Shown here: positions 1-64,000 of the stretch, in pieces
How the letters are laid out: each line of letters begins with the position of its first letter
How positions within the stretch are numbered: position 1 is the first letter of the stretch
Assembly: GCA_041664465.1 (NCBI GenBank)
Contig: JBAYKP010000004.1
Location: 6,876-70,875, forward strand
Length of the DNA: 64,000 nt
Direction of reading: 5' to 3'
Origin: Minisyncoccota bacterium
GTDB lineage: Bacteria; Patescibacteriota; Minisyncoccia; Phycocordibacterales; UBA9973
Made by a program: the position numbers and the translations under genes
The notes under the pieces: generated by a model
The model's database searches: none
What the model saw: only the letters and a program-made list of their open reading frames with translations
Told to the model about the DNA's origin: nothing

Positions 1-2634
1 AGAATTGATAAGAAACGCAAATTCTCCGTGGCATCTTTGCTTCGCGTCTTAGGACTCAATACAGATGAAGCTATCTTGAAAGCTTTCGGTGACAACGAAG
101 AAATACTGAAGACTATTAAAGTCTGTCTTGAGAAAGATCCAGCCAAGACACTTTCTGATTCATATATAGAGATATACAAGCGTCTTCGTGATGGCGATCT
201 AGCCACGCCTGATAATGCACGTGAATTTATGAGTATTCTTCTTTCAGCTGAGCGTTATGATCTTTCTCCTGTCGGGCGATTCCGTTTCAATAAAAGATTT
301 GAGAAAAGTATGGATGAGAAGGAAATGGAGCGTCGCACTATCTCTGCAGATGACGTCGTCACTATTGTGAAGAATATTATTGCCCTCAATAGCGACCCGC
401 ATTCCAAGGGAGATGATATAGACCACCTAGGTCAGCGTCGTGTGCGTTATGTCGGAGAAATGTTCCAACAGAAGATTCGTACCGGTATGGCTCAGATTAA
501 GAGAAATGTCCAAGACCGTATGTCAACCATTGACGTCGGGACGACAATGCCAATACAGATTATCAATCAGCGTCCTTTGCAAGCTCGTATCAAAGAATTC
601 TTCACTGCCAACCAGCTCTCACAATTTATGAACCAAGAGAACGTGATGGCAGAAGTGGAGCATTTGCGTATTCTCTCTGCACTCGGTCCTGGAGGTCTTA
701 CTCGTGAGCGAGCTGGGCTTGAAGTTCGTGACGTGCATACTTCTCACTATGGAAGAGTCTGTCCTATACATACACCTGAGGGTCCAAACATCGGACTTAT
801 CCTTCACCTTTCTACTTATGCCAAGATAAATGAATTTGGAATAATAGAGACACCTTATATAAAAGTTAAAAATGGCAAGATAACTTCCGAAGTTGTTTAT
901 CTAAACGCGCTTGAAGAAGAGAATTACAACATTGCTCACGCCGGGATAGACTATGATGATAAGGGCAATATAATTGATGACAAAGTAGAAGCTCGTCTGA
1001 AGACCAAGCCTGGAATGATTTCTAAAAATGAAATTGATTTTATAGATGTAGCGACGAACCAAGCTTTCTCGGTGGCGACTTCTATGATCCCATTCTTAGA
1101 ACACGATGATGCTCACAGAACACTGATGGGAAGTAATATGCAGAAGCAGGCTTTACCTTGTATCGTTCCAGAGATTCCTCTCGTGGCAACTGGTATAGAA
1201 GAATTGGCAAGTCGCGATTCTGGGCGTTTAGTTCTAGCCCTAGTTTCCGGGGATGTTACTTATGTAGATGCCAAGAAGATAATAGTCAAAGATGAGAAAG
1301 GCAAAGACCATACTTATCCTTTGATTACTTTCTCTCGTACGAACAACTTCTCTATCTTCCATCAGCGTCCTTCTGTCTCTATTGGAGACAAAGTGAAGCG
1401 TGGGCACGTACTTGCTGATACTAGTACGACAGATCACGGGCAGATAGCTATCGGGCAGAATGCTCTCATCGCCTTTATGTCTTGGGGTGGAGCGAACTAT
1501 GAAGATGCGATCATTCTTTCTGAGAAATTAGTGAAGGATAGCAAATTTACAAGTATTTACGTCACAGAATTTATTTGTAATGTTCGTGATACGAAATTAG
1601 GTCCTGAAATTACCACTCGCGATATTCCAAATGTAGGTGAGAATAAATTGAAAGACTTGGATGAAGACGGAATCATTGTTGTCGGAGCTGAAGTCACAGA
1701 GAATGATATTCTCGTTGGTAAAATTACTCCAAAAGGCGAGACCGAGCTCACTCCTGAGGAAAGGCTCCTTCGCTCTATCTTTACCGAGAAGGCTCGCGAT
1801 GTGAAAGATACATCATTAAGACTTGAACACGGTAAGAAGGGTAGAATCGTCGGAGTGAAAATTTTCTCTCGTGATCAAGGACATAATCTAGAATCTGGAA
1901 TTATAAAAAGAATTGTAGTGGAAATCGCACAGATTAGAAATATTTCTGTCGGAGACAAACTTTCTGGACGTCACGGCAACAAAGGAGTCATCTCAGTCAT
2001 TTTGCCTGAAGAAGAAATGCCATTTATGGCCGATGGTACTCCAGTAGATATCATCCTTACTCCGCTTGGTGTGCCTTCTCGTATGAACTTGGGGCAGATT
2101 CTTGAAATGCATTTGGGTTATGCGGCGCATACACTAGGCTATCAAGCTATCGTTCCTCCATTCTCATCAGCAACAGTTCCAGAAATAAAAGCTGAGCTTG
2201 TGAAAGCTGGAATGCCAGAATCTGGGAAGGTTACATTATATGATGGACGAACTGGGGATGCTTTTGACCAAGATGTGGCTATAGGTTATATGTATATGCT
2301 CAAGCTTCACCACATGGTGGAAGATAAACTTCATATGCGTTCTATCGGTCCATACTCCTTAATTACTCAGCAACCTCTCGGCGGTAAAGCGCAAGGTGGA
2401 GGACAAAGATTCGGAGAAATGGAGGTCTGGGCACTGGAAGGTCATGGAGCCGCTTACTCACTACGAGAAATGCTTACCATAAAGTCCGATGATATTATGG
2501 GTCGCTCACAGACATTTGACGCAATTATCAAAGGCAAAGTAATCGGTGAGCCAAATGTCCCAGCATCGTTTAATGTATTACTGAACTATCTCCGCGGATT
2601 ATCACTTGATGTTGAATTAAAAAAGTCGAAATAA
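1..2634 (+). CDS. rpoB: DNA-directed RNA polymerase subunit beta, C-terminal portion (5' end lies outside the window)
   Basis: The frame is open from base 1. The ORF caller begins at a GTG at 28. The translation carries conserved RpoB C-terminal motifs (GRHGNKGV, GGQRFGEMEVWALE, LNYLRGLSLDVEL) and ends at TAA 2632-2634, with rpoC immediately downstream. Confidence 0.95.
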   Translation, partial: RIDKKRKFSVASLLRVLGLNTDEAILKAFGDNEEILKTIKVCLEKDPAKTLSDSYIEIYKRLRDGDLATPDNAREFMSILLSAERYDLSPVGRFRFNKRFEKSMDEKEMERRTISADDVVTIVKNIIALNSDPHSKGDDIDHLGQRRVRYVGEMFQQKIRTGMAQIKRNVQDRMSTIDVGTTMPIQIINQRPLQARIKEFFTANQLSQFMNQENVMAEVEHLRILSALGPGGLTRERAGLEVRDVHTSHYGRVCPIHTPEGPNIGLILHLSTYAKINEFGIIETPYIKVKNGKITSEVVYLNALEEENYNIAHAGIDYDDKGNIIDDKVEARLKTKPGMISKNEIDFIDVATNQAFSVATSMIPFLEHDDAHRTLMGSNMQKQALPCIVPEIPLVATGIEELASRDSGRLVLALVSGDVTYVDAKKIIVKDEKGKDHTYPLITFSRTNNFSIFHQRPSVSIGDKVKRGHVLADTSTTDHGQIAIGQNALIAFMSWGGANYEDAIILSEKLVKDSKFTSIYVTEFICNVRDTKLGPEITTRDIPNVGENKLKDLDEDGIIVVGAEVTENDILVGKITPKGETELTPEERLLRSIFTEKARDVKDTSLRLEHGKKGRIVGVKIFSRDQGHNLESGIIKRIVVEIAQIRNISVGDKLSGRHGNKGVISVILPEEEMPFMADGTPVDIILTPLGVPSRMNLGQILEMHLGYAAHTLGYQAIVPPFSSATVPEIKAELVKAGMPESGKVTLYDGRTGDAFDQDVAIGYMYMLKLHHMVEDKLHMRSIGPYSLITQQPLGGKAQGGGQRFGEMEVWALEGHGAAYSLREMLTIKSDDIMGRSQTFDAIIKGKVIGEPNVPASFNVLLNYLRGLSLDVELKKSK

Positions 2635-2644
2635 ATTAATAAGG

Positions 2645-2742
2645 CATTTCCTCCTCTCCTTACTAAGGAGAGGACCGAGGAGAGGTGAATTAATTAAGAA
2701 CCCCCTCTCAGTCTCCCCCTTGGTAAGGGGGAGAGGGAATCA
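2645..2742. repeat. Copy R1 of a multi-hairpin palindromic element (about 98 bp) in the rpoB-rpoC spacer
   Basis: Hairpin tcctctcctt-act-aaggagagga, then a core gagaggtgaattaattaagaacc, then hairpin ctccccctt-ggt-aagggggag. The 23-nt core reappears exactly, reverse-complemented, inside uvrB (copy R4). Confidence 0.8.
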
Positions 2743-2755
2743 ACAAACATAATAT

Positions 2756-5700
2756 ATGAAAATAATAGATACAACAGATTTCGATTCAATAACACTCAAG
2801 CTTGCTTCTCCTGAGAGAATAAAGGAATGGTCATACGGAGAAGTGACAAAGCCAGAAACTATCAACTATCGTACCGGTCGCTCCGAACGCTCAGGTCTCT
2901 TCGACGAAAGAATTTTCGGTCCAGAGAAAGATTACGAATGTTACTGTGGTAAATACAGAAGAATTCGTTACAAAGATATAATTTGTGAAAAATGTGGAGT
3001 GGAAGTTACTCGCTCTATCGTTCGCCGTGACAGAATGGGGCATATAGAGCTAGCATCCCCAGTATCGCATATTTGGTTCCTACGTGGGGTGCCAAGCCGC
3101 ATGTCTACGCTTCTCAATATCTCAGTCTCAGACTTGGAGAAAGTTATTTATTTTGCAGGATATATAGTAGTCAGTGTCTCAGCAACTGAAAAAGAAACTA
3201 TCACCAAGAATCTAGAAAGTGAATTCAAATCAAAAATCAAAAGTGCCAATAATGAAGAAGAAAAAGAAAAACTTAAAGAATTATTACTCAATACCAAGCG
3301 TGAGATATCTGAAATCGTCTTAGGTAAAGTCTTAAACGAGATAGCTTATCACCACTACGGACTCAAATACGGAAGTTGTTTCGAAGCAAGTATTGGAGCT
3401 GAGGCTATCTTCACTATCTTTAAGAATCTAGATTTAGAAAAATTGAAGACAGAGACGGCGGCAATGCTTCCAAAAGCCAGCAGTATAGATAAAGAAAAAT
3501 TGGAGAAGAGGATGTCCCTTATCCGCTCAATGATTCACTCTGGTATCAGACCTGAGTGGATGTTCCTCACTGTTATCCCAGTTATCCCTCCTGCTCTTCG
3601 TCCGATGGTGGCTCTTGATGGTGGGCGTCACGCGACTTCCGACTTGAACGATTTATATAGAAGAGTTATAAACAGAAATAATCGTCTTAAGAAATTAAAA
3701 GAAATTGGGGCTCCAGATGTGATTCTAAGAAATGAGAAAAGAATTTTGCAAGAAGCGGTAGATGCTCTGATAGATAACTCCATCGCCAAGCAGAATGATT
3801 CTCAAGCTGTCTCGGCTTCTCAGAAGCGTGCGCTCAAATCTCTTTCAGATAATTTAAAATCAAAGCAAGGTTTATTCCGTCAGAATTTGCTTGGTAAGCG
3901 TGTGGACTATTCCGGACGTTCCGTGATCGTCGTTGGTCCAGGATTGAAGCTCAATCAATGCGGACTTCCAAAGCATATGGCACTTGAACTTTTCAAACCT
4001 TTCGTAATTTCCAAAATATTAGAGACCGAGCTTGCTTTCAATATTCGTGGTGCCAATAGACTAATAGAAGAAGGCACGCCAGAAGTCTGGGCAATACTTG
4101 AAGAAGTAATCAGGGGGAAGTATGTGCTTCTAAACCGTGCACCAACACTTCACAGACTTGGTATTCAAGCCTTTAATCCTATCCTTATAGAAGGTCACGC
4201 TATTCAAGTGCATCCACTTGTCTGTGCCGGATTCAACGCCGACTTTGACGGGGACCAGATGGCTGTCTACGTACCGCTTGGAGAAATGGCTCAAATGGAA
4301 GCAAAAGAATATATGGCTTCCAATAAAAATTTATTGAAACCGCAAGATGGATCACCGATCGTAATGCCGAAGATGGATATCGTCCTTGGTTGTTACTGGA
4401 TGACAAAAGGAGTAGATGGCGAACGTGGAGAAGGTATGGCATTTGCAAGTCCAAACCAAGCTATTACAGCTTTTGATCTAGGAGTCATTACTTTCCGTGC
4501 CAAGATTAAAGTCCTAGGAACTGAGAAAGCTCGCTATGCAAAATTTGCAGATAAACCTTTTGAGACGACTGTCGGTAAATTATTCTTCAATAGTATTTTC
4601 CCTGATGACTTCCCATACATAGAAGATGAGATTACTATCAAGCGTATGTCGCTCCTTGTAGATGAGCTCATCGTCCACTATGGTATAGATGCTACTCCAA
4701 AATTCTTGGATAAAATTAAAGATTTCGGTTATCAATATGCGACCTACTCAGGGGTGACTTGGGGTATTGATAATGTGACAGTGCCAGCTGGCAAGAAAGA
4801 GATTGTGGCTAAGTTCCGTAAAGAAGAAGAAGTTGTCCGTGATCAATATGCCGAAGGACTCCTCTCAGAAGAAGAGCAATATCAAAAAGTTATTGAGATA
4901 TGGGAACACGCCAAGAAAGAAATTGAAAAGATAATTCCTGCCACTTTGGATACGAAGGGTTCCACCTATGATCTTGTGACCTCTGGCGCTCGAGGTAGTA
5001 TGGGGTCTCTCATTCAGATGTGTGGAATGAAAGGACTCATTGTGAATACTTCCGGTGCGACTCTTGACTTCCCAATCATCCCTTCATACATTGAAGGACT
5101 TTCACCACTTGAATATTTCATCACGACTCACGGTTCTCGTAAGGGTGCCGCCGACACGGCCTTAAATACGGCTAAAGCTGGTTACCTTACACGACGTCTA
5201 GTGGATGTAGCGCAAGATGTTGTCGTAACAGAGGAAGATTGTGGCACGAAGAATGGCAAGACGATAGTAGCTGTCCAAGGTGCTTTCGCGAAGTATATTC
5301 ACGGACGAGTACTTCTTGCTGATATAAAAGGAGAGGATGGTAAAGTGGTATTTAAAAAGGGAACACTTATAATGAAAGAAGATGCAAGATTGTTAGAGAA
5401 AATGGGAGTGAAAGAAGCTCTCGTCCGCACGCCACTTTCTTGTGAGACGACTCACGGTATATGTCGTATTTGTTATGGTCTTGATTTGGGGCGAAATACA
5501 ATGATAGAGCTAGGACAAGCCGTTGGTATCATCGCGGCGCAAGCTATCGGTGAGCCAGGAACCCAGCTGACACTTCGTACTTTCCACGCGGGTGGAGTCG
5601 CGACTGTGGATATCACGACAGGACTTCCTCGTGTTGAAGAAATTTTCGAAAGAAGAATTCCGAAGAATCCAGCTATTATATCTCAGACTGATGGCGAAGT

Positions 5701-6373
5701 GATAGACATCACAGATAATGGCAAAGAAAAGACTATTAAAGTTCTCTCTGACTCAAAAGCAGATGGCAAGAAAAATGAAATGGAATATACAGTTGCTTTC
5801 CGTCGTCAGCCCGCAGTCAAAGTCGGGATGCATGTGAAGAAAGGAGAACTTCTAACTGATGGCTCAGCTGATATAAATGAAGTTGTGAAATATGGTGGCA
5901 AGGAAATGGCAGAAGAATACATCGTAGATGAAATCAATAAAGTTTACGATTTGCAGAGTGCTTCAATCTCACGAAAACATATTGAAATAATTATTCGCCA
6001 AATGTTCTCACGAAAGAGAATTAAAGATGCCGGCGATACGACTTTCTCTCCAGGTGAAATAGTAGAAAATATTGAACTCATAGAAGAGAATAATCGCCTT
6101 AAAGAAGAAGGTGGAGGTATAGAAGCTACGGCTGGAACTATTGTTCTAGGTATTACCGAAGTTTCCCTTACGACGAAGAGCTGGCTCTCAGCGGCTTCCT
6201 TCCAGAATACAAACCGCGTTCTTATCAACAATGCAATCCGTGGTGGAGTGGATAATCTACGCGGACTCAAAGAGAACGTCATCATTGGTGGACTTATACC
6301 AGCAGGTACAGGCTTCGGTGTAGAAAAAGCTCAAAAAGAAAAAGAGGAAGTGAATGAAGAAGTTGTTGCTTAA
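2756..6373 (+). CDS. rpoC: DNA-directed RNA polymerase subunit beta'
   Basis: 1205 aa. The N-terminal zinc-binding region (CYCGKY...CEKCGVEV), the NADFDGD catalytic motif and conserved C-terminal regions are all present. Confidence 0.97.
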   Translation: MKIIDTTDFDSITLKLASPERIKEWSYGEVTKPETINYRTGRSERSGLFDERIFGPEKDYECYCGKYRRIRYKDIICEKCGVEVTRSIVRRDRMGHIELASPVSHIWFLRGVPSRMSTLLNISVSDLEKVIYFAGYIVVSVSATEKETITKNLESEFKSKIKSANNEEEKEKLKELLLNTKREISEIVLGKVLNEIAYHHYGLKYGSCFEASIGAEAIFTIFKNLDLEKLKTETAAMLPKASSIDKEKLEKRMSLIRSMIHSGIRPEWMFLTVIPVIPPALRPMVALDGGRHATSDLNDLYRRVINRNNRLKKLKEIGAPDVILRNEKRILQEAVDALIDNSIAKQNDSQAVSASQKRALKSLSDNLKSKQGLFRQNLLGKRVDYSGRSVIVVGPGLKLNQCGLPKHMALELFKPFVISKILETELAFNIRGANRLIEEGTPEVWAILEEVIRGKYVLLNRAPTLHRLGIQAFNPILIEGHAIQVHPLVCAGFNADFDGDQMAVYVPLGEMAQMEAKEYMASNKNLLKPQDGSPIVMPKMDIVLGCYWMTKGVDGERGEGMAFASPNQAITAFDLGVITFRAKIKVLGTEKARYAKFADKPFETTVGKLFFNSIFPDDFPYIEDEITIKRMSLLVDELIVHYGIDATPKFLDKIKDFGYQYATYSGVTWGIDNVTVPAGKKEIVAKFRKEEEVVRDQYAEGLLSEEEQYQKVIEIWEHAKKEIEKIIPATLDTKGSTYDLVTSGARGSMGSLIQMCGMKGLIVNTSGATLDFPIIPSYIEGLSPLEYFITTHGSRKGAADTALNTAKAGYLTRRLVDVAQDVVVTEEDCGTKNGKTIVAVQGAFAKYIHGRVLLADIKGEDGKVVFKKGTLIMKEDARLLEKMGVKEALVRTPLSCETTHGICRICYGLDLGRNTMIELGQAVGIIAAQAIGEPGTQLTLRTFHAGGVATVDITTGLPRVEEIFERRIPKNPAIISQTDGEVIDITDNGKEKTIKVLSDSKADGKKNEMEYTVAFRRQPAVKVGMHVKKGELLTDGSADINEVVKYGGKEMAEEYIVDEINKVYDLQSASISRKHIEIIIRQMFSRKRIKDAGDTTFSPGEIVENIELIEENNRLKEEGGGIEATAGTIVLGITEVSLTTKSWLSAASFQNTNRVLINNAIRGGVDNLRGLKENVIIGGLIPAGTGFGVEKAQKEKEEVNEEVVA

Positions 6374-6402
6374 TAATTAATAAGAGCGAAAGCTCTTAAA
6401 TT

Positions 6403-8157
6403 ATGTCATCATCGGTAGATAAAATTAAAGAAAGGCTTTCCATTGTTGATGTTATTTCGAGTTACATACAGGTGGAGCAATCAGGAAAGAATTTCAAAGC
6501 TAAGTGTCCTTTTCACAATGAGAAGACGCCGTCATTTTTCATCTCGCCCGACCGAGGCACTTACTATTGTTTCGGTTGTGGGGAGAAGGGGGATATCTTT
6601 TCTTTCGTAGAGAAATTTGAAGGAGCTGACTTTATGGGAGCTTTGAAGTTACTTGCCGAAAGAGCTGGAGTTGAACTTCTATATGAAAGGGTAGATAAGA
6701 ATAAAGATAAAAAAGAATTGTATTTTGAAATACTAGAAGAAGCGACGAAATTCTTTGAAGCTAATTTTGAAAAAGAACCCAAAGTACGTGCCTACTTACT
6801 AAGCAGAGGTCTCAATGATACTAGTATTAAAGATTTCAGAATTGGATATGTCAAAGATGAATGGAGATCACTTTCTGATTATTTAATTGCTAAGGGTTAT
6901 AAGATAGAAGATTTGGAAACAGTTGGTTTGGTAAAGAAATCTGAAAAAGGTACATACGATAGATTCCGTTCTCGCATTATTTTCCCTATTAGTGATTCAA
7001 GTGGGAGAGTTATAGCTTTCTCGGGGAGGATATTTGGGAAGGATGATGCAACCGAAGCTAAATATTTGAATAGCCCTGATACGCCACTTTTCAATAAATC
7101 TAATGTCTTATTTGGTATAGATAAGGCGAAACTTTCTATAAGAAAAAGAGGATATAGTATTGTAGTAGAAGGACAGATGGATTTGATCCTTTCACATCAG
7201 GCAGACTTTACGAATACTGTCGCTGTCTCGGGGACGGCTTTCACTGACAGTATTACCAACAGTGAATCAAATATAAATAATTTAGGGCTTATCCGTCGTT
7301 TATCTTCCAATATTATTTTTGCTTATGATGGAGATAGTGCTGGAATAAGAGCGGCTAGTCGCTCAGCTATGATAGCTTTGTCTTTAGATATGCAAGTCAA
7401 AGTGGCACAACTTCCAGATGGGAAAGATCCCGCCGATATTATAAAAGATGATGTAGAGGAATGGAAAGATATTATTAAAAATGCGAAAGATATTATAACT
7501 TTTCACGTAGATAGAATTTGTAAAAATACAAATGATATAAGACAGAGAGGCAAGCTCGTCAGAGATGTCATCTTTCCTTTCTTAACTGTGGTGAAGAGTT
7601 CTATAGATAGATCTTCATATATGTCTATAATTCATTCTAAAACAGGGATACCAGCTTCGGCGGTGATTGAAGATTTTGGAGTTTATGAGAGGAACCATAT
7701 AGTAGAAAACAAGATAGAAAATTTAGATAATAAAGTAGTAGAAAAAGAAATAATTTCAAGAAGAGGTAATTTGGAGAAAAGATTGTTTGGGATTATTTTC
7801 TTACAAGAAAGAAATGACATTGGTATAGACAAAGAAGGAATTTTCTCTTTATTAAAAGAAAAAATAGGAGAAGATGAATTCCAGAAGATATATGAATTCC
7901 ATTCTCCATTTGGAGATGTCCTTGCGCAAGATATTGAAAGGTTGTATGGTGATAATATAAAAGATATTAATCGGCATATGGATGAGTTAATGTTAAATTT
8001 AGAAGGAGAAATTTTAGGAGAGCGTTTATTTTTATTAAGAGATAAGATTAACCAACAATCAAACTCAACTGAAAACTTTGATCCAGGTCCTATACTTATA
8101 GAGATACAAAATATAGGAGAAAGAATAGAAAAAATTAAAAGCAATAGGTCAAAATAA
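6403..8157 (+). CDS. dnaG: DNA primase
   Basis: 584 aa. CHC2 zinc finger ([30 protein letters not shown]), a Toprim region (VEGQMDLI...DGDSAG) and a C-terminal helper domain. Confidence 0.9.
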
Positions 8158-8161
8158 TTTT

Positions 8162-9484
8162 ATGAAAAAAAAGATGAAAAAAATAAACAAAAAAATAGTT
8201 AAAAAAATTATTAAGAAAGCCTCCTCCGCTAAAGCTACGGCAGGCCGAAGAAAAAAAGTAGTTAAAAAAGTCACACCTAAAAAGAAAAAGAAAGTTATAA
8301 AAAAAACTACTAAAAAAGTAGTTAAAAAATCTAAACCAAAGATTTCTAAATCTAAACCGAAAGCTAAAGTTAAAGTGATGTCTAATTCTAAAAGAGAGCT
8401 TTTAGAAAAGAAGCAAAAAAGTGAAGAAGGGAAAGCTCTAGAAATGATAGAGAAAGGCAAGAAAAGAGGCTTCGTAACTTATGATGAGATTATTAAGGAA
8501 TTTCCAGATATAGAGACCAATATACTTTTCTTGGATGAATTATATGATCGTTTTGCAGTGGCTGGTATTGATGTCTTGGAAGGAGGTAATTTGCTTGATA
8601 CATCGGGCGATGTAGAAAAGTTGGTTTTAAAATATAGTAAAGATGCCAAAACTTATGATTCTATTCAAATGTATTTGAAAGAGATAGGTCAGTATCCTCT
8701 GATTGCTGCCAGCGAAGAAAGAGAGCTTGCCAAGAGGATAGAAAAGGGAGACATAGAAGCCAAGAATCTGCTTGCCCGTGCGAACCTTCGTCTCGTAGTA
8801 TCTATTGCCAAGAAGTATGTCGGTAGAAGCTCGGACCTCACTTTGCTTGACCTGATTCAAGAAGGGAACTTGGGCTTGTTTAAAGCGGTAGAGAAATTTG
8901 ATTGGACCAAAGGATATAAATTCTCTACTTATGCCACTTGGTGGATACGCCAATCCATCACTCGTGCATTAGCGGATCAATCTCGCACTATCCGTATACC
9001 AGTGCATATGGTAGAAACTATTTCAAAGTATAAACAAGTAGTTAGAAGACTTTCTCAAGATCTTGGACGTGATCCTCTTGTGGAAGAAATAGCGACAGAA
9101 ATGAATTTAGAAGTAGAGAAGATTCATATAATAGAGCAGATCAATCAAGAAACTGTCTCCTTGGAGCAACCAATAGGAGATGATGACGAGAAGTCTACAC
9201 GTGGTGAGTTCATCCCTGATGATAAGATTCTTCGACCCGACCAAGATTCTTCACGTAGAATTCTTTCTGACCAGATAAGAGAAGTTTTAGAGACTTTGAG
9301 TCCTAAAGAGAGGAAGATTCTAGAGCTTCGTTATGGACTGATGGATGGAGTCCAGCATACCCTTGAAGAAGTCGGGCAAGAGTTCGGCGTCACTCGTGAG
9401 CGTATCCGTCAGATTGAAGCGAAGGTCCACGAAAAGCTCCGCAACAACGAAAAGATTGCCCGTCTTAAAAATTATTTTGATTAG
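8162..9484 (+). CDS. rpoD: RNA polymerase sigma-70 factor with a lysine-rich N-terminal extension (alternative start at ATG 8374)
   Basis: Sigma70 regions 1.2 to 4 are recognisable ([62 protein letters not shown]). The first roughly 70 codons encode K-rich repeats (KKVVKK, PKKKKK). Confidence 0.9.
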
Positions 9485-9485
9485 A

Positions 9486-10193
9486 TTATAGTTGTTGATC
9501 TACTGGGGCTTCTACTGGAGCTACTAATTTGAATAATAAATCTCCATATTTCCAGAAAGCGTCATTGCCTTTTATCTTGGCGATACATTCTGAAGCGATG
9601 GCTCTCTCCATTGCATGTTGATGGATTTGAACTAATGGAAATTGACGATAAACCCAAGCGATACTTCCATTTGATTCATTAATGATTCTCTCTAATATTG
9701 GATGAAATCTTGCGCAGAAAGGACATTCAAAATCAGAATATTCTATAATCGTTACTTTGGCTGTTTTAGGATTTCCTAAAATATGTTCACCATCTTCAAT
9801 AGGAGGAACTTCTCCTGTATAAGCTGTTGTTACTTTACCAGTGATGACTTCATCAATAACTTTTTTTACATTTTCATATGATTCGGCACCATTTATTTTA
9901 GATTTTACGCCATTTACACCAATCACAATACTATAAGGAGTCCCTGCTCCAGTTTCTCCTTTCATAGCGCTCCCCACACTAAATTCTATTTTTTTAGCAA
10001 AAGCATCTTTATCAAATGTTTTTACACATTCAGCAAGACTAGTCTTGGATACTCCGACTTGTTCTGACAAAGTTTTATCTTTAGGAGTAGCTCCACTCCC
10101 ACCTCTGGTTAATAAAATAGCTAACATTACTAAAAATCCTGCAACAATAATTGCTGTAGGTGTATTGATTTGTTGTTTTTTTTCTTTTTCCAT
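9486..10193 (-). CDS. Membrane-anchored DsbA-family thiol:disulfide oxidoreductase
   Basis: 235 aa with an N-terminal transmembrane helix and a thioredoxin fold carrying a CPFC active site (YSDFECPFCARFHP). Confidence 0.75.
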   Translation of the reverse strand: MEKEKKQQINTPTAIIVAGFLVMLAILLTRGGSGATPKDKTLSEQVGVSKTSLAECVKTFDKDAFAKKIEFSVGSAMKGETGAGTPYSIVIGVNGVKSKINGAESYENVKKVIDEVITGKVTTAYTGEVPPIEDGEHILGNPKTAKVTIIEYSDFECPFCARFHPILERIINESNGSIAWVYRQFPLVQIHQHAMERAIASECIAKIKGNDAFWKYGDLLFKLVAPVEAPVDQQL

Positions 10194-10240
10194 AGGATTA
10201 TTATATCACATAATTAATTTAATCAACCATTAAATGTGTA

Positions 10241-10269
10241 TTGAAAAATAGGGCTAATTGTGATATAAT
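10241..10269 (+). promoter_or_regulatory. Sigma70-like promoter for the GT2 gene: TTGAAA, 17-nt spacer, TATAAT, ending 11 nt before the ATG
   Basis: -35 at 10241-10246 and -10 at 10264-10269. A 9-bp inverted repeat (tatatcaca at 10201-10209, tgtgatata at 10258-10266) overlaps the -10. Confidence 0.45.
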
Positions 10270-10280
10270 ACACTTCATAC

Positions 10281-11555
10281 ATGGATTCGTTATATACCGT
10301 TATATTCTATGTTTTTTCCTTCATTTCTGTATACGTACAGATCTTTTTTTTAGTGACATTTTTCGATAAAAGGCGTCATATTAAGTGGAGTCCTAATAAT
10401 ATAGAACTCTCTTCATACCCCACTATTACTATTGCTGTCCCTGTTTATAATGAAGAATCTACCATCATCAAAACAGTAGAATCTCTCCTTGCGCTAGATT
10501 ATCCGAAAGATAAATTGAAGATTTTCATAGTAGATGATGGAAGTAAGGATAATACTTGGAATGTAGTACAAGAATTTAAAGATAATCCCAATATTGTCCT
10601 CCTGCAAAAAGAAAATGGTGGTAAACACACAGCTATCAATCTGGCCTTAGAGAAAAGTGATTCCGAATTCTTTGGATGTCTTGACTCAGATTCTTTTGTT
10701 CACAATCAGACTCTGAAAAGAATTATGAGATATTTTGAGAATGATCCTAGGAATATGGCTGTCATTCCATCAGTCTTAAGTCACGACCCAAAGAATATAA
10801 TTCAGAACGCACAGAAAGTTGAGTATGATATGGGTGTCTATATCAAGAAAATGCTAGGACTCATCGGTGGTATCCAAGTCACCCCCGGACCTCTTTCTAC
10901 TTTTCGGAAAAAAGTTTTTGATGATTTAGGACCTTACAAGAAAGCTCACAATACAGAAGATCAAGAGATAGCTCTCCGAATGCAAGAGCATGGATACAAA
11001 ATAGATTACTGTCCAGATGCATATGTCTATACTAATACACCCAATTCCATCATCAAGCTTTATAGGCAACGCTTGCGATGGATTTATGGTTTCATTAAGA
11101 ATCTCGTAGATTATCGTCATTTATTATTTAGGAAAAAGTATGGGACCGTCGCTTTGTTCACATTGCCGACTGGCTTGATATCCATATTGGGGATAGTCTT
11201 TGTATTCTTTACTCTTATTTACAATTTTATAAAATTTACTTATATCAAAATAATCCAGATACAGACTATTGGTTTCAACAATTTTTTCAGTTTAAATTAC
11301 AAATTTGACTGGTTTTTCATCAATACAAGGGCGATGTTGTTTTTATCTATCATTTTGTATATACTGGTCATTGTATCAGTAATGATTGGTAGGAAAATGT
11401 CCACCGGAAAGGCGAATTTCTCTCTTTCCATAATTTATTTTAGTATTATTTATAGTGTAATAGCGCCATTTTGGATGCTCCGAGCGATATACAACTCTCT
11501 CATTTCCAAGGAGTCTAGCTGGACGTTTGAACGCCGTGTTACCCCAAACAATTAA
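10281..11555 (+). CDS. Processive family-2 beta-glycosyltransferase (cellulose/chitin/PNAG-synthase-like) with C-terminal transmembrane helices
   Basis: 424 aa. Motifs DDGSKDNT, DSDS, TED and QRLRW (the QxxRW signature of processive GT2 synthases), followed by several hydrophobic helices. Confidence 0.75.
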   Translation: MDSLYTVIFYVFSFISVYVQIFFLVTFFDKRRHIKWSPNNIELSSYPTITIAVPVYNEESTIIKTVESLLALDYPKDKLKIFIVDDGSKDNTWNVVQEFKDNPNIVLLQKENGGKHTAINLALEKSDSEFFGCLDSDSFVHNQTLKRIMRYFENDPRNMAVIPSVLSHDPKNIIQNAQKVEYDMGVYIKKMLGLIGGIQVTPGPLSTFRKKVFDDLGPYKKAHNTEDQEIALRMQEHGYKIDYCPDAYVYTNTPNSIIKLYRQRLRWIYGFIKNLVDYRHLLFRKKYGTVALFTLPTGLISILGIVFVFFTLIYNFIKFTYIKIIQIQTIGFNNFFSLNYKFDWFFINTRAMLFLSIILYILVIVSVMIGRKMSTGKANFSLSIIYFSIIYSVIAPFWMLRAIYNSLISKESSWTFERRVTPNN

Positions 11556-11558
11556 TTT

Positions 11559-12299
11559 ATGAATCAACACGAACCTAATGATTGGAAGAAATATATAATA
11601 GTCTTATTCATCACCTCTACCATATTTGTAGCAGGGCTTTGGATTGCTAATTATTTTAATAATAAAAAGATAGATCAATTAAAAAGTATAGAAGACAAAA
11701 TTTCTCTAGACTTAATGTCTTCAGAGACGCAATTCTCTCTCTTGCAGGAATTGTCTTGTAAGGATGTCTCGAGTACCGTACTTTCATCCGAGCTTAATTC
11801 TCTCGCTGAGAAGATTTCTTATAGTGAGACCAATCTAGGGAATAATGATAGCAATGTTGTCAGTCTGAAAAGATATTATTCTCTTCTTGAAATTAAGGAT
11901 TATCTTTTGATGAAGAAAATTACTGAACGATGCGGGCAGAAATCCATATTCATTCTTTATTTCTATAAGAATGATAAGTGTGATGATTGTACCAAGCAGG
12001 GTTACGTTCTCACTAGCTTGAAAGAAAAGTATCCCGATCTTCGTGTTTATTCATTTGATTATAATCTAGATCTTTCAGCTATCCGTGCTATGACTTCTAT
12101 CTATAAAGTGCCTGATAATCTCCCTGCCATCGTTATAAATGGTAAGGTGTATAGTGGCTTCCAAACAATTGAAGAAATAGAAAAGACTTTTCCCCAGCTT
12201 GAAACCATAAAAGTCCCCGAAGTTCCTAAATCCAAAACTGGAGCAACATCTACGAAAGTTAAAACAACCGCTCCTACTACAACACAGAGTGCGAACTAA
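11559..12299 (+). CDS. Membrane-anchored thioredoxin-like protein (CDDC motif) with a Thr-rich C-terminal tail
   Basis: 246 aa with an N-terminal transmembrane helix. A thioredoxin-like segment reads ILYFYKNDKCDDCTKQG...PAIVINGKVY. The gene starts 4 nt after the GT2 stop. Confidence 0.45.
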   Translation: MNQHEPNDWKKYIIVLFITSTIFVAGLWIANYFNNKKIDQLKSIEDKISLDLMSSETQFSLLQELSCKDVSSTVLSSELNSLAEKISYSETNLGNNDSNVVSLKRYYSLLEIKDYLLMKKITERCGQKSIFILYFYKNDKCDDCTKQGYVLTSLKEKYPDLRVYSFDYNLDLSAIRAMTSIYKVPDNLPAIVINGKVYSGFQTIEEIEKTFPQLETIKVPEVPKSKTGATSTKVKTTAPTTTQSAN

Positions 12300-12314
12300 T
12301 TAAATTTTTTATTG

Positions 12315-12387
12315 AGCCGGCACGAGGATTCGAACCCCGGACATCCACTTTACAAAAGTGGCGCTCTACCAACTGAGCTATGCCGGC
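12315..12387 (-). tRNA. tRNA-Thr (anticodon UGU)
   Basis: The reverse complement folds as a cloverleaf: acceptor GCCGGCA/TGCCGGC, D-arm AGCTCAGTTGGTAGAGC, anticodon stem CCACT/AGTGG with loop TTTGTAA, T-arm GGTTCGAATCC. No CCA is encoded. Confidence 0.85.
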
Positions 12388-12434
12388 ACTTTATTAAACA
12401 TAATTCTGTAAAACAATAAGACTATCTTAGCATA

Positions 12435-12899
12435 TTATAGGATTTTATCAACTTTTTCTTCTTGGACTTTTATTTCTTCTTCTAGAATTTTTACTTCTTC
12501 TGCATGATCTTGTTTTATCTTTTCTTTAACCTTTCTAATCTTTATTTTTGATTCAATTACAGCTCTTTCTACGAAAGAAATTTTCCTAGAATCTGTACCG
12601 TTTACTTCTTTCTTTTTAAAGAATTTATTTAATTTAGGTAATTTATTTTTAAGCCAAATAGAAGACTTTGTTATAATTATAAACCAAAGTTTTACAACGA
12701 AGAGAATTATCCATTGGATTATATGTTTGATAGTATGCAAGAAAATACTTTCTAGATATTTGAACGATAATTCTCCTATGTGTTTTTCTTTATTTTCTTT
12801 TATCTCTATTTTATTATTTTGTATCTCCCAATTACGAAACATTAGCATTCCGAATGCTCCTGCTATTGCTATGAAGAAAATAATAATAATTAAGGTCAT
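12435..12899 (-). CDS. Hypothetical small membrane protein (two transmembrane helices plus a charged coiled-coil tail)
   Basis: 154 aa. Hydrophobic N-terminus, K/E-rich C-terminus. It lies adjacent to and co-directional with tsf. Confidence 0.35.
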   Translation of the reverse strand: MTLIIIIFFIAIAGAFGMLMFRNWEIQNNKIEIKENKEKHIGELSFKYLESIFLHTIKHIIQWIILFVVKLWFIIITKSSIWLKNKLPKLNKFFKKKEVNGTDSRKISFVERAVIESKIKIRKVKEKIKQDHAEEVKILEEEIKVQEEKVDKIL

Positions 12900-12902
12900 A
12901 AT

Positions 12903-13685
12903 TTAACCAATAGATTCTCTGATGAATTTTACAAAAGTCGCACCTTTTTCTTTGAGCAGATTACTGATAGTTATGTCAGGATTCTTAATGAACATTTGAT
13001 CCATCAAAGTCTGTTCTTTGAAGTATGTGGAGATTTTGCCATCTAGCATCTTTTTCTTTATATCTTCTGCCTTATCGGATTCTGCTACTTCTTTCTCGAA
13101 AACTTCTATAACTTTAGCCTTGTCATCTTCTGTGATATCTTCTTTGTTTATGAAAGCAGGCTTCATCGCAGCTATATGCATAGCGATATCTTTTGCAAGC
13201 TCTTTACTTCCTCCTTTTAGAGATACAATGACGGCACTTTTGCCATTATGGACATAACTTCCAAGTATTTCTCCTTCTATTATTTCTACTTTTCCTAGCT
13301 CAATTTTCTCTCCGATCTTTTGGACTATTGGATTGATCATTTCAAGAGATTTTTCTTTCATAGCCTCTACTCCTTCTTTTACTGCCAATTCTGCTAAATT
13401 ATTTGCAAGTGTAATAAAGTCGGCATTTCTTGCCACGAAGTCAGTTTCTGAGTGAAGAGTCATTAGTAGAGTCTGATTTGGCATTTCTTTTACAACGATG
13501 ATTCCATCGTGAGCAGTACGGTCTGCTTTCTTCATTGCGATACTACTAGACTTCTTTTTAAGGATAATGAGAGCTTTCTCCATATCTCCCTCTGCTTCTT
13601 CTAATGCATTTTTACATTGCATTACAGATACCCCTGTACTATCTCTTAATTCTTTAACTAATTCTGCGGTTATTTTTATAGACAT
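12903..13685 (-). CDS. tsf: Translation elongation factor Ts
   Basis: 260 aa. N-terminal UBA-like EF-Ts signature (ITAELVKELRDSTGVSVMQCKNALEEAEGDMEKA). It sits downstream of rpsB, as in the conserved rpsB-tsf operon. Confidence 0.9.
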   Translation of the reverse strand: MSIKITAELVKELRDSTGVSVMQCKNALEEAEGDMEKALIILKKKSSSIAMKKADRTAHDGIIVVKEMPNQTLLMTLHSETDFVARNADFITLANNLAELAVKEGVEAMKEKSLEMINPIVQKIGEKIELGKVEIIEGEILGSYVHNGKSAVIVSLKGGSKELAKDIAMHIAAMKPAFINKEDITEDDKAKVIEVFEKEVAESDKAEDIKKKMLDGKISTYFKEQTLMDQMFIKNPDITISNLLKEKGATFVKFIRESIG

Positions 13686-13696
13686 ATTTTATTTGT

Positions 13697-13757
13697 CCAC
13701 ATGTCCGACATAGGGTCTTTAGTTTTTTAAAGTTTTGCTCCTATGTCGGACATGTGG
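13697..13757. promoter_or_regulatory. 18-bp perfect inverted repeat in the rpsB-tsf spacer (ccacatgtccgacatagg / cctatgtcggacatgtgg, 25-nt loop)
   Basis: The arms run 13697-13714 and 13740-13757. Each arm is itself nearly palindromic (catgtc-c-gacatg). The element sits between the rpsB stop and the tsf start on the transcribed strand. Confidence 0.6.
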
Positions 13758-13769
13758 TCTTATTAATAA

Positions 13770-14468
13770 TTACTTTTTCTCTCCAGCAATTCCTTTATTG
13801 TAAGCATCTTTAATTTGGGATAAGAAGAAGGTGATACTAGAGATAGATGCGTCATTGGCAATAATAGGGAAGTCGATCTTTTTCATATTACAATCGGTAT
13901 TCATTAGTGCGATAATTGGGAGATTCATCTTTTGAGCTTCTGTTACTGCTATATGTTCTTTCTTTGGATCTACTACGAACATAGCATCAGGAGTGCGAGT
14001 GATGCCTGTAAGTCCTTGGAAGTTCTTGGTCATATCTTCCATTTCACGATCAATTAATAATCTTTCTTTTTTAGTATATTTATCAAGACCTCCTTTTTCT
14101 TTTTGATCACGTAAATCTAAAAGTTTGATGATGCGTTTTTTAATTTCAGGGAAATTAGTAAGTGATCCTCCCACCCAGCGTTCTCCTACATAAGGCATAT
14201 TGAGGGCAAGGGCTGTCTCTATCACTTGCTGGCGAGCTTCTGCTTTGGTGCCGACGAATAAGATAGTCTTGCCGGTAGAGGCAAGTTCTCTGACTTTTTC
14301 CATAGCTTTTTCGAAAAGCTCATTTGTCTTTTCAATATTTATAATGTCTACTCCATTTTTCGTGGCGAAAATGTAAGGGCTAGTAGATGGATGACGGCGA
14401 CTCTTTGAGTACCCATAGTGGGTACCATTTGCAAACATTTCTTCTATAACACTGTTTTGTGTAGTCAT
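13770..14468 (-). CDS. rpsB: 30S ribosomal protein S2
   Basis: 232 aa with S2 family signatures (GTHYGYSKSRRHP, VVDPKKEHIAVTEA, IIALMNTDCN). Confidence 0.9.
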   Translation of the reverse strand: MTTQNSVIEEMFANGTHYGYSKSRRHPSTSPYIFATKNGVDIINIEKTNELFEKAMEKVRELASTGKTILFVGTKAEARQQVIETALALNMPYVGERWVGGSLTNFPEIKKRIIKLLDLRDQKEKGGLDKYTKKERLLIDREMEDMTKNFQGLTGITRTPDAMFVVDPKKEHIAVTEAQKMNLPIIALMNTDCNMKKIDFPIIANDASISSITFFLSQIKDAYNKGIAGEKK

Positions 14469-14622
14469 AATATTTGGTCTATATGATTAATTTATAATAC
14501 TATCCGTTTTTAAGCATTCCAGCCTATTTACAAGGGTTTTTAAACAAAAAATCCCTCACGGAAAGTACCCATATAGTACCAGAAAAAGCATTATTTTGCA
14601 AATCTTTCTCTCACTTCATCTT

Positions 14623-14651
14623 TTGACCTTACGTCTATTTTAGGGTAGTAT
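14623..14651 (+). promoter_or_regulatory. Sigma70-like promoter for proS: TTGACC, 17-nt spacer, TAGTAT, ending 8 nt before the ATG (leaderless-type)
   Basis: -35 at 14623-14628 and -10 at 14646-14651. The ATG is at 14660 and no Shine-Dalgarno sequence precedes it. Confidence 0.4.
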
Positions 14652-14659
14652 GTGGGTAT

Positions 14660-15919
14660 ATGAAGCAATCACAATTGTTTACTAAAACTAAGAAAGAGAG
14701 TCCAGCGGATGAAGTATCTCTCAATGCTGAACTACTCATAAAGGCAGGCTTTATCAGTAAAGAGATGGCGGGAGTTTACTCGTATTTGCCTCTTGGTCTT
14801 CGTGTTATCAAAAAGATTGAAAATATTATAAGAGAAGAAATGAATGCTATTGGCGGTCAGGAAATGAAAACGTCTATTCTTCAAAGTAAAGAAATTTGGG
14901 AAAAGTCTGGAAGATGGAGTGATGAAGTTGTAGATAATTGGTTTAAAACAAAATTAAAAAATGGTAATGAGGTGGGTTTATCTTGGACCAACGAAGAAGC
15001 TCATGCCAATATTTTAAAACAATATATAAGTTCTTATAAAGATTTACCAATTTATCCTTACGATTTTAAAGATATTTTCAGAAATGAAACGAGAAGTAAA
15101 TCAGGGATATTAAGAGGTAGAGAATTTTACTGGAAAGCCCTTTATTCTTTTTCTAAAAACGAAGAAGAACATAATGAATTTTATGAAAAAGCTAAACAAG
15201 CTTATAAAAATATTTTTGGAAGAGTTGGAGTTGGGCATTTAACTTATCTAACTTTTGCTTCCGGAGGAACTTTCGCAAAATATTCTCATGAGTTTCAGAC
15301 TTTGACTGGGGCTGGAGAAGATACAATCTATGTGGATGAAGACAAAAATATCGCTATTAACAAAGAAGTTTATACGGATGAAGTTATTGAAAATCTTGGT
15401 TTAATTAAAGATAATCTTGTAGAAAAAAAGGCTATAGAAGTAGGGAATATCTTTTCACTTGGGACTAAATATTCAACTCCTTTTGATTTAAAATACAAAG
15501 ATGAAAAAGGAGAAGAAAATCTAGTTATTATGGGTTGTTATGGTGTTGGACTGGGGCGCCTTATGGGGACAGTTGTAGAAGTCCTTTCAGATGATAAGGG
15601 GATAATCTGGCCTGAAAGCATAGCTCCATTTAAGGTTCATTTACTTATGCTAGGTGGAGATGAAAATGTAAAAAGTGAAGCCCTCAAACTTTATGAAGAA
15701 TTAAATGAAAAAGGAATAGAAGTGCTTTTTGATGATCGTATAGATACAAGTGCAGGTGAGAAATTTGCTGATGCAGATCTTATAGGTATTCCTTATAGAG
15801 TCGTGGTTTCAAAGAGAAGTTTAACTGATGGAGGATTTGAAGTGAAAAAGAGAATTGAAGAGAGTGGTAGAATAGTTTCTTTTAATGATTTAGTCAATTT
15901 ACTAGAAACTAAAAACTAG
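14660..15919 (+). CDS. proS: Prolyl-tRNA synthetase (compact form with no editing insertion)
   Basis: 419 aa. The N-terminus matches ProRS (LFTKTKKESPADEVSLNAELLIKAGFISKEMAGVYSYLPLGLRVIKKIENIIREEM). Class II motifs and a C-terminal anticodon-binding domain are present. Confidence 0.8.
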   Translation: MKQSQLFTKTKKESPADEVSLNAELLIKAGFISKEMAGVYSYLPLGLRVIKKIENIIREEMNAIGGQEMKTSILQSKEIWEKSGRWSDEVVDNWFKTKLKNGNEVGLSWTNEEAHANILKQYISSYKDLPIYPYDFKDIFRNETRSKSGILRGREFYWKALYSFSKNEEEHNEFYEKAKQAYKNIFGRVGVGHLTYLTFASGGTFAKYSHEFQTLTGAGEDTIYVDEDKNIAINKEVYTDEVIENLGLIKDNLVEKKAIEVGNIFSLGTKYSTPFDLKYKDEKGEENLVIMGCYGVGLGRLMGTVVEVLSDDKGIIWPESIAPFKVHLLMLGGDENVKSEALKLYEELNEKGIEVLFDDRIDTSAGEKFADADLIGIPYRVVVSKRSLTDGGFEVKKRIEESGRIVSFNDLVNLLETKN

Positions 15920-15940
15920 TTACTAGAACCTAATTTATTT

Positions 15941-16987
15941 ATGTTTAAAAAAATTTACCAAATGTTTTCTAATGATATCGGGATAGATCTAGGTACAGCC
16001 AACACGCTGGTGTATTTGAAGGGTCACGGTATCGTGATAAACGAACCATCAGTGGTAGTGGTAAATCAAAAGACTGGCCAGATTGTTGCAGTTGGGGCAG
16101 AAGCCAAGCAAATGTTAGGGAGGACCCCAGGGCACGTGCGTGCTGTACGACCCATCGTAGATGGAGTTATTTCTGATTTTGAAGTTACCGAAGAAATGCT
16201 TTCTTATCTTATAAACAAGGCCGAGAAAATATCAAAGAAATTTATTCGCCCTCGTGTTGTCCTTGGAGTGCCAACTGGTATTACGAACGTAGAAATAAGA
16301 GCTGTCGAAGATGCGGCCCGCTCAGCTGGGGCACGCGAAGTTTATATTATAGAAGAACCTATGTCTGCAGCTATCGGTATTCGTCTTCCAGTGAAGGAGC
16401 CAATGGGCTCTGTCATCGTAGACATCGGGGGAGGAACGACGGATATTGCCGTCATATCACTTTCTGGAGTTGTGCGTTCAAAGAATTTAAAAATTGCCGG
16501 AGATTTATTCAATACAGATATTATAAATTATATGAAAGATGAATTCAAATTACTCATCGGAGAGAGAACAGCAGAAAGTGTAAAGATTGCAATTGGCAGT
16601 GTCATAGAAGGCGAGTCAATGGAAGCAGAAGTGAGAGGTAGAGACTTGGTGACAGGTCTTCCTCGCCAAGTCATCGTGACGGACTCAGATATACGAGAAG
16701 CAATCTTGCCTTCTATTCTAAGCTTGGTAGATGGAGTCAAAGAAGTCTTGGAGACTACCCCTCCGGAACTATTGTCGGATATTATGCATCGTGGCTTGGT
16801 GCTCTCGGGTGGCGGGGCTTTAATCAGGGGCTTAGACGTTTTATTACAAAAAACCCTTAAAATACCTATATATATTGCGGAAGACCCATTGACGGCTGTG
16901 GCTCGTGGGGCTGGTGTTATATTGGCCGATTTTGATTCTTATCAAGAAGTTTTATTAAACACAGATGATTCATCAGTTCCGAGATAA
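15941..16987 (+). CDS. mreB: Rod-shape-determining protein MreB
   Basis: 348 aa with actin-like ATPase motifs (GIDLGTANTLVY, VVDIGGGTTDIAVIS). Confidence 0.92.
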   Translation: MFKKIYQMFSNDIGIDLGTANTLVYLKGHGIVINEPSVVVVNQKTGQIVAVGAEAKQMLGRTPGHVRAVRPIVDGVISDFEVTEEMLSYLINKAEKISKKFIRPRVVLGVPTGITNVEIRAVEDAARSAGAREVYIIEEPMSAAIGIRLPVKEPMGSVIVDIGGGTTDIAVISLSGVVRSKNLKIAGDLFNTDIINYMKDEFKLLIGERTAESVKIAIGSVIEGESMEAEVRGRDLVTGLPRQVIVTDSDIREAILPSILSLVDGVKEVLETTPPELLSDIMHRGLVLSGGGALIRGLDVLLQKTLKIPIYIAEDPLTAVARGAGVILADFDSYQEVLLNTDDSSVPR

Positions 16988-17762
16988 AAAACAAATAGCA
17001 GGGAAGAAAAGACTAATTAGAAATTTTATTTTTTTGATTATTTTTCTTGTGCTTGCTTCTTTGGGAATTTTTGCTTATACTAGCCCTCTCGTACATTATA
17101 TTGGGAGACCTATTTGGAAGACAAAAACAGCCATCGTCAGTAATTTAGAAAATGTAGGCTATGTGGTACGCACGAAATCATCCGTCTATAAAGAAAATGA
17201 AAATCTTTTAAATGAAAATAGAGATTTGAAAAGTTCTATGATAGATTATCAGATTCTCAAAGATGAGAACATAGCATTAAAGGAAACTTTGGGACGTAAA
17301 CCCATAAACAAAAATTTAATTCTTTCAAATATTTTAACAAAACCAAATTATTCGCCTTATGATACTATCACGATAGATATTGGCTCAGATTCTGGTCTCA
17401 GTGTGGGAGACGTCGTCTACTCCAATGCTTTATTGCCACTCGGAGAAGTCGGGGCAGTTTATGCTAATACATCACTAGTGACTCTTTATACCAATCCAGG
17501 TGAAGTCACAGAAGCTATGATAGAGGGGACAAATACAAGTGTAGAATTGGTGGGTCGTGGAGGAGGTAATTTTGAAATGAGTATACCGGTTGATTTACCT
17601 TTTACAAAAGGAGCGTTGGTATATTTGCCAAATCTAGAAACACAAATCATCGCCGTGATGCAAGACGTCATCTCACTTCCGAATGATCCTGTAAAGAAAG
17701 TAATTTTAAGTTCTCTTGTGAACGTCCAAAGTCTCAAATGGGTTTTCGTTGAAAGTAAATAA
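16965..17762 (+). CDS. mreC: Rod-shape-determining protein MreC
   Basis: 265 aa. Transmembrane helix, then coiled coil, then beta-rich domain. It lies immediately downstream of mreB and overlaps it. Confidence 0.6.
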   Translation: MIHQFRDKKQIAGKKRLIRNFIFLIIFLVLASLGIFAYTSPLVHYIGRPIWKTKTAIVSNLENVGYVVRTKSSVYKENENLLNENRDLKSSMIDYQILKDENIALKETLGRKPINKNLILSNILTKPNYSPYDTITIDIGSDSGLSVGDVVYSNALLPLGEVGAVYANTSLVTLYTNPGEVTEAMIEGTNTSVELVGRGGGNFEMSIPVDLPFTKGALVYLPNLETQIIAVMQDVISLPNDPVKKVILSSLVNVQSLKWVFVESK

Positions 17763-19027
17763 TGAAAAATTTTGATTTTAAAATTGAAAAGAAAATCCCA
17801 AATTTTTTGGGGAGAGCTGGGGTCATTAGTACACCGCATGGAGATATAGAGACTCCATCTTTTGTTGTTGTGGGTACGAAAGGTACAGTGAAGTCTTTGA
17901 CAGTAGAGCAATTGAGAGAAATTGGCACCCCAGTGGTACTGGCGAATACTTATCACTTGTACTTACAGCCAGGGGATGAGCTTATAAGAGATGCGGGGGG
18001 CTTACATAAATTTATGAATTGGCAAGGTCCCTTGATGACTGACTCTGGAGGATTCCAAGTATTCTCGTTAGGAGTAGCATATGGCAAAGAAATTTCTAAA
18101 GTAGTTTCTGTTACTGACCCAAGTCTTCTTATTCCTGAGAGGTCAATAGCAGAAGATGGAGTACCCAGACTTGCAACTATAGGCAATGATGGAGTATCTT
18201 TCCGCTCACATATAGATGGCTCACTTCATTATATAACTCCCGAGAAGTCTATAGAAATTCAGCATAATTTAGGGGCGGATATTATTTTTGCTTTTGATGA
18301 GTGCACATCACCAACAGAGAATGATAGATATCAAGATGAAGCACTTTCTCGCACACATGCTTGGGCAAAGAGGAGTTTGGTAGAGCATAAAAAGAGGGAA
18401 GAGGGGAATAAATTCCCCCAAGCGCTTTTTGGTATTGTTCAAGGCGGGCGGTCAGAAGAACTCAGGAGGAAGTCTGCAAAAATTATTTCTGGAATTAAGA
18501 TAGAGGATGGAATGGACCCCGTGACGGGTGAAGCCCGTTTTACGGGGTTCGATGGATATGGTATCGGTGGTTCTTTTGCCAAGGAAGATATGTCGAGTGC
18601 TGTGAAGTGGGTGAATGAAGAACTTCCCGAAGAGAAGCCTCGGCACTTACTTGGTATTGGGGAGCCGGAGGATTTATTGTCAGGAGTAGAAAATGGGGTA
18701 GATTTATTTGATTGCGTAGGGCCTACTCGTATTGCTCGTAATGGAACTTTGTTTACAAAGAATGGTAAGATAAATATATCAAATGCAAAATTTGTAAAAG
18801 ATTTTGACAAGTTAGATGAAGGATGTGAGTGTTATACTTGTAGGAATTATACGAAGAGTTATTTGTCTCATTTATTTCGTGCCAAAGAAATGCTCGGAGC
18901 AACTCTTGCATCAATACACAATGTGTATTTTATAACTAACTTAGTGAAGAAAATGCGTGGGGCGATAATAGAGGGTACATTTTCAGAATTTAAAAAAGAA
19001 TTTTTAAAGGGATATTTAAAAGAGTAA
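17762..19027 (+). CDS. tgt: Queuine tRNA-ribosyltransferase
   Basis: 421 aa. TGT motifs (LMTDSGGFQVFSL, catalytic Asp region) and a C-terminal zinc site CxCxxC...H (CECYTCRNY...H). Confidence 0.9.
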   Translation: MKNFDFKIEKKIPNFLGRAGVISTPHGDIETPSFVVVGTKGTVKSLTVEQLREIGTPVVLANTYHLYLQPGDELIRDAGGLHKFMNWQGPLMTDSGGFQVFSLGVAYGKEISKVVSVTDPSLLIPERSIAEDGVPRLATIGNDGVSFRSHIDGSLHYITPEKSIEIQHNLGADIIFAFDECTSPTENDRYQDEALSRTHAWAKRSLVEHKKREEGNKFPQALFGIVQGGRSEELRRKSAKIISGIKIEDGMDPVTGEARFTGFDGYGIGGSFAKEDMSSAVKWVNEELPEEKPRHLLGIGEPEDLLSGVENGVDLFDCVGPTRIARNGTLFTKNGKINISNAKFVKDFDKLDEGCECYTCRNYTKSYLSHLFRAKEMLGATLASIHNVYFITNLVKKMRGAIIEGTFSEFKKEFLKGYLKE

Positions 19028-19039
19028 AACCTTTTCTGT

Positions 19040-19127
19040 ATTTAAAGTCCCCTTGATAAGGGGGATTAGGGGGTTTGAATTAAGAAATCTAAACCCCTCC
19101 CGACCTCCCCTTATCAGGGGAGGAGGA
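19040..19127. repeat. Copy R2 of the multi-hairpin palindromic element (about 88 bp, near-perfect overall palindrome)
   Basis: Hairpins ccccttgataagggg and ccccttatcagggg flank the stem agggggttt...aaacccct around a gaattaag core. The element lies just after the tgt stop. Confidence 0.8.
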
Positions 19128-19168
19128 AATGCGAATACAATATTAAAAATAAGTGTTATAATAATTTT

Positions 19169-19564
19169 ATGAAAGATTACAGAGGAACTATAATTGAAGA
19201 AAGTTTGGATAATAAAGGTGTATTAAAGAAAGTACAAATTTTAAGTACAAAAGTTGAAAGTATCACAGATAAACACAAAACTCCGTGGCTTAAGCAATGG
19301 ACGTTACATTTTGCATTAATTCCAGAGAATGAGGCAGAAAATATCGCCTTAGAAATAAGTAAATCTTTTGATAAAGAACACGCTAGTTGGTATGCTGATT
19401 ATCGAAATAAAACTCATCATTATATTATTTTCCCAAACAAAATTTTCTATATTAAAAGAGATAATATAGAGCAATACAATCAAGCAAAACAATATGGACT
19501 CTCGCTTGGTATTCCAGAATATCAAGTAGATTTTCATCCTGATATTAAAGAATGGGAGAAGTAA
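19169..19564 (+). CDS. Hypothetical protein
   Basis: 131-aa ORF with no recognisable motif. Confidence 0.3.
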   Translation: MKDYRGTIIEESLDNKGVLKKVQILSTKVESITDKHKTPWLKQWTLHFALIPENEAENIALEISKSFDKEHASWYADYRNKTHHYIIFPNKIFYIKRDNIEQYNQAKQYGLSLGIPEYQVDFHPDIKEWEK

Positions 19565-19965
19565 TTTTTTTGTTTATGAAATTTATTTTATATAATAAAA
19601 AACTTGTTTCTCGTGCTAGAGAATTAAGAAAAAATAGAACAGAAGCGGAAATTATATTTTGGAATAAAGTTTTGAAAGATAAAGAAGTAACAAGTTATAA
19701 ATTTACCCAACAAAAACCTCTTGGAGATTTTATTGCTGATTTTTATTGTTCTAAACTTTTATTGGTTGTTGAAATTGATGGAGAAATACACAATGAACTA
19801 AAAGGAAGAGACAAAGAAAGGTCCGAGATTCTTCTTTATAAATATGGTATAAAGGTAATTAGATACCAAAATGATAACGTCTTAAATAATATTGAAAAGG
19901 TTATTGGTGATTTTAAAAATGAAATGAAATTACGAGAAAAATACTTAAAATTAAAGGGTATTTAA
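19552..19965 (+). CDS. DUF559 / Vsr-like (PD-(D/E)xK) endonuclease-domain protein
   Basis: 137 aa. LRKNRTEAEIIFWNKVL...DFYCSKLLLVVEIDGEIH...KERSEIL...GIKVIRY matches the DUF559 very-short-patch-repair-like endonuclease fold. Confidence 0.65.
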   Translation: MGEVIFLFMKFILYNKKLVSRARELRKNRTEAEIIFWNKVLKDKEVTSYKFTQQKPLGDFIADFYCSKLLLVVEIDGEIHNELKGRDKERSEILLYKYGIKVIRYQNDNVLNNIEKVIGDFKNEMKLREKYLKLKGI

Positions 19966-20005
19966 AGTCCCACTGATAAGGGGGATTTAGGGGGTTTAAA
20001 GTATT
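19958..20005. repeat. Copy R3: half-unit of the palindromic element (shared with the left half of R2), flanked by tttaaagt direct repeats
   Basis: gtatttaaagtcccactgataagggggatttagggggtttaaagtatttaaac compared with the R2 left arm gtatttaaagtccccttgataagggggattagggggttt. Confidence 0.65.
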
Positions 20006-20014
20006 TAAACTATT

Positions 20015-22249
20015 ATGAAAAATAAAGTATTCAAATTGAAGAGCAATTATAAGCCTGATGGTGATCAGCCGAAGGCGATTTCACAGTTGCTGGAAGGCTT
20101 AGAAAAGGGTATGAAGAAGCAGACTCTCCTTGGTGCAACGGGGACAGGCAAGACTTTCACTATTGCCAATGTGATAGAGAAGTGGAACAAGCCGACGTTG
20201 GTAATAGCTCACAATAAGACTCTTGCTGCTCAGCTTGCTCAGGAATTCAGAGAATTTTTCCCTGATGCGGCAGTACACTACTTCGTATCTTATTATGATT
20301 ACTACCAGCCGGAAGCTTATATGCCTATTACAGATACCTATATAGAGAAAGATGCTCAGATAAATAAAGAGATAGATCGTCTCCGCCATGCTACCACGCA
20401 GTCACTTCTGACTCGTCCAGATGTGATTATTGTGGCATCTGTGTCTTGTATATATGGATTAGGAAGTCCGGAAGAGTACGAAAAGGTAAATTTGAAACTG
20501 GAAATCGGCTCGAAGATTGGGAGGACTGATCTGATGAGAAGATTACTTGGGATACATTTTGAAAGAACGAATGCAGATCTCAATCCTGGCACTTTCAGAT
20601 CTATTGGGGACAGAGTCGAAGTGATGCCAATATCTGAGACTTTTGTATATCAAATCGAATTTTCTTCCCCTAGGCACGGCCTAGGGGAGAGTGTTGTTTC
20701 TAAAATTTTGAAAGTTGATCCAGTTTCTGCACATGTACTTAAAGAAGAGAAAAGCCTGCCCGACGGCAAGGCGGGTATTTTCTTATTCCCCGCCAAGCAT
20801 TTCATTACCGATGATGAAAGTACGAAAACTGCTATCAAGAATATTAAATTAGAACTTGCACAGCAATTAAAGAAGTTTGAGAAAGAAGGTAAATTACTTG
20901 AAGCCGAGAGAATTAAAAGAAGGACGAATTATGATTTGGCTATGATTAAAGAAGTGGGTTATTGCAATGGCATAGAGAATTATTCTAGACAGTTTTCTGG
21001 GAAAAAAGAAGGGGAAGCACCGGATACATTACTTTCTTATTTTAAAAATAATTTTCTGACTATTATTGATGAATCTCATGTGACTTTGCCTCAACTTGGC
21101 GGAATGTATGCTGGTGATGCATCACGCAAGAATACTTTGGTAGAGTTCGGTTTCCGTCTTCCTTCTGCGAAAGATAATCGCCCGCTCAAATATAATGAAT
21201 TTGAAGAAAGAATTGGAGACGTGATATATGTATCTGCGACGCCGAGTGAACAGGAAAGGACTATGAGTAATCAGGTAGTTGAGCAGATTATTCGCCCTAC
21301 AGGGCTTATAGATCCAGAGATATTGGTGAAGCCAGTGAGTGTGGGAGTTCCTCCCCTCCTTACTAAGGAGGGGACTAAGGGGAGGTTCTTAATTAATTCA
21401 CCTCTCCCTGACCCTCTCCTTGCAAAGGAGAGGGGGAATTCATACCCTGGTCAAATTGAAGATTTTATAAAAGAAGCGGATAGAGTTATTAAGAAAGGGT
21501 TTAGGGCGATAGCGACAACCTTGACGAAGAAGATGGCGGAAGATTTGAGCTTGTTCTTGAAAGAGAAAGGATATAAAGCAGAATATCTGCATAGTGATAT
21601 TAAAACTATAGAGAGAATTCAAATATTAACCCAGTTTAGAAAAGGGGACTTTGATATTTTGATCGGAGTGAATTTGCTTCGTGAGGGTCTTGATCTTCCG
21701 GAGCTTGCTCTCATAGGAATTTTAGATGCAGACAAAGAAGGATTCTTACGATCTACTACATCCCTAATTCAGATTATCGGCCGTGCAGCGAGAAATGTCG
21801 AAGGAAGGGTTGTGCTCTATGCCGATCATATGACGAAGTCCCTCGAAAGTGCGATAGATGAAACAACGAGAAGAAGAAATATACAGATAGCTTACAATAA
21901 GAAGCATGGCATTACTCCTGCGACGATTATTAAAAAGATTAAAGATATTACAGAAGAGCTTGAAGATAAGCATGGCAAGGCAGTGAACGCCGAACTTGAT
22001 CTAGATGTGGAATTATTTAAGAAAGCATTTGGAGCAAGTAAAAGTAATAAGGGTAAAGGTGAGAGAGAGTCAATAAAGAATCTACTCCTCTCAGATGAAG
22101 ATAGGAATAAAAATGTTTACGAAAAGATAATAAAGATAAAAGAGAAAGAAATGAATAAAGCGGTGAAGGAACTAGACTTTGAAACCGCGGCAATATTGAG
22201 AGATGAGATAGTGGTGTTGAAAAGTAAAAAGGCCACAACTGTTGAGTGA
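20015..22249 (+). CDS. uvrB: Excinuclease ABC subunit B, carrying an in-frame 37-codon insertion derived from a palindromic element
   Basis: 744 aa. Helicase motifs (GATGTGKTF, DESHVT), a beta-hairpin region, a C-terminal UVR domain (DFETAAILRDEIVVLK) and a TGA stop. Confidence 0.93.
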   Translation: MKNKVFKLKSNYKPDGDQPKAISQLLEGLEKGMKKQTLLGATGTGKTFTIANVIEKWNKPTLVIAHNKTLAAQLAQEFREFFPDAAVHYFVSYYDYYQPEAYMPITDTYIEKDAQINKEIDRLRHATTQSLLTRPDVIIVASVSCIYGLGSPEEYEKVNLKLEIGSKIGRTDLMRRLLGIHFERTNADLNPGTFRSIGDRVEVMPISETFVYQIEFSSPRHGLGESVVSKILKVDPVSAHVLKEEKSLPDGKAGIFLFPAKHFITDDESTKTAIKNIKLELAQQLKKFEKEGKLLEAERIKRRTNYDLAMIKEVGYCNGIENYSRQFSGKKEGEAPDTLLSYFKNNFLTIIDESHVTLPQLGGMYAGDASRKNTLVEFGFRLPSAKDNRPLKYNEFEERIGDVIYVSATPSEQERTMSNQVVEQIIRPTGLIDPEILVKPVSVGVPPLLTKEGTKGRFLINSPLPDPLLAKERGNSYPGQIEDFIKEADRVIKKGFRAIATTLTKKMAEDLSLFLKEKGYKAEYLHSDIKTIERIQILTQFRKGDFDILIGVNLLREGLDLPELALIGILDADKEGFLRSTTSLIQIIGRAARNVEGRVVLYADHMTKSLESAIDETTRRRNIQIAYNKKHGITPATIIKKIKDITEELEDKHGKAVNAELDLDVELFKKAFGASKSNKGKGERESIKNLLLSDEDRNKNVYEKIIKIKEKEMNKAVKELDFETAAILRDEIVVLKSKKATTVE
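21337..21447 (+). repeat. Copy R4: palindromic element inserted in-frame in uvrB (encodes SVGVPPLLTKEGTKGRFLINSPLPDPLLAKERGNSYP)
   Basis: Hairpins cccctcctt-act-aaggagggg and ccctctcctt-gca-aaggagaggg surround the core ggttcttaattaattcacctctc, which is the reverse complement of the R1 core. The flanking residues (LIDPEILVKPV / GQIEDFIKE) line up with the uninterrupted UvrB consensus (DPxIxVRP / GQIDDL). Confidence 0.75.
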
Positions 22250-22292
22250 AGGGCCTTTTAGTGATCAAAGCATGAAATGAACAAAAACTGTG

Positions 22293-22364
22293 TCGGCGCG
22301 ACAGGCCTCGAACCTGCATCTCCTGACTGCCAGTCAAGCTTCTTAACGTTAAAACGACGCACCG
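22293..22364 (-). tRNA. tRNA-like gene, possibly tRNA-Ala (GGC), with an atypical D-arm
   Basis: The reverse complement is CGGUGCG...GCAGGUUCGAGGCCUGU-CGCGCCG-A. A 7-bp acceptor stem (one G-U pair), anticodon stem CTTGA/TCAGG with loop CTGGCAG, and a T-arm GGTTCGAGG all fit. Positions 10-25 (GTTTTAACGTTAAGAA) cannot form a canonical D-stem, and the G3:U70 Ala identity pair is missing. Confidence 0.4.
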
Positions 22365-22400
22365 GTTAATTTAATGGCATATTAGCTGATTTATTCATAT

Positions 22401-22429
22401 TTGTCAAATATAAAATTTAGTGTTAGAAT
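22401..22429 (+). promoter_or_regulatory. Sigma70-like promoter upstream of uvrA: TTGTCA, 17-nt spacer, TAGAAT
   Basis: -35 at 22401-22406 and -10 at 22424-22429. The first in-frame ATG is at 22468 and the conserved UvrA N-terminus starts at ATG 22582. Confidence 0.35.
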
Positions 22430-22467
22430 TAGAGTAATTAAATATTGATATACCCCCTCTAAGAGAG

Positions 22468-25266
22468 ATGCGGGGACTGTTTAAATTTATGAAAAAAAAC
22501 GAAGAAGCAAAAATAATAATAAAAGGGGCTCGGACGCACCCCGAAGGAAAGAGTACTTCCTACGGGGCAGGCAATTTGAATATGGTTGATAAAATAGTTA
22601 TTCGAGGTGCTCGTACCCACAATTTAAAAAACATTTCTGTCGAAATGCCTCGGAATAAGATGATAGTAATTACTGGGATGTCAGGCTCTGGGAAGAGTTC
22701 TTTGGCCTTTGATTCTATCTTCGCCGAAGGTCAGAGGCGTTATGTGGAGAGTCTTTCAGCTTATGCTCGCCAATTCCTCAATCAAATGCCGAAGCCGGAT
22801 GTAGATGAGATTACAGGTCTTTCACCAGCTATCTCTATAGACCAGAAGTCACGTTCCAACAACCCTCGTTCGACAGTTGCAACTATCACTGAGATATATG
22901 ATTATCTTCGTGTTCTTTATGCGCGTATTGGACATCCTCATTGTCCTCTCTGCGGAGAAGAGATAAAAAAGTTATCAAATGATGAGATACTTCATTTTGC
23001 AATAGATAAGATAAAGAATTTTCAAAAAGATACAAAGAAAAACCCCGTAAAAAAGCAAAGCTTTAACGGGGCAAGGAAAGTTTTAGGCGTTGAATGGAAT
23101 GAAGCTCCCGTGTCTATTCTTGCCCCAGTTGTGAGAGGCAGAAAAGGTGAATATTATCAACTTCTTTATGATTTACTCAATAAAGGCTTTGCGCAAGTTA
23201 GACTTGATGGAGAGATAAAGAAATTGAGAGAAAGAATAGATATTTCTAAAACTAAGAAGCATGACATAGAAGTTATTGTGGATAGTTTCCAAATTCATGA
23301 ATTTAAAGATAATGAAAAGGATTCTTATTCACGTTTAGCTGAGAGTGTCGAGAGAGCTTTGCTCGAATCAGATGGCTTAGTGATAATTAAAATAGATGAA
23401 GAGGAGTACCTTATGTCTTCCAAGTTTTCTTGTGCTAATGACGGCTTTGCTTTCCCCGAGATAGAGCCAAGATTATTTTCTTTCAATTCTCCTTATGGAG
23501 CATGTCCAACTTGTAATGGTCTCGGGACAAAATATTTCGGCGGAGATGAAGCTTGTGATGATTGTAAGGGTCTTCGTCTTCGTACTGAAGCATTGCATGT
23601 GTACCTTGGTGAAAGCGCTTCGCAGAAACATCAAAATTCTTCCCGCTTTACCCTAAAGGGCTCCGACGCGGATAAGAATTTTGATTTTTCTGCTCCGCTT
23701 AACATCGTGGGTGTGACGCAATTATCAATTTCCGATGTTGCGGATTATTTCATTGAGTTAGAATTAAGCGATCAAGAGAAAGAAATTTCAAAAGTTATAA
23801 TAAAAGAGATAGAAGCTCGTCTTCAGTTCTTATTAAACGTTGGTCTTGATTATCTGTCTCTTGACAGAAAGGCCAATACGCTTTCTGGTGGTGAGGCTCA
23901 GCGCATACGTCTCGCTTCGCAACTCGGTTCACGACTTGTAGGAGCACTCTATGTGCTTGATGAACCGACGATAGGATTACATCAGAGAGATAATGATAAA
24001 TTAATTAAAACATTAGAAGACCTTCGTGATTTGGGTAATACTATTATAGTGGTAGAGCATGATGAAGATACTATCTTTGCGTCGGATTATATAGTAGATA
24101 TAGGACCTAAAGCCGGAGTTCACGGCGGGGAAGTGATAGTCTCTGGGTATCTTGATGAGTTACTTGATGCGAAGACTAATGCATCCAAGTCTAGAACTTT
24201 GGCTTATTTACGTAATGAAGCTCGGATAGAAATTCCAGAGAAGAGAAGAACGAGCGACAAAGGAACTTTGAAGATAGTCGGAGGGAAAATTTTCAATATT
24301 GATAATCTAAATGCTGAAGTGCCACTTGGCAAGCTTGTAACTATTACTGGAGTATCAGGAAGTGGCAAGAGTTCCTTCATGTATGAAATCTTACATAAAA
24401 ATCTACAAGCAAGATACGAGAGAAAGTTTCGAACCGCGAAAGTTTTCAACTGTGCATCTTTCACTGGTACAGAATATCTTTCTCGTGTCGTTCTCATAGA
24501 TCAGTCTCCAATAGGTAGGACACCTCGATCAAATATTGCTACCTATACAGGAGCTTTCACTCATATCCGTGATATGTTTGCATTGAGCGAAGAAGCACGT
24601 TTGAAAGGCTGGAAAGCTAATAGATTCTCTTTCAATGTAAAAGGTGGGAGATGTGAAGCTTGTGAAGGGAATGGTGAAGTCGCAGTTGAAATGCACTTCT
24701 TGCCAACAGTCTACGTGACTTGTGATGTTTGTAATGGCAAGAGATTCGATAAGGAAACTTTGACGGTAAAATACAAAAAGAAAAATATTTATGAAGTTTT
24801 GCAAATGACGGTAGAGGAAGCTTTTACTTTTTGGGAAGATATACCAGCAGTTTACGATAGGATGAAGACACTTATGGATGTAGGACTTGGCTATGTGAAG
24901 CTTGGCCAATCAGCGACGACCCTTTCAGGTGGAGAGGCTCAGCGTGTTAAAATTTCTACAGAGCTTTATAAGCCATATTGGGAGAAGACGATCTATTTAC
25001 TTGATGAGCCGACTGTTGGATTGCATTATGATGATGTGGCTAAATTGCTGGAAGTATTGAATAGACTTGTAGAGAAAGGTAATAGTGTAGTGGTGATAGA
25101 GCACAATATGGATATTATCAAATCATCTGACTATATTATAGATATAGGGCCAGAAGGAGGACTCTCTGGTGGGAAAATTGTTGCCAAAGGCACGCCGGAA
25201 GAAGTTGCTAATACGCCATCTTCCCATACGGGGAAATATTTGAAGAAAGTATTGAGAAAAAAATAA
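22468..25266 (+). CDS. uvrA: Excinuclease ABC subunit A (probable true start at ATG 22582)
   Basis: 932 aa. Two ABC ATPase modules ([18 protein letters not shown]; LSGGEAQR twice) and zinc-finger cysteine clusters. The canonical N-terminus [17 protein letters not shown] begins at codon 39. Confidence 0.93.
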
Positions 25267-26514
25267 ATGGATACAAATTCTGCCATGGCAGAATTTGTAT
25301 CCATAAAAAATATGAAAATACAAGATTTAAAAAAATTAAGAATTCCAGATAAATCAGGAGTCTATTTCTTTCTTAAATCAGCTAGGCAAGGCCTAGCTGA
25401 AAAGAATATTCTTTATATTGGTAAAGCTACCTCACTTCGGGATAGGGTAAAGAGCTATTTTTCTAAGGATTTAATCAATACTAGAGGTCCGGCTATTTTA
25501 GACATGACAGTAAGGGCAGATAATATAGAGTGGCAGGAGACAGATAGCGTCCTTGAAGCTTTGATATTAGAGGCGAATTTGATAAAGAAATATAAGCCGA
25601 AATATAATACGAAAGAGAAAGACAATAAGAGCTTTAATTATGTTTGTATTAACAAAGACGTTCCTTCAAAAATTTTGGTTGTTCGAGGCAGGAATTTGGA
25701 TAAAAGTTTATATAAGAATATTTTTGGACCTTTTCCGAATGGTAATTTATTAAAAGAAGGAATGAAAATAATCAGAAGAATATTTCCATATTTTGATTAT
25801 GATTCAAATAAAAAGAATAATAAAGAATTTTATAGACAGATAGGACTTGTTCCTAAAAATGAATATAATGAAAATATAAAAAATATTAAACTTCTTTTTC
25901 AAGGCAAGAAAAAAAGTATTATAAAAAATCTTAAAGCAAGAATGACTTATTTTTCAAAACTAAAAGATTTTGAAAATGCAGCACGAATTCGAGATCAAAT
26001 ATATGCGTTAAATCATATTAATGACATTTCGCTAATAAAAGATGAAATATATGGAAGTCCAACTTCCATATATAGAATAGAAGCATATGACGTTGCTCAT
26101 ATGAGTGGCAAGAATATGGTAGGGGTAATGACAGTAGTAGAAGGAGAGGAAGTAAATAAAAATGAATATAGGAAATTTATAATACGAACACAAAATGATG
26201 CCAATGATACCGGAGCCCTCGAAGAAATTATTTCTCGTCGATTGAGACATACAGAATGGGGGTTGCCCAATTTGATAGTGGTGGATGGAAGCATCGCACA
26301 GGTGAATGTCGCGAAGAGGGTACTTGGTCGTTATCAATTTGATATACCAATCGTAGGGGTGGTGAAAGACGAACATCATAGACCGAAGGCTATAATGGGT
26401 GATGAAAAGATAATTAAAGCTTATAAAAAGGAGATTCTACTTGCCAATAATGAAGCTCATAGATTTGCTATAACTTTTCACAAACAAAAGAGAAATAAAA
26501 GCTTTTTAAAATAA
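25267..26514 (+). CDS. uvrC: Excinuclease ABC subunit C, short form lacking the C-terminal (HhH)2 domain
   Basis: 415 aa. GIY-YIG domain (GVYFF...ILYIGKATSLRDRVKSYF, EALILEANLIKKYKPKYN), UVR domain (ENAARIRDQIYALNHI) and RNase-H-like endonuclease domain (RIEAYDVAHMSG...VVDGSIAQ...EAHRFAITFHKQKR). The gene stops immediately after that last domain. Confidence 0.8.
   Translation: MDTNSAMAEFVSIKNMKIQDLKKLRIPDKSGVYFFLKSARQGLAEKNILYIGKATSLRDRVKSYFSKDLINTRGPAILDMTVRADNIEWQETDSVLEALILEANLIKKYKPKYNTKEKDNKSFNYVCINKDVPSKILVVRGRNLDKSLYKNIFGPFPNGNLLKEGMKIIRRIFPYFDYDSNKKNNKEFYRQIGLVPKNEYNENIKNIKLLFQGKKKSIIKNLKARMTYFSKLKDFENAARIRDQIYALNHINDISLIKDEIYGSPTSIYRIEAYDVAHMSGKNMVGVMTVVEGEEVNKNEYRKFIIRTQNDANDTGALEEIISRRLRHTEWGLPNLIVVDGSIAQVNVAKRVLGRYQFDIPIVGVVKDEHHRPKAIMGDEKIIKAYKKEILLANNEAHRFAITFHKQKRNKSFLK
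25269..25302. repeat. 34-bp perfect palindrome ggatacaaattctgccatggcagaatttgtatcc at the uvrC 5' end (contains the start ATG)
   Basis: The sequence equals its own reverse complement and encodes DTNSAMAEFVS. A second copy lies inside miaA. Confidence 0.9.
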
Positions 26515-26539
26515 TTATTTCTTGATATACTACAAGAAT

Positions 26540-27538
26540 ATGATAAAAGTTGGAGTTATTCGTGGAGGAATAAGTGGCGAGTACGAGGTTTCTCTTAAAA
26601 CAGGGGGCAATGTCCTTTCGCATCTTCGGGGGGATAAATTAAGTGAGAAATATAAAGCTATAGATATACTTATAGATAAAGAAGGTGTTTGGCATATAAA
26701 TGGTAAGCCTGTAGCAACCTCAGATGTGTTTAATTCCGTTGATGTTATTTTCAATGCTCTGCATGGAGACTTCGGAGAGGATGGTAAAGTCCAGCAGATG
26801 CTTGATGGATGGAAGATTCCATACACTGGCTCAGGTGCTTTCGCTTCAGCTCTAGGATACAATAAAGTTCTCGCTAAAGAGCAATTCAGTTTACTTGGAA
26901 TAAAGACCCCGAGTCATCTTGTAATACCTAAATACAATGAAGAAGATGCAGATATAAAAGTTTATTCTAAAAAAACAGCTAAACAAATTCATGACAAGCT
27001 TTCTCCTCCTTGGATAGTGAAGCCTCTTGCTGGTGGCTCTTCTGTCGGTATGAGGATGTGCAAAACTTATCCCGAGCTTATGAATGCATTCCTAGATGGA
27101 GTAAATAAAGAAGTGGATGTTTTGGTGGAAGAAATGATAGAAGGCAAGGAGGCTACAGTAGGAGTGATAGATAATTTTCGTGATAAAGTTGTCTACGTTC
27201 TTCCAACTATTGAGATACGTGTTCACAAAGGGAAAGATTTCTTTGATTTTGAAGCAAAGTATAAGGGTATGTCAGAAGAAATTTGTCCTGGGAATTTCAC
27301 AAATGATGAGAAGCTTGAGCTTGAAAGGTTGGCAAGCCTTATTCACACAGGGCTTAACTTGAGCCATTATTCAAGAAGTGACTTTATTATTCATCCGAAG
27401 AAGGGCATTTATGCTTTAGAAGTGAATACATTGCCGGGGCTTACAGATGAATCATTAGTTCCTAAAATGTTAAAGGCTGTGGGATCCGATGTGCCTACAT
27501 TTATTGATCATATTCTTAAACTAGCCTTAAAAAGATAG
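26540..27538 (+). CDS. ddl: D-alanine--D-alanine ligase
   Basis: The Ddl N-terminus IKVGVIRGGISGEYEVSLKTG, the FNALHGDFGEDGKVQQMLDGWKIPYTGSG motif and an ATP-grasp C-terminus. The ORF-track start at 26522 is a TTG, so the ATG at 26540 is preferred. Confidence 0.88.
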   Translation: MIKVGVIRGGISGEYEVSLKTGGNVLSHLRGDKLSEKYKAIDILIDKEGVWHINGKPVATSDVFNSVDVIFNALHGDFGEDGKVQQMLDGWKIPYTGSGAFASALGYNKVLAKEQFSLLGIKTPSHLVIPKYNEEDADIKVYSKKTAKQIHDKLSPPWIVKPLAGGSSVGMRMCKTYPELMNAFLDGVNKEVDVLVEEMIEGKEATVGVIDNFRDKVVYVLPTIEIRVHKGKDFFDFEAKYKGMSEEICPGNFTNDEKLELERLASLIHTGLNLSHYSRSDFIIHPKKGIYALEVNTLPGLTDESLVPKMLKAVGSDVPTFIDHILKLALKR

Positions 27539-27558
27539 TTGTGTTATAATAAATTTAT

Positions 27559-28386
27559 ATGGAAGAAAATAAAATTACACCAATAATAACAGATAAAACT
27601 CCAGAAACCCCAGTTGAAGGGGCTTTGTCTTTAGAGCAACAATTAGAAGCAATGAAAATTGAGAATGAAAGATTGTTGATTAAGTATAAAAGATTAGAAC
27701 AATCTAAATTAGAAGAAGATATGTTTATCTCAAATGTATTTCATGGTATGAAGAATTATTTTAACCAAATTCTTGGTTTTCTTGATATTATTAGTGATGG
27801 GAATTTAGAAGAAGAAGATCAAAAAACTTATTTAAACATTATTGAAAAAGCAAGTTCATCAGCTCATAGCTTAAGTGAAGAATTTTTACTTTGGAAAAAA
27901 TCTGGATCAAATAAATTTGAGGCACAAATATCAGAAATAGAATTATCTTCATTTGTTGATAGCCTTATAAATTCATCAAGAGAAATGGCGAATTTAAAGA
28001 AAATAAATTTTAATGACAGCATTGATTCTGGTATTTCTGTTATGGCTGACCCATCCATGTTGAAATCAGTTTTAGAAAATTTAATTTCAAATGCGATAAA
28101 GTTTACAGAACCAGAAGGGAATATTTCTATTTCTTGTGAGAGGAAAGATAATGAAGTGAAAATATATGTAATTGATGATGGAAGAGGTATCCCTAAGGAT
28201 AGACAAGATAAAATTTTAAACAGTTTAGGGGATACTACTATTGGGACGAGTGGAGAGAAGGGGACGGGATTTGGTCTCCATACTTGTAATGGATTAATAA
28301 AAAAGATGGGAGGGCATATTGATTTTACAAGTGAAGAAGGGAAAGGAGCTACATTTAGTGTGACTTTGCCGGCGGGGAGTAGATAA
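27559..28386 (+). CDS. Soluble sensor histidine kinase (coiled coil, HisKA-like domain, HATPase_c domain)
   Basis: 275 aa with no transmembrane helix. A phospho-acceptor region (ISNVFHGMKNYFNQILGF) and ATPase N/G boxes (LISNAIKFT, IDDGRGIP, GTGFGL). No response regulator is adjacent. Confidence 0.7.
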   Translation: MEENKITPIITDKTPETPVEGALSLEQQLEAMKIENERLLIKYKRLEQSKLEEDMFISNVFHGMKNYFNQILGFLDIISDGNLEEEDQKTYLNIIEKASSSAHSLSEEFLLWKKSGSNKFEAQISEIELSSFVDSLINSSREMANLKKINFNDSIDSGISVMADPSMLKSVLENLISNAIKFTEPEGNISISCERKDNEVKIYVIDDGRGIPKDRQDKILNSLGDTTIGTSGEKGTGFGLHTCNGLIKKMGGHIDFTSEEGKGATFSVTLPAGSR

Positions 28387-28414
28387 GATATAGTTTGTAT
28401 TAATATATTCACAT

Positions 28415-29254
28415 ATGAAAATTTCAATCTTGGGCTATGGAGTATTTGGTTCTGCTATTGCTTCTAGATTAGTTTTGAAGGGGCATCATATAATCAAAGA
28501 AGAAATTCATCAAGATACCGATATTGTCTTAGTGTCCGTTCCTTCTTATGCTGTCTCAGACGTTCTCATCTCTCATAAAAATGAAATTCTTAACAAGAAG
28601 ATTATAATCTGTTCGAAAGGTTTTGATAAAAGTGGGGAACTTTTTTCTAAGGTTTTAGAAAAAGAATTTCCCAATAATCCGATATATTTTTTATACGGGC
28701 CAACATTGGCAGAAGAACTTCGCCGAGGAGTCTTCTCTATAATGGTTCTAGCTGGCGGAGAAGGAAAAGAAGAATTGAAAAAGCAGATAGAGCTTCCAGA
28801 TTTAAGGATTAAATTATCTGACGATATTATTGGAGTTCAAGTAGGCTCGGCATTGAAGAATACAGTTGGGATATTTGTTGGATTAGTAGAAGGGGCAGGA
28901 TTGGGTGAGAATACTCAAGGTTTTGTATATTCTCAAGGTTTACAAGAAATACAAAAAATTGGAGTTTATATGGGGGCAAAATCTGAAACGTTTCTTGGTT
29001 TTACTTGCGCTGGGGATTTGTTTGTAAGGTCACGTAGTAGAATGCTAGGAGTAGAAATAGGTAAAGGACGACCCTTTGAAGAAGTAGCCAAAGAAATGGT
29101 GTATCCTAAAGAAGGCATTGCGTCATTATTAAATATTTTGAAAATGGATGGTAATCCTGATGTCAATTTAAATTTCTTCAAATTAATCAATGAAATTGTC
29201 TTTGAAAATATGCCAGTAAAAGAAGCGGTGAAAAGGCTAGCCGAGATGATCTAA
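28415..29254 (+). CDS. gpsA: NAD(P)H-dependent glycerol-3-phosphate dehydrogenase-like protein (short)
   Basis: 279 aa. Rossmann motif ILGYGVFGSAIA, GPTLAEE, GSALKNTVGIFVGL and CAGDLFV...SRSRMLG resemble GpsA. Confidence 0.6.
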   Translation: MKISILGYGVFGSAIASRLVLKGHHIIKEEIHQDTDIVLVSVPSYAVSDVLISHKNEILNKKIIICSKGFDKSGELFSKVLEKEFPNNPIYFLYGPTLAEELRRGVFSIMVLAGGEGKEELKKQIELPDLRIKLSDDIIGVQVGSALKNTVGIFVGLVEGAGLGENTQGFVYSQGLQEIQKIGVYMGAKSETFLGFTCAGDLFVRSRSRMLGVEIGKGRPFEEVAKEMVYPKEGIASLLNILKMDGNPDVNLNFFKLINEIVFENMPVKEAVKRLAEMI

Positions 29255-29881
29255 CTTTCTTCTACGGAAGAGATCTATGAAGAAGAATACGTAGCTCGTA
29301 CCCTTACTTGAAAGATTGAAGAGTATGCCAATAGTAAACAGTATCAATGCCAGATTGATACTTATAAACGATACGCCGATGGCTAAAATAGCAGACATAA
29401 TAGGGAAGAGTATATGCATTCGGGCATGTGCGTTTTCTATTTGCGTGAATGGTGCATTTTCAATAGTTTGAGATTTGATAGCGTAGCTACGCATCGCGAA
29501 AAGAGAAATGCCTATCAAAATAATATTTAAAGCGAAAAATATTGTAGCAGTTTCTGAGTAAATATATTGACCCAAGAAATGAGAAGAGAATGGCACAAGC
29601 CCAACGAGAAAGAAAAAGATTCCATTTAGATTTGCGAATTCTGCGTCAATATTTTTCACAAGGACTGAAGCTATGAAGTGATGGCTTCTCCAGTAAGTAA
29701 AAATGAGAGAGAAGCTAAGAAGATAACTTAAAAACAATGGATACATATTGATAAGAGAGTTGATAAGAGTTCCTTCACTCACTATCCCTACATAGTCAGG
29801 GACTCGTATCTCAAAAACCAAGATAGTCATAACGATAGCAAAGATGCTATCTGCCAGCTGGTCTAATCTAAATTGTTTCAT
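29237..29881 (-). CDS. DUF1211 / TMEM175-family membrane protein (putative K+ channel-like)
   Basis: RLDQLADSIFAIVMTILVFEI matches the DUF1211 signature (RLEAFSDGVFAIAITLLVLEI). About six transmembrane helices. The ORF-track start at 29890 is a TTG, so the ATG at 29881 is preferred. Confidence 0.6.
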   Translation of the reverse strand: MKQFRLDQLADSIFAIVMTILVFEIRVPDYVGIVSEGTLINSLINMYPLFLSYLLSFSLIFTYWRSHHFIASVLVKNIDAEFANLNGIFFFLVGLVPFSSHFLGQYIYSETATIFFALNIILIGISLFAMRSYAIKSQTIENAPFTQIENAHARMHILFPIMSAILAIGVSFISINLALILFTIGILFNLSSKGTSYVFFFIDLFRRRKLDHLG

Positions 29882-30280
29882 CCCGCACAAAGTAAAAGGT
29901 ATTTTTTATTTTTACTCTAATATTAAATAATAATTAAACTGTTTCCTCGCAAGAAGATATAAATAAACTTTGTGCGGGATTCATCATATACTTTTTATTA
30001 TATCATAATAATTTATGTATATAAAATAAAATACCCACATTGTAAATGGGTTTTTATTCATTATACAAAGACATACTATTGTGTACATCTAGGATTTAGT
30101 ACAAGGCACCCTATTGTCATAGGCTAGATACTTAAACTCAAGACAATCATGGATTATCATAATTGTCTCTAAAATGAGAGTAAGTTAAAACTAGGAGAAC
30201 GATTTCAGTTTTCATACCAGGCGTAACCTTTTGTTACTATTTTTTATTACCTTATCATAACTAGATATTTGAGGCAAGTT

Positions 30281-30862
30281 CTATTTAAATATTTCATCAA
30301 TAAGCGCTTCTAGCCCTTTTTTTGTCTTGTTTGAGAAGGGGATTATGGGGTAGATGTCGCCTGCCATTTTTTTTAGTTCTGTCATTTGTTTATGATATTC
30401 ACTTTGCGTCAGTTTGTCTATCTTGTTGGCAACTATTATGAAATTTTTCTGATGATTTATAAGCTCATTGAACATTAGGATATCTTTCTCGGTCATTCCG
30501 ACTGTTGCATCTATTATCATCACAACTTTTTTCTGAGTGTAAATAGAATTGAAAAGATAAGAATCTATAAGTTCGCCAATCTTCTCACGCCCTAATCCAG
30601 AAGACCTAGCGAAACCATAGCCAGGCAAGTCTACGAAGTAGAAAGAATCATTCAAATCATTTTTAACTAGAAAAATATTTATCTCTTGAGTTCTACCAGG
30701 GAATGAGCTAGTGCGAGATGCGCTACTTTTAGTCAAGGTATTTATAAGGCTTGATTTGCCGACATTTGAACGCCCCACAAAGGCTATCTGAGGCACTCCA
30801 TCAGCCAGTATCTCATCATCTGAAACTAGCCCTTTTATAAACTTTGTAGAAGTAATTTTCAT
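30281..30862 (-). CDS. engB: Ribosome biogenesis GTP-binding protein YsxC/EngB
   Basis: 193 aa with G motifs IAFVGRSNVGKSSLIN, DLPGYGFA and NKIDK. Confidence 0.85.
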   Translation of the reverse strand: MKITSTKFIKGLVSDDEILADGVPQIAFVGRSNVGKSSLINTLTKSSASRTSSFPGRTQEINIFLVKNDLNDSFYFVDLPGYGFARSSGLGREKIGELIDSYLFNSIYTQKKVVMIIDATVGMTEKDILMFNELINHQKNFIIVANKIDKLTQSEYHKQMTELKKMAGDIYPIIPFSNKTKKGLEALIDEIFK

Positions 30863-31124
30863 AAGTCTATATTAGCAGAAAAGTGAAGTTATTGCGAAGG
30901 GTAAATTAGCGGACCATGAGTACATTTCTCGCCCGCGACTAAAACTTTTTCGTCAAAAAGTTTTGTCTGGGAGTCTCACGACACGATTTACTAATCGCTA
31001 GCTCATCTATTTTCTCTACTAAGAAAATATGATTCCGCTGTTCTCGTCCGCACGCAAAGTATGCAGATACTTTGCTTAAGGTCCACACTCAAAATAGCCT
31101 TATATTATAAGGTTATTTTGGCTG

Positions 31125-31197
31125 TGGACCTTAGCGGACTCGAACCGCTTACCTCCTCATTGCAAATGAGGCGCTCTACCAGATGAGCTAAAGGCCC
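31125..31197 (-). tRNA. tRNA-Ala (anticodon UGC)
   Basis: The reverse complement is GGGCCTTTAGCTCATCTGGTAGAGCGCCTCATTTGCAATGAGGAGGTAAGCGGTTCGAGTCCGCTAAGGTCCA. It has the G3:U70 identity pair, anticodon loop TTTGCAA and T-loop GGTTCGAGTCC. Confidence 0.88.
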
Positions 31198-31268
31198 TAA
31201 AACAATTAATAATTACTAATTAAGAATTAATAATTAAGATATCCCTATATTACCTTATTTTATATTTT

Positions 31269-31296
31269 TTGCAAGACATATAAAAACTGATATAAT
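31269..31296 (+). promoter_or_regulatory. Sigma70-like promoter: TTGCAA, 16-nt spacer, TATAAT, ending 6 nt before the ATG at 31303 (leaderless-type)
   Basis: -35 at 31269-31274 and -10 at 31291-31296. Confidence 0.45.
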
Positions 31297-31302
31297 ATAT
31301 TT

Positions 31303-31575
31303 ATGCAAACAGATTTTTCTAATTCTATTTCAATTAATATTGAATTTGATAAAAATTTAGAAAAAATAACTGGTACTTCGGGTCACACAGTAGTGATGAG
31401 TACGGGTGCTAACTTTATGTTTTTACTTAATAGTATTTTTATGGAATATCCAGAAATAATGAAAATTTGTAAACCAGGGGAATTAGGGTTCACTATCAAT
31501 GGTTATCCACCTAAAGAATATAGTCCACTTTTTGATAAAGACGTAGTTAGTTTTGTGGTAATACAAAACCTTTAA
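31303..31575 (+). CDS. Hypothetical small protein, possibly a beta-grasp (MoaD/ThiS-like) fold without a terminal Gly-Gly
   Basis: 90 aa. The pattern ...ITGTSGHTVV...FTINGYPP...LFDKDVVSFVV resembles the MoaD/ThiS beta-grasp consensus, but the protein ends IQNL. Confidence 0.3.
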   Translation: MQTDFSNSISINIEFDKNLEKITGTSGHTVVMSTGANFMFLLNSIFMEYPEIMKICKPGELGFTINGYPPKEYSPLFDKDVVSFVVIQNL

Positions 31576-31627
31576 ATAGATTCATACTTAGGTGTCAAAG
31601 TTATTAACATATATATTGTACAATATA

Positions 31628-31655
31628 TTGACAATATTTTTCATACATATATAAT
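31628..31655 (+). promoter_or_regulatory. Sigma70-like promoter: TTGACA, 16-nt spacer, TATAAT, ending 6 nt before the ATG at 31662 (leaderless-type)
   Basis: -35 at 31628-31633 and -10 at 31650-31655. Confidence 0.5.
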
Positions 31656-31661
31656 GAAAAT

Positions 31662-32441
31662 ATGATTAAAAATATATTTCTATTAGAACTAAGGAAAACT
31701 AATAAGTTATCTCAGGCTTTTATGGCTCAAAAGATAAGTGTTTCTCGTGCCAGTTATATTGAAATTGAAAAAGGAGCAAAAGAACTTACTCTTTCACAAG
31801 CACAAAAAATTGCTGATATTTTTAATATATCTCTCGAGTCTCTTATTTCTGGTAAAAAAACTTCTGAAATAGAAGTATCTTTTAGTAAAGAAAAAAATAA
31901 AGAAGAGAAAAAAGAACTTCGTATTGATGTTCCACAAAAAAATATTAAAAAATTTAAAGAAGTTCTATTATATATATTAGAAAAAGTTGGAAGCAAGTCT
32001 AATGTTGGAATGACTGTTTTGTATAAACTTCTGTATTTTATAGATTTTGACTATTATGAAAAATTTGAAGAGCAATTAATAGGGGCCACATATATTAAGA
32101 ATCATTTTGGGCCGACTCCTATTGAATTTAAAAAGATTGTAGAGAATCTTGAGTTAAAAGGAGAACTAGAAACTGTAAAAAGTAAGTATTTTCTACATGA
32201 ACAGACCAAATATCTATCTCGTCGTCAACCTGATATATCTGTCTTAAGTGCTCAAGAGATAAAGCATATAGATGAGGTTCTTTCTAGACTTTCTGATAAA
32301 TCTGCAACCGAATTAAGTGATTATTCGCATTTAGATATTCCATGGCTAGGAACAGAAGATGGAAAGGTAATAAAATATGAATCTGTTTTTTATCGAACTA
32401 AAGATACATCAGTAAGAATATATGCCGATGATAACTTATAA
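31662..32441 (+). CDS. HTH (XRE-family) fused to a Panacea/DUF4065 (SocA-like) domain; putative antitoxin
   Basis: N-terminal HTH_3 (LRKTNKLSQAFMAQKISVSRASYIEIEKG). The C-terminal LYKLLYFIDFDYYEKFEEQLIGATYIKNHFGPTP matches the Panacea/DUF4065 signature. Confidence 0.6.
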   Translation: MIKNIFLLELRKTNKLSQAFMAQKISVSRASYIEIEKGAKELTLSQAQKIADIFNISLESLISGKKTSEIEVSFSKEKNKEEKKELRIDVPQKNIKKFKEVLLYILEKVGSKSNVGMTVLYKLLYFIDFDYYEKFEEQLIGATYIKNHFGPTPIEFKKIVENLELKGELETVKSKYFLHEQTKYLSRRQPDISVLSAQEIKHIDEVLSRLSDKSATELSDYSHLDIPWLGTEDGKVIKYESVFYRTKDTSVRIYADDNL

Positions 32442-32793
32442 AAAGACAGAGGATTTTGAAAAAGATCTCAAACGGCTTCTTAAAAAATTTCCAACATTGG
32501 TTGAAGATATTGAAATTGCCAAATCTTTTGCGATAGAGATGTATCACCTAAAGAATATAGACAAGAGATCGATTTTTCCGATTCCAAATTTCTTTTCTGA
32601 AACAATAAAAATCTGTAAACTCAAAAAGTTTGCTTGTAAATCTTTAAAGGGGCGTGGTGTAAAAAGTAGAATAAGAATTATATATGCTTTTTACGTAGAA
32701 ACTAAAACAATAGATTTTATTGAAATGTATTTTAAAGGAGAAAAAGAAATAGAAGATAAAGAGAGGATAAAAGAATATTTAAAAAACATTTAA
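32422..32793 (+). CDS. RelE/ParE-fold toxin-like protein, overlapping the Panacea gene by 20 nt
   Basis: 123 aa. The basic C-terminal region RIRIIYAFYVETKTIDFIEMYFKGEKE fits the RelE/ParE pattern (R.iY....e...v.il.i..r). Confidence 0.45.
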   Translation: MPMITYKKTEDFEKDLKRLLKKFPTLVEDIEIAKSFAIEMYHLKNIDKRSIFPIPNFFSETIKICKLKKFACKSLKGRGVKSRIRIIYAFYVETKTIDFIEMYFKGEKEIEDKERIKEYLKNI

Positions 32794-32795
32794 TA

Positions 32796-34118
32796 TCAGA
32801 AGAGAGAAATTATCGCTGCGACGGCGGTGATTCCCATAAGTATAGTGGCGGCCCAACCTAGGAATCTGGTAATGGGCTTATTTTTATATTCACCCATTAT
32901 TTTATGGCTACTACTTATTTTTACAATGAAGACGAGGATGACAGGAGCTACGATGCCATTAGCTATAGCCGAGTAGATGAGAGCTTTAATAGGGTCTATC
33001 CCTATGAAATTCAAGATTATTCCTATGATTATAGAAATAGCGATAATTGCATAGAAAGCGTGAGCCGTTTTATATTTGCGATAGAGACCTTCTTTCCATC
33101 CGAAACTTTCAGATATAGCATAAGCAGTAGAGCCAGCAAGGACCGGTATAGCAAGAAGTCCAGTCCCGATAATTCCAATAGCGAAGAGGAGAGTAGCGAA
33201 TGGTCCTGCAAGTGGTCTTAAGGTCAAGGCAGCATCAGATGCTGTACCAATATTTGTAATTCCATTTACAAAGAGAGTATTTGCACAAACTGCAATGATA
33301 AAGAACATCACAATATTTGATAAGAACATTCCAATCCAAATATCTAGACGCATTTCTTTTACTTCATTGTGAGTTGTTCCTTTACGTGAGGCTACTGTCT
33401 TCTTGCCATCTCGGATTTCTTCTTCTATCTCTTCCGACGTTTGCCAGAAAAAAAGATAAGGAGAAATAGTTGTTCCCAATATTCCTGTTATAAGTAGGAT
33501 TTGAGTTTTAGTAAATGTTATTTGTGGTATAAGTCCATCGTGAAGTAAGAGAGACCAATCCATATGAATTATTAATCCGGTAGCAATATATGCGAAAACT
33601 GCAATGACAAGCCACTTTAAATATTTGGTATATATTCTATATGGCACTATTATTTCCAATAATAATCCTGCCAATCCAGTGAAGATAACTAGAAAAATAA
33701 AAGAAGCTTTTGGAGCTAAGAGTTGTACGGCCTTTGCCATCGCCCCCAAGTCAGCCCCGATGTTTAATGTATTTGCAAAGAAAAGAAGAATAGTACAAAC
33801 ATATAGAATTTTTTTAGAAAAATTTCTTTTAATATTTGAAGCCAGTCCTCGCCCTGTGACCATCGCTATGCGGGCGCACATTTCTTGGACCGTAGCCACA
33901 AGAGGATAAACCCAAACCGCCATCCACAAGAGACTTGTGCCGTATTGAGCTCCTGCTTGAGAATATGTGGCGATACCAGCTGGGTCATCATCTGCTGCCC
34001 CTGTGATAACTCCAGGTCCAATCTTTTTCAAATACTCTGTTCTTTCTTGTAATAAAGATTCTTTTTCTTCTGCCAGGGTTACTTCTTCGTCTTTTGGTAT
34101 CATTTTTTCATCTTTCAT
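32796..34118 (-). CDS. mntH: NRAMP-family divalent metal (Mn2+/Fe2+) transporter
   Basis: 440 aa. NRAMP signature GPGVITGAADDDPAGIATYSQAGAQYG and about 11 transmembrane helices. Confidence 0.85.
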   Translation of the reverse strand: MKDEKMIPKDEEVTLAEEKESLLQERTEYLKKIGPGVITGAADDDPAGIATYSQAGAQYGTSLLWMAVWVYPLVATVQEMCARIAMVTGRGLASNIKRNFSKKILYVCTILLFFANTLNIGADLGAMAKAVQLLAPKASFIFLVIFTGLAGLLLEIIVPYRIYTKYLKWLVIAVFAYIATGLIIHMDWSLLLHDGLIPQITFTKTQILLITGILGTTISPYLFFWQTSEEIEEEIRDGKKTVASRKGTTHNEVKEMRLDIWIGMFLSNIVMFFIIAVCANTLFVNGITNIGTASDAALTLRPLAGPFATLLFAIGIIGTGLLAIPVLAGSTAYAISESFGWKEGLYRKYKTAHAFYAIIAISIIIGIILNFIGIDPIKALIYSAIANGIVAPVILVFIVKISSSHKIMGEYKNKPITRFLGWAATILMGITAVAAIISLF

Positions 34119-34171
34119 ATATTATATAATATACTATTTTAAAAGAATTTGGTACAATATAAGTACTACTT

Positions 34172-35713
34172 ATGGCGCTAAACAAACCAAACAAAATTCA
34201 GATAATAAAATATGCTCCACCACCACCAGATCTGCCGACGTTGGGTAGAGTAGATCCAAGTGATGTTGCTTTCATTGGCCGTACAAATTATGTTGCTTCT
34301 CTTGAAGAAAAGAGGTTTGTTTTCGGTATCAAGCGTATAGACCGTAGACGTCATATGTACATCATTGGTAAATCTGGAGTTGGTAAATCTAAACTTCAAG
34401 AATTAATGATTCGCCAAGATATTGCTTATGGGCATGGTGTCTGTATTATTGATCCACACGGTGAGCTCATAGAAGATATTTTGAATTTTATCCCAGAAGA
34501 AAGAATCGAAGACGTCTGCGTAATAGATCCGGGAGATATTGATTTCCCTTCATCCTTTAATCCGCTTGCCAATATTGACCCAACTTTCAAACATCAACTT
34601 ACTCAAGGGTTGATAGAAGTTCTCCGTAAGCAGTTCGGAGCGAACTGGACGCCACGTCTAGAGCACGTTTTTCGTTTTACGGTTCTTGCCTTGCTTGACT
34701 ATCCATTTGCGACAATGCGCGGAATGATAAGTATGCTAACTGATCGTAATTATCGTCAGAAAGTGGTGGAGTATATAGAAGACGACATGGTCAAAAGATT
34801 CTGGGCTATAGAATTCGCTGACTGGTCTGAGAAGTTTGATACGGACGCCATCATTCCTTTGGTGAACAAGCTTGGGCAATTCCTTTCTGATCCAATGCTC
34901 CGAAATATTTTCGGACAGAAAGAAAATAAAATAGATCTAGAACAAATAATGAATGAGCAGAAGATTCTGATGATTAATCTTTCTAAGGGTAAGATTGGTG
35001 AAGAGAACTCATCTTTCTTTGGAGCGATGTTCCTTACCAAGATCAAGCAGGCTGGTATGGCTCGTGCCAAGCTTGAGCCGAAAGATCGTGCGGACTTTTA
35101 TGTTTATGTGGATGAGTTCCAAAACATTGTGACAGATACATTTGAGAACATTCTTTCAGAGGCTCGTAAGTATGGATTGAACCTCATTATCGCTCACCAG
35201 TATATAGCGCAGTTATTACCGAAAGTTCAGCAAGCTGTCCTTGGTAATGTGGGCTCCATAGTGACATTCCGTGTTGGAGGTGATGATGCTACGAAGTTGA
35301 AGCCCGAGTTCGCACCAGTCTTTGATGTGAAAGATATGATTAATCTTGGAGTTGGAGAATTTTATATTAAGATGACGATTGATGGAGAAAGTTATGATCC
35401 GTTTTCAGGAGAGACATTGAAAGTTCTTCCCGCGACACATCCTTCTTATAGGCAAAGAGTTATAGAAGCTTCACGTCGCAAATATTCTATCCCTGCTGGT
35501 GACGCTCAGCGTTTGATAGCCGAAGAAGAAGCCACTATCATCCGTAGTGCTCAAGAAAAGGCTGCAATCACTGGCAAGAAAGGAAAAAGTGAAGAATCTA
35601 ATGAAGAAGAGGAAAACAATAAAGAAGAAAATGATGAAATAGAAAATAAAGAAGAACAAAAAAGCAAACCAAAACCTAAAAAAGAAGAAAAAGGCGGCGA
35701 GCCATTAATCTAA
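34172..35713 (+). CDS. Soluble P-loop ATPase, TraD/VirD4 (type IV coupling protein)-like, of the FtsK/HerA superfamily
   Basis: 513 aa. Walker A IIGKSGVGKS, Walker B YVYVDEFQN, a T4CP-like AHQYIAQL motif, and an acidic low-complexity C-terminus. No transmembrane helix. Confidence 0.5.
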   Translation: MALNKPNKIQIIKYAPPPPDLPTLGRVDPSDVAFIGRTNYVASLEEKRFVFGIKRIDRRRHMYIIGKSGVGKSKLQELMIRQDIAYGHGVCIIDPHGELIEDILNFIPEERIEDVCVIDPGDIDFPSSFNPLANIDPTFKHQLTQGLIEVLRKQFGANWTPRLEHVFRFTVLALLDYPFATMRGMISMLTDRNYRQKVVEYIEDDMVKRFWAIEFADWSEKFDTDAIIPLVNKLGQFLSDPMLRNIFGQKENKIDLEQIMNEQKILMINLSKGKIGEENSSFFGAMFLTKIKQAGMARAKLEPKDRADFYVYVDEFQNIVTDTFENILSEARKYGLNLIIAHQYIAQLLPKVQQAVLGNVGSIVTFRVGGDDATKLKPEFAPVFDVKDMINLGVGEFYIKMTIDGESYDPFSGETLKVLPATHPSYRQRVIEASRRKYSIPAGDAQRLIAEEEATIIRSAQEKAAITGKKGKSEESNEEEENNKEENDEIENKEEQKSKPKPKKEEKGGEPLI

Positions 35714-35791
35714 TTAACTTTGTTTACAAGGCAATCCAGAGTGGTATAATTATAATACAAGGTCGCAAAGCTTAATTTCTCTATATATTTT

Positions 35792-36097
35792 ATGGTATTT
35801 ATCTATACAACATGTAAAAATGTAGAAGAGGCACAAAAGCTAGGAGGACTTATTATAAGTAAGAAAATAGCTGCTTGTGTGGATTTCTGGCCTATATCTT
35901 CTTGTTATAATTGGAAGGGAAGTCTTCAATGTATATCTCAGGCGATGCTTTTGATCACTACTTTTGAATCAAAATTAGAAGAAGTGAATCAAATCATTTC
36001 AGAGAACCATACTTATAGTACTCCTCTTATCGCCGGAGTGGATGTCCGTCGCATTAATCACCCTTATAAAGAATGGATGATGGAAGAAATAGTTTAA
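35792..36097 (+). CDS. cutA: Divalent-cation tolerance protein CutA
   Basis: 101 aa. IYTTCKNVEEAQKLGGLIISKKIAACVDFWPISSCYNWKGSL...HPYKEW matches the CutA1 family. Confidence 0.75.
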   Translation: MVFIYTTCKNVEEAQKLGGLIISKKIAACVDFWPISSCYNWKGSLQCISQAMLLITTFESKLEEVNQIISENHTYSTPLIAGVDVRRINHPYKEWMMEEIV

Positions 36098-36107
36098 TGC
36101 CTTTTAT

Positions 36108-36527
36108 ATGAATTCAAAGAAAATTTTAATTTTTGGAGTATTTGATGGTATACATGATGGCCATATGCATTTTGTAAATGAAGCTAGAACGCATGGCGAT
36201 CACCTCGTAGCTGTCGTGGCGCGTGATGCCGTGGTAGAAGAACTGAAAGGTGTATTACCAAAAGAGAATGAAGTAGAGAGAATAAAAGAACTTTTAAAAA
36301 TTCCCGAGATAGACCTCGTGCTTTTAGGAGATCCACAGATTGGTACTTATAATGTGCTCAAAGAAGTGAAGCCCGATATTGTATTCCTTGGATATGACCA
36401 AGAGGCACTTAAAAAAGATTTAGATAAGAAAATAAAAAGTGGTATTTTAAAAGATATAGAGATTGTCATTGGCACATCGCACAAAGGAGAAGAATTGCAC
36501 TCATCAATTTTGAAAAAGAAAAAATAA
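36108..36527 (+). CDS. Cytidylyltransferase-like nucleotidyltransferase (HxGH motif)
   Basis: 139 aa. ILIFGVFDGIHDGHMHFVNEAR carries the (T/H)xGH nucleotidyltransferase signature. Confidence 0.55.
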   Translation: MNSKKILIFGVFDGIHDGHMHFVNEARTHGDHLVAVVARDAVVEELKGVLPKENEVERIKELLKIPEIDLVLLGDPQIGTYNVLKEVKPDIVFLGYDQEALKKDLDKKIKSGILKDIEIVIGTSHKGEELHSSILKKKK

Positions 36528-36577
36528 ACTCGGAACCTTTTATATTTTAAAGAATCAAGGTATACTATAACTAATCT

Positions 36578-38854
36578 ATGGAAAATGAAATTCCACACAA
36601 TCGTGACATCACTTATTTTGGTAAGACGAACTTTCGTAGTAGCAATACTATTTTCGGTATAAAAAGGAAAGACCGTCGTCAGCATATGTATATACTTGGT
36701 AAGTCAGGTACTGGTAAGTCTGTTCTTCTCTCTAATCTTATTTCTCAAAATATCCAAAATGGCGAAGGCGTCTGCGTCGTAGACCCTCACGGAGAAACAG
36801 TAGAAGAGATTCTCCATCTCATTCCTGATCACAGAGTTAAAGATGTTATATACTTCAATCCAGCTGATACGGACTTTCATATTGGCTTCAATGTCATTCA
36901 GCTTGATGATCCAAAGTACAAGCACTTGGTGGCTTCGGGGCTTATGGGGATTTTCACGAAGATTTGGGCGAATGCGTGGAGTTCAAGAATGGAATACATC
37001 CTAAACAATGCAATTCTTGCTTTGCTTGATACACCTGGTACAACGCTTCTCGGAATTCCTCGTCTTCTAGTGGACAAGGATTATCGTCAGATGATAATTG
37101 GCAATCTGAAAGATCCAGTAGTCAAAGCTTTCTGGGTCCACGAGTATGAGCAATGGCGTGAACAGTTCCGAAATGAAGCCATCGCTCCGATTCAGAACAA
37201 AGTAGGACAGTTCCTTTCTACTTCTATTATTCGTAATGTTGTCGGTCAGCCGAAATCCACTATTGATATTTTTGACATAATGAATAGTGGGAAAATTTTC
37301 CTTGTGAACGTTTCAAAGGGGCGTATCGGTGAAGACAATTCGGCTCTCCTCGGTGGTATGATTATTACCAAGATTCAGCTTGCTGCGATGGAGCGTGTAC
37401 GTATACCTGAGGACGAACGTAAAGACTTTTATTTATATGTCGATGAATTCCAGAACTTTGCTACAGATGCGTTTGCCAATATTCTTTCTGAGGCTCGCAA
37501 ATACCGTTTGAATCTTACTGTCGCCCACCAGTATACTGCTCAGCTTGAGAATAAAGATGGCTCGAAAGTTCGTGATGCTGTCTTTGGCAACGTCGGCACC
37601 ATGATCATTTTTCGTGTAGGAGGAGATGATGCTGAATTTTTAGAGAAAGAATTTGAGCCTGAATTCACAGCACTAGATTTAGTGAATTTACCGAACTATC
37701 ATATTTATATAAAGCTTATGATTGATGGAGTGACGAGTCGTCCATTCTCTGCGGTGACGTTGCCGCCACTTAAAGTTGATTTATCACTAGGAGTTAAAGA
37801 TAAAATTATAGAATCTTCTAGGAAGCTTTATACTCGTCCTCGTAAAGAAGTTGAAGATGAGATATCACGATGGAGTGGAATGCTTCAAGTGGGAGATGGT
37901 GAAGCGAAATATAAGGCTGATTGTTCAAACTGTGGAAAAGTTACGATGGTGCCTTTTGAGCCTCAGGAGGGTAGACCAGTTTACTGTAAAGAATGTATGT
38001 TTAAAATTAAGAGTGGAGAATTGAAGCCTGAGACTGGATTCATCGCTTCACGTTCATCTCGTCAAGAAGAGAAAGTTTCTACTGAACCTTTGGCTGCACT
38101 TGGTATAGAATTCGGGGTGACAGATAAGAATTTTAGAGTTTCCAAGAATCAAGAACAGACAAAAAATTCTGCCCCGATCAATATGGATACGAATCATCAC
38201 AATGGCCATATAAAATCTAATAATCTAGGAGGAAATATTAGTAACAATAATAATTATAAAAATAATTTTGTAAAACAAGAAAGGAGGCATACAGGTCCTT
38301 CTCCACTTTTGAAAGGATTATTGCAGAAAATAGGTATAAATAATGACAAAAAAGTAGATGAAGCTCCTAAAATAGAAGCCGTCGAAATTAAGAAAGAAGT
38401 ACCAGCTCCGATGTCTTTAGAATCTTTAAAAGCAAAAACAAATGAAGAAATTAAAAAGGATTTTGTAATACCAGCCAAGGAAGCATCCGAAGAAAAGAAA
38501 GCATCTTTGAAAGATTTGCTTGAAAAGACAGCAAATCATAATTTCCCAAAGGAAAGTCATTTGGAGGAAAAAGAAAAGGCTCAGGTTGCTTCGCAACCTG
38601 AGCCAGAAGTTAAAATTCCTGAGCCAGAAGTCATTTCACCAGTTCCTCAAAAAGAAGACAAGGTAGAGGCTGCTCCACAGGAAAATCTTTTTGAGAGGTC
38701 CTCGGATGAGGGAGGACAAGGTGCCAGACCATCTCAAAAAGACATTCCTGTTTCGCAACCAAAGCCCGAAACAAAATCAGATGCTGATTCTTGGCAGAAA
38801 CGTAAGATAAAGAAAGAAGTTCCAGAAGATGTGCTTCGTAAAGTATTAGAATAA
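36578..38854 (+). CDS. Soluble TraD/VirD4-like P-loop ATPase (paralog of 34172-35713) with a C-terminal CxxC...CxxC zinc ribbon and a long disordered tail
   Basis: 758 aa. Walker A ILGKSGTGKS, Walker B LYVDEFQN and AHQYTAQL, then CSNCGKVTMVPFEPQEGRPVYCKEC, then a low-complexity K/E/P-rich tail with PEPEV repeats. Confidence 0.5.
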   Translation: MENEIPHNRDITYFGKTNFRSSNTIFGIKRKDRRQHMYILGKSGTGKSVLLSNLISQNIQNGEGVCVVDPHGETVEEILHLIPDHRVKDVIYFNPADTDFHIGFNVIQLDDPKYKHLVASGLMGIFTKIWANAWSSRMEYILNNAILALLDTPGTTLLGIPRLLVDKDYRQMIIGNLKDPVVKAFWVHEYEQWREQFRNEAIAPIQNKVGQFLSTSIIRNVVGQPKSTIDIFDIMNSGKIFLVNVSKGRIGEDNSALLGGMIITKIQLAAMERVRIPEDERKDFYLYVDEFQNFATDAFANILSEARKYRLNLTVAHQYTAQLENKDGSKVRDAVFGNVGTMIIFRVGGDDAEFLEKEFEPEFTALDLVNLPNYHIYIKLMIDGVTSRPFSAVTLPPLKVDLSLGVKDKIIESSRKLYTRPRKEVEDEISRWSGMLQVGDGEAKYKADCSNCGKVTMVPFEPQEGRPVYCKECMFKIKSGELKPETGFIASRSSRQEEKVSTEPLAALGIEFGVTDKNFRVSKNQEQTKNSAPINMDTNHHNGHIKSNNLGGNISNNNNYKNNFVKQERRHTGPSPLLKGLLQKIGINNDKKVDEAPKIEAVEIKKEVPAPMSLESLKAKTNEEIKKDFVIPAKEASEEKKASLKDLLEKTANHNFPKESHLEEKEKAQVASQPEPEVKIPEPEVISPVPQKEDKVEAAPQENLFERSSDEGGQGARPSQKDIPVSQPKPETKSDADSWQKRKIKKEVPEDVLRKVLE

Positions 38855-38860
38855 ATTTTT

Positions 38861-40261
38861 ATGATTATCAAAAGAATAAAATATTCTATAGTCTTGCTCG
38901 TAATGTTTTTTTCTTTTGTAAATTTAGCTTGTGCTGGTCTTGAGATTACAGAGATAAATAATTCAAAAGCAACAGTCAATCGTTGGATTAAAATTTATAA
39001 TAATGACTCAAGTGAAACTCTGACGGAATGGTTTGTTATGGATGATCATCTTCCGTTATTAACTGGTGGTTTTTGGCATTCTCACGCAATTAAGGCTGAT
39101 GGTTCTTCGACATTAGCTCCTAATTCTTACGCCATAATAACAAATTATTCTAACATAGAAACTTTTAAAACTAAAAATCCAGATATTTCAGGTATGCCAT
39201 TGTTTTATGGAAGTTTAACCTTTGAAAAAGAAGGAATAGAAGGAACTATGGGTCTTAGTAAGGACAAAAAAACAATCATTGGTCAATTGTCTTATGGTGG
39301 AGCCAGCACTTCATTAAATAATGATTCCTCAGCTAATTCATCTGAAGAAAATCCAGTAGACGAAACAGTTGATCTTATCCCTGTTAACAATAAGATTCCT
39401 ATAATTTATAAGATATCCACCAAAATTATTGCTCCCAAGATAGCCACAGCTGGTATTCCTTTTAGTATAGATCACAGTACAACTGGACTCAGTAAAGAGA
39501 AAATAGTTTTTGGTAAATTTATTTGGAATTTCGGTGACGGGATGAAAAAGGAGGGAAGTACATCAGACCCATTTGAATACATTTATGATTATCCCGGGGA
39601 GTATGTTCTCACCCTTTCATATACTGATTCTATTTTTGATACGAAGCCTGATGCGACTGACAGACTTACTATCAAAGTTATTCCTTCAGGAGTGGTCATA
39701 AGCTCTGTGGGGACTTATGCTGATCCATTTGTAGAGATAGAGAATAATTCAAGCTACGAAATGTCTCTCAATAAATGGATATTGAAAGGTAATGTTCATT
39801 CATTTTTAATTCCCGAAGGTATGGTAATCTTGCCAAATAAAAAGCTCAAACTCTCTCCACGTATTACCGGCTTTGATTTCAATGATTTGAGTTCTATTTC
39901 TATCATAGACCAATCAGGGCAAACCTTTGCAACCTATCCAAAACAAAATAAATTTTCCAAATCTTATTCATCCTATTCTACAAACGATAATTCAAATGGC
40001 AATATTGTGAAAGGGAATACTGTGGAAAGTAATAAAGTAGAAAGTCTGAAAAATAATGAAAATGTTATAAATTTAAATGACCTTGGTGCAAGTGCCGGCA
40101 ATGCTGATAATGGATTAAGTAATAAAACACTCATATATTTGGGTCTCATTGGCATTATCATAATAGGTATTGCCAGTGTAGTCCTCATCCGTCGCAAGGT
40201 AGACTATCCAGACTATGTGGAAAAGGAAATCAGTGCAAAAGATATGACGATAATAGAGTAG
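38861..40261 (+). CDS. Surface protein: signal/anchor, lamin-tail-like domain, PKD domain, second lamin-tail-like domain, C-terminal transmembrane anchor
   Basis: 466 aa. LTD-like LEITEINNS...WIKIYNNDSSETLTEW and FVEIENNSSYEMSLNKWILKG, a PKD motif WNFGDG, and a C-terminal hydrophobic helix followed by RRK. Confidence 0.55.
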   Translation: MIIKRIKYSIVLLVMFFSFVNLACAGLEITEINNSKATVNRWIKIYNNDSSETLTEWFVMDDHLPLLTGGFWHSHAIKADGSSTLAPNSYAIITNYSNIETFKTKNPDISGMPLFYGSLTFEKEGIEGTMGLSKDKKTIIGQLSYGGASTSLNNDSSANSSEENPVDETVDLIPVNNKIPIIYKISTKIIAPKIATAGIPFSIDHSTTGLSKEKIVFGKFIWNFGDGMKKEGSTSDPFEYIYDYPGEYVLTLSYTDSIFDTKPDATDRLTIKVIPSGVVISSVGTYADPFVEIENNSSYEMSLNKWILKGNVHSFLIPEGMVILPNKKLKLSPRITGFDFNDLSSISIIDQSGQTFATYPKQNKFSKSYSSYSTNDNSNGNIVKGNTVESNKVESLKNNENVINLNDLGASAGNADNGLSNKTLIYLGLIGIIIIGIASVVLIRRKVDYPDYVEKEISAKDMTIIE

Positions 40262-40274
40262 TTAGTCACAAGTC

Positions 40275-40340
40275 GTCAGCCACAAGTCGGACTTGTGGCA
40301 GAAATTATTTTGTAACACTTGCAAACGGCCGTTGCTAAGT
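40275..40340. terminator. Paired palindromes after the surface-protein gene, the second followed by a T-run (likely terminator)
   Basis: 19-bp palindrome ccacaagtc-g-gacttgtgg, then an imperfect hairpin aacacttgcaaacgg/ccgttgctaagtgtt, then ttggtttt. Confidence 0.35.
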
Positions 40341-40394
40341 GTTGCAAAGTTAAAAACTTGGTTTTAAGTATATTTTATTGTATTATTTAAATAT

Positions 40395-42065
40395 ATGAAA
40401 AATGAGGCTAAGACCTGCCAAAATTGCAAGAAAGACTTCATTATAGAGGCTGACGATTTTTCTTTCTATGAGAAGATCAAAGTCCCAGCACCGACTTGGT
40501 GCCCAGAGTGTAGACAGCAACGCCGATATGCATGGAGAAATGAAAGGACTCTATACAGAAGAAATTGTGATTTGTGTGGTAAGAGTACCGTGACTATTTA
40601 TTCTCCTAATAAAGATTTGAAAGTTTATTGCTTAAAATGCTGGTGGGGAGATGGTTGGGATCCTGCCAATTATGGCAAAGATTTTGATTTTTCAAGACCT
40701 TTTTTTGAGCAGTTCCATGAATTTCAAAAGGAAGTTCCTAGAATGGCACTTTTAAGTAAAAATAGTATCAATTCCGACTATACAAATCATTCAGGAGATA
40801 ATAAGAATACTTATCTATCTTTCTGTTGTTTTAATACGGAAGATGTTTTTTACTCAACATGGATATTTAAGTCAAGAAATTGTATGGATTCTAGTTATAT
40901 TTATGATAGTGGAGAAAGATTGTATGAATCTATTGATTCTCGTAAGGCATATCATTGTCAATATGGAATTCTTTTAGAAAATTGCGTTGATTGTTTATAT
41001 TGTTATGATTGTCATAATTGCAATGATTGTTTTATGTCTTCAAATTTGAGGAACAAAAGTAATGTATTTAAAAATGAACAATATTCTCGTGAAGCATATT
41101 TAGAAAAATTAAAAGAATATAATTTGAGTTCATATTTAGATCGTGAAAAATTATATAAGGAATTCCTAGATTTGATGGTTAATAATTCTATCCATCGTTA
41201 TGTGATAAGTGAACGTAATGTCAATTCTACTGGAAATCTAATATTTAATAGCAAAAATGCGATTAATTGTTTTGACGCTGAAACATTAGAAGATGTAAAA
41301 AGATCTTACGCAGTTCTTGACATGAAGGACTCTATAGATATATATCACGCTGGAACAAAATCAGAACTTTGTTATGAATGCCATGGTTGCACTCGTATTT
41401 ATAATGTAAAATTTTCACATCTTTGTTATGACAATAGAGATATCTCGTACTGTGACTCATGCCAAAACTCTCAAAATCTTTTTGGGTGTATTTCTGTCAA
41501 AAAGGGTGAATATATGATTTTAAATAAAAAGTATTCAAAAGAAGAATATCTAGAATTAAAAGAAAAGATAATAGAACATATGAAGAAGGGAGGGGAGTAT
41601 GGAGAATTCTTCCCACCATCTATTTCTCCTGTTTGTTATAATGAAACTCAAGGCAATTATTATATGCCAGAAACTAGAGATGCAATCTTGGCTCGTGGTT
41701 GGCGATGGGAAGATAAAGTCCTGGGTACTTTTGGTAAAGAAACAATACAGCCTGAAGATATTCCTGACAATATAGAAGATATAGATGATTCTATTACAAA
41801 AGAGATATTGAAGTGTATAACTTGCACGAAGAATTATAATATTACCCCAGATGAATTAACTTTTTATAAAAGAGAAAATATTCCTATCCCTAAAAATTGC
41901 CCGGAATGTAGATACAAGAAGCGATTTGCCCTACGCTTACCTCGCAGACTCTGGCACAGAAGCTGTATGCACGAAGGCTGTAATAATGAATTCGAGACTA
42001 GCTATGCACCAGAAAGACCGGAGATAGTGTATTGTGAAAAGTGCTATCAGCAAGCAATTTTATAA
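40395..42065 (+). CDS. Cysteine-rich protein with N- and C-terminal zinc-ribbon-like modules (paralog 1)
   Basis: 556 aa. The N-terminal CQNCKKDFIIEADDFSFYEKIKVPAPTWCPECR...CDLCGK...YCLKCW is mirrored by the C-terminal CITCTKNY...FYKRENIPIPKNCPECR...YCEKCYQQ. The central region has a 5-residue Cys/Asn periodicity (NCVDCLYCYDCHNCNDC). Confidence 0.4.
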   Translation: MKNEAKTCQNCKKDFIIEADDFSFYEKIKVPAPTWCPECRQQRRYAWRNERTLYRRNCDLCGKSTVTIYSPNKDLKVYCLKCWWGDGWDPANYGKDFDFSRPFFEQFHEFQKEVPRMALLSKNSINSDYTNHSGDNKNTYLSFCCFNTEDVFYSTWIFKSRNCMDSSYIYDSGERLYESIDSRKAYHCQYGILLENCVDCLYCYDCHNCNDCFMSSNLRNKSNVFKNEQYSREAYLEKLKEYNLSSYLDREKLYKEFLDLMVNNSIHRYVISERNVNSTGNLIFNSKNAINCFDAETLEDVKRSYAVLDMKDSIDIYHAGTKSELCYECHGCTRIYNVKFSHLCYDNRDISYCDSCQNSQNLFGCISVKKGEYMILNKKYSKEEYLELKEKIIEHMKKGGEYGEFFPPSISPVCYNETQGNYYMPETRDAILARGWRWEDKVLGTFGKETIQPEDIPDNIEDIDDSITKEILKCITCTKNYNITPDELTFYKRENIPIPKNCPECRYKKRFALRLPRRLWHRSCMHEGCNNEFETSYAPERPEIVYCEKCYQQAIL

Positions 42066-42119
42066 ATGTAACAGATTTCTGCGATCGTCGAAAAGTGTTA
42101 TGATGAATAAATAATATAT

Positions 42120-43796
42120 ATGGAACAAAAATCAGCAACAAAGAATTGCCAGAATTGTAAGAAAGACTTCATTATAGAGCCAGATGATTTTTCATTTTAT
42201 GAGAAGATGCAGGTGCCTGTACCCAATGTTTGCCCTGATTGTCGTTTTAAAATGCGCGCTATGTGGAGAAATGAAATGACTCTTTATTCAGGTCAAAAAT
42301 GTGAAATGTGTAAGAAAAGTATTATTACTATATATAATCCAAAATCAAAATATATCAAATATTGTCATGATTGTTTTTATTCTGAGAAATGGAGCCCAAA
42401 AGATTATGCAAAATCGTACGATAAATCAAGACCATTTTTTGACCAAATGAAAGAATTATTGATAGAAGTTCCAAAAGACTGCTTAGGTATTTCTACTGGT
42501 GATGGCCAAAATATTAATAGTGAATATATTAATATGGCTTCTGGCTGTAAAAATTGTTATCTTGTTTTTAATACTAGCCCCGCTGAAGAGTTGCTTTATT
42601 CAAGAGGAATTAAAAATGGGACTTTTTCTTCAGATATTTATTTTGGAGTGAAATTTGAAAATTGCTATGACTGTGTTAGTGTCCAAGAATCAGCTAATGT
42701 TTTCTGGGGGCAAAATATTATAGGTTGTGTTAATTCATATTTTATTTTAAACGGTAGTGGTCTTACTAATTGTTTTGGATGTGTAAATTTAAGGAATAAA
42801 AGTAATTGCTGGTTTAATGAGCAACTTACTCCCGAAGAATATAAAAAAAGATTAAAAGAAGTTATGGGGAGTTATTCTAAAATTATTGAAGCTCGTAAAA
42901 AGTTTGAAGAATTTTGTTTACAGCACCCCCGCAGAGAAAATAATAATCTGAAGACTATTGATTGTGTAGGAGATTATTTAACTGAATGTAAAAATGTGGT
43001 GAATTCATTTGAGGTTGCAAAGTCTGAAGATTGTCGATATTTATTTTCATCTAAAGTGATTAAAGATTCTTTGGGGACTATAGGATTTGGAACGAATTCT
43101 GAAAGACTTTTAGAGGTTATCGCTACAGGATACTCTAGTAATGTGATAGGTTCATACTGGGCAGAAAATTCAAGCGACATAATGTATTCATTTGATCTAA
43201 GGAATTGTAATGATTGCATAGGTTGTGATGCACTTAGGAATGGTAAATATGCCATTTTTAATAAAGAGTATTCAAAGGAAGAATATGAAGAATTAAAAGC
43301 TCATATTATAAAAGAGCTTACAGAATTAGGTATACATGGGTTGATGATGCCGGTTACGATAGCTCCATTTGCTTATAATGAATCTATAGCACAAGATAAT
43401 TTTCCTTTGACCAAAGAGGAAGCCCTAGCACAAGGTTTCAGATGGGAAGATGACATACAGATGACTAAAAGCAAGGAAACCTTACAGCCAAATGAGATAG
43501 AGGATAATATAAAAGATGTGAAAGATTCTATAACGAGTGAGATATTAAAATGTATAACTTGTGAAAGAAATTATAAAATTACAGAACAAGAGCTTTTATT
43601 TTATAGAAAGATGAATTTACCAATTCCTCGTCAATGTTTCTTTTGTCGTCACCAAGATAGAATAAAAAGGCGAGGCCCATACAAATTCTGGGACCGTAAA
43701 TGTGATCATTGTGGTAAGGATATAAAGACAAATTATGCACCAGAAAGAAAAGAAATAATATACTGCGAAAAGTGTTATCAGCAAGAAGTAATTTAG
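42120..43796 (+). CDS. Cysteine-rich protein with N- and C-terminal zinc-ribbon-like modules (paralog 2)
   Basis: 558 aa. Same architecture as paralog 1 (CQNCKKDFIIEPDDFSFYEKMQVPVPNVCPDCR ... CITCERNYKITEQELLFYRKMNLPIPRQCFFCR ... YCEKCYQQ). Confidence 0.4.
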   Translation: MEQKSATKNCQNCKKDFIIEPDDFSFYEKMQVPVPNVCPDCRFKMRAMWRNEMTLYSGQKCEMCKKSIITIYNPKSKYIKYCHDCFYSEKWSPKDYAKSYDKSRPFFDQMKELLIEVPKDCLGISTGDGQNINSEYINMASGCKNCYLVFNTSPAEELLYSRGIKNGTFSSDIYFGVKFENCYDCVSVQESANVFWGQNIIGCVNSYFILNGSGLTNCFGCVNLRNKSNCWFNEQLTPEEYKKRLKEVMGSYSKIIEARKKFEEFCLQHPRRENNNLKTIDCVGDYLTECKNVVNSFEVAKSEDCRYLFSSKVIKDSLGTIGFGTNSERLLEVIATGYSSNVIGSYWAENSSDIMYSFDLRNCNDCIGCDALRNGKYAIFNKEYSKEEYEELKAHIIKELTELGIHGLMMPVTIAPFAYNESIAQDNFPLTKEEALAQGFRWEDDIQMTKSKETLQPNEIEDNIKDVKDSITSEILKCITCERNYKITEQELLFYRKMNLPIPRQCFFCRHQDRIKRRGPYKFWDRKCDHCGKDIKTNYAPERKEIIYCEKCYQQEVI

Positions 43797-43852
43797 ATAA
43801 TTAAGAAATGAGTAAGGCAAGACCTTACTCAAAATAAGGATATTTTTAATAT

Positions 43853-44632
43853 ATGCAAAATAAAAAACAACAACAAAATAAGAAAGATACCTCATGGAAT
43901 AGTGTTGCGAGCTGGTATGATGAACTGCTGAAGGGGGATGATAGCTACCAGGCGAAGGTTATACTGCCGAATTTGCTTCGGGTACTTGATTTAAAGAAAG
44001 GGGAGAATATTTACGATTTGGCTTGTGGGCAGGGATACTTTGCCAATATTTTTGTTCATATGGGGGCAAATGTAGTGGCTTCTGATTTATCTAAGAATCT
44101 TATAGAGACAGCGAAAAAGAATACTAAAGAAAAAATTAATTTCTATATTTCGCCTGCGCACAAAGCACAGTTCTTGAAAGATAATACTATTGATACTATC
44201 GTAATAGTTCTAGCAATTCAGAATATTGAGAATGTTGGGGAAGTCTTTGCTGAATGTAAGAGAATACTGAAGAAAGATGGAAGAATAGTTCTAGTTCTCA
44301 ATCACCCAGCATTTAGAGTCCCGCAGGGTAGTGATTGGTATTTTGCTGAGGGAGTACAGTCTCGTATAATTAGTCAATATCTTTCTCCCTCAAAAATTTA
44401 TATTGATATGACTCCGGGGGAGAAGAATCCGAAGAGGAAGATAAAGACCATATCATTCCATCGTTCGCTTCAAGATTATATGAAAGTGTTTTCCAAGAAT
44501 GGATTTGCTATTACGCGTCTAGAAGAATGGATTTCTCACAAGCAAAGTGGCATAGGCCCTCGTCAAGTAGTTGAAGACAAAGCTCGCAAAGAAATACCAA
44601 TGTTTATGTGTATAGAAATTAAAAAGATTTAA
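43853..44632 (+). CDS. Class I SAM-dependent methyltransferase
   Basis: 259 aa with motif I VLDLKKGENIYDLACGQGYF and a Rossmann-like methyltransferase fold. Confidence 0.75.
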   Translation: MQNKKQQQNKKDTSWNSVASWYDELLKGDDSYQAKVILPNLLRVLDLKKGENIYDLACGQGYFANIFVHMGANVVASDLSKNLIETAKKNTKEKINFYISPAHKAQFLKDNTIDTIVIVLAIQNIENVGEVFAECKRILKKDGRIVLVLNHPAFRVPQGSDWYFAEGVQSRIISQYLSPSKIYIDMTPGEKNPKRKIKTISFHRSLQDYMKVFSKNGFAITRLEEWISHKQSGIGPRQVVEDKARKEIPMFMCIEIKKI

Positions 44633-46144
44633 TTATTTTAATATTTTAATATCAGCACCGATGGAGTTTAATCTATCGGCGATTTCTTCGTATCCACGAT
44701 TGATCATATAGACATTGCGGAGGATTGAAGTGCCATTGGCCCCGAGCATACCGATGAGGATTATCATTGCAGGGCGGAGGGCTGGAGGGCAGACTATCTG
44801 GGCGCCTTTGAGTGGCGTCCCGCCCTCTATATAGACTCTGTGTGGATCGGCGAGAGTGATGCTAGCGCCAAGTCTATTTAATTCTGTGAAGTATATTGCA
44901 CGATTCTCATAGACCCAGTCGTGGATCATAGTCTGACCTTTGGCACGAATTGCAATAGGGACAAAGAATGGAAGATTATCCATATTAAGTCCTGGGTAAG
45001 GATTGGCGTGGATTTTATCTCCTAAGGCTTTTAATTTAGAAGGGAAGATGTGCAAGTCCACAAGATTAGTTCGTCCATTATATGATTTATAAACTTTAGA
45101 TATTTTATATTTAAGCCCCATCCTTTTTAATTTCTCTAATTCAAGAGAAAGGAAGTCAATAGGGCAGCGGGTTATTTTAAGTTCTGAGTCAGTGGCAATT
45201 GCTGCAGAGATGAACATCATAGATTCAATAGGGTCCTCACTATTGGTATATTCAATATCCATATCTATATCTTTGATTCCGTGTACTATTAGAGTAGAAG
45301 TGCCTATACCCTCTATCTTCACTCCAAGCTTTTCTAAGAAGAAGCAGATTTCTTGGACCATATAGTTGGCACTTGCGAATTTGATAGTAGTCGTACCGTT
45401 TATCCTTGCCACAGCGGTAAGAATATTCTCACAAGCTGTATCTCCAGCTTCGTACATGACAATGTTTCCTGGTTTTAATTTTTTACTTTCTATTTTGTAT
45501 TCATTGTTTGTAGTTTTAATTTTAACACCGAGGTCTTCTAGTGCATAAGTATGTGCTGATATTGTTCTTTTGCCGAGTTTGCATCCAGAAGCATGAGGAA
45601 TAGAAAATGTTGGTAAAAGGTGAATAAGCGGGCCGATAATCATTACGACAGAGCGAGTCTTCACTGCAGATTCTACATTTATTTTATCTAAGGTAAAAGT
45701 TGCTGGAGGAGTGACAATGAGAGAATTATTTGCAATCCATTTAATAGAGACGCCAATACTTTCAAGAATTTCGATGACCCTGTAGACTTCTTCGATGCGG
45801 GCGATGCCGTGGAGAGTAGTCTTGCCACGATTGAGTAGGGATGCACAGAGAAGTCCAACGGCGCCATTTTTGGAAAAGTTTGTATTGATAGTGCCATGTA
45901 GTTTTTTACCGCCAACAATTTGAAAGTCTATAGAATTATTGATAGAGACTATCTGGTGCTCTAATACTTCGCTTATTTTGCCAAGTATCTCAGTACTGAA
46001 ATTCTGCTCTCCTTTCTCCATTCGTGCAACTGCCGATTGGGAGGTCTCAAGCTCTTTCGCGAAAGCGTCTTGAGTTAGACCTCGACGTTCTCTTAATTCC
46101 TTTATAAAATAGCCTATTTTCTGTTGTTCTGTCTCTTTTTTCAT
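44633..46144 (-). CDS. murA: UDP-N-acetylglucosamine 1-carboxyvinyltransferase with an N-terminal XRE-type HTH domain fusion
   Basis: 503 aa. Residues 10-65 form an HTH_3 (IKELRERRGLTQDAFAKELETSQSAVARMEKG). The remainder is MurA (IVGGKKLHGTINTNFSKNGAVGLLCASLL, active-site Cys in HASGCKLGKRTI). Confidence 0.8.
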   Translation of the reverse strand: MKKETEQQKIGYFIKELRERRGLTQDAFAKELETSQSAVARMEKGEQNFSTEILGKISEVLEHQIVSINNSIDFQIVGGKKLHGTINTNFSKNGAVGLLCASLLNRGKTTLHGIARIEEVYRVIEILESIGVSIKWIANNSLIVTPPATFTLDKINVESAVKTRSVVMIIGPLIHLLPTFSIPHASGCKLGKRTISAHTYALEDLGVKIKTTNNEYKIESKKLKPGNIVMYEAGDTACENILTAVARINGTTTIKFASANYMVQEICFFLEKLGVKIEGIGTSTLIVHGIKDIDMDIEYTNSEDPIESMMFISAAIATDSELKITRCPIDFLSLELEKLKRMGLKYKISKVYKSYNGRTNLVDLHIFPSKLKALGDKIHANPYPGLNMDNLPFFVPIAIRAKGQTMIHDWVYENRAIYFTELNRLGASITLADPHRVYIEGGTPLKGAQIVCPPALRPAMIILIGMLGANGTSILRNVYMINRGYEEIADRLNSIGADIKILK

Positions 46145-46184
46145 ATATTGTTTATTATTGTTAATAATTACTATTTACTATTTT

Positions 46185-46203
46185 ATATCATATATGATAT
46201 AAT
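46185..46203. promoter_or_regulatory. 16-bp perfect palindrome atatcatatatgatat overlapping a TATAAT -10 box in the murA-murB divergent spacer
   Basis: Palindrome at 46185-46200 and TATAAT at 46198-46203, which ends 10 nt before the murB ATG at 46214. Confidence 0.4.
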
Positions 46204-46213
46204 TGCAAGAGTT

Positions 46214-47248
46214 ATGAATATACAAGAATACGTAGATATAAAAGATTATACAACTCTCCGAGTAGGAGGGCAGTTTCGGTATTTTGTTGTTATAGAAAAA
46301 GTAGAAGATTTAGAAAAAGTTTTTTCTTTCGCTAAAGAGAATGATGTAAAAATTTTTATTTTAGGGGGAGGTTCAAACATAGTCTTTTCTGATGGAGTTC
46401 TCGATGTCTTGGCTCTTAAAATAGAAATCAAAGGTTTTGAAATTGTTTCGCAGATAGAAAACTATGTAGATATAAAAGTTGGAGCTGGAGAGGTTTGGGA
46501 TCAAATTGTTTCTCGGACGGTGGGTATGGGTTTGTCAGGGCTTGAATCGTTATCTCTAATTCCTGGAACAGTCGGAGCTAGCCCCGTGCAGAATATAGGA
46601 GCATACGGAGCTGAAGTGAAAGACACTATACTTGAAGTAGAAGTCTATGAAATGAAAACAGGGAAAATATTTAATATTTCAAACCAAGATTGTAAATTTG
46701 GATACAGGGATAGTATTTTCAAAAATGAGATGAGAGGTAAATATGTGATAGTTGGGGTGACATATAGGCTTGATAAAGTGGCTTCATCTAATTTACTTTC
46801 CAAGGCGCTTTCATATCCTGGAATAAAAAGATATTTTATAGAGAATAATATTAATAATCCGACTCTCAAACAGATTCGTGAGACTATTATAGACATCCGT
46901 AGAAGTAAATTACCAAATCCAAAAGAGAAGCCTAATTTAGGTTCATTTTTCAAGAATCCAATAGTATTAAATGAGATAGCCAATAATATAAAGAGGCAAT
47001 ACTCAAATGCCAAATTTTATCCTGTTGATAATAACTATACGAAAATCCCTGCCGGCTGGCTTATAGAAAATGCAGGATTGAAAGGGGAATCCTTCGGTAG
47101 TGTGTCTGTCTATGAAGAGAATGCTCTTGTATTGGTGAATAATGGTAATGCCACCTGCGAGGATATCATTAAAGCCAGAAATGAAATAATAAAAGTTGTA
47201 AAAGAAAAATTTGGAATTGTTCTTGAGCAAGAACCAGAGATAATGTAA
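46214..47248 (+). CDS. murB: UDP-N-acetylenolpyruvoylglucosamine reductase
   Basis: The MurB FAD-binding N-terminus (DYTTLRVGGQFRYFVVIEKVEDLEKV, ILGGGSNIVF) and C-terminal domain are present. The ORF-track start at 46124 adds a hydrophobic, non-conserved extension, so the ATG at 46214 is preferred. Confidence 0.85.
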   Translation: MNIQEYVDIKDYTTLRVGGQFRYFVVIEKVEDLEKVFSFAKENDVKIFILGGGSNIVFSDGVLDVLALKIEIKGFEIVSQIENYVDIKVGAGEVWDQIVSRTVGMGLSGLESLSLIPGTVGASPVQNIGAYGAEVKDTILEVEVYEMKTGKIFNISNQDCKFGYRDSIFKNEMRGKYVIVGVTYRLDKVASSNLLSKALSYPGIKRYFIENNINNPTLKQIRETIIDIRRSKLPNPKEKPNLGSFFKNPIVLNEIANNIKRQYSNAKFYPVDNNYTKIPAGWLIENAGLKGESFGSVSVYEENALVLVNNGNATCEDIIKARNEIIKVVKEKFGIVLEQEPEIM

Positions 47249-47352
47249 TTAAGAATTAATAATTACGAATTAAACTAAAAAATTACAATTAAGAAACGGC
47301 CGTTTCTTAATTGTAAAACGACTAAATTTACAAATTTAGTCGTTTTAGTTTG

Positions 47353-47434
47353 TGCCGGAGGGGAGACTTGAACTCCCAAGTCTTGCGACACGCGATTTTG
47401 AGTCGCGCATGGTTACCAATTTCATCACTCCGGC
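47353..47434 (-). tRNA. tRNA-Leu (anticodon CAA), with long variable arm
   Basis: The reverse complement is GCCGGAGTGATGAAATTGGTAACCATGCGCGACTCAAAATCGCGTGTCGCAAGACTTGGGAGTTCAAGTCTCCCCTCCGGCA. Anticodon stem CGCGA/TCGCG with loop CTCAAAA, and a type-II variable arm. Confidence 0.85.
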
Positions 47435-47490
47435 AATGCTTGTATTCTAACAGAAAAGCCAGAAAAATCAATTTTGAAATTATTCTATAT

Positions 47491-48669
47491 ATGGCGTATA
47501 GTAGATGTATGATTCAGAAACAAAATGATTCCCTTTCATACATAGAAATTTCGAAGGAAAATTTGATACACAATATCAAGCAATTTCGAGGTTTGCTGAA
47601 AAATAAAGAAAATTTAGGAGGCAAGACCAAGATTGCTGTGGTGGTGAAGTCCAATGCTTATGGGCATGGGGATATGGAAGTGGCGAAGATTACGAGTCCT
47701 TATGTGGATTACTTTCAAGTAGATAGTATAGAAGAGGGAGAGAGAGTGAGGGAAGTTACAAAAAAGCCAATTTTAATATTTGGTTACACAAACGATGATG
47801 GAATAAAGAGGGCTATAAAAATAAATGCGATTTTAGCTTGCTTTGATTTCGTACATTTACTTAAGATTAATCACATGGGAGGGGTTTTGAAGAAAAAAGT
47901 AAAAGTCCATCTAGCCATAGATTCTTATCTTGGCCGCGAGGGGATAATGCCTTCGCAAGTAGAGAATATAATTAAAGAAATAAAAAATTTAAAGAATATA
48001 ATTCTAGATGGTGTGTATTCGCATTTTGCAAACATTGAAGATACGATGAATTCCACACATGCAAACAGACAGATAGATACTTACCACAAATGCGTGGAAA
48101 TATTTAGGGAAAATGGCTATGAAAAAATAAATACCCACATCTCTGCTACTTCCGGAATTCTCGTATATGAGAAAGGAGAAAATCTGCACAGTATAGTCCG
48201 TCTTGGTATAGGACTTTATGGCTTGTGGCCAAGTGAGCATCTAGAATATTTGAATAAAAAGAAAATAAATTTGAAGCCAGTCATCAGGTGGGTAACGCAT
48301 GTCGCTCAAGTGAAAGTAATACCTGCCAACTATCCTATTGGTTATGGTCTTACTTATATTACAAAGAAAGCTACCAAGATAGCCGTAATACCCCAAGGTT
48401 ATGCCGATGGGCTTACTCGTCTGATGTCAAACAATGGAGAATTTTTAATCAGAGGTAAGAAGGCCAAGATACTTGGTAGAGTTGCAATGAATATGACAGT
48501 AGTAGATGTCTCAAATATTAAAGATGTAATACCAGAGGAAGAAGTGGTGATAATAGGTACTCAGAATAAGAGAGAGATTACAGTGGAAGATGTAGCTAAA
48601 AGAATGGATACTATAAACTATGAAGTAATTACTAAAATAAGTGCATTATTGCCAAGGGTTATTGTATAG
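47491..48669 (+). CDS. alr: Alanine racemase
   Basis: The PLP motif VVKSNAYGHG and the Alr C-terminal domain are present. The ORF-track start at 47350 overlaps tRNA-Leu, so the ATG at 47491 is preferred. Confidence 0.8.
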   Translation: MAYSRCMIQKQNDSLSYIEISKENLIHNIKQFRGLLKNKENLGGKTKIAVVVKSNAYGHGDMEVAKITSPYVDYFQVDSIEEGERVREVTKKPILIFGYTNDDGIKRAIKINAILACFDFVHLLKINHMGGVLKKKVKVHLAIDSYLGREGIMPSQVENIIKEIKNLKNIILDGVYSHFANIEDTMNSTHANRQIDTYHKCVEIFRENGYEKINTHISATSGILVYEKGENLHSIVRLGIGLYGLWPSEHLEYLNKKKINLKPVIRWVTHVAQVKVIPANYPIGYGLTYITKKATKIAVIPQGYADGLTRLMSNNGEFLIRGKKAKILGRVAMNMTVVDVSNIKDVIPEEEVVIIGTQNKREITVEDVAKRMDTINYEVITKISALLPRVIV

Positions 48670-48793
48670 TTTGTTTTCGAGAAAAGTAGTATAATTTAAT
48701 TATAAGAAAGAGATGTAAGATTTCGTCTTGTGTTTCGTCTTAGTATTTAGAGGTCAAAATTATTAATTAATTAATTTATTAAGATATTATAGT

Positions 48794-49516
48794 ATGAAAA
48801 AATATAAAAAAAGTGAATTGTTTGCAGTTTCTTTAATTTTAGGGATGGCTTTTTATTTACCTGTTAGTCTTGTTAAAGCAGAAACTGTAAAAGAAAGTAA
48901 TAATAACGTTCAAATTAATTCTAATGGTGAAGAAGATAATAATTTAGAAGATGTAAAGAGTAAAGATAACAACAGTGAGGATAATCAAGGAGATAATGAA
49001 GATAATCAAAAAGAAATTAAAAATCAGCAAGGAGACAACGAAGCAGATAATCAAAAAGATCAGAATGATGATCAAGATGAAGATAATCAATTTGATGGAC
49101 AAGAACACTTGGGGGTTATGGCTGACTCAGTCTCTAATCTTTTAGAGGTGGCAGATAAAGAAGATGGCGAAGTTAGTGATAAAATTAAAGAAATAGCCAA
49201 AGAACAAGATCTTAATAAGGATGAAGTTTCTAAGGAGATAGATCAAATTCACAATAGAAGTAAATTTAAAATATTTTTAATTGGTACAGATTATGAAAAT
49301 ATTGGTCAATTAAGAAGTGAAATGGTGAAAATTAGTGATCAGATTGACCAACTTAATGGATTGTTAGATCAAACAAAAAAAGCAGAGAATAAAACAGTTA
49401 TCCAAGAGCAAGTTAAAGTTCTAGAACAAGAACAGCAAAAGATTGGGGATTTGCTTGTCAGTAATGAGAGTAAGTTTAGTCTATTCGGCTGGTTTATGAA
49501 AATGTTTAGTAAGTAA
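48794..49516 (+). CDS. Secreted acidic low-complexity protein (signal peptide, D/E/N/Q-rich region, coiled coil)
   Basis: 240 aa. An N-terminal hydrophobic signal, DN/Q-rich repeats and a C-terminal coiled coil. Confidence 0.35.
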   Translation: MKKYKKSELFAVSLILGMAFYLPVSLVKAETVKESNNNVQINSNGEEDNNLEDVKSKDNNSEDNQGDNEDNQKEIKNQQGDNEADNQKDQNDDQDEDNQFDGQEHLGVMADSVSNLLEVADKEDGEVSDKIKEIAKEQDLNKDEVSKEIDQIHNRSKFKIFLIGTDYENIGQLRSEMVKISDQIDQLNGLLDQTKKAENKTVIQEQVKVLEQEQQKIGDLLVSNESKFSLFGWFMKMFSK

Positions 49517-49547
49517 TTTAATCGATATTTACAATACATAAACTAAG

Positions 49548-49576
49548 TTGCATTTTTAAGAGTTTTGTAGTATTAT
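49548..49576 (+). promoter_or_regulatory. Sigma70-like promoter for rpmG: TTGCAT, 17-nt spacer, TATTAT, ending 7 nt before the ATG (leaderless-type)
   Basis: -35 at 49548-49553 and -10 at 49571-49576. The ATG is at 49584. Confidence 0.45.
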
Positions 49577-49583
49577 ACGCATT

Positions 49584-49742
49584 ATGTCACAAGATAGACT
49601 TTTCAAATTAGGCTGTACTAAATGCAAGCGCATTAACTACTGGTCAAGCAAAAACAAGAAACTCGTCACTAAAAAGATCGAGCTTAAGAAGTATTGCAAA
49701 TGGTGCAAAATTAATACTAAACACAAAGAAATGAAAAAATAA
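49584..49742 (+). CDS. rpmG: 50S ribosomal protein L33 (52 aa, below the ORF-track length cutoff)
   Basis: The translation MSQDRLFKLGCTKCKRINYWSSKNKKLVTKKIELKKYCKWCKINTKHKEMKK matches the L33 zinc-ribbon consensus (C.ECK.RNY....N......LELKKYC..C...T.HKE). Confidence 0.85.
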   Translation: MSQDRLFKLGCTKCKRINYWSSKNKKLVTKKIELKKYCKWCKINTKHKEMKK

Positions 49743-49743
49743 A

Positions 49744-49769
49744 ACCCTGCAAAGGGTTTTATTTTTTAA
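49744..49769 (+). terminator. Rho-independent terminator after rpmG
   Basis: Stem aaccct/agggtt with loop gcaa, followed by ttttatttttt. Confidence 0.7.
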
Positions 49770-49775
49770 TGTATA

Positions 49776-50000
49776 TGTGGGCGATGGAGGGGAACCGCGA
49801 GTACGCTTTCGGTCACAAGTATTTTTCTGCTGAAAAATCTCGCGACCCCGACTCGGCTCGTCAGCCTCCGTCTTCCGATTCCTCCATCTAAAAAATCTAT
49901 GATACTATCATAGATTTTTTCCTGCGGGCGATGGAGGAATCGGACCCCCGCCAAAGCGTTTGGAGTGCTTTGTACTACCATTATACTAATCGCCCTTGTG
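49776..50000. ncRNA. GC-rich structured element of unknown class (candidate small RNA or repeat)
   Basis: A local GC rise. The motif gggcgatggagg occurs twice (49789, 49927). A 15-bp stem tccgattcctccatc/gatggaggaatcgga encloses the 31-bp AT palindrome aaaaaatctatgata-c-tatcatagatttttt. An alternative pairing of cctccatc with the upstream gatggagg is possible. gggcgat near 49788 and atcgccc near 49990 are complementary. Confidence 0.35.
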
Positions 50001-50021
50001 GATTTGAGTATACTATAAATC

Positions 50022-51029
50022 TTATTTATTTTCCAGTCTTTTCTTTGCATTCAAAAACTTCTTTATTTCTCTCAGAGCCTTAGTTTTTTCTGTATTTTTT
50101 CTTGGGTCTATCCAAAGAGTATTGGGGTCGCGTTTGAACCAAGTCTTTTGACGTTTAGCAAAATGCCAAATTTCTGTATAGAGTTTTTCTATCATTTCAT
50201 TCTTCGCCTGCCGTAGCCTTAGCGAAGGCAGGTTTTTTATCTTTTGCAGATATAGTGCTACATATCTGTATTCTAATCCCAAAGCATTTAGTCTTTTCCA
50301 AGATACTCCACTTTTATGCAAATTTTCCACCTCTTTTATCATTCCTTTTTTCATACGGGCGAGTAGGCGAGTCTTGATTCTTTCTTTAAGAATTTCCGGT
50401 GGTAGAGTCAACCCAATTTTTAAAACTTCAAACTTATTACTGGATACAAACTCTGCCATGGCAGAGTTTGTATCCTTTGGTCCTAAGCGTGGCTTATGAC
50501 CGAGAGGGGGAACTTTACCTATTGCGGTAGCTATCTCGATAGCACGGATTAATCGCACAGGATTATTGGTATCAATATTTTTGACTCGGTTTTTATCTAA
50601 TTTTATTAAAATTTTAAGAAGTTCTCCCGCAGACTTTTTAGAAAGTTCTTCTCTGAGCTTTTTATTTGGGGGAACATTTGGGAATACAGTTCCATTTACT
50701 ATTGCATCTATGTAGAAACCTGTACCTCCACAGATTATTGGTACTTTGCCCCTACTAATAATTTCTTCTATTTTTTTAAACGCCATTTTTTGAAATTCAT
50801 TTACAGTAAAAACTTTAGATGGAGAATATATATCAAGTAAATGATGTGGAATCCCTCTCATTTCTTTCTTTGTAATTTTCCCTGTACCCAAATTCATTCC
50901 TTTATATACCTGTCTAGAATCAGCAGAAATTATCTCGCCGTTTATTTTCTTAGCAATTTCTACGGCAAGGTCACTCTTCCCAGTGGAAGTTTGACCTAAT
51001 ACAACAATGATCTTATCCATATTTCGCAT
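50022..51029 (-). CDS. miaA: tRNA dimethylallyltransferase
   Basis: 335 aa with P-loop VVLGQTSTGKSDLAVEIAKK, ISADSRQVYKGM and the MiaA core. An embedded palindrome encodes DTNSAMAEFVS. Confidence 0.88.
   Translation of the reverse strand: MRNMDKIIVVLGQTSTGKSDLAVEIAKKINGEIISADSRQVYKGMNLGTGKITKKEMRGIPHHLLDIYSPSKVFTVNEFQKMAFKKIEEIISRGKVPIICGGTGFYIDAIVNGTVFPNVPPNKKLREELSKKSAGELLKILIKLDKNRVKNIDTNNPVRLIRAIEIATAIGKVPPLGHKPRLGPKDTNSAMAEFVSSNKFEVLKIGLTLPPEILKERIKTRLLARMKKGMIKEVENLHKSGVSWKRLNALGLEYRYVALYLQKIKNLPSLRLRQAKNEMIEKLYTEIWHFAKRQKTWFKRDPNTLWIDPRKNTEKTKALREIKKFLNAKKRLENK
50442..50475. repeat. 34-bp perfect palindrome ggatacaaactctgccatggcagagtttgtatcc inside miaA (second copy)
   Basis: It differs from the uvrC copy by one symmetric base pair and encodes the identical peptide DTNSAMAEFVS on the minus strand. 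Confidence 0.9.
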
Positions 51030-51052
51030 ATTAGCACATTTTATGATAATAT

Positions 51053-51364
51053 ATGAGAATTATGGGATTCAAATCATATATAACAAAAAAGGTCCTTCAA
51101 ATGAAGGGCATGTCTGCTGAACAGGCAGAGAAGATGGCGAAACAGCTTGAAGATAATCCAGAGATCACCAATAGTCTAAAAGCTTTAGAGAGCAACAAAG
51201 AAGTCAAAGAACTCTTTGAGAAAATTACAAAAGAAATAGAAGAGAAGAAGAAAGCCGGCACTGCCGAGCAGTATGCGGCTATCCTCGTGATGAATAAATA
51301 CAAAGCAGAAATTATGAAGCATCGCGAAGCCCTCGCTCCACTTATGAGTCTGATGCAAAAGTAA
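51053..51364 (+). CDS. Hypothetical small helical protein
   Basis: 103-aa ORF, K/E-rich, with no recognisable motif. Confidence 0.3.
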   Translation: MRIMGFKSYITKKVLQMKGMSAEQAEKMAKQLEDNPEITNSLKALESNKEVKELFEKITKEIEEKKKAGTAEQYAAILVMNKYKAEIMKHREALAPLMSLMQK

Positions 51365-51390
51365 TTTTATTTTTGATATTTTTTCTAAGT

Positions 51391-52611
51391 TTAAATCGCT
51401 TCTGCTAGATCTACATCACTATGATCTATCGGTTTCTTGTTCTTGTAAGTTTTGTAAATAAATATGAAAGTAATTATTAGGATTATAAAGGCACATACGA
51501 ATGGTAGTGGAGCAGATATGGCATAGACAGCTCCTCCTAGGAGAGGTCCCAAAATCATAGACAGAGACATTAGAGAAGAGAGAATGCCCATCATTTCTCC
51601 TTGCTCCTTTTTGTCTGAGAATCCAATTATTTGGCTGTTCATTACGACTCGTAAAGTAGAATTACAAAATGCAGTGATTATCAATCCGAACAAGAAAGCA
51701 AATTTGAAAGGCATAGCCATTATCAAGTATCCAATAGCGAAAGGAACGAGCATCCAGACCATCAAGAATGATTCTTTAAAATATTTGAGCCAGACTTTAC
51801 GAATCATAAAAGCTTGATTGAGAGAAATTATCACTCCTACTAAAGTCATAATTAAGCCGGAAGCTATAACTGTCCAGGAGAATACGCGTGTGATGTATAA
51901 AGCAAAAATTGACTGATTGAGAGAAGTAGCAATACCAAAGAAAAGCCACGCTAGATATAGAGGCAGAATATTTTTATTCTTGAAAGCTTTGATGATAGGA
52001 TTAAATGGATTGAGAGAAATTTTGCCAGTGTTTCTATTGTGGTTTGTCTCTGGCAAGAAGAAATAAGCAAGGATCGTATTTAAAGTTGCCATTATGCCGA
52101 CAACAATGAAAGGCAACTTCATACTAACGCTTGAGAGGACTCCACCGACAAGTGGACCAATAATAAAACTTATACCGAAGACGGCACCGATTAGTCCGAA
52201 ATTTTTAGTTCTATCTTTCTGGTCTTTAGAAATATCTACGAGATAATTCTGAGCAGTAGAAATATTCCCAGCCGCCGAGCCGTCGATTATTCGCCCTAAG
52301 AAAAGCCCAAAAATAGTTTTTGAAAAAGCAAAGATAAGCCAGCCGACGGCACTAGAAGCTAGACTCACTAGCAAGACGGGACGTCGGCCCTTTCTGTCTG
52401 AAATCATCCCAAGTATCGGGGCACTGAAAAATGCAAAAAGAGAAAATACCGCGAAAAGTAAAGTGACGACAATATCTGGGACATTGAATGATTCTACATA
52501 GTAGGGAAGGATAGGAATAATAAGTCCAATACCTAAGACGTCCAGAAAGACAGTAGACAGTATGATTATTTTCGGTGAAATATTAAATTTGTTTTGGAAC
52601 TTTTTTATCAT
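51391..52611 (-). CDS. MFS transporter (drug:H+ antiporter-like)
   Basis: 406 aa, about 12 transmembrane helices, and MFS motif A GMISDRKGRRPVLL. Confidence 0.8.
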   Translation of the reverse strand: MIKKFQNKFNISPKIIILSTVFLDVLGIGLIIPILPYYVESFNVPDIVVTLLFAVFSLFAFFSAPILGMISDRKGRRPVLLVSLASSAVGWLIFAFSKTIFGLFLGRIIDGSAAGNISTAQNYLVDISKDQKDRTKNFGLIGAVFGISFIIGPLVGGVLSSVSMKLPFIVVGIMATLNTILAYFFLPETNHNRNTGKISLNPFNPIIKAFKNKNILPLYLAWLFFGIATSLNQSIFALYITRVFSWTVIASGLIMTLVGVIISLNQAFMIRKVWLKYFKESFLMVWMLVPFAIGYLIMAMPFKFAFLFGLIITAFCNSTLRVVMNSQIIGFSDKKEQGEMMGILSSLMSLSMILGPLLGGAVYAISAPLPFVCAFIILIITFIFIYKTYKNKKPIDHSDVDLAEAI

Positions 52612-52687
52612 TTATCCAGTTTATCATATTTATCTTATTCTCTATAATTCTTTATTTTTAACTCAAAATTTGGTAGAGTCTATATAT

Positions 52688-53800
52688 ATGTCATTATCAA
52701 TCGGAATCGTCGGCTTGCCAAACGTCGGGAAATCAACCTTATTCAACGCTCTTACGAAGAAGGGTGTGCCTTGCGAGAATTATCCATTTTGTACCATAGA
52801 CCCATCTGTCGGTGTTGTGGCTGTGCCTGATGATCGTATTTGGAAGCTTAGAGAATTTTCTAAATCAGCGAAGACGATACCCGCAGTTATAGAATTCGTA
52901 GATATCGCAGGGCTGGTCAAAGGCGCATCAGAAGGTGAAGGACTTGGCAATAAATTCTTGGCAAATATTCGTGAGGTGGATGCCATACTTGAAATGGTAA
53001 GAATTTTCCCATTGAAGAGTGACAGTGGCAATGAGATACTCCACGTGATGGGAGACATAGATCCACTGCGAGATATTGAAATAATAAATCTAGAGCTTAT
53101 ATTGGCTGACTTGGAGACTGTAATAAAAAGGAAAAATAATATTGTCAAAGAAGTAAGAAAAGGAGACAAAGAATTTGTTTTAGAAGATGAAGCTCTTGCG
53201 AAATTGATTCCAGTTCTTGAAGCAGACCATCTTGCGAACACGGTAGACTTTAATGAAAAAGAATTAGAGAAAGTTAAACAGTTGGGGCTATTGTCTATGA
53301 AGCCATTTATATATGGACTTAATAAAAGAGCCGGGTCAGAGAATCTTGATACAGCCAATCCTGAAATTTTCAAAGAGCTGACAGATTATATAGAAAGTAT
53401 GGGTTCAAGGTTCGTGGTGATAGATGCAAAAGTTGAAGATGAGCTTAAAGATTTTGAAGGTGAAGAAAAAGAGATGTTTAGAAAGGAATTAGGAGGAGAA
53501 GATGATGGAATAAACAGTTTAATAACAGAAGGGTATAAACTCCTAGGTCTTGATACTTACTTTACAACAGGAGAGGATGAAACAAGAGCTTGGACTATTA
53601 AGAAAGGTAGTACGGCCCCTGTGGCCGGTATGGCTATTCACACTGACTTTAAAGATAAATTCATCCGTGCCGAAGTCGTCTTTTGGAAAGACTTACTTGA
53701 GGCTGGTAGCTATGCCGAAGCCCGTGCCAAAGGAAAAGTCCGCACCGAAGGCAAGGATTATATAGTGAAGAATGGGGATGTCATAGAATTCAAAATTTAA
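52688..53800 (+). CDS. ychF: Ribosome-binding ATPase YchF (Obg family)
   Basis: MSLSIGIVGLPNVGKSTLFNALT, a C-terminal TGS domain, and the usual YchF length of about 363 aa. The ORF-track start at 52562 overlaps the MFS gene, so the ATG at 52688 is preferred. Confidence 0.9.
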   Translation: MSLSIGIVGLPNVGKSTLFNALTKKGVPCENYPFCTIDPSVGVVAVPDDRIWKLREFSKSAKTIPAVIEFVDIAGLVKGASEGEGLGNKFLANIREVDAILEMVRIFPLKSDSGNEILHVMGDIDPLRDIEIINLELILADLETVIKRKNNIVKEVRKGDKEFVLEDEALAKLIPVLEADHLANTVDFNEKELEKVKQLGLLSMKPFIYGLNKRAGSENLDTANPEIFKELTDYIESMGSRFVVIDAKVEDELKDFEGEEKEMFRKELGGEDDGINSLITEGYKLLGLDTYFTTGEDETRAWTIKKGSTAPVAGMAIHTDFKDKFIRAEVVFWKDLLEAGSYAEARAKGKVRTEGKDYIVKNGDVIEFKI

Positions 53801-53804
53801 ATAT

Positions 53805-54914
53805 ATGTTTAAACGAATTTACTTTTTCTTTTTTACTTATATGGCAGCAATGTTTTTCTCTCAAACATTGATTGTCTTTTGGTTATCTAAAAATGGTTTT
53901 GATTTTTCTCATATTATAATTTTTTTCGTTACTTCTTACATAGTAGCTCTCATTGGTATTTTTGTTTTATCAAAAATAAAAATGAATTTGAAACCCACCA
54001 TTTTACTAGGGGTACTTTTGAGTGCATTAAGTGTTGCAGTTTTAATAAAAATATTTAGTGTGTATCAATTATATTTTTCTGCTATTCTTACAGGATTTAA
54101 TGTTATTTTCTTTTGGATCCCTTATAATATTATGCATTTTAAGTTTAGCAACGAAGACAAAAGAGGGCTCAATAGCGGGATTTATTTTTTAGCTACTCCT
54201 ATTATAAGTATGACCTTACAGCCCTTGGCTGGTCTAGTGGCAGAAAAATTTGGATTTGAAACTATGTTTTTCATTGGCATAGCTATGTATCTTATACCAA
54301 TCTTTTTAATTAGATTTTTACCAAGCTTTGAAATAAAATTAAATATTATAAAAGAATTTCGAGAAAACAAATTTAATTGGTCTACTTTTTTTCAAGGATT
54401 TGCTTCTAGGGTAAATTGGACGCTTATTCCAATATTTACTTTATTTTTTATTAAATCACCTAAGGCCTTCGGTAGTTTTTTTGGATATTTAGCAATTATT
54501 ACTGCTATAACTTCTTTATTTAATGCAGCAATATCCGACAAGATGAAAAATAGAAAAGTATTTTTCTATTTGTTTACTTCTATCGCTGTTTTAAGTTTAG
54601 TGCCGTTAGCTTTTGTAGAAAACATTTATTATTGGGCTATTTTTGCTGGCATCACTAGTATGTGTATGTATTTAGCTAATCCTTTTTGGCTTGCGTTTAA
54701 TCTGGATTATTATAAGGAGATAGGAGTAGAAAAAACAATAATTTTAAGAGAGGTCTTTCTAAATGCGGGATATATTGTAGCCTTATTGATAGCAATTTTA
54801 ATTTTCTGTATCACTTCCTCTACGAAGATAAGCTTATTGGTTGTCTCTTTGATAGCTTGTATTTTGCCATTGGCCTCTTATTTGCAAGGAGTTTATAAGA
54901 ATAAAAATATTTGA
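53805..54914 (+). CDS. Polytopic membrane protein (possible transporter)
   Basis: 369 aa and about 10-12 hydrophobic helices, with no clear family motif. Confidence 0.35.
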   Translation: MFKRIYFFFFTYMAAMFFSQTLIVFWLSKNGFDFSHIIIFFVTSYIVALIGIFVLSKIKMNLKPTILLGVLLSALSVAVLIKIFSVYQLYFSAILTGFNVIFFWIPYNIMHFKFSNEDKRGLNSGIYFLATPIISMTLQPLAGLVAEKFGFETMFFIGIAMYLIPIFLIRFLPSFEIKLNIIKEFRENKFNWSTFFQGFASRVNWTLIPIFTLFFIKSPKAFGSFFGYLAIITAITSLFNAAISDKMKNRKVFFYLFTSIAVLSLVPLAFVENIYYWAIFAGITSMCMYLANPFWLAFNLDYYKEIGVEKTIILREVFLNAGYIVALLIAILIFCITSSTKISLLVVSLIACILPLASYLQGVYKNKNI

Positions 54915-55444
54915 TTATGAAAAATAATTTACAAAAATATGCAAAAATTCTTAAAAATGGCGGAGTGGGGGTCATACCTACGGATACTTTGTATGGATTG
55001 GTGGGGAGTGCATTTTCTAAGAAAGCGATAAATAGGATTTATAAAATTAAAAAAAGAAATAAAAGCAAGAAATTAATAATTTTAATTTCTTCATTAAGCG
55101 ATTTAGAAAAATTTAAGATAAAAATTAGTGAAGAAGAGGCCAAAATTTTGGAAAAATTTTGGCCGGGGGAAGTCAGTATTATCCTGAATGATACAGCTTT
55201 TAGATTTCCAAAGAAAAAGTCTTTATTAGAAATTTTGAAATGTACAGGTCCACTTGTCGCCCCAAGTGTAAATAGAGAATGTGAAAAGCCAGCAGAAAAT
55301 ATCAAGCAAGCAAAAGGATATTTTGGGGATACTGTAGATTTTTATTTACCAGGCGGAATTTTAAAATCTGAGCCTTCTACTTTAATAAGAATAAAAAATG
55401 GCAATATTGAGGTATTGCGACAAGGAAAGGTTTTTTTGGTATAA
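54911..55444 (+). CDS. tsaC: L-threonylcarbamoyladenylate synthase (YrdC/TsaC family)
   Basis: 177 aa. GGVGVIPTDTLYGLVGSAF and the YrdC fold. Confidence 0.8.
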   Translation: MIMKNNLQKYAKILKNGGVGVIPTDTLYGLVGSAFSKKAINRIYKIKKRNKSKKLIILISSLSDLEKFKIKISEEEAKILEKFWPGEVSIILNDTAFRFPKKKSLLEILKCTGPLVAPSVNRECEKPAENIKQAKGYFGDTVDFYLPGGILKSEPSTLIRIKNGNIEVLRQGKVFLV

Positions 55445-55454
55445 TAAAGCCATT

Positions 55455-56003
55455 ATGGAAACAAATATAAACACACCAAAACAATCGAATTTTGTGAAAG
55501 TATCTATTATCGTTGCTATTGTGGTCGTTATGAATCTGTTCTTTAATTATGCTGTATCTTTGGTTTATAAGGAGCCAGTAATGGATTCTTTTATCAAGCC
55601 TACGCAGGTAGTAGAAGCTATAAAGACTAAAGACCAATGTATCTCTGTCGGAGGTCAGTGGAGCGAGAATGCTTATCCTGATCCAGCTCTCAAAGGTAAA
55701 ACTCAAATAGAAGGTTATTGTAATGAGAATTATACAAAACAGCTCAATTATGATGCTGCTCGCAAAGTATATGAGAAGAAAGTATTTATTACTCTCATAA
55801 CTCTTGGAGTCATATCTCTAATTTCTGGAGGATTCATTGCTATCTCAATCCTCTCTATTGCATTCGCTTGGGGCGGAGTACTCTCACTCATTATTGCCTC
55901 AATGCGTTACTGGTCACAAGCAGATAATTTAGCCAAAGTGGTAATCCTCGCTATTGCTCTCGGAATCTTAATCTGGCTTGCAGTAAAGAAATTTAATAAG
56001 TAA
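55455..56003 (+). CDS. Hypothetical membrane protein (two or three transmembrane helices)
   Basis: METNINTPKQ... with hydrophobic helices. The ORF-track start at 55398 would overlap tsaC. Confidence 0.35.
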   Translation: METNINTPKQSNFVKVSIIVAIVVVMNLFFNYAVSLVYKEPVMDSFIKPTQVVEAIKTKDQCISVGGQWSENAYPDPALKGKTQIEGYCNENYTKQLNYDAARKVYEKKVFITLITLGVISLISGGFIAISILSIAFAWGGVLSLIIASMRYWSQADNLAKVVILAIALGILIWLAVKKFNK

Positions 56004-56025
56004 AAAATAATTTAAGAAAAGAGAA

Positions 56026-58416
56026 ATGCAAAATTACGATCATAAAAAAATTGAAAAAAAGTGGCAAGGAGTGTGGGAGAAAAGTAAAATCTATGAAGCC
56101 AAGACTGGAGGTAAGGGGAAACCATTTTATGGGCTTATAGAATTCCCTTATCCATCAGGTGCTGGGCTTCATGTAGGACATATACGTAGTAATACTGCTA
56201 TGGATATTATTACACGTAAGCGTCGCATGGAAGGCTACAACGTTCTTTATCCAATTGGTTGGGATGCTTTTGGTCTGCCGACTGAGAACTATGCTATAAA
56301 GATGGGGATAGAGCCAGCAAAAGTCACTAAAACTAATACTGATATTTTCCGTAAACAGTTGAAATCTGTCGGTTTTGGATTTGACTGGTCAAGAGAGATA
56401 GACACAACGAATCCAGCTTATTATAAATGGACTCAATGGATATTTTTACAAATGCATAAAAAAGGGCTGGCTTATAAACATAAAACAGAGATAAATTGGT
56501 GCGAGAAATGCAAAATTGGTTTAGCCAATGAAGAAGTTGTAGCAGGAGTTTGTGAACGTTGCGGGGGCTCTGTGATTAAAAAAGAAAAGGAGCAATGGAT
56601 GCTTGCGATTACTAAATATGCAGACAGACTCGATAAAGATTTAGATGATGTAAATTATTTAGAGAAAATAAAAATTCAACAGAGAAATTGGATAGGCAAG
56701 AGTGAGGGAAGCGAAATAGAATTTAAAATTTCATCTAGGCAAGGCCTAGCTGAAAAAATAAAAGTATTCACAACTCGTGCAGATACTATTTTTGGTGCGA
56801 CGTATGTGGTGCTTGCTCCGGAGCATGAGCTAGTCTCAAAGTTAAAGTTACAGATTTCAAATTGGAATGAAGTAGAAAGTTATATTAAAGAAGTTAAAAA
56901 TAAACCAGACATAGAAAGGACAGCGGAAGATAAAGTAAAAACAGGTATAGAATTGAAAGGGGTCAAAGCTATAAATCCTGCAAATGGGGAAGAAGTCCCT
57001 GTCTGGATTGCCGACTATGTACTTGCGACTTATGGGGCAGGGGCGATAATGGCGGTTCCACAACATGACGACAGAGACAGAGAGTTTGCTACTAAGTTTA
57101 ATTTGCCAATAATAGATAAGCCGCTAGTAAATGCTAAAGAAATAACAGATAAAGTCGGAGGGAAAATTGTTACGAAGTATAAATTACGTGATTGGGTTTT
57201 TTCTAGACAGAGGTATTGGGGGGAGCCGATTCCTATAATACATTGTGAAAAGTGTGGCTATGTGCCAGTACCTGAGAAAGACCTTCCTGTATTGTTGCCC
57301 AAGGTTAAGTCTTATACTCCAACTGACAACGGTGAATCTCCACTCGCTATTATTTCTAAATGGGTAAATACAACTTGTCCTAAATGTAAAGGTAAAGCTA
57401 AAAGAGAGACAGATACAATGCCGAACTGGGCAGGATCGTCTTGGTACTTCTTGCGTTATGCAGATCCAAAGAACAAGAAGGAATTTGCCTCTAAAAAGGC
57501 TTTAAAATATTGGATGAAAGAAGGGGTTAATTGGTACAACGGAGGTATGGAACATACAACTCTCCACTTACTTTATTCTCGTTTTTGGCATAAATTCTTG
57601 TATGATTTGAAATTAGTTCCTACATCGGAGCCTTATATGAAGAGGACTTCGCATGGAATGATCTTGGCCGAAGGTGGAGTGAAAATGTCTAAGTCACTAG
57701 GAAATACTGTAGATCCTAAAGATATTGTTACACTTTATGGAGCTGATACTTTGCGTATTTATGAAATGTTTATTGGTCCGTTTGATCAATCTGTTGCATG
57801 GAGTACAGAGAGTATAATCGGTTCACGAAGATTTCTAGATAAGGTCTGGCGTGTTGCACAGCAACTACAGATGAGCACTGATAAGAAATTACAGATCAAC
57901 ACGGATAAAAAATCAGTATCTATCAGTGATTATAATCAGGGTCAATCAGTAAATTTTTCAATAGAAAAATTATTGCATAAAACGATTAAAAAAATAGAAG
58001 AAGATATAGAGTCTATGAGTTTTAACACCGCTATTTCTTCTATGATGATTTTAGTAAATGAAATGGAAAAAGCTACAAATGTAAATGAGAAAGATTTCAA
58101 AATGTTTCTTCAAATTTTAGCTCCATTTGCTCCGCATATTACAGAAGAGATTTGGCAAAATTTGGATGGGAAGAAGTCTATTCACTTAAGTTCTTGGCCC
58201 AAATATGACAAGAATAAGATTATAGATGAAAAAATTATGATAGGGGTTCAAGTAAATGGAAAAGTTCGCACTGAGATCAGTATAGATAAAGATATAGGAG
58301 AAGATGAGGTTAAGAATTTAGTCTTGAAAAATAAGGATATTTTGGTTTGGATAGAAGAGAAGGAGGTTAAACGTGTTATTTATGTGAAGGGGAGAATTGT
58401 GAATATCGTGGTCTAG
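56026..58416 (+). CDS. leuS: Leucyl-tRNA synthetase
   Basis: 796 aa. HIGH motif (PYPSGAGLHVGHIRS), KMSKS (VKMSKSLGN) and the editing/CP1 domain. Confidence 0.93.
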   Translation: MQNYDHKKIEKKWQGVWEKSKIYEAKTGGKGKPFYGLIEFPYPSGAGLHVGHIRSNTAMDIITRKRRMEGYNVLYPIGWDAFGLPTENYAIKMGIEPAKVTKTNTDIFRKQLKSVGFGFDWSREIDTTNPAYYKWTQWIFLQMHKKGLAYKHKTEINWCEKCKIGLANEEVVAGVCERCGGSVIKKEKEQWMLAITKYADRLDKDLDDVNYLEKIKIQQRNWIGKSEGSEIEFKISSRQGLAEKIKVFTTRADTIFGATYVVLAPEHELVSKLKLQISNWNEVESYIKEVKNKPDIERTAEDKVKTGIELKGVKAINPANGEEVPVWIADYVLATYGAGAIMAVPQHDDRDREFATKFNLPIIDKPLVNAKEITDKVGGKIVTKYKLRDWVFSRQRYWGEPIPIIHCEKCGYVPVPEKDLPVLLPKVKSYTPTDNGESPLAIISKWVNTTCPKCKGKAKRETDTMPNWAGSSWYFLRYADPKNKKEFASKKALKYWMKEGVNWYNGGMEHTTLHLLYSRFWHKFLYDLKLVPTSEPYMKRTSHGMILAEGGVKMSKSLGNTVDPKDIVTLYGADTLRIYEMFIGPFDQSVAWSTESIIGSRRFLDKVWRVAQQLQMSTDKKLQINTDKKSVSISDYNQGQSVNFSIEKLLHKTIKKIEEDIESMSFNTAISSMMILVNEMEKATNVNEKDFKMFLQILAPFAPHITEEIWQNLDGKKSIHLSSWPKYDKNKIIDEKIMIGVQVNGKVRTEISIDKDIGEDEVKNLVLKNKDILVWIEEKEVKRVIYVKGRIVNIVV

Positions 58417-58503
58417 TATTATTTACTTTTATTAAGTATAATATAATTATTAATAATTATTACAAGCCGTCTTTGTATAAAACTATGGCGAGCCAAAGAA
58501 AAA

Positions 58504-60846
58504 ATGGAATCAAAAAGAATTGAATTTTTCAACAAGTTATCGTTTATTACATTATTAGCTACTATCTTCGTCTCTTTGTTTTTCTTCATACCTTATGTCC
58601 CTGTGACTCTTGAGGCTAGTAAAGGATTCCTACTTTCTGTAGGGACGACTTTATCTGTCTTTTTTTGGTTGATTGCAAGACTTGGTGAAGGCAAATTCAC
58701 AATTCCTCGCGATAGACTTATCCTTTTTGTTGGAGTTATTCCTCTCATATTTTTAATTGCATCTTTTTTCTCATCTTCTCTCTATATTTCTCTCTTTGGT
58801 AGTGGTTTTGAAATGGGGACTTTCGGTTCAATGCTCGTACTCTTTGTTCTATTTTTTCTCTCATCAATGTATTTCCAAACAGAAAAGCGTTTATGGTATT
58901 TCTTCGGGGCTCTTTTCTTGGGAGGAGTAATTCTTTCAATTTTTGAATTGGTTAATATGTTTGTTGGCTTTGATCGCTTCCTACCGGGACTTTTGCAAGG
59001 TATTTCATCAGGGAATCTTGTCGGTAGTTGGAATAACTTCGCACTACTTTTTGGTCTTTTTATTTTATTGTCTTTATTCACATTAGAATTTTTAAAAACA
59101 AAAGGAGTATTCCTTATCGTTCAATATTTCTTATTAGTGACAGGAATTTTCTTCCTTATAATTATAAATATTCCACTTGTATGGCTTTTGGTCGCTATCT
59201 TTTCAATGGTCATCTTTGTGTATAGTGTTTCTATTCAACATGCAGGAATAAAGATAATTCACGGAGGAGGAGAAAGCAAGAGATTCCCATTTGTGGCTCT
59301 TGTTGTGATGTTTGTAAGTCTTGTCTTCTTGGTAGGTAGCAACTCTTTAGGTGGATTAATATCTAAATATGTTAATCTTTCCAACCCAGAAGTTCGTCCA
59401 TCTATAGTTACGACAGGTCAAATTGCTCTTAAGTCTATAAAGCACAATCCCGCATTTGGTACTGGCCCAAATACTTTCAGCTTAGACTGGGCTCTCTGGC
59501 AACCTAAAGAAATAGCTTCAACCATCTTTTGGAATTCTGATTTTAGTAATGGATATAGTACTCTTTCTACTTTTGTTGTTACTACTGGTATCTTAGGATT
59601 ATTAGCTTGGATTATCTTTTTCATTATTTTCGTAATAAGAGGAATTCAATCTCTTCGTATTGCTCTCAAGGATCCACTGTCCAATTATTTTATTCTGACG
59701 ACCTTTATGGTCTCTTTATATTGTTGGATTACTTTCGTCATATATACACCCAATATTTTAATGTTAATGTTGGCCTTCTCTTCAAGTGGTATCTTGATCG
59801 GAATATTAGTATATAGACAAGTTATAGAAGTTAAACATTTTTCTTTCTTGAATGATCCTAGGAATAGTTTCTTTGCGATTCTTTCTTTGATGGTTCTAAT
59901 GATTGCTACATTATTCGTCTCATATTTATATGTTGAGAAGTTTACTTCTGTCATATATTTTTCTAAAAGTTTAAATGCTGATAACACGATGGAATCTCTC
60001 GTTCATTCTGAGAAAATGCTTGTGAATGCCATTTCACTAGATAAGAATGATATTTATTATCGTACACTTTCTCAAGTATATGTAGCAGAGATTGGAGCTC
60101 TCGTAAATGATAAGAATGTATCACAAGATACACTCAAGTCTAATCTTCAACAGTTAATAAATTTTGCGCAGAATTCTGCATCTATGGCTGTCAGTCAGAA
60201 TCCTAAACAATATTTAAACTATGTCAATTTGGGCAATGTTTATGCTTCGCTCGTAACGTTATCAGTGGACGGTAGTTATGAAAGTGCCGTTAGCTCTTAT
60301 GCTAAAGCACAGGCTCTAGCACCGAACAATCCATCTATCCTCTTAGCCAAGGCTCAATTAGAATTTGCTAAAAAGAATAACGATGAAGCTCGTAAATTGA
60401 TTAGCCAAGCCTTAGACCTCAAGCTCAATTACACTGATGCTTTATTCCTATTAGCTCAGATTGAGACAAGCGAAGGCAATACGGCTGGGGCTATCAAGCA
60501 AGTAGAACGTGCAGCTCAATTAAATCCAAGTGACTCTACAATCTTTTTTCGATTAGGGTTATTGCGTTACAATAATTCTGATTATACTGGAGCAGTTTCT
60601 GCTTTCGAACAAGCAGTCTTGTTAGACAATGGTTACTTGAATGCTAGATATTTCCTAGGATTGTCTTATCAGAAAGTTGGGCGTAATGGTGATGCTCTAA
60701 TTCAATTTAAAATATTAGATAAAGTCTTGCCAAATAATCAAGATGTCAAGAAGGCGATAGATTCTCTCTCCAATGTAGGTGCTACCGTGGCTCCACTTGC
60801 TCCTGTTACTACTAAACCGGTTACTAAAACACCACAAGGACAATAA
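58504..60846 (+). CDS. O-antigen ligase/polymerase-like membrane domain fused to C-terminal TPR repeats
   Basis: 780 aa. About 12 transmembrane helices, including a Wzy_C-like region, then roughly 300 aa of TPR-like repeats (AKAQLEFAKKNNDEA, LLAQIETSEGN, LGLSYQKVGRNGDA). Confidence 0.5.
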   Translation: MESKRIEFFNKLSFITLLATIFVSLFFFIPYVPVTLEASKGFLLSVGTTLSVFFWLIARLGEGKFTIPRDRLILFVGVIPLIFLIASFFSSSLYISLFGSGFEMGTFGSMLVLFVLFFLSSMYFQTEKRLWYFFGALFLGGVILSIFELVNMFVGFDRFLPGLLQGISSGNLVGSWNNFALLFGLFILLSLFTLEFLKTKGVFLIVQYFLLVTGIFFLIIINIPLVWLLVAIFSMVIFVYSVSIQHAGIKIIHGGGESKRFPFVALVVMFVSLVFLVGSNSLGGLISKYVNLSNPEVRPSIVTTGQIALKSIKHNPAFGTGPNTFSLDWALWQPKEIASTIFWNSDFSNGYSTLSTFVVTTGILGLLAWIIFFIIFVIRGIQSLRIALKDPLSNYFILTTFMVSLYCWITFVIYTPNILMLMLAFSSSGILIGILVYRQVIEVKHFSFLNDPRNSFFAILSLMVLMIATLFVSYLYVEKFTSVIYFSKSLNADNTMESLVHSEKMLVNAISLDKNDIYYRTLSQVYVAEIGALVNDKNVSQDTLKSNLQQLINFAQNSASMAVSQNPKQYLNYVNLGNVYASLVTLSVDGSYESAVSSYAKAQALAPNNPSILLAKAQLEFAKKNNDEARKLISQALDLKLNYTDALFLLAQIETSEGNTAGAIKQVERAAQLNPSDSTIFFRLGLLRYNNSDYTGAVSAFEQAVLLDNGYLNARYFLGLSYQKVGRNGDALIQFKILDKVLPNNQDVKKAIDSLSNVGATVAPLAPVTTKPVTKTPQGQ

Positions 60847-60859
60847 TAGTTTCAATTGA

Positions 60860-62542
60860 ATGCCTAAAAAGATTCTGACATTCTTCAATAGGGAATTTAA
60901 TGGGATAAACGAAGCCGCCTTGTTACTTGGTGGCTTCGCTTTCCTTTCCCAAGTATTGGGGCTGATTCGTGATAGAGCACTTGCAAGTATAGTAGGAGCT
61001 GGTCCCACTTTGGACGTTTACTATGCAGCTTTTCGAATTCCTGATTTTATTTATATTTCTATTGCATCCCTTGCTTCGGTGACGGTCCTTCTTCCTTTTT
61101 TGATAAATAAAATGAAAGAGGATAATAATGACAAGGCTCGTCTCTTTCTAAACAATGTTTTTAGCGCTTATATGCTTTTTATGATTACAATCAGCGTAAT
61201 CATTTCTATTCTAATGCCATATATAGCTTCTTATATTGCTCCCGGTTTTGGAGAATCTCAACTAGCCTCACTCGTTACGACTAGTCGCATTATGCTTCTG
61301 TCTCCTATCTTCATTGGCTTATCAAATATGATTGGATCAGTTACGCAATTATTTAGGAACTTTTTTATTTTTTCTTTGTCTCCCATATTTTATAATTTAG
61401 GAATTCTATCAGGTATTATTTTTTTATATCCTATTTTTGGTGTTTATGGATTAGCTTATGGAGTGATTCTTGGCGCTGTTTTGCATTTATTGGTTCAAGT
61501 TCCTATCGTAGTAAGTCATGGATTATTCCCTAGATTAACTTTCAAAATAAAATGGCGAGAAATTTATAACGTTACCAAGTTATCTATTCCTAGGACATTA
61601 GCCTTATCTTGCAATAGTCTGGCTTTCATTGTCCTTATTGCTATGGCTTCCACTTTGAAAGAAGGATCTATATCTTTATTTACATTTTCCTTCAATCTCC
61701 AATCTGTTCCTGTTGGAATTATAGGGATTTCATATTCAGTTGCCGCTTTCCCGATTCTTGTCAGATCATTTTCTTTGAATGATATGAATAATTTCATCAC
61801 TCATATAATAGGAGCAGCCAAGCAAATCATTTTCTGGTCTTTGCCTATTATTGCTCTTATTACTGTTCTGCGTGCGCAGATTGTGCGTGTAGTCTTAGGT
61901 TCCAATGCTTTCTCTTGGTCAGACACTAGACTGACGGCCGCTGCTATTGCTTTATTTATAGTATCTTTGATCACACAGAGTTTAGTTCTTCTTTTTGTCC
62001 GAGGTTATTATGCTGCAGCCAAGACCAAGACCCCTCTTATTGTCAATGTATTCTCTTCTGTTATGGTTATAATCTTTGCTTACGTTACTCTTTTTATATT
62101 TAAAAATTATCCGGGCACTTTACATTCCATTGAATCAATTCTTAGGGTGAAAGATGTCCCAGGGACGATAATGTTAGCTCTGCCGATTGCTTACGCCTTA
62201 GGTTCAATATTGAATTTCTTTTTAATTTGGATTATGTTTAAGCGGGATTTCTTGAAGGGGAGAGGAACTATGCTTTATAAAACATTTTTAGAAAGTTTCT
62301 TAGGCGCCATTACGATGGGACTTTTTGCTTATATTTCATTAAATTTCTTTAGTTACATTTTTGATTTGGATACATTTCTAGGAATTTTCTTGCAAGGTTT
62401 GATCTCGGGACTTATAGGTATCGGGGCTGGTATATTAGTTTTGTATATATTTAAGAATCAAGAATTACTAGATATAGCAAAAGCTCTTAGCCATAAATTA
62501 TCAAATAAGAATATTATCGCCCCAGAGCAGACAGATTTATAG
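60860..62542 (+). CDS. murJ: Lipid II flippase MurJ/MviN
   Basis: 560 aa. The N-terminus ALLLGGFAFLSQVLGLIRDRALASIVGAGPTLDVYYAAFRIPDFIY matches the MurJ consensus, with 14 predicted transmembrane helices. Confidence 0.8.
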   Translation: MPKKILTFFNREFNGINEAALLLGGFAFLSQVLGLIRDRALASIVGAGPTLDVYYAAFRIPDFIYISIASLASVTVLLPFLINKMKEDNNDKARLFLNNVFSAYMLFMITISVIISILMPYIASYIAPGFGESQLASLVTTSRIMLLSPIFIGLSNMIGSVTQLFRNFFIFSLSPIFYNLGILSGIIFLYPIFGVYGLAYGVILGAVLHLLVQVPIVVSHGLFPRLTFKIKWREIYNVTKLSIPRTLALSCNSLAFIVLIAMASTLKEGSISLFTFSFNLQSVPVGIIGISYSVAAFPILVRSFSLNDMNNFITHIIGAAKQIIFWSLPIIALITVLRAQIVRVVLGSNAFSWSDTRLTAAAIALFIVSLITQSLVLLFVRGYYAAAKTKTPLIVNVFSSVMVIIFAYVTLFIFKNYPGTLHSIESILRVKDVPGTIMLALPIAYALGSILNFFLIWIMFKRDFLKGRGTMLYKTFLESFLGAITMGLFAYISLNFFSYIFDLDTFLGIFLQGLISGLIGIGAGILVLYIFKNQELLDIAKALSHKLSNKNIIAPEQTDL

Positions 62543-62583
62543 ACAGCCTTTCATTTTAAGGGTTTTTTTGGTAGGATAAGAGT

Positions 62584-64000
62584 ATGCAGAATATTAAACA
62601 TATCAGGAATTTTTCAATTATTGCTCATATTGATCATGGCAAGAGTACTTTAGCGGATAGAATGCTTGAAGTGACAGGCACAATAGAGAAACGTAAAATG
62701 AAAGATCAGGTACTTGACTCTATGGAGCTTGAAAGAGAGCGGGGTATTACTATTAAAATGCAACCGGTTCGGATGGAGTATATTTTAGATAATGAAAAGT
62801 ATATTTTAAATTTGATTGATACTCCGGGACATATAGATTTCTCTTATGAAGTTTCTCGAGCGCTTAAGGCGGTAGAGGGGTCCATACTTCTCGTAGACGC
62901 TACTCAAGGAGTCCAAGCTCAGACGCTTACGACGCTTCAAATGGCACGTGACCTAGGGCTTGTCATTATCCCAGTAATTTCCAAGATAGATTCACCTTTA
63001 GCTAGAATAGATGAAGTGAAAATGGAAGTTGCCCTTCTTCTAGATATTGATCCAGATATCATTATGATGGTTTCAGGTAGGACCGGAGAAGGTGTCAGAG
63101 AATTACTTTCCGAAATAGTTAAACGTATCCCAGCACCCAAAGAAAATGAAGTGGTAACTTCAAGTGGCCGGGCACTTGTCTTTGATTTCAAATATGACAA
63201 CCATAGAGGAGTTATCGTTTATGTTCGTGTAATAGATGGCGAATTTCAGAAAGGGAGCTCACTTTTATTTGCTGTATCATCCGAGAAATTTATTTCTCTT
63301 GAGGTAGGGACTTTTTCTCCCGAAGAAGAAAGTAAAGAAAAAATAGGAACAGGCGAGATTGGCTATATCGTCACAGGAATTAAAAAGCCAGGGATTGCTT
63401 CTGTTGGAGATACTATAACGTATTTGAAAAAGCCAATGCCGGCTCTATCGGGGTATATGAATCCCAAGCCAGTTGTCTGGGCTTCTGTCTATCCTGAGAG
63501 TCAGGATGATTTCCCTAATTTAAAACAAGCCTTGGGGCGTCTACGTCTTTCTGATTCTTCTTTTTCTTACGAAGAAGAATCTTCAGGATCTTTAGGTAGA
63601 GGATACCGGTGTGGATTCCTGGGAATGCTCCATCTTGAAATAATCGCTGAGAGATTAAATAGAGAGTTTGATTTAGAACTGATAGTAACGATGCCATCCA
63701 TAACATATAAAGTAGTTCTACGTAATGGAAAAGAGGATACTATTTATTCTCCTCATCTTTTTCCTGATGATGGTAATATCATAAAGGTTTTTGAGCCGTG
63801 GGTAAATGTGAAAATTATTACTCCATCTATATATACGAGCTACCTGATGCCATTTTTATATGACCATGAGGGAGTTATCAAAACAACAGAAAATTTTGGA
63901 GATAATAGATCCTCCATTGATTTAGAAATGCCCCTTCGCGAGCTCATGAGAAATTTCTTTGATGATATGAAAAGTCTTACTTCTGGGTACGCCTCTATTT
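62584..64000 (+). CDS. lepA: Elongation factor 4 (LepA), N-terminal part; continues beyond the window
   Basis: MQNIKHIRNFSIIAHIDHGKSTLADRMLE...DTPGHIDF. The GTPase domain is present and the ORF runs off the window end. Confidence 0.9.
   Translation, partial: MQNIKHIRNFSIIAHIDHGKSTLADRMLEVTGTIEKRKMKDQVLDSMELERERGITIKMQPVRMEYILDNEKYILNLIDTPGHIDFSYEVSRALKAVEGSILLVDATQGVQAQTLTTLQMARDLGLVIIPVISKIDSPLARIDEVKMEVALLLDIDPDIIMMVSGRTGEGVRELLSEIVKRIPAPKENEVVTSSGRALVFDFKYDNHRGVIVYVRVIDGEFQKGSSLLFAVSSEKFISLEVGTFSPEEESKEKIGTGEIGYIVTGIKKPGIASVGDTITYLKKPMPALSGYMNPKPVVWASVYPESQDDFPNLKQALGRLRLSDSSFSYEEESSGSLGRGYRCGFLGMLHLEIIAERLNREFDLELIVTMPSITYKVVLRNGKEDTIYSPHLFPDDGNIIKVFEPWVNVKIITPSIYTSYLMPFLYDHEGVIKTTENFGDNRSSIDLEMPLRELMRNFFDDMKSLTSGYASI

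Follow-up and report, generated by a model that had tools for sequence, protein, structure and literature searches.

The uvrB gene analyzed here raises the question of what a palindromic DNA segment is doing inside the reading frame of a nucleotide excision repair (NER) gene, and how it came to be there. We put at about three in four the probability that it is a non-autonomous palindromic mobile element, comparable to REPINs and to the Rickettsia palindromic elements (RPEs), translated as a tolerated loop of UvrB.

A palindromic insert in an intact uvrB gene

In the window (the whole stretch of 64,000 nucleotides that was analyzed), uvrB is a single intact ORF of 744 aa on the forward strand (20015..22249), and the first-pass annotation was right that the frame is preserved and no stop introduced. 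The insert occupies codons 442-478, at 21338..21448 on the same strand, and its peptide is SVGVPPLLTKEGTKGRFLINSPLPDPLLAKERGNSYP. It had been located inside uvrB and in frame, which holds, at 21337-21447, which is one base off. By phmmer against the PDB (2fdc, B. caldotenax UvrB), position 441 of the query corresponded to residue 427 and position 479 to residue 429. The 37 residues that had been described as added do take the place of a single one in B. caldotenax (K428), where the C-terminal helicase domain begins, but the net gain over sister genomes is 30 aa. Actually, their empty sites measure 42 nt from ..DP to GQI.. and the window gene has 132 nt, indicating a net insertion of 90 nt. The SV.. 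and ..YP at both ends of the insert are native UvrB linker. An AF2 model of the protein gave pLDDT values under 50 all along this insert between residues 427 and 429 of the B. caldotenax numbering; means of 10-residue blocks were 28-39, the lowest of a model that was poor as a whole (mean pLDDT 58, built from 46 close homologues) and too weak for a fold search or for estimating exposure.

The element itself, hereafter family 1, runs from end to end over 21343..21441 on the forward strand, with imperfect terminal inverted repeats (..TTCC / GGAA.. here, ..ATTTCC / GGAAAT.. in most copies). It is made of three hairpins on that strand, with folding z values of -4.3 as RNA and -4.25 as DNA. The outer two (21352..21374 and 21412..21434) have perfect 10-bp stems with loops of 3 nt and show covariation, and a weaker central stem (21378..21409) surrounds the family-specific loop TCTTAATTAATTC. 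The organization typical of REPs was found here, with imperfect palindromes of 20-40 nt and an inverted pair around a spacer. In its ca. 95 nt a TTAATTAA loop is flanked by two hairpin units in inverted orientation, so that the element is REPIN-like in architecture, and in behavior it is RPE-like. These elements appear as GC-rich islands in a genome of 36% GC, and family 1 has one open frame only per orientation.

A second family-1 copy is found in the rpoB-rpoC spacer, in the opposite orientation (2643..2745, reverse strand). The uvrB repeat 21345-21438 matches 2648-2741 inverted over 94 nt at 81% identity, and a global alignment gave 76/94 matches against 48 +/- 3.3 in shuffles. The first-pass annotation had described an identical inverted core of 23 nt; the inverted copy is there and the exact common core, GGTTCTTAATTAATTCACCTCTCC, is 24 nt long. 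A 26-nt core probe found only these two sites in uvrB and rpoB-rpoC, with 0 expected. Two more copies had been called clearly related, one between tgt and orf131 (19040..19127) and another between a DUF559 gene and uvrB (19958..20005), both on the forward strand. They do share the three-hairpin layout, the second being a left half, and could be aligned with gaps at 63% (63 matches vs 44.7 +/- 3.0 shuffled), but BLAST found no match between them and the uvrB element. By sequence they form a sister family (C-type) other than family 1.

Other palindromic elements are scattered over the window. The uvrA gene contains one of another family in frame (23605..23710, forward strand; 15-residue peptide; fold z -5.35). 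A TraG/VirD4-like ORF carries a family-2 element in frame (NLFERSSDEGGQGARPSQK; 38653..38769, forward strand; fold z -4.4), and many orthologues have this family, in this frame, at their uvrB site. Between tsf and rpsB there is an intergenic hairpin with an 18-bp stem (13697..13757, unstranded) that is similar to family 3 as found at the uvrB linker. A REP-like hairpin with core TAGGCAAGGCCTA was found at 25378..25400 (unstranded); it recurs at 56731-56756 and, in variant form, at 43809-43831. The core TAGGCACGGCCTA of a second in-frame perfect hairpin of uvrB itself (20666..20688, forward strand; peptide SPRHGLG; fold z -5.3), absent from B. caldotenax UvrB, resembles this last group.

Dispersed copies and turnover at the uvrB linker

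We scanned metagenomes in an unbiased way with the 19-nt core of family 1 as query. Of 47 matches, 4 were due to chance and 43 were real copies, ~36 of them distinct and ~80% intergenic; together with the inverted copy in the window they leave no room for an element unique in the genome and similar by chance. Some copies are embedded in ORFs and in frame, namely at the same uvrB site in three further lineages, in tgt (L005 and L126), in rluA (L100) and, in reverse orientation, in ksgA (L118). The window tgt is empty at the place where that of L005 holds the element. The families of the uvrB site were also found in frame in tgt, uvrA, uvrC, polA, rluA and ksgA, and in spacers. Along the arms of the family-1 hairpins 98.3% of the cells were paired, and cells with double changes numbered 56 against 17.5 +/- 3.6 in shuffles, none of 500 reaching the observed value. 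The structure outscored all slid registers. As read from this covariation, the hairpins are maintained by compensatory changes.

Some leads from these searches were discarded. A single match in a viral contig, which could have indicated carriage by phages, was a chance match in a real protein, without hairpins. An apparent nested insertion in L096 was a tandem array of half-units, and an apparent 2.8-kb uvrB match in L005 came from the family-1 element lying in tgt, upstream of uvrB. Searching with the family-1 peptide as a profile (a dimer, to reach the minimum of 40 aa) was uninformative, with only 10 matches, the best of them short mis-called ORFs, and UvrB itself missed. In Rfam only tRNAs reached the gathering score; the sX13 and miRNA matches to the element were far below threshold.

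At the uvrB linker, 120 of 198 close UvrB orthologues are occupied and 78 have no long insert (less than 10 extra aa). The 120 inserts sort into 21 unrelated peptide clusters, and a homologous 37-aa segment common to all orthologues does not exist. Read as DNA, 30 of 41 long inserts folded strongly into hairpins (z <= -2.5). Among the nearest relatives (88-90% overall identity), P0002 and P0003 have a different family and P0004 and P0010 are empty. Insert families are scattered over the UvrB tree, and apparent deletion footprints were detected (L017 vs L016, P0074 vs P0052). The uvrB element belongs to a repeat family whose copies lie both between and within genes, and its presence varies from one close relative to the next. 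The RPE-like behavior proposed for it on first inspection is supported by its spacer and in-frame genic copies, by this presence/absence among orthologues and by the intact host ORF.

The same distribution bears on the alternative of a host-selected function, in which the insert, or the hairpin as DNA or mRNA, is kept for modulating UvrB or nucleotide excision repair, be it through a tuned repair or mutator phenotype, as an internal mRNA stabilizer or attenuator, or as a protein-protein interface. The high occupancy, the structure conserved by covariation and the presence of such inserts in uvrA, uvrB, uvrC and polA here would fit with this, and published intragenic REPs concentrate in NER/replication genes, and their authors speculated about altered repair (PMC3733652). 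However, the unrelated clusters and the many orthologues without a long insert argue against a specific protein function, sister taxa differ and seem to have lost inserts by deletion, and the same families are found in spacers and unrelated genes. Besides, our loci were centered on uvrB, and the NER enrichment apparent in these data is therefore biased. We consider a host function improbable.

By pairwise sequence identity, the family-1 element has diverged far less than the gene that hosts it. The elements of the window and L010 were 93.5% identical over 62 nt, against 72% for the host genes and 69% for the flanks, and a stretch of 65 nt is 100% identical between L073 (at site 1) and L035 (at site 2), whose genes show 72% identity. 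These figures, the lack of raised flank identity in same-family pairs and the shift of junctions by one codon between lineages speak for independent acquisition. The identities are also relevant to an origin in situ, from an old and fast-evolving lineage-specific linker or a local inverted duplication that would merely resemble dispersed repeats. The empty CPR linker is already 6 aa longer than that of B. caldotenax, and synonymous sites between these uvrB genes are near saturation, so that an old insert under no constraint would no longer look alike from one lineage to the next. Still, copies at other places in the window and in other genomes match the element at 81-94% identity, with host genes at ~72%, and the families are scattered over the tree and present at other loci. 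Such dispersed copies already contradict, at the sequence level, an origin in situ, which we judge very unlikely. Even harder to credit is removal before or during translation (mini-intron, RNA processing or translational bypass) leaving a UvrB without the 30 residues, to which the compact and stable fold of the element and the intervening sequences for which CPR rRNA genes are known might point, since excision would lift the pressure on length and stops, while the frame is open at every one of the 79 uvrB sites for which DNA or ORF was read (79/79 in frame, stop-free) and in 58 copies in other long ORFs, the single open frame per orientation is the one used, and no intron or other family of Rfam matched.

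We thus return to the mobile element as the preferred reading. A copy would have inserted into the short linker where the C-terminal helicase domain begins, and insertions would survive selection on uvrB only in the single open frame. Inserts of all families at this site are in frame and free of stops, and this frame conservation suggests that the insert is transcribed and translated, probably yielding a surface loop of 30 aa, rich in Pro, Lys and Gly, that is tolerated by the protein. The element would be selfish DNA with no benefit to the host.

A candidate transposase and related systems

Mobilization would probably take place in trans through single-stranded hairpin DNA, by a RAYT-type Y1 (HUH) tyrosine transposase. 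There is no transposase gene in the 64-kb window. Related genomes, however, have a RAYT-like Y1 gene, first detected with an E. coli RAYT query and confirmed by Pfam (PF01797, 39 bits) and by NCBIfam, in which the best match was NF047646, at 44 bits under a cut-off of 80. In L007, L039, L011 and L131, CTAGGTCTTGCCTAG hairpins stand on either side of this gene. Its homologues number at least 3,996, one of them named REP-associated tyrosine transposase in Patescibacteria. This RAYT-like gene, bracketed by REP-like hairpins and widespread in the clade, is a candidate. No such gene could be linked to the genome of the window, as the nearest homologues belong to other samples. In 1.7 Mb of loci there were no other IS200/IS605 TnpA-like genes, and IS608 TnpA as a query gave no match. 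The flanking hairpins belong to the family found in the window at 25378..25400 and not to that of the uvrB element, so that the RAYT-like protein is a putative cognate enzyme.

RPEs are the closest parallel in behavior. They are palindromic repeats found in spacers and in frame in genes (Ogata et al., 2000; PMC10969869), and the uvrB of R. conorii carries two palindromic units (PMC3733652). In both cases there are several families of ~100-150 nt with a consistent peptide per family, residing in spacers and in unrelated housekeeping genes of small, AT-rich, reduced genomes. The window comes from Paceibacterota, in the CPR, and Rickettsia belongs to another phylum; the likeness considered here is one of behavior. 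In contrast to RPEs, one codon-level site is used here by many families that turn over fast between close relatives, the elements stand out as GC-rich islands, and the clade has a RAYT-like gene.

In the same way, the REP/REPIN-RAYT systems (Bertels and Rainey, 2011, PMC3116915; Di Nocera et al., 2013, PMC3733652) share with our elements the short GC-rich hairpins, the mobile doublet of two inverted units and a spacer, the clusters or tandem arrays (L096 here), the lack of target duplication and the conserved Y1 transposase gene bracketed by REP-like hairpins. The hosts coincide too, the intragenic REPs published for other phyla showing a preference for uvrABC, polA and pseudouridine synthase genes (PMC3733652). 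On the other hand, the GTAG or CGTC tag, or its complement, is absent from the 35-copy family-1 consensus, the RAYT-flanking hairpins are of another family and the clade transposase falls below the curated RAYT cut-off. By definition REPs lie for the most part outside genes, while in our uvrB-centered loci (1.43 Mb, ~20 kb per genome, from 80 genomes, of which 79 are GTDB species genomes and one is that of the window) 81 of the 138 perfect hairpins rich in GC were inside long ORFs. The first-pass annotation knew of no such case in CPR-like genomes, and we found no description for CPR in the literature, but the novelty is limited by the intragenic REPs published for other phyla in uvrA, uvrB, polA and pseudouridine synthase genes.

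MITEs with in-frame fusions, such as ERIC, QMITE and Nezha (PMC10969869, PMC5896051), are also small, have terminal inverted repeats, lack coding capacity of their own and occasionally reside in frame in genes. Here, in contrast, there was no target-site duplication, the body is a set of hairpins and not just inverted ends, and in the 1.7 Mb of loci we detected no full-length insertion sequence that is related and has these ends. The coding palindromes of Nematomorpha mitochondria (PMC6649704) are long near-perfect inverted repeats translated within conserved genes. In those genes each arm codes for a conserved portion of the protein and dispersed insertions are not involved, whereas the palindromes found here are extra, dispensable loops of dispersed families.

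Repeated use of one site and its meaning

The uvrB insert is one case of a clade-wide colonization of a few codon-level sites by multiple families. The repeated use of a single codon-level site in uvrB by many of them is not accounted for by the mobile element reading, and a passive model of insertion and filtering falls short of the ~60% occupancy at one site. Junction positions shift by one codon between lineages. Neither the junctions nor the empty alleles of sites 1 and 2 showed a target motif or duplication, and no repeated flank was seen in ~30 intergenic and 6 genic copies. Transfer of alleles by homologous recombination was rejected as the source of the shared site, identity in the 150-nt flanks not being raised in same-family pairs (-0.016 vs -0.021 for other pairs). 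In the same way, a pre-existing hairpin as target was discarded, with a mean z of -0.4 in 27 empty alleles that was not distinctive. Tentatively, the uvrB linker and a few sites in uvrA, uvrC, polA, tgt and RNA-modification genes might be a landing pad, actively targeted by unrelated hairpin families. Integration would then be site- or structure-directed and frame-compatible; resident palindromes might attract newcomers, or recognition of the target might lie with a Y1 transposase. In that case passive insertion with subsequent selection would be insufficient for the pattern, and conserved genes would be where selfish DNA finds lasting refuge in the streamlined genomes of CPR bacteria.

These elements represent a neglected layer of CPR genomes. 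Most GC-rich perfect hairpins in the uvrB loci of 80 genomes lie inside long ORFs, and the variation in length of core proteins in the clade comes largely from them. There are consequences for the alignment of orthologues, MAG annotation and phylogenomics of Patescibacteria, in which variable "linkers" are mobile DNA. The behavior of RPEs, intragenic REPs and REP/RAYT-like systems is extended to a very different phylum, and the recurrent, multi-family site in uvrB offers a testable system for target choice by hairpin elements. It is also a natural experiment in the persistence of selfish DNA in genomes with almost no intergenic space.

The palindromic element of uvrB and its relatives in the window

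The window, with a GC content of 36%, is part of a metagenome contig of Candidatus Paceibacterota/Nomurabacteria (CPR). One uninterrupted ORF (20015..22249, 744 aa) makes up its uvrB, and within it positions 21343-21438 form a GC-rich island. This holds two perfect hairpins, each with a 10-bp stem and a 3-nt loop (at 21352-21374 and 21412-21434), on either side of a weaker central stem with the loop TCTTAATTAATTC, and the segment folds far above shuffled sequences (z -4.3 as RNA, -4.25 as DNA). This bears out the palindromic multi-hairpin element that the first-pass annotation had described in the uvrB frame. The inverted copy with an identical core that it placed in the rpoB-rpoC spacer was also recovered (2648-2741; 94 nt, 81%), with 76 of 94 positions matching, against 48 +/- 3.3 in shuffles, and an exact common core of 24 nt. 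The proposed kinship with the copies at 19040-19127 and 19958-20005 (C-type) holds for the three-hairpin layout, but gapped identity is only 63%, and they are a sister family. An Rfam search of the element gave no family match.

Between the C-type elements (19040-20005) lies a two-gene cassette, orf131 and a DUF559 Vsr-like endonuclease, preceded by a full C-type copy and followed by a left half. The same cassette has full copies on both sides in the related locus L011; in L039 a right half precedes it and a left half follows it. It is also listed for L004, and may have moved by recombination at the C-type element. The window also contains tandem paralogous gene pairs at 34172-35713 / 36578-38854 and 40395-42065 / 42120-43796 (repeat spacings of 2331 and 1731-1743 nt), and an inverted repeat at 49874-49944 (15-bp stem, 41-nt loop) that overlaps the 3' side of a tRNA gene (49925-49995).

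The insertion had been sized at 37 residues. In an alignment to solved structures (2fdc), UvrB residues 441 and 479 correspond to residues 427 and 429 of B. caldotenax, and the 37 residues (nt 21338-21448) stand for a single one. Within the clade the figure does not hold, since the spacing from ..DP to GQI.. is 132 nt in the window against 42 nt at empty sites, a net gain of 90 nt (30 aa). The insertion point falls where the C-terminal RecA-like domain 3 of UvrB begins. An AF2 model made from 46 close homologues was poor (mean pLDDT 58); residues 442-478 are mostly coil, below 50 throughout, and their 10-residue block means (28-39) are the lowest of this poor model.

Insert turnover at the uvrB linker

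Among the 120 best UvrB matches (75-90% identity), the linker is either short or holds very different inserts of 15-55 aa. With 79 further uvrB loci, one genome per GTDB species, we reached 198 non-identical orthologues. The linker is filled in 120 of them, the peptides form 21 clusters (11 with at least two members), and no homologous segment is common to all. Every site readable as DNA or ORF (79/79) is in frame and without stop codons. Most of the 41 long inserts available as DNA fold into long hairpins: 30 have z <= -2.5, the majority of these between -3 and -9, and folding is weak in the remaining 11 (z -2.1 to +1.0). The families are scattered over the UvrB tree built on conserved columns: of the nearest relatives of the window protein, P0002 (90% identity overall, 97% in conserved columns) carries an insert of family 3 and P0003 one of family 2, and P0004 and P0010 are empty. 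There are also apparent deletion footprints (L017 against L016, P0074 against P0052) and composite inserts (P0031, P0053, L012, L041 and the 1.5-copy P0040). Weaker uvrB hotspots were found at LSYF|FLT (29/198) and around aa 218-228. In L048 the linker region (~11360-11460) is masked with N in the genome record.

Long-tract allele transfer was rejected as the cause of the hotspot, given that same-family pairs have no excess of flank identity. An obvious target motif or duplication, and a pre-existing hairpin, were tested and rejected as well. The elements of the window and L010 are 93.5% identical over 62 nt, with uvrB genes at 72% and 150-nt flanks at 69%; L073 (at this linker) and L035 (at a second uvrB site) have 65 nt in common at 100%, in host genes 72% identical; and element junctions are shifted by one codon between lineages. 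These comparisons point to independent acquisition.

Dispersed copies in genes and spacers

A BLAST search of the linker inserts, a library biased to ORF-compatible families, against 1.43 Mb of loci gave 108 copies: 41 at the linker, 58 in other long ORFs and 9 intergenic. The further hosts include the second uvrB site, uvrA, uvrC, tgt and polA. To judge by these matches, the inserts are dispersed repeats and not local inventions. GC-rich perfect hairpins with a stem of at least 10 bp were also counted de novo: long ORFs hold 81 and the remaining DNA 57, where block-shuffled sequence gives 17. ORFs of at least 150 aa make up 88% of the DNA.

A separate hotspot for several families lies in tgt, between ..HKKxExxK and (L)PQALFGIVQGG (loci L002-L081); it is empty in the window (about 18359-18430) and hosts the window's family in frame in L005 (AFPPLLTKEGNEGRFLINQEPLPNPLLVKERG). 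The window has other in-frame palindromes: a 23-nt hairpin in uvrB (20666-20688); one of another family in uvrA (23605-23710, DNA fold z -5.35), encoding a 15-letter peptide, a family that other genomes carry in the same frame in tgt, in uvrC and at a second position in uvrA; and, in the C-terminal low-complexity tail of a TraG/VirD4-like ORF (36578..38854), a perfect 12-bp hairpin (38578-38604) and a family-2 palindrome (38653-38769, NLFERSSDEGGQGARPSQK). The tsf-rpsB spacer (13697-13757) has an 18-bp-stem hairpin resembling the family-3 inserts. At the 5' end of uvrA, 75 extra nt before NLKN (22534-22608) consist of a hairpin and the KIxIxGARTH codons repeated in diverged form. A motif scan that matched 63 other UvrA orthologues showed this segment in none of them, and translation may in fact start at the downstream ATG. 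A similar hairpin peptide lies a few codons upstream of that position in L079, L033, L080 and L035.

An unbiased scan of metagenome contigs for family 1, that of the window element, with its 19-nt core as probe, gave 47 loci. Four of them are chance matches; the others amount to about 36 distinct elements whose three-hairpin body is complete, so the element is not unique. AT-rich spacers host about 29 of these. In other lineages, three distinct copies occupy exactly the uvrB site of the window (L105, L113/L084, L123). The tgt site of L126 has one copy, an RluA-type pseudouridine synthase of L100 another, and KsgA/RsmA of L118 a third, in reverse orientation. The element has exactly one open frame per orientation, and 8 of 9 genic copies use the FLINSP frame. 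A tandem array in L096 (8340-8560), three left half-units followed by a full unit, forms a BIME-like cluster.

Covariation in 35 family-1 copies indicates that the hairpin structure is maintained: 98.3% of cells are paired, and double-change cells number 56 against 17.5 +/- 3.6 in shuffled data (0/500 shuffles reach 56). The structure outscores all slid registers, and the signal sits in the two terminal hairpins.

Possible mobilisation and relation to known elements

With an E. coli RAYT sequence as query, we found a 217-aa RAYT-like Y1 transposase ORF in seven loci (L007, at 4866-5522 on the minus strand, L003, L039, L011, L022, L089 and L126) and none in the 64-kb window. It matches Pfam Y1_Tnp at 39 bits (cut-off 23), and its best NCBIfam match is the REP-associated tyrosine transposase, which it hits at 44 bits where the cut-off is 80. 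At least 3,996 proteins belong to the family, most of them in Paceibacterota, and one is already named REP-associated tyrosine transposase. Hairpins with a CTAGGTCTTGCCTAG core lie on both sides of the gene, even in the different genomic context of L131, and the window has them at 25378, 56731 and 43809, with a variant inside uvrB. These gene-flanking hairpins belong to another family than the uvrB element, so a link between the two is something we infer.

The kind of element is already known: RPEs are in-frame insertions in many Rickettsia genes (PMC10969869), and Di Nocera et al. described, for several phyla, REPs that lie inside genes, with uvrABCD, polA, recBCD and pseudouridine synthase genes as their main hosts and two units in R. 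conorii uvrB (PMC3733652). Full-text literature searches gave no description for CPR/Patescibacteria; the first-pass annotation was likewise aware of none. Nor did we find a published case in which many unrelated families replace one another at a single codon-level site. The RPE-like reading of that annotation gains from the dispersed copies, the in-frame genic copies and the empty or differently occupied sites of relatives. We consider it probable, at roughly three chances in four, that the uvrB element is selfish DNA of REPIN/RPE-like type, translated as a loop that the protein tolerates.

Follow-up and report, generated by a model that had tools for sequence, protein, structure and literature searches.

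The window, i.e. the whole stretch of 64,000 nucleotides that was analysed, carries two perfect 34-bp palindromes. They lie where the preliminary description had placed them and, as it had stated, differ by a single symmetric pair (T/A versus C/G, 8 bp from the dyad). GGATAC arms are common to both, and at copy 1 the perfect symmetry extends over 38 bp (25267-25304). A search of the window with three mismatches allowed returned these two sites only, with 0.00 matches expected from 100 shuffles. The palindromes and the genes around them are as follows:

22468-25266, plus strand: uvrA, identified by its ORF and translation; homologous to UvrA of locus L082
25269-25302: palindrome copy 1, GGATACAAATTCTGCCATGGCAGAATTTGTATCC, in the uvrA/uvrC intercistronic spacer
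25312-26514, plus strand: uvrC with the corrected start ATG 25312 (BLASTP against L082 UvrC, M1 to M1, E = 8e-174)
50022-51029, minus strand: miaA, host of copy 2 (Pfam IPPT, E = 2.8e-63)
50442-50475: palindrome copy 2, GGATACAAACTCTGCCATGGCAGAGTTTGTATCC, in frame within miaA, product K-DTNSAMAEFVS-S
50479-50501: a second, unrelated hairpin adjoining copy 2 in miaA, GGTCCTAAGC gtg GCTTATGACC, with 9 of 10 arm pairs

Two nucleotides separate the uvrA stop codon TAA (25264-25266) from copy 1. In the mechanical ORF call uvrC begins with ATG 25267, so that the palindrome is read through. Another ATG at 25312, 9 nt past copy 1, yields a protein that begins with MKIQDLKKLRIPDKSGVYFF. The Pfam match to the GIY-YIG domain sets in at residue 30 if the long ORF is counted and at residue 15 if counting starts with M-25312. 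In L082, a different Paceibacteria genome, the same palindrome with other outer arms is located in the uvrA/uvrC spacer (5224-5257); UvrC starts 17 nt past it, begins with MKKNDLKKHKLPDKPGVYFF and aligns residue 1 to residue 1 with the protein from ATG 25312. Because of the position of the GIY-YIG domain, the presence of ATG 25312 and this alignment, we concluded that the start at 25267 is spurious. ATG 25312 is the real start of UvrC, which places copy 1 in an intercistronic position, within the 45 nt that separate ATG 25312 from the uvrA stop. Thus the proposed N-terminal extension of UvrC was a mis-called start, and of the two copies described as coding only copy 2 is so. Likewise, DTNSAMAEFVS is indeed present in both mechanically called ORFs, but miaA is the only gene of the window that translates it, and that both ORFs share it merely follows from self-complementarity; it is not a functional module that was gained. 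In several other loci false "MAEFV..." ORF starts were seen as well, because the CCATGG centre provides an ATG on both strands.

As RNA, copy 1 folds at -25.3 kcal/mol with a z-score of -9.6. The terminator scan detected a T-run past the stem on the minus strand only, and no U-tract follows the stem on the sense strand. Copy 1 may be a secondary site of the element, either a bound roadblock or a hairpin in the mRNA that ends 9 nt short of the uvrC start.

The uvr genes hold further palindromes and inserts. In uvrB (20015-22249) two near-perfect G+C-rich palindromes, TCCCCTCCTTactAAGGAGGGGA (21352-21374) and CCCTCTCCTTgcaAAGGAGAGGG (21412-21434), encode PPLLTKEGT and PLLAKERG in an apparent insertion of UvrB and belong to a different class of in-ORF hairpins, presumably the first class to which the preliminary description alludes. 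The N-terminal part of uvrA contains an imperfect G+C-rich palindrome, CCCCGAAGGAA...TTCCTACGGGG (22539-22567), in an insert of about 23 amino acids that is lacking in L082 UvrA and has directly duplicated GARTH codons at its borders (IIIKGARTH...VIRGARTH). A 20-nt inverted repeat of uvrA (23622-23693, 95% complementary, 32-nt spacer) is probably another inserted hairpin. Compared with the window UvrC, the L082 ortholog (5275-6711) carries three similar inserts of about 27 amino acids (...QKNIFRKVLGRG...QKYF), which look like three copies of a larger ORF-invading repeat.

Copy 2 is located at a site where the alignment with solved MiaA structures shows a gap of 12 residues, the extra residues forming a loop. 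The site is likewise empty in about 35 of 119 close orthologs, which agrees with the earlier suggestion that the 11 residues are a lineage-specific insertion. Judged by these alignments, copy 2 is a genuine in-frame, lineage-specific loop insert in MiaA. The exact peptide was found at this site in 16 of the 120 closest MiaA homologs and symmetric variants in many more (TFSAMAENV, TLSAMAESV and centre variants with G, P or R). MiaA of L011, which is 72% identical, has the palindrome at the same site with different arms, and the L028 variant is devoid of the CCATGG centre, its symmetry still being perfect. Other orthologs carry unrelated palindromes at this place, e.g. one encoding LGPKPRLGPK, the intact form of which is present in L029. 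The hairpin at 50479-50501 is a decayed form of the latter; it folds side by side with copy 2. In a tree of the masked MiaA alignment the insert states were interspersed, including sister pairs with and without insert, and L127 and L128, the closest relatives of the window MiaA, carry the same imperfect element in opposite orientations. Copy 2 would be a secondary site as well, tolerated within a permissive loop of MiaA.

Palindromes of other kinds were also noted. Next to tRNA-Leu a perfect 34-bp palindrome, TTACAATTAAGAAACGGCCGTTTCTTAATTGTAA, abuts a palindrome with 16-nt arms (47283-47316 and 47314-47347), and an imperfect 40-bp palindrome at 40309-40348 has the same ACGGCCGT centre. Together they may represent another repeat family. 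Unrelated G+C-rich perfect palindromes reside in housekeeping ORFs, namely pheT of L124 (7834-7871) and the ArgS loop of L110 and L091. Hairpins inserted in frame seem to be characteristic of these genomes in general.

The search for more copies found many, most of them intergenic, and the notion of a repeated element was borne out. The exact core CAAANTCTGCCATGGCAGANTTTG is present at 27 loci of GTDB species representatives, nearly all of them Paceibacterota, Nomurabacteria or Campbellbacteria MAGs, and in 91 stretches of JGI metagenomes. The viral contigs scanned for the exact core gave zero matches, and a phage origin was discarded on these grounds. A looser definition, TCTGC-N4-GCAGA plus complementary arms, yielded 151 copies from public collections, 125 of them unique and nearly all from Paceibacteria; the G+C-rich "Thioalkalivibrio" matches L022 and L056 look like unrelated chance matches to the core. 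Distribution, gene association, promoter geometry, symmetry and reading frame were read directly from these copies. The literature searched held no description of such palindromes, and Rfam returned no family for three loci, which excludes a known RNA family there. The palindromes are a previously undescribed repeat family of Paceibacteria, members of the candidate phyla radiation.

The general layout is AC-N4-TCTGC-(CATG)-GCAGA-N4-GT plus 4-5 variable, complementary outer pairs; GTAG occurs in some arm variants only. In a symmetry profile of 120 copies positions 1-13 from the dyad were conserved, partly owing to the design of the search. All four bases were used at positions 14-17, with a complementarity of 98-100% versus 39-54% expected, and position 18 was complementary in 87% versus 27% expected. 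Positions 19-20 are A/T-rich and 72-78% complementary, and from position 22 outward complementarity was at background. These limits define the unit as a palindrome of 36-40 bp. The positions 14-18, variable yet 87-100% complementary, are suggestive of a hairpin or cruciform, or else of template switching from arm to arm, by which quasi-palindromes are known to mutate.

Several familiar types of element were considered and set aside. A selected NcoI or restriction site is not tenable since CCATGG is replaceable by centres with TATA, ACGT, GATA or GG/CC while the stem is kept. A DNA uptake sequence was rejected because there are no isolated half-sites: in 254 kb every half-site with up to one mismatch belongs to a full palindrome. 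CRISPR arrays were dismissed as copies are single or form pairs 540-620 bp apart that enclose a gene. Single MAGs contain at least 3-4 exact-core copies. Contigs of 704 kb and 362 kb were each represented by one fetched stretch and one exact-core copy, and 1-2 nearby variant copies bracket a PaaX_M-like gene (see below). At the start of one contig (L009, 1-150) perfect symmetry extends over 69 pairs around a copy, probably a fold-back assembly artefact.

The 125 unique copies are distributed as follows:

between co-directional genes: 37 of 125
in an ORF: 28 of 125
between convergent genes: 27 of 125
between divergent genes: 21 of 125
at a contig edge: 12 of 125

Copies recur at orthologous places of different genomes with different arms, as in the uvrA/uvrC spacers of the window and of L082. 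Further recurrent sites are the MiaA loop (16 copies), the ArgS loop (5), the ORF of a DGR-type reverse transcriptase (4), the Pgk ORF (2), the pgk/HIT spacer (3) and the 3' ends of genes for Zn-ribbon proteins of about 570 amino acids. The ArgS loop resembles that of MiaA in accommodating alternative palindromes. Every one of the 28 in-ORF copies is translated in the frame xTNSAMAEFVx. Since a second frame, YKLCHGRVC, is always open as well, the use of a single frame suggests selection on what the host protein tolerates. The neighbouring genes belong largely to DNA and dNTP metabolism (tmk, dut, nudix, glyA, thyA, folA, dCMP deaminase, dnaE/rnhB, uvrA/uvrC).

When distinct loci of one MAG were compared, 8 of 10 pairs had the same variable outer arms (permutation P < 1e-5), which indicates copying or homogenisation inside genomes. 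Upstream and downstream copies of one and the same gene have different arms in L025, L027, L071 and L108. Arms that co-evolve with a protein as specificity determinants are unlikely because one gene can carry two arm types; rather, the arms look like markers of common descent or copying.

The gene in question is conserved, codes for a protein of about 158 amino acids and is directly flanked by 51 of the 125 unique copies. Wherever both flanks were within the fetched locus there was a copy on each side, the two being 540-620 bp apart. The protein matches PF20803 PaaX_M (E = 1.2e-11, 45 bits, cut-off 24) and passes the Cas2 model TIGR01573 marginally with 25.5 bits versus a cut-off of 24.5, while the PaaX equivalog TIGR02277 scored 19.8 bits with a cut-off of 264.55. 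Neither PaaX_C nor Y1_Tnp was detected with Pfam and NCBIfam. In a profile search and with Foldseek on a structure model the C-terminal half matched Cas2 structures, and the Asp of the FDIP motif is invariant. Because the model is poor (pLDDT 63) and usable for the Cas2-like half only, the N-terminal winged helix is assigned from family membership. The family comprises at least 665 and 1072 clusters at 90% identity in two hit sets, which may overlap, and pipelines label its members "PaaX" or "Cas2". No PaaX_M-like gene was found within the 64-kb window. Many contigs with the gene are only 557-650 bp long, roughly the distance from palindrome to palindrome, suggesting that assemblers break at the repeats.

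Promoters were assigned by consensus in 26 upstream copies oriented with the gene to the right. A perfect TATAAT was present in 25 of the 26 and began exactly 15 nt past the 34-mer in 21. The start codon of the PaaX_M-like gene follows 6-10 nt after this -10 box, which implies a leaderless mRNA. With a spacer of 17 nt from TATAAT the predicted -35 element (TTGTAx) falls inside the palindrome arm. On the divergent side a TATAAT was located 24-25 nt from the palindrome edge in 14 of 26 copies, ahead of a gene that is most often tmk, and a TTGGAA-like -35 element abuts the palindrome. Being placed between two divergent -10 boxes, this founder copy would not be transcribed from either promoter and must act as DNA. 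By its geometry, the upstream founder copy is in what appears to be a classical operator position.

A second subfamily of the protein, about 50-57% identical, is encoded in other neighbourhoods (RNase H, ComEC, RecJ, HIT/Pgk, UvrD). Its gene is also bracketed by related sites, which have a GATA/TATC centre. In L123 the half-site is changed from TCTGC to TWCGC at both gene flanks and in the convergent spacer of pgk and HIT (TTTACGCCATGGCGTAAA), a spacer that has the canonical site in three other loci. The coordinated change at separate loci of L123 argues for a reader acting in trans or for re-copying from the founder.

Three findings together make a protein paired with its site the best supported reading: the founder copy is part of a promoter, the gene is always bracketed, even where its neighbourhoods are unrelated, and the core has changed in a coordinated way. 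Specifically, the 34-mer would be the operator of the protein of about 158 amino acids with a winged helix and a Cas2-like (PaaX_M) domain, copied around the genome in the manner of REPs, a proposal which in our estimate has an even chance of being right. Founder copies would bracket the gene, the upstream one carrying the -35 element of a leaderless promoter and abutting the divergent tmk promoter. This position would imply autoregulation along with control of the deoxynucleotide and DNA-repair neighbourhood. From these sequence data we infer protein binding, any regulation by the site and the mode of copy spread: the small protein most likely binds the palindrome and regulates its own gene, and probably it controls the adjacent DNA-precursor and repair genes as well. 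Further copies may have been duplicated to, or maintained at, recurring places, mostly just past stop codons, and within ORFs in frame where a protein loop tolerates the insert. Duplication or homogenisation of copies in the genomes is indicated by several REP-like features: the symmetry is long and perfect, copies are found at 3' ends, orientations are flipped, arms are identical within genomes, and solo copies lie between nudix and tmk in L024 and L033, where the PaaX_M-like gene is missing. The evidence favours the direction of the preliminary description, which had putatively named a protein-binding site or hairpin. It had not anticipated the link to a winged-helix/Cas2-like gene, the arrangement of the promoters at the founder copies or the return of copies to orthologous sites in different genomes.

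Several observations speak against an operator. The 64-kb window itself has no gene for the protein. Non-founder intergenic copies are mostly found 0-45 nt past stop codons or between convergent genes, a position typical of terminators or REPs. Perfect complementarity over 18-20 pairs is more than a dimeric helix-turn-helix protein requires; such pairing could reflect selection for a hairpin or cruciform and equally well arm-to-arm template switching. The arms differ within the pair of one gene and are not specificity determinants, the L028 variant at the MiaA site is perfect even without CCATGG, and miaA, argS, pgk, ileS and atpC do not fit into a regulon of DNA metabolism.

Some of this would be explained by a selfish REP- or MITE-like repeat without a regulatory role, which is possible but in our view rather doubtful. 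Its spread might be catalysed in trans by the flanked Cas2-like protein, similar to a RAYT, and copies would be kept only where they are harmless, i.e. at gene 3' ends, in permissive loops and in the only frame that is tolerated. Like a RAYT gene between its REPs, the gene has copies on both sides, arms are uniform across unrelated loci of one genome, and MiaA proteins that have, lack or have replaced the insert are intermingled in the tree, down to sister pairs with and without it. The opposite orientations of one imperfect element in MiaA of L127 and L128 and the solo palindromes without the gene (L024, L033) are in line with mobility, as are the unrelated palindromes hosted by the MiaA and ArgS loops in other lineages and the many assemblies that break at copies (contigs of about 560-650 bp). 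The single frame of 28 out of 28 in-ORF copies is expected for purifying selection on random insertions. But random transposition does not predict the same few sites in many genomes, and the copy number is low, with one exact-core copy per contig of 704 kb or 362 kb. No target-site duplication, transposase or HUH domain was seen. Moreover, the founder copy lies within a conserved promoter at single-nucleotide spacing, and the core changed in step at several L123 loci.

An RNA element is an unlikely alternative. It would form a very stable stem-loop that terminates or attenuates transcription both ways or protects mRNA 3' ends, and in a uvrA-uvrC transcript it would gate uvrC initiation. Fold energies of -25 to -36 kcal/mol with z-scores of -7 to -10, the location of copies 0-45 nt past stop codons or between convergent genes and the terminator scan, which flagged copy 1 on the minus strand, are consistent with this idea. 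So are positions 19-21 from the dyad, which are rich in A on the left side and in T on the right, and the 2-4 central nucleotides, which vary and flip like a hairpin loop. Yet the founder copy between divergent -10 boxes would not be transcribed from them, copy 1 lacks a U-tract on its sense strand, the average T-run is short, and Rfam gave no family for the three loci. A terminator requires neither a 26-nt sequence conserved across genera nor residence in essential ORFs.

Slightly less likely still, the Cas2-like protein might be a Cas1-independent nuclease or DNA-handling partner of the extruded hairpin, which copies or homogenises palindromes of 34-36 bp, the size of spacers. If this were true, the system would correspond to REP/RAYT in function but employ a Cas2 fold. 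It would rank as a new class among the mobile or "domesticated" repeat systems of bacteria, and it would afford a view of how Cas2-like proteins deal with palindromic repeats outside CRISPR. Finally, chance similarity or an ancestral coding sequence common to uvrC and miaA, for which nothing but the shared peptide speaks, can practically be dismissed: the shuffle control predicts zero matches, the 125 unique copies are mostly non-coding, and the MiaA alignments with distant orthologs and solved structures lack the segment.

The operator with its Cas2-like protein, our preferred reading, would be of interest because regulation in bacteria of the candidate phyla radiation is almost uncharted. 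A conserved pair of regulator and site near genes for thymidylate, dUTPase, Nudix, Uvr, RecJ, UvrD and ComEC functions would constitute a concrete, testable regulon, by which nucleotide-scavenging organisms would control DNA precursors and repair. The family is also a clean case of a protein-linked palindrome that resides in essential ORFs in a single reading frame. For annotation it is a practical warning, as false start codons arise from the CCATGG centre and the palindromes interrupt assemblies.

In its mode of action the family would come closest to REP/RAYT or to an operator of the PaaX type, yet it lacks defining features of either, namely the HUH transposase of the former and the full PaaX architecture and equivalog score of the latter. 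Among known systems, intrinsic terminators differ from the palindromes by their U-tract, which is missing here; the T-run of copy 1 is on the minus strand only, and copy 2, inside an ORF, has none. Sites of the parS/ParB or matS type are similar in that a highly conserved palindrome is present in few copies, some of them in ORFs, and is bound by a helix-turn-helix protein, which is presumed here. Yet there is no sequence similarity, and the sites described here flank the gene of their own protein and have variable complementary arms.

Rickettsia palindromic elements share only the in-frame, translated insertion of palindromes into permissive regions of housekeeping proteins, and the inserts in MiaA, ArgS, Pgk and the reverse-transcriptase ORFs, which are missing in orthologs, are of this kind. 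With 100-150 bp those elements are larger than the unit of 34-40 bp, occur in a different phylum and have neither an associated gene nor a promoter-embedded founder copy.

PaaX with its operators in the phenylacetate catabolon is comparable in its central Cas2-like domain, in a palindrome overlapping the promoter and in the divergent layout of regulator and operon. On the other hand, the protein of Paceibacteria is half the size, has no PaaX_C and scores far below the equivalog cut-off. Its neighbours serve nucleotide metabolism and DNA repair, not phenylacetate degradation, and the site is 36-40 bp long, perfectly symmetric, dispersed and also present in ORFs.

With respect to the REP/RAYT systems of Proteobacteria, the flanked protein is of the winged-helix plus Cas2-like type and not an HUH/Y1 transposase (IS200/IS605-like) as RAYT. 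Copies number a few to about ten per genome compared to tens to hundreds of REPs, and the palindromes are perfect, loopless and without a fixed GTAG head. About one fifth of them (28 of 125) are in ORFs and the founder is in a promoter, whereas REPs are strictly extragenic. Common to both are short palindromes repeated in the genome, mostly at gene 3' ends or between convergent genes, in several copies per genome (two in the 64-kb window and at least 3-4 with exact core in single MAGs), with genome-specific variants and with a small single-copy gene that is flanked by them on both sides.

Follow-up and report, generated by a model that had tools for sequence, protein, structure and literature searches.

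A candidate PanAT toxin-antitoxin cassette with a HigB-2-like toxin, inserted between a tRNA-Ala and an Nramp gene in a Minisyncoccota genome

Introduction

Between a tRNA-Ala gene and a gene for an Nramp protein, a stretch of 64,000 nucleotides from a Minisyncoccota bacterium (GenBank assembly GCA_041664465.1, contig JBAYKP010000004.1, positions 6,876 to 70,875, hereafter termed the window) carries three consecutive open reading frames, orfA, orfB and orfC. With regard to these genes, the question arises whether they constitute a toxin-antitoxin (TA) module, which kind of toxin such a module would encode and how it came to reside at this place. A preliminary description of the locus had proposed a PanAT-type module consisting of an HTH-Panacea antitoxin and a RelE/ParE-like toxin, preceded by a small beta-grasp-like protein. 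The three reading frames, all on the forward strand, the 20-nt overlap of orfC with orfB and both neighboring genes are present as described there (Table 1). As a whole, the segment is best explained as carrying a type II PanAT cassette (panA, orfB; panT, orfC), a reading that we consider likely.

Table 1. Features of the inserted segment and its immediate neighbors (window coordinates).
Feature	Position	Strand	Basis or remark
tRNA-Ala(tgc)	31124-31197	-	ARAGORN; left boundary of inserted segment
Inserted accessory segment, ~1.6 kb (orfA + panA + panT)	31198-32795	.	Missing from syntenic relatives
orfA promoter-like site, TTGCAA-16-TATAAT	31269-31296	+	10/12, preceded by TG; ATG (31303) 6 nt later
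orfA, 90-aa acidic protein	31303-31575	+	ORF; six homologs only
Operator-like palindrome O1, TGTCAAAGTTATTAACA	31593-31609	+	Pattern TGTNNA-N5-TNNACA
Operator-like palindrome O2, TGTACAATATATTGACA	31617-31633	+	Pattern TGTNNA-N5-TNNACA; overlaps -35 hexamer
panAT promoter, TTGACA-16-TATAAT	31628-31655	+	12/12; orfB ATG 6 nt past -10
panA (orfB), 259-aa predicted antitoxin	31662-32441	+	Pfam HTH_3 + SocA_Panacea
HTH_3 domain of orfB (aa 8-60)	31683-31841	+	Pfam, E 1e-10, above curated cut-off
SocA_Panacea domain of orfB (DUF4065, PF13274; aa 120-228)	32019-32345	+	Pfam, E 3e-17
panT (orfC), 123-aa basic RelE/HigB-2-like predicted toxin	32422-32793	+	Profile match, AlphaFold model
Predicted active-site residues of orfC	R85 32674-32676; Y103 32728-32730; K105 32734-32736	+	HMM alignment to HigB-2
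Nramp protein gene	32796-34118	-	PF01566, E 5e-84; downstream of orfC

Genomic Setting

The space between tRNA-Ala and the NRAMP gene had been regarded as accessory-gene territory, with absence of the three genes from close relatives as the point to be checked. About 36 relatives that have kept the NRAMP-tRNA-Ala junction possess no homolog of orfA, orfB or orfC, and the gap between tRNA-Ala and the Nramp stop codon mostly amounts to 9-210 nt in these syntenic relatives vs. 1598 nt in the window. Because the whole segment is missing from them, the 1.6 kb between tRNA-Ala and the Nramp gene are an insertion, just as the accessory-island reading had it. The GC content of the inserted segment is 26.5%, as compared to 36.8% in its flanks. 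In the junction-keeping relatives, a gene for a T4SS-like ATPase usually lies upstream of the NRAMP gene, in some cases together with GTPase and TMEM175 genes.

The side of tRNA-Ala next to the insert is its 5' end. A tRNA-linked island equipped with an integrase and att repeats at the tRNA 3' end was considered and rejected, as no integrase ORF was found within the 1.6 kb, no flanking direct repeats (att) were found around it and the insert lies on the 5' side. A general tie of the panAT module to tRNA genes was discarded as well, given that only ten tRNAs, of varied identities, occur within 600 nt of the module, spread over 9 of 79 loci.

Domain Structure of the Predicted Antitoxin

The combination of an XRE-type HTH with a Panacea domain, originally read from the letters of orfB, is corroborated by Pfam scores that exceed the curated cut-offs for both domains. 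With 64 bits, SocA_Panacea exceeds its cut-off of 25.7, and positions 1-112 of the 113 profile positions are covered. A K/E-rich linker connects the two domains, while the conservation profile reveals a conserved C-terminal motif, YExVFYRTxxTSVRxY, following SocA_Panacea; the peptides LYKLLYFIDFDYYEKF...ATYIKNHFGPTP, quoted earlier for this protein, are present. Among the ten most divergent toxin partners, HTH_3 and SocA_Panacea both score above cut-off in every case, with 53-66 bits for SocA_Panacea.

Identity, Fold and Active Site of the Predicted Toxin

OrfC is a basic protein (pI 9.5) that carries the quoted peptide RIRIIYAFYVETKTIDFIEMYFKGEKE. Homologs point to the second ATG (32428) as a start codon that may be the true one, which would result in a protein of 121 aa and an overlap of 14 nt with orfB. 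The family is sizable: it comprises 524 close homologs, at least 617 representatives or clusters at 50% identity and at least 264 species genomes, and some of its members have independently been labeled RelE by JGI.

Standard models do not recognize this family. OrfC gave no usable match with Pfam, NCBIfam, PADLOC or PHROGs (with Pfam and NCBIfam none at E <= 1), and when 79 relatives were compared with curated RelE/ParE/HigB models, just two of them matched, both below threshold. Similarly, a profile built from close orfC homologs and run against PDB sequences reached HigB-2 with an E-value of 0.27 only. A profile of 79 diverse family members, on the other hand, matches HigB-2 of Vibrio cholerae (PDB 5ja8, 5ja9, 5mje, 8a0x) at E 4e-4. 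Structure prediction likewise depended on sampling depth: 25 close homologs resulted in an AlphaFold model with pLDDT 41, while the 79 diverse representatives yielded pLDDT 97 and pTM 0.89. This latter model exhibits a beta-alpha-alpha-beta4-alpha topology, with the N-terminal helical hairpin on a four-stranded antiparallel sheet that characterizes the RelE/ParE superfamily. In a Foldseek search against the PDB, the top ~45 matches are all RelE, HigB, YoeB or YafQ proteins, with probabilities of up to 1.00; among them are RelE from P. horikoshii (E 7e-4) and HigB2 (5mje, TM 0.60/0.66), although the matches are modest overall (E 7e-4 to 1e-2, TM-scores 0.5-0.7).

The active site of V. cholerae HigB2 consists of R51, R64, Y82 and K84 (Hadzi et al., 2017; PMC5416850). 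In the HMM alignment, R64, Y82 and K84 correspond to R85, Y103 and K105 of orfC, which are conserved in 96, 94 and 95% of the family, respectively. The position equivalent to R51 falls outside the HMM-aligned stretch of orfC; K66, a basic residue located on the preceding strand and conserved to 85%, would be its counterpart. Fold, profile match and the aligned R/Y/K residues uphold the RelE/ParE likeness that had been read from the C-terminus of the 123-aa protein, and orfC is thus predicted to be a RelE-superfamily toxin that is nearest to V. cholerae HigB-2 and cuts mRNA. The Pfam search recommended for verification gave no match to any ParE_toxin or RelE model; this check alone would have led to a wrong rejection of the RelE likeness, so that structure prediction and a deeper profile were needed.

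Aside from free-standing genes, an orfC-like domain was observed at the very C-terminus of a haemagglutinin-repeat protein of 3334 aa; its contig ends 77 nt past the gene, too early to include an adjacent immunity gene. The C-terminal tip is the position of the toxin domain in CdiA-type proteins.

Pairing and Spread of the Two Genes

A full-length orfB homolog is located directly upstream of the orfC homolog in 77 of 80 genome loci, mostly from Patescibacteria, and the two genes usually overlap, in general by 11-23 nt. This conserved pairing bears out the reading of orfB and orfC as a TA module. More distant orfC relatives are likewise preceded by Panacea genes, either with or without an HTH domain. 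Both genes are 50-87% identical across classes and reside in unrelated contexts: no flanking gene family is common to more than four of the 75 panAT loci compared, and none is shared with the window. On the basis of these comparisons, the cassette appears to be horizontally mobile among Patescibacteria and a few other phyla. Relatives were found neither in PLSDB plasmids nor in GenBank phages nor in IMG/VR contigs.

Promoters and Putative Operators

Textbook leaderless promoters had been claimed for the module, along with a separate promoter for orfA. The orfB promoter shows the full consensus, with a start codon immediately downstream; the orfA site departs from the consensus in two of the 12 positions. 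A leaderless layout is plausible for orfA, too, and the panAT mRNA is probably leaderless. Across 75 homologous loci, the layout TTGAYA...TANNNT-N5-8-ATG is found in 24, while a leader of 9-40 nt occurs in 28 more.

The centers of the two operator-like palindromes are 24 bp apart. Their common pattern is present in 55 of the 77 upstream regions of orfB homologs vs. 0.23% of control windows of 120 nt. A third match in the window, at position 18793, falls within the coding region of a tRNA-guanine transglycosylase-like protein and was taken as chance. Hence two features of autoregulated type II TA operons, an HTH_3 antitoxin and a putative palindromic operator at its own promoter, are found at this locus.

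Proposed Mode of Action and Alternatives

We propose that orfB, acting as a dimer, would bind the two TGTNNA-N5-TNNACA palindromes via its XRE-type HTH and, with the -35 region of the consensus promoter being overlapped, repress synthesis of its own leaderless bicistronic mRNA. On this transcript, translation of orfC may be coupled to that of orfB through the 14-20 nt overlap. PanA would neutralize the toxin by direct binding. The Panacea core and/or the conserved C-terminal motif are the candidate binding surface, because relatives lacking the HTH still pair with an orfC-type toxin. Once freed, PanT is predicted to enter the ribosomal A site and cleave mRNAs under translation by means of R85, Y103 and K105, presumably together with K66. 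Together with the unrelated orfA, the cassette entered the space that separates tRNA-Ala from the Nramp gene in the lineage of the window.

Two residues that do not vary among the other 120 close homologs are replaced in the window: C58F (32593-32595) and G83R (32668-32670), the latter two residues ahead of the catalytic arginine R85 and at a position that aligns with a glycine in the loop of HigB-2 immediately ahead of R64. Furthermore, the window copy is among only 7 of the 121 close homologs that deviate at three or more of the positions conserved to at least 95%. The window toxin may therefore be weakened through its private substitutions. Taken further, the same observations would point to a toxin of reduced or no activity in this genome and to a locus maintained only as an HTH regulator whose partner is in decay. 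However, orfC is an intact reading frame that retains R85, Y103 and K105, while orfB is intact as well, 94% identical to a relative and differs from it in 37 synonymous vs. 15 non-synonymous codons, which leaves this reading unlikely.

The main role of the pair might also be anti-phage defense by abortive infection, in which Panacea would sense the infection and then set the RNase free. Such a role, compatible with identical biochemistry, stands in contrast to a plain addiction or stress module. It draws on the proposal that Panacea serves as a sensor in multidomain PanAs and on the ties between the TA network and defense systems (Ernits et al., 2023; PMC10440598), and the variable location and horizontal spread of the cassette would fit. 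On the other hand, PADLOC defense models return nothing beyond generic HTH matches, no defense genes were recognized beside the cassette in the window and the phage, plasmid and IMG/VR collections hold no relatives, so that we regard a primary defense function as rather improbable.

It is very unlikely that orfC is a ParE-type gyrase poison instead of an mRNA interferase. ParE and RelE have one common fold, one of the 79 relatives shows a weak ParE_toxin match (E 0.0025) and ParE-like PanT groups exist (T59 in Dataset S1 of Kurata et al., 2022; PMC8832971), but the best matches in sequence and structure are all ribosome-dependent RNases, ParE2 (5cw7) ranks 46th or lower in the Foldseek search with a probability of ~0.3 and the orfC family has conserved R64, Y82 and K84, which experiments mark as important in HigB-2.

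The Accompanying Gene orfA

Judged by comparative evidence, orfA is a real gene under coding constraint, but it does not belong to the TA module, with which it was co-inserted. Relative to a 93%-identical homolog (locus L005), in which it adjoins panAT as well, four differences fall on first, one on second and nine on third codon positions. None of 80 other panAT loci has an orfA homolog, and one further homolog (locus L004) is found in another context. The earlier observations that orfA has its own promoter and ends without Gly-Gly hold true. As to the MoaD/ThiS-like pattern also reported, no Pfam or NCBIfam model matched orfA, one of the seven family members shows a weak ThiS-like match (PF14453, E 0.0017) and a family profile run against the PDB gave no significant match, leaving a beta-grasp nature unproven. 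A three-gene system with orfA as ubiquitin-like beta-grasp accessory, for which one might invoke the adjacency in the window and in L005, that single ThiS-like match and the existence of three-gene PanAT clusters (PMC8832971), is largely refuted by the 80 loci devoid of orfA, by the separate promoter and by the homolog in L004, whose neighbors are unrelated genes and include no Panacea gene, and we consider it extremely improbable.

Wider Implications

Since Pfam, NCBIfam and PADLOC all miss the orfC family, its members appear as "hypothetical" in most Patescibacteria genomes, a situation that a dedicated model would fix. The panAT pair is a convenient system for testing how Panacea neutralizes a RelE-fold toxin or what it senses, because it combines a clean operator-promoter layout with naturally occurring HTH-less variants. 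In addition, the cassette exemplifies an accessory gene that is horizontally common to many Patescibacteria, a rare mobile gene in reduced genomes.

A more far-reaching proposal, which we put forward tentatively and which may well not hold, is that of a Patescibacteria-centered toxin family outside the curated models, in which a RelE-fold mRNase is neutralized by Panacea or by the YExVFYRTxxTSVRxY motif and which may also be used as a CdiA-like tip. If true, the 50-87% identity across classes would be the trace of recent sweeps in which a single cassette passed through bacteria that live as ultra-small episymbionts. To our knowledge, Panacea-based neutralization has not been described for any RelE-family toxin, the known inhibitors being small RHH-, Phd- or HTH-type antitoxins.

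Comparison with Established Toxin-Antitoxin Systems

The closest counterpart is PanT group T14 (cluster pT15), which consists of HigB-2-like toxins encoded together with HTH-PanA (Kurata et al., 2022, PNAS 119:e2102212119, Dataset S1; PMC8832971). These toxins, e.g., WP_015641600.1 from Candidatus Saccharimonas aalborgensis, are annotated as hypothetical and assigned to HigB-2 by HHpred with 99.7%; the group was built from RefSeq genomes, is marked "notest" and has members in Candidatus Saccharibacteria (Patescibacteria), Bacteroidetes, Cryosericota and Methanobacteria (PMC8832971). Just as in the window, the antitoxin gene precedes the toxin gene, PanA carries an N-terminal HTH and the overlaps are short (-4 to -17 nt in T14). 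While T14 stems from RefSeq, the window family occurs mostly in metagenome-assembled genomes of Patescibacteria; it is likened to T14 by architecture, HigB-2 likeness and taxonomy alone and may represent T14 itself or a sister cluster. The idea that the pairing might be a new combination is thus contradicted by Dataset S1: HTH-Panacea with a HigB-2-like toxin is already catalogued and, because this kind of system is known, the window cassette alone leaves understanding unchanged.

HigB2-HigA2 from V. cholerae (PDB 5JA8, 5JA9, 5JAA, 5MJE, 8A0X; Hadzi et al., 2017; PMC5416850) provides the best sequence-profile match for orfC and shares its fold including the C-terminal helix. In the alignment, a glycine-rich basic loop is followed by R-I-I-Y and later by Y-x-K at the active-site residues R64, Y82 and K84. 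Identity is only 14-20%, however, and orfC is longer, with an extra N-terminal strand. Both HigA2 and orfB are HTH antitoxins with operator autoregulation, predicted in the case of orfB; unlike orfB, HigA2 is a small protein that has an N-terminal disordered neutralizing segment and no Panacea domain.

Caulobacter SocAB, which contains the founding Panacea/DUF4065 antitoxin, has the Panacea domain PF13274 in common with orfB. SocA is devoid of an HTH domain and functions as ClpXP adaptor of SocB, a toxin of unrelated type that acts by blocking the DNA-replication clamp. An assignment of orfB as SocA of a type VI system was rejected, as it scores 14.7 bits with the NCBIfam model SocA_antitoxin (NF047745) against a cut-off of 190 and its partner is RelE-like, not SocB-like.

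RelBE, YefM-YoeB and DinJ-YafQ, finally, resemble the window pair in the toxin fold and in their antitoxin-first, overlapping and autoregulated operons, whereas their antitoxins are small and of the RHH or Phd type and the catalytic residues differ, with His/Glu in YoeB and YafQ.

Architecture of the panAT locus

The preliminary description had proposed a candidate PanAT-type toxin-antitoxin module preceded by a small open reading frame. The three genes, orfA (small ORF), orfB (panA, candidate antitoxin) and orfC (panT, candidate toxin), are all present where it had placed them, on a stretch (31198-32795) with a GC content of 26.5% vs. 36.8% in the flanks, and the neighbor downstream is a genuine Nramp gene. 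As the second ATG of orfC (32428) is where close homologs start, the true overlap with orfB may be 14 nt. orfA and orfC each contain one copy of a perfect 16-nt direct repeat, CACCTAAAGAATATAG, in different reading frames; by a rough estimate, about 0.01 such repeats would be expected by chance in 1.8 kb of AT-rich sequence.

Features of the panAT locus and its surroundings (positions in the window)
Feature	Position	Strand	Remarks
tRNA-Ala(tgc)	31124-31197	minus	
orfA promoter			10/12 match plus extended TG; ends 6 nt ahead of orfA ATG
orfA	31303-31575	+	90 aa
Direct repeat, copy 1	31508-31523		in orfA
Predicted operator palindrome 1	31593-31609		centers of the two palindromes 24 bp apart
Predicted operator palindrome 2	31617-31633		covers -35 hexamer
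orfB promoter	31628-31655		perfect TTGACA-16-TATAAT; ends 6 nt ahead of orfB ATG
orfB (panA)	31662-32441	+	259 aa
orfC (panT)	32422-32793	+	123 aa; 20-nt overlap with orfB
Direct repeat, copy 2	32545-32560		in orfC
C58F codon	32593-32595		in orfC
G83R codon	32668-32670		in orfC
Nramp transporter gene	downstream	convergent	PF01566, E 5e-84
T4SS coupling-protein-like ATPase gene	34172-35713	+	PF02534, PF10412, DUF87

OrfB and OrfC as putative antitoxin and toxin

In agreement with the preliminary description, OrfB joins an XRE-type helix-turn-helix (amino acids 8-60; HTH_3, Pfam E 1e-10) to a Panacea/DUF4065 domain (amino acids 120-228; SocA_Panacea, PF13274, E 3e-17, 64 bits at a cut-off of 25.7), and both domains exceeded the threshold in all ten of the most divergent OrfB homologs that partner OrfC relatives. 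The RelE/ParE likeness claimed for OrfC, a basic protein (pI 9.5), holds for fold, profile match and active-site residues but not for Pfam, where, as in NCBIfam and PADLOC, no model was matched; among 79 diverse relatives, only two gave sub-threshold ParE_toxin or RelE Pfam matches. The curated libraries do not cover this family, which amounts to 617 cluster representatives at 50% identity and includes 524 close homologs (64-92% identity), nearly all from metagenome-assembled genomes of Patescibacteria.

A profile of the 79 diverse relatives retrieved Vibrio cholerae HigB-2 (VcHigB2) from PDB with an E value of 4e-4. AlphaFold modeling of OrfC reached a pLDDT of 41 on close homologs alone and of 97 (pTM 0.89) on the diverse alignment, with the topology beta-alpha-alpha-beta4-alpha. 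In a Foldseek comparison of this model with PDB, roughly the first 45 ranks were RelE-family mRNA interferases, among them P. horikoshii RelE, HP0892, HigB2, M. tuberculosis RelE, YoeB, YafQ and HigB; for the ParE2 structure, the probability was just ~0.3. Mutagenesis has established that VcHigB2 needs R51, R64, Y82 and K84 for activity (Hadzi et al., PMC5416850). In the HMM alignment, R64, Y82 and K84 are opposite OrfC residues R85, Y103 and K105, conserved in 96, 94 and 95% of the family, respectively, while R51 would correspond to K66, which is 85% conserved and lies on the preceding strand. On the basis of predicted fold and active-site residues, we infer that OrfC is a HigB-2-like ribosome-dependent mRNase.

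Further suggestion of toxicity comes independently from P0248, a protein of 3334 aa encoded on a Logan contig (SRR21362843; L173, 1753-11757). It carries filamentous-haemagglutinin repeats (PF13332), and its C-terminal ~115 residues are 34% identical to OrfC and retain R, Y and K. The C-terminal tip is the position of the toxin domain in polymorphic toxins of the CdiA type, and by this analogy the protein looks like a CdiA/FhaB-type toxin carrying an OrfC-like toxin domain. The contig extends just 77 nt past the gene, short of any immunity gene.

The OrfC allele in the window carries two substitutions, C58F and G83R, that are unique among 121 close homologs, the other 120 having C and G. Residue 83 is opposite the loop glycine of HigB-2, two residues ahead of catalytic R64, so this allele may be attenuated; the two substitutions may also be sequencing errors.

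Pairing of orfB and orfC and predicted regulation

The scan for orfC relatives, performed in one genome per species, was positive in at least 264 genomes. Of the 80 best loci, 77 have a full-length orfB homolog (47-87% identity) directly upstream, usually overlapping by 11-23 nt. Two of the remaining three are cut off at the locus edge, and the third (L084) showed no orfB homolog beside orfC. orfB and orfC thus form one module. Distant toxin relatives follow a 262-aa HTH-PanA in one locus (L171), a truncated PanA in another (L169) and, in a Holosporaceae metagenome-assembled genome (GCA_031282425.1; L167, 1972-2878), pair with a 181-aa Panacea protein lacking the HTH (17-nt overlap). This last pair, which adjoins a RhuM-family gene, indicates that pairing is independent of the DNA-binding domain; with the HTH dispensable, the toxin-binding part would be the Panacea core or the conserved C-terminal motif YExVFYRTxxTSVRxY.

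The promoter scan bore out a leaderless-type promoter for orfB and a separate one for orfA, both compatible with leaderless transcripts. Among 75 loci, 24 share the leaderless layout (-10, 5-8 nt, ATG) and 28 more have a short leader. Of 77 upstream 120-nt regions of orfB homologs, 55 contain the palindrome TGTNNA-N5-TNNACA, 16 of them in two copies; among 4287 control windows taken from these loci, the share is 0.23%. The 64 kb hold just three matches, and two of them are upstream of orfB. Judged from sequence, the arrangement of palindromes over the promoter is that of an autorepressed type II toxin-antitoxin operon, in which OrfB, as a dimeric HTH antitoxin, would repress its own operon.

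Taken together, the central PanAT reading is supported, and we consider a type II mechanism with a HigB-2-like mRNase toxin probable: OrfC would be toxic by cleaving mRNA, and OrfB would neutralize it, presumably through the toxin-binding part proposed above.

Genomic context and mobility

The third-position bias of its substitutions shows orfA to be a real gene. It is not part of the PanAT module, however: no homolog is present in the 80 panAT loci examined. Only six homologs were found, one of which (L004, 6001-6291) has unrelated neighbors, including a small HTH_5 gene and a restriction-modification pair, with no Panacea gene found nearby. The family shares the invariant core MSxGxxFMFLL...YP...PGxLGFxIN..PP..Y.PLFDxD. 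A C-terminal Gly-Gly is absent, as described, but the proposed MoaD/ThiS likeness comes down to one family member weakly matching PF14453 (ThiS-like, E 0.0017).

In about 36 of 80 metagenomic relatives of the Nramp gene, tRNA-Ala lies next to NRAMP; in most of these, NRAMP is preceded by a T4SS-like ATPase gene, and on the far side of the tRNA about 20 still have the GTPase gene, the TMEM175 gene or both. The ATPase stands at 95-96% identity even in relatives with an Nramp of just 87% identity, an unusually high conservation beside a variable region. Because none of the 80 relatives contains orfA, orfB or orfC, and the NRAMP-to-tRNA gap is typically 9-210 nt vs. 1598 nt in the window, the segment is an insertion. 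The NRAMP/tRNA-Ala/GTPase junction is variable, with unrelated insertions in four relatives (L124, 5400-8100; L129, 5311-7140; L133, 5311-7390; L166, 955-3543) that encode a 576-aa Cys-rich protein, a 645-aa protein, small membrane proteins and metabolic genes. The inserted segment has neither flanking direct repeats nor an integrase, and no cassette relatives were present in plasmid, phage or IMG/VR collections. Within 2.5 kb of 75 cassette loci, no flanking gene family is common to more than four loci or shared with the window. A general link between cassette and tRNA was rejected, as a tRNA lies within 600 nt in only nine of 79 loci, with varying identities.

Eleven cassettes (L025, L027, L041, L052, L066, L070, L074, L076, L077, L083, L085; 47-57% identity to the window for OrfB, 51-71% for OrfC) stem from genomes labeled Nitrospinota, Acidimicrobiaceae, Spirochaetota, Gammaproteobacteria, Desulfobacterales and Margulisiibacteriota, reflecting either cross-phylum transfer or mis-binned Patescibacteria contigs.

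Comparison with known PanAT systems

PanAT systems were defined by Kurata et al. (2022; PMC8832971), who found an N-terminal HTH in 343 PanAs and described PanT toxins including ParE-like domains. Panacea can neutralize directly or act as platform/sensor (Ernits et al., 2023; PMC10440598). What makes the present pair most interesting is the question of how a toxin of RelE fold is dealt with by a Panacea antitoxin, and no experimental study of a RelE-fold PanT is apparent in the text of either paper. Dataset S1 of PMC8832971 lists untested PanT groups with HHpred matches to RelE/ParE/HigB-2, i.e., T14, T28, T58, T59 and T60. T14 resembles the window cassette in its HHpred match to HigB-2 (probability 99.7%), antitoxin-then-toxin order, small overlaps and HTH-PanA partners; its members stem from Candidatus Saccharimonas aalborgensis and oral TM7 (both Patescibacteria), Bacteroidetes, Cryosericota and Methanobacteria. 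Judged by this description, the cassette would belong to T14. With such a pairing already catalogued, the suggestion of a new combination of toxin and PanA falls; the cassette is a new member of a catalogued PanT kind, of which the OrfC family is probably a much larger metagenomic extension.

Follow-up and report, generated by a model that had tools for sequence, protein, structure and literature searches.

The ATPases A1 and A2, encoded in a window of 64,000 nucleotides of core chromosome from a Paceibacteria MAG, most probably represent the motor part, now detached, of a type IV coupling protein (T4CP) whose gene is split in two in most CPR (Patescibacteria). Since most CPR encode the membrane half upstream, as a gene of its own (X), the absence of transmembrane (TM) helices does not in itself make A1 and A2 free cytoplasmic enzymes. 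The whole reading, in which a split T4CP is docked at the membrane on X and handles protein cargo, is more tentative, and we place it a little short of an even chance. Apparently new are the membrane part as a separate gene X in a conserved operon secD-secF-SIG4-X-(c26)-motor, the precise fission point between X and motor, the conserved short motifs in the tails of both A1 and A2, and the linkage of A1-clade motors to tandem arrays of a family of Cys-rich proteins of ~556 aa (Cys556). The literature, including the available portion of PMC12102498, yielded no account of the split, of module X, of two clades, of motifs in the tails or of a link to Cys-rich arrays.

The original prediction described A1 and A2 as paralogous soluble ATPases of the VirD4/TraD/TrwB type, and this is borne out. 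They are 46% identical over 425 aa (BLASTP, E 3e-138), and the Pfam families TrwB_AAD_bind, T4SS-DNA_transf, DUF87 and TraG-D_C score above their gathering scores in both. The TrwB_AAD_bind alignment in A2 spans profile positions 10-311 of 387, and TrwB is the sole PDB sequence match of the motors. TM helices are absent from both: the 19-residue Kyte-Doolittle value peaks at 1.2, compared with 2.66 in the neighbouring Nramp. The motifs quoted in the prediction, namely Walker A and B, AHQYIAQL in A1 and AHQYTAQL in A2, GNVGSIVTFRVGGDDA and GNVGTMIIFRVGGDDA respectively, the zinc ribbon and two copies of PEPEV in A2, were all located at computed coordinates (Table 1). The AF2 model of A2 is moderately confident (pLDDT 71), with nine helices from H112 to H237 in the inserted domain; its best PDB match is the Legionella T4CP DotL (6sz9), followed by HerA and VirB4. 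A2 has an exact NCBI entry, [quoted passage not shown]. An NJ tree, which carries no support values, places the A1/A2 duplication as ancient. A1 orthologs are 80-93% identical, indicating that the motor family is under strong purifying selection; in one relative (L001) conservation of A1 is 88% versus 86% for MurA.

Table 1. Features of the motor genes and their neighbours in the window.
Feature	Position	Strand	Description
A1	34172..35713	+	Soluble T4CP-type motor, A1 (EPLI-tip) clade, 513 aa; Pfam; TM helices absent
A1 N-terminal peptide PNKIQIIKYAPPPPDLP	34187..34237	+	Copy of the X-motor linker of fused forms, kept in A1; varies very little among 120 orthologs
A1 Walker A GKSGVGKS	34367..34390	+	Column invariant in A1 and A2 alignments
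A1 Walker B FYVYVDEFQN	35096..35125	+	DEF invariant
A1 acidic linker and tip GGEPLI-COOH	35573..35710	+	Linker variable, tip conserved
cutA	35792..36097	+	Downstream of A1; CutA1 E 1.8e-24
Cytidylyltransferase-like nucleotidyltransferase (NTase)	36108..36527	+	Local passenger; CTP_transf_like E 1.5e-11
A2	36578..38854	+	Soluble T4CP-type motor, A2 (zinc-ribbon) clade, 758 aa; Pfam as A1 plus zf_Tbcl_2; AF2 model
A2 Walker A GKSGTGKS	36698..36721	+	Computed coordinates
A2 all-alpha domain inserted in NBD	36911..37288	+	aa ~112-237; AF2
A2 Walker B FYLYVDEFQN	37427..37456	+	Computed coordinates
A2 zinc ribbon CxxC-x17-CxxC	37922..37996	+	CSNCGK...YCKEC, aa 449-473
A2 tail	38012..38851	+	~280 aa; variable K/E/P-rich linker with conserved islands; map of 119 orthologs
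A2 tail island PLAALGIEF	38087-38113	+	Ortholog conservation map
A2 tail island GPSPLLKGLLQKIG	38294-38335	+	Ortholog conservation map
A2 tail island KEASEEKKASLKDLLEK	38477-38527	+	Ortholog conservation map
A2 C-terminal peptide SWQKRKIKKEVPEDVLRKVLE	38789-38851	+	Ortholog conservation map; invariant
LTD/PKD-domain protein	38861..40261	+	Pfam LTD, PKD_4; hydrophobic N-terminal and C-terminal segments
Cys556a	40395..42065	+	ZnF-pair/M/M/ZnF-pair family, linked to A1-clade motors
Cys556b	42120..43796	+	Paralog of Cys556a (41% identity)

The ancestral protein consisted of an N-terminal TM hairpin, an X domain of ~330 aa, a linker (...K.GEPP.NLP...) and the motor. Fused proteins of this type survive in Saccharibacteria and Berkelbacteria, in phages of Bacillus (PHROG 5156) and in a conjugative T4SS cluster from an actinobacterium, and in most CPR the gene has been cut exactly after the linker. 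Stand-alone X, with two TM helices plus a domain of ~330-400 aa, is the counterpart of roughly the first 390 aa of the fused long forms: its alignment with the 896-aa Saccharibacteria form covers aa 5-384 (E 2.6e-29), and a cleaned X profile finds every long CPR form at its N-terminus (E 1e-39 to 8e-90). The same profile matches phage G gp156 (6e-20), SPO1 gp27.4 (2e-8) and an Embleya conjugative T4CP (8e-8), and it does not match A1 or A2. The PHROG 5156 profile joins the two parts, its positions 23-357 matching X and its positions 388-818 the motors. X ends in EPPxNLP-COOH and the motor gene comes next, within 900 bp downstream in 39/41 cases and in 59 of the 62 loci with room for it in an independent, X-anchored metagenome set (95% of loci with room in the combined figure), the loci compared being phylogenetically non-independent and their ORFs mechanically called. 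Among the best 150 diverse representatives of the motors, fused forms number 67, of which 60 contain an X domain; the other 83 are soluble, and only two of these have a TM segment. SIG4, composed of sigma region 4 plus HARE-HTH, occupies the position immediately upstream of X in almost every CPR class, Saccharibacteria among them.

In the lineage of the window the motors (A1-cutA-NTase-A2) appear to have been relocated away from SIG4-X-c26. No homologs of X, SIG4 or c26 occur within the 64 kb, and X is likewise not found within 10 kb of the motors in Nomurabacteria-type loci (L004-L010, L014, L018). X-c26 loci lacking a downstream motor also exist, which suggests relocation rather than loss. 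The absence of T4SS and conjugation genes nearby, also part of the original prediction, held for the window ORFs scanned with Pfam and NCBIfam (58504-60846 and 60860-62542 are among the few outside the scan): no T4SS, pilus or relaxase genes were found among ORFs that include rpoBC, dnaG, rpoD, tsf, rpsB, mreBC, tgt, uvrABC, ddl, murAB, alr, miaA and leuS.

A1 carries a trace of the former junction in its N-terminal peptide, which can be aligned with the ...K.GEPP.NLP... segment joining X and motor in fused proteins as well as with the C-terminal end of stand-alone X. At the other end, [EAMTL]P[LIMVP][IVL]-COOH is the terminus of 28/36 A1-clade proteins across CPR classes. The zinc ribbon foreseen in A2 passes PF23477 (51 bits, cut-off 27, E 8.5e-14) and TIGR04272 (54 bits, cut-off 36); zinc binding by this domain type is known from small proteins of M. 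mazei (PMC12704099), and in the window no protein other than A2 and the Cys-rich pair has this ribbon type. A K/E/P-rich tail of the predicted length does follow, with pLDDT below 50 at aa 486-520, but it is not featureless disorder, as it contains four conserved islands plus the invariant C-terminal peptide.

The bracketing of cutA and the NTase by A1 and A2 is present as described, but only locally. cutA adjoins A1 in 8/80 loci, plus many X-anchored loci, and recurs in the Paceibacteria operon often, though not always; the NTase is near the motors in only 4/80 loci, and also in L160 and L167. The LTD/PKD gene is found directly 3' of A2 in close relatives only (L001, L020, L166-L168). A conserved neighbour had been overlooked, the two Cys-rich genes at 40395-43796. 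Homologs of these Cys556 proteins number more than 6,865 and are annotated as hypothetical throughout; HHalign detects an internal duplication, the fold has no match in PDB or BFVD, and no secretion signal or other evidence of secretion was found in them. The genes take up 17-20% of the DNA lying within 2 kb of the ATPase and 3-6% at a distance of 8-10 kb; of 88 copies, 82 are on the same strand. Cys556 genes are present in 27/38 loci with an A1-clade motor versus 2/42 without one (Fisher p 2e-10, the loci being phylogenetically non-independent), and the pattern is seen again in the X-anchored set and in L167. Arrays are missing beside most A2-only and long-form loci, and Cys556 therefore cannot be a universal substrate.

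The family is not the lineage-specific reuse originally proposed. Its members occur in every CPR class: 5,579 clusters (50% identity) reach E<=1e-30, and at least 595 matches were confirmed in GTDB species representatives. It is very probably the family that Quinonero-Coronel et al. 2025 counted as "T4CP homologues" in Patescibacteria; the available portion of the paper (PMC12102498) reports 5,713 in 2,918/3,035 genomes, about two copies per genome, mostly far from virB4 (only 148 of 5,713 near it). The same portion gives 96% of CPR genomes with T4CP-like genes versus 80% with VirB4, and states that in S. epibionticum the T4CP homologue is non-essential and the T4SS genes are essential. Like the distance from virB4, these findings tell against our preferred reading. 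In its favour, the T4SS cluster of S. epibionticum has no recognisable coupling protein (PMC10633639). Scattered contexts were also observed: a 395-aa orphan soluble homolog on a Sulfitobacter plasmid, a Bradyrhizobium homolog among CHAT-domain genes, an Embleya homolog adjoining a replication-relaxation protein, motors between dnaK and dnaJ in some lineages, and division and cell-wall genes (ftsW, mraY, murB) in the motor neighbourhood in several classes.

As to substrate and function, we infer a scheme in which the soluble motors would form hexameric ATPases at the membrane, docked onto X. Judging from sequence, such docking has about an even chance in this organism, and the contacts may involve the X tip EPPxNLP, the A1 N-terminal PN.IQIIKYAPPPPDLP and the A1 tip GEPLI-COOH. 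The long tails with their short linear motifs and the A2 zinc ribbon could recruit partners or cargo, a role modelled on the C-terminal tails of DotL and TraD. For the A1 branch the likeliest clients would be the co-encoded four-zinc-finger proteins of ~556 aa, candidate cargo or adaptors which might be handed to the CPR T4SS or another membrane conduit. A protein-cargo role is nevertheless rather doubtful. The conserved upstream partner SIG4 is DNA-binding, which points instead to nucleic acid as the substrate.

In another reading, which we regard as possible but well below an even chance, a split machine docked at the membrane in this way would act on nucleic acid, SIG4 presenting DNA and the motors pumping it, either to take it up from hosts or to export it. 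The Cys-rich zinc-finger proteins would then be DNA- or RNA-binding accessories or pilot proteins. Pointing in this direction are the ancestry in conjugative coupling proteins, with the relaxation-protein neighbour in Embleya; the occurrence of SPO1 gp27.4 and phage G gp156 in lytic phages, where effector secretion would be useless; the conserved position of SIG4; weak NCBIfam similarities of the motors to the DNA translocases TraD and CedD; and the absence of nucleotide synthesis in CPR, given in the available part of PMC12102498. However, the same part reports that relaxases are almost absent from CPR (109 in 103 genomes), DNA uptake by S. epibionticum is already explained by comEC-dependent competence (PMC12857230), SIG4 could be an RNAP-associated factor that is merely co-transcribed, and no DNA-binding gamma-like domain was detected in A1 or A2. 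The original prediction saw free soluble ATPases, an exapted T4CP fold with neither membrane partner nor T4SS; the roles it proposed, DNA uptake or transfer between symbiont and host, are possible. On such a view the motors could also serve as a cytoplasmic nucleic-acid translocase or remodeller or as an unfoldase or assembly factor for zinc-finger proteins. Loci without X inside 10 kb, the Sulfitobacter orphan, the dnaK-dnaJ placement and the exaptation noted as possible in the accessible text of PMC12102498 fit this view. We consider it improbable, as the near-invariant linker peptide of A1 is meaningful only as a former connection to X, the X-motor gene order is so prevalent, and motorless X-c26 loci speak for relocation.

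An anti-phage defence module (a HerA or MADS-like ATPase with effectors) or the decaying remnant of an integrated conjugative element could account for weak PADLOC matches to mad8 (E 3e-17) and HerA, for SIR2-HerA among the Foldseek matches and for the CHAT-domain context in Bradyrhizobium. Such an origin is very unlikely for a family so widespread in CPR and under strong purifying selection, with intact ORFs and catalytic motifs; in the conserved core-gene context and synteny examined, no nuclease, SIR2, methylase, integrase or relaxase partners were found. We give similarly little credence to a housekeeping FtsK-like translocase for chromosome segregation or division, to which membership in the FtsK/HerA/VirD4 superfamily, wide conservation and the nearby division genes might point. 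The motors are not FtsK proper, as the prediction also held: FtsK_SpoIIIE and gamma-domain matches are absent from A1 and A2, the all-alpha domain is typical of VirD4/TrwB, the top matches in Pfam, PDB and PHROG are T4CP-type without exception, and the S. epibionticum homolog is reportedly dispensable.

Our preferred reading of a split T4CP can be set against known systems. Like VirD4/TrwB/TraD proteins (TrwB of R388, 1e9r; DotL, 6sz9), A1 and A2 have a P-loop NBD with an inserted all-alpha domain, DPHGE and the Walker B DEF, with TrwB_AAD_bind, T4SS-DNA_transf and TraG-D_C above cut-off, and docking motifs are found in their C-terminal extensions, as they are in those of TraD (for TraM) and DotL (for IcmSW, DotN and LvgA). 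Unlike these, they lack an N-terminal TM domain, are core genes on the chromosome, occur as a pair of copies, do not lie beside VirB4, MPF or relaxase genes, and reach only ~53 bits with NCBIfam T4CP equivalogs, far under the cut-offs of 250-650; the zinc ribbon, EPLI tip and X module are additional. T4CPs that are soluble and have their membrane partner encoded separately are already recognised as a class, as in TraJ/TraI of pIP501 (PMC7434980), and in these and in TraG-TraJ pairs the soluble motor likewise adjoins a separate membrane protein, its presumed anchor. X differs in its large size and in being demonstrably what was cut off, at a precise junction, from the N-terminal side of a fused ancestor, and the setting is a chromosomal secDF-SIG4-X-motor operon with two paralogous motors rather than a tra operon. 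PHROG 5156, whose function is unknown, combines an X-like N-terminal half with a motor, matching the motors at E 1e-54 to 2e-61 and X at 4e-25 to 6e-13, but its members are fused, come from lytic Bacillus phages, show 24-30% identity and lack the zinc ribbon and EPLI tip. With the HerA/VirB4/FtsK ASCE translocases the motors have the superfamily fold in common (Foldseek 4d2i, 9x1m, 4ag5; DUF87 above cut-off); HAS-barrel, NurA, SIR2 and VirB3 partners were not seen, and the VirD4-specific all-alpha domain separates A1 and A2 from this group.

The original prediction placed two paralogous, soluble VirD4/TraD-like ATPases, here called A1 and A2, on either side of cutA and a cytidylyltransferase-like gene (NTase). 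All four open reading frames exist as described, and the two motors are indeed paralogous, with 46% identity across 425 aa (E 3e-138). Every motif quoted for them was located, Walker A and Walker B are intact in both, and TrwB_AAD_bind, T4SS-DNA_transf, DUF87 and TraG-D_C exceeded their Pfam gathering scores in A1 and A2 alike. Neither protein has a transmembrane (TM) segment, the maximum 19-residue Kyte-Doolittle value being 1.2 versus 2.66 for the adjacent Nramp protein. The CSNC...YCKEC stretch of A2 is a true zinc ribbon of the CxxC-x17-CxxC / zf_Tbcl_2 type, laid out as C449-x2-C452-x17-C470-x2-C473 and matched by TIGR04272 (54.1 bits, cut-off 36) and PF23477 (51.4, cut-off 27). Zinc binding by this type of domain is experimentally established (PMC12704099). 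T4SS, pilus and relaxase genes were, as predicted, absent among the window ORFs scanned.

Coordinates of the genes and other features discussed in the text (L numbers denote comparison loci from relatives, phages and plasmids)
Feature	Position	Description
A1	34172-35713	513 aa ORF
cutA	35792-36097	ORF between A1 and A2
NTase	36108-36527	cytidylyltransferase-like ORF between A1 and A2
A2	36578-38854	758 aa ORF
Cys556a	40395-42065	~556-aa Cys-rich gene
Cys556b	42120-43796	~556-aa Cys-rich gene
SIG4	L012:6936-7976	operon neighbour of X
X	L012:8045-9457	separate membrane-half gene
c26	L012:9467-9979	operon neighbour of X
tRNA	22293-22364 (-)	Rfam match
HTH_3 + SocA_Panacea gene	31662-32441	
Small ORF	32422-32793	123 aa
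LTD/PKD gene	38861-40261	
murA	44633-46144 (-)	
tRNA-Leu(caa)	47352-47434 (-)	
alr	47350-48669 (+)	mechanically called TTG start
Sulfitobacter plasmid homolog	L081:8986-10173	395 aa
Bradyrhizobium plasmid homolog	L082:8044-10170	708 aa
SPO1 gp27.4	L084:4747-7467	fused X-plus-motor
Phage G gp155-gp156	L085:2196-6338	includes the fused X-plus-motor gene (gp156)
Cys556 paralog	L167:6605-8248	zinc ligands lost

TrwB was the sole PDB sequence match of the motors, and the TrwB_AAD_bind alignment covers profile positions 10-311 of 387. In an AF2 monomer model of A2 residues 1-520 (pLDDT 71, pTM 0.67), an alpha/beta NBD is broken by an all-helical insertion of nine helices (aa 112-237). The best structural match of this model was DotL (6sz9), the Legionella type IV coupling protein (T4CP), followed by HerA and VirB4, with modest TM-scores of 0.4-0.5. 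The TrwB match, the helical insertion and the resemblance to DotL therefore place the motors in the VirD4/TrwB branch of the FtsK/HerA superfamily. NCBIfam T4CP equivalog cut-offs (TraD, CD1115, CedD etc., 250-650 bits) were not reached, the best scores being 53-54 bits. FtsK proper, which the original prediction had named as a competing assignment, was rejected because A1 and A2 show no match to FtsK_SpoIIIE or to the gamma (KOPS-binding) domain in Pfam or NCBIfam at E<=0.01. A defence system was also rejected: PADLOC matches to mad8 and HerA were weak, those to HerA also partial, and a defence context was absent.

Clustering of all ORFs from 80 motor-anchored loci yielded a conserved gene order, secD-secF-SIG4-X-(c26)-motor, found across classes of CPR (Patescibacteria). 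X encodes a protein of 430-580 aa with two N-terminal TM helices; neither X nor c26 had a Pfam, NCBIfam or PDB match indicating a fold or family. A motor gene follows X within 900 bp in 39 of 41 cases, and in an independent X-anchored metagenome set a motor lies 3' of X in 59 of the 62 loci with enough downstream sequence. The canonical Paceibacteria operon in that set is secD-secF-SIG4-X-c26-A1-(cutA)-Cys556 x n-(NTase)-A2, where Cys556 denotes a Cys-rich zinc-finger family. X, SIG4 and c26 are absent from the 64-kb window, and Nramp stands upstream of A1 in the window lineage (the window, L001, L002, L027 and L166-L168). Three X-c26 loci without a downstream motor represent the reciprocal state.

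X aligns with residues 5-384 of an 896-aa Saccharibacteria long form, in which X and motor are one protein, and A1 and A2 align with its C-terminal motor. A cleaned X profile of 41 sequences, which no longer matched the motors, recognised every long CPR form at its N-terminus (E 1e-39 to 8e-90); the ~750-aa forms from Gracilibacteria and Daviesbacteria match it over the soluble part of X. The same profile matched phage G gp156 (6e-20), SPO1 gp27.4 (2e-8) and an 812-aa Embleya T4CP (8e-8), the last encoded in a true conjugation cluster of the monoderm type, alongside PrgI, a VirB4-like ATPase, NlpC/P60 and a replication-relaxation protein. Independent evidence comes from PHROG 5156, whose 824-position profile is matched by X over 23-357 and by the motors over 388-818. 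Among 150 diversity-balanced cluster representatives, 67 were fused (60 with the X domain) and 83 soluble (2 with any TM helix). By this analysis, the orphan T4CP homologues present in nearly all CPR are the motor halves of a coupling protein that is split, with X as membrane partner. A1 and A2 are very probably motors of such a split T4CP, whose membrane partner was severed from them; the motor genes arose by fission of an ancestral gene in which X and motor were fused. The class of soluble T4CPs whose membrane partner is a separate protein is recognised, as in TraJ/TraI of pIP501 (review, PMC7434980).

Genes for SIG4, X and c26 likewise occur in L086-L165. In SIG4, Sigma70 region 4 is joined to a HARE-HTH/RNAP-delta-like domain, and c26 (~170 aa, one TM helix) carries an AHRIRNxLVH motif reminiscent of HEPN Rx4-6H. 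Fused X-plus-motor genes (PHROG 5156) are present in the lytic Bacillus phages SPO1 and G, and the phage G gene adjoins one annotated as VirB-like. The closest motor relative outside the CPR, at 40% identity, is an orphan soluble protein of a non-mobilizable Sulfitobacter plasmid, adjoined by recombinases and transposases, while a longer homolog on a Bradyrhizobium plasmid lies amid CHAT and TPR genes. The order dnaK-A2-(Cys556)-A1-dnaJ was seen in Nomurabacteria-type loci (L005, L009, L010, L014), whereas other classes have dnaK-dnaJ-secDF-SIG4-X-A2, suggesting a rearrangement within an old synteny block.

As read from the alignments, the X/motor junction is precise. Fused proteins carry ...EELASLYHLP..ETPNI.W...K.GEPP.NLP..(about 12 aa)..FG.TNFR....FGIKR.DR.RH.YIIGKSG across it. 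Stand-alone X proteins end in (E/A)PP.NLP[IVF]x-COOH (28 of 41) or GPPAGLAI[FY]G..E.IEKY-COOH (9 of 41), and in some a disordered linker precedes the C-terminal motif, which is then present twice. The A2-type motors start just past the end point of X. A1-type motors open with a linker copy of their own, PN.IQIIKYAPPPP[DE]LP, that hardly varies among A1 orthologs. A neighbor-joining tree of motor domains, drawn without support values, separated the CPR motors from phage, actinobacterial and proteobacterial relatives and divided them into two clades, A1 and A2. Soluble zinc-ribbon proteins of Paceibacteria and ABY1-type classes make up the A2 clade, in which one fused form, from Berkelbacteria, lies near the base; the A1 clade holds soluble Paceibacteria proteins, fused proteins from Gracilibacteria and Daviesbacteria, and the long forms of Saccharibacteria. 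The A1/A2 duplication is old.

The termini of the motors are also patterned. In 28 of 36 A1-clade proteins a variable acidic linker leads to a C-terminal tip of the form [EAMTL]P[LIMVP][IVL]-COOH, which reads GGEPLI in the window. The ~280-aa tail of A2 is variable, with conserved islands PLAALGIEF, GPSPLLKGLLQKIG and KEASEEKKASLKDLLEK, and an invariant C-terminus, SWQKRK.KKEVPEDVLRKVLE (A2 tip EVPEDVLRKVLE); other A2-clade tails have SLK[DE]AL-like or PGE.[IV]K[FL] ends. In TraD and DotL, a disordered linker with short conserved peptides docks TraM or adaptor proteins, and the motor tails resemble these docking tails in layout. Likeness among three peptides, KKGEPP.NLPI at the X tip, APPPPDLP at the A1 N-terminus and GGEPLI at the A1 tip, suggests that they might share a common docking groove.

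A conserved motor neighbour missing from the earlier account is a pair of Cys-rich genes, Cys556a and Cys556b. Their family, Cys556, is CPR-specific and cytoplasmic and numbers more than 6,865 homologs, every one annotated as hypothetical. No Pfam model covers its core, literature searches returned nothing on it, and the sole sequence-profile hint is a weak LIM-like match (E 6e-4). Cys556 proteins are internal duplications in the order ZnF-pair, M, M, ZnF-pair, with homologous M domains (HHalign 98.7%, E 4e-16) and homologous zinc-finger pairs (99.4%, E 2e-21), each pair consisting of a zf_Tbcl finger and a CxxC-x17-CxxC finger. The AF2 model (pLDDT 77, pTM 0.78) has no counterpart in the PDB or BFVD. 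A2, Cys556a and Cys556b are the only window proteins to carry the CxxC-x17-CxxC module. Zinc ligands are lost in some paralogs.

Tandem arrays of up to 13 Cys556 copies adjoin the ATPases; arrays are present in L017, L023, L028, L052, L100, L143 and L150. Cys556 genes account for 17-20% of the DNA within 2 kb of an ATPase and for 3-6% at a distance of 8-10 kb, and 82 of 88 copies point in the same direction as the ATPase. The linkage is specific to the A1 clade: Cys556 was found in 27 of 38 A1-clade loci versus 2 of 42 loci without an A1-clade motor, with a Fisher p of 2e-10 that makes the evidence look stronger than it is, since the loci lack phylogenetic independence. The X-anchored set shows the pattern again, and in an 800-kb relative a family member lies between A1 and cutA. 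The bracketing of cutA and NTase by the motors holds locally but is not general. Since cutA adjoins in 8 of 80 loci and NTase in 4 of 80, all close Paceibacteria, the two were rejected as general functional partners; cutA often recurs 3' of A1 in X-anchored Paceibacteria operons.

An origin of the window genes from a mobile element or prophage was rejected because the context consists of core chromosomal genes (rpoBC, dnaG, rpoD, tsf, rpsB, mreBC, tgt, uvrABC, ddl, murA/B, alr, miaA, ychF, leuS) and synteny is conserved, with the same gene order on a scaffold of Nomurabacteria type that spans 800 kb. An NCBI protein from a Candidatus Paceibacterota MAG has exactly the sequence of A2. Promoter-like sites were no more frequent than in shuffled sequence, and the terminator scan found no + strand terminator-like site within 34172-43796, which would be compatible with co-transcription.

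Several other window features deserve mention. A Lamin-tail-domain (LTD) and PKD protein with hydrophobic N- and C-terminal segments lies 6 bp 3' of A2, a position kept in close relatives (L001, L020, L166-L168) and not in more distant ones. Just 5' of Nramp and A1, a gene for an HTH_3 and SocA_Panacea protein overlaps a small ORF, and the two look like a Panacea-type toxin-antitoxin pair. MurA (EPSP_synthase fold) has an unusual N-terminal HTH_3 fusion, which is kept in the 800-kb relative (L167, L168). The tRNA-Leu(caa) gene overlaps the called TTG start of alr, so the true start is probably downstream. Another tRNA was found by Rfam (40 bits) and not reported by ARAGORN.

Close A1 orthologs, 80-93% identical, occur in many Paceibacteria and Nomurabacteria MAGs, and in the closest relative A1 and MurA are equally conserved (88% vs 86%). 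An exhaustive HMMER scan (E<=1e-30) recovered 5,579 motor clusters at 50% identity, and at least 595 confirmed matches among GTDB species representatives cover every major CPR class. Quinonero-Coronel et al. 2025 (PMC12102498) report that 2,918 of 3,035 Patescibacteria genomes encode VirD4-type T4CP homologues, 5,713 in all, of which just 148 are near virB4; that VirB4 is found in 2,417 genomes, fewer than T4CP-like genes; and that the T4CP homologue of S. epibionticum is non-essential. According to these authors, the homologues may have been exapted. The essential S. epibionticum T4SS cluster was described as being without recognisable coupling and relaxase proteins (Wang et al. 2023, PMC10633639). 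With the motors in all major CPR classes and the family already in the literature, the "lineage-specific" framing of the original prediction was too narrow; its reading of the genes as soluble VirD4/TraD-like paralogs stands. The family's existence and counts were already known, and the split architecture and associations appear new, no description of them having been found in the literature read and searched.

How might such a split protein work? We infer that the motors would act as membrane-associated hexamers, docked on X by means of the linker and tip peptides they retain, and that tails and zinc ribbon would recruit partners or cargo. For the A1 branch we favour protein clients, namely members of the Cys-rich family, possibly passed to the CPR T4SS; the A1-clade linkage to Cys556 arrays nominates this large zinc-finger family as candidate clients or cargo. 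In the main competing proposal the substrate is nucleic acid, which would be presented by SIG4, a DNA-binding protein conserved 5' of X in nearly all classes. Three points speak against a simple T4SS coupling role: no linkage to virB4, greater frequency than VirB4, and reported non-essentiality in S. epibionticum. A more specific form of the protein-client proposal is that an A1-clade motor tethered to X is a dedicated recruitment ATPase sending arrayed four-zinc-finger proteins via the CPR T4SS into host cells, with A2 as a general X-docked motor whose zinc ribbon and motif-rich tail form a DotL-like adaptor platform. We regard this full scheme as unlikely. If it were true, the family of more than 6,800 members would be the first candidate effector repertoire of a T4SS essential for the epibiotic lifestyle.

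CPR bacteria make up a large part of bacterial diversity, and the only CPR species that is genetically tractable cannot grow on its host without the T4SS. Our findings bear on what CPR type IV machinery transports and how its substrates get selected. The X partner, the precise fission junction and the conserved candidate docking peptides lead to concrete interaction predictions, and the X-plus-motor proteins of SPO1-like phages and actinobacterial conjugation clusters offer tractable systems outside the CPR. Even if the cargo idea is wrong, the analysis corrects the "DUF87" or "T4SS DNA-binding domain protein" annotation and explains the missing TM domain.

Among known systems, HerA shares the DUF87/HerA central domain with A1 and A2 (30-37 bits versus a cut-off of 23.2), a likeness at superfamily level only; its HAS-barrel N-domain and its NurA, Sir2 or DUF4297 partners were found neither in the motors nor in their neighbourhoods in the window and relatives' loci. 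VirD4/TrwB-type T4CPs have in common with A1 and A2 an all-alpha domain between Walker A and B. They are encoded with VirB4/MPF genes and/or a relaxase, none of which was seen among the window ORFs scanned, and they carry an N-terminal TM domain in the same polypeptide, whereas A1 and A2 are without it and the TM hairpin resides on a separate X in relatives. Unlike the window, which has no X, these relatives keep the separate partner gene adjoining the motor, as in split T4CPs of the TraJ/TraI type.
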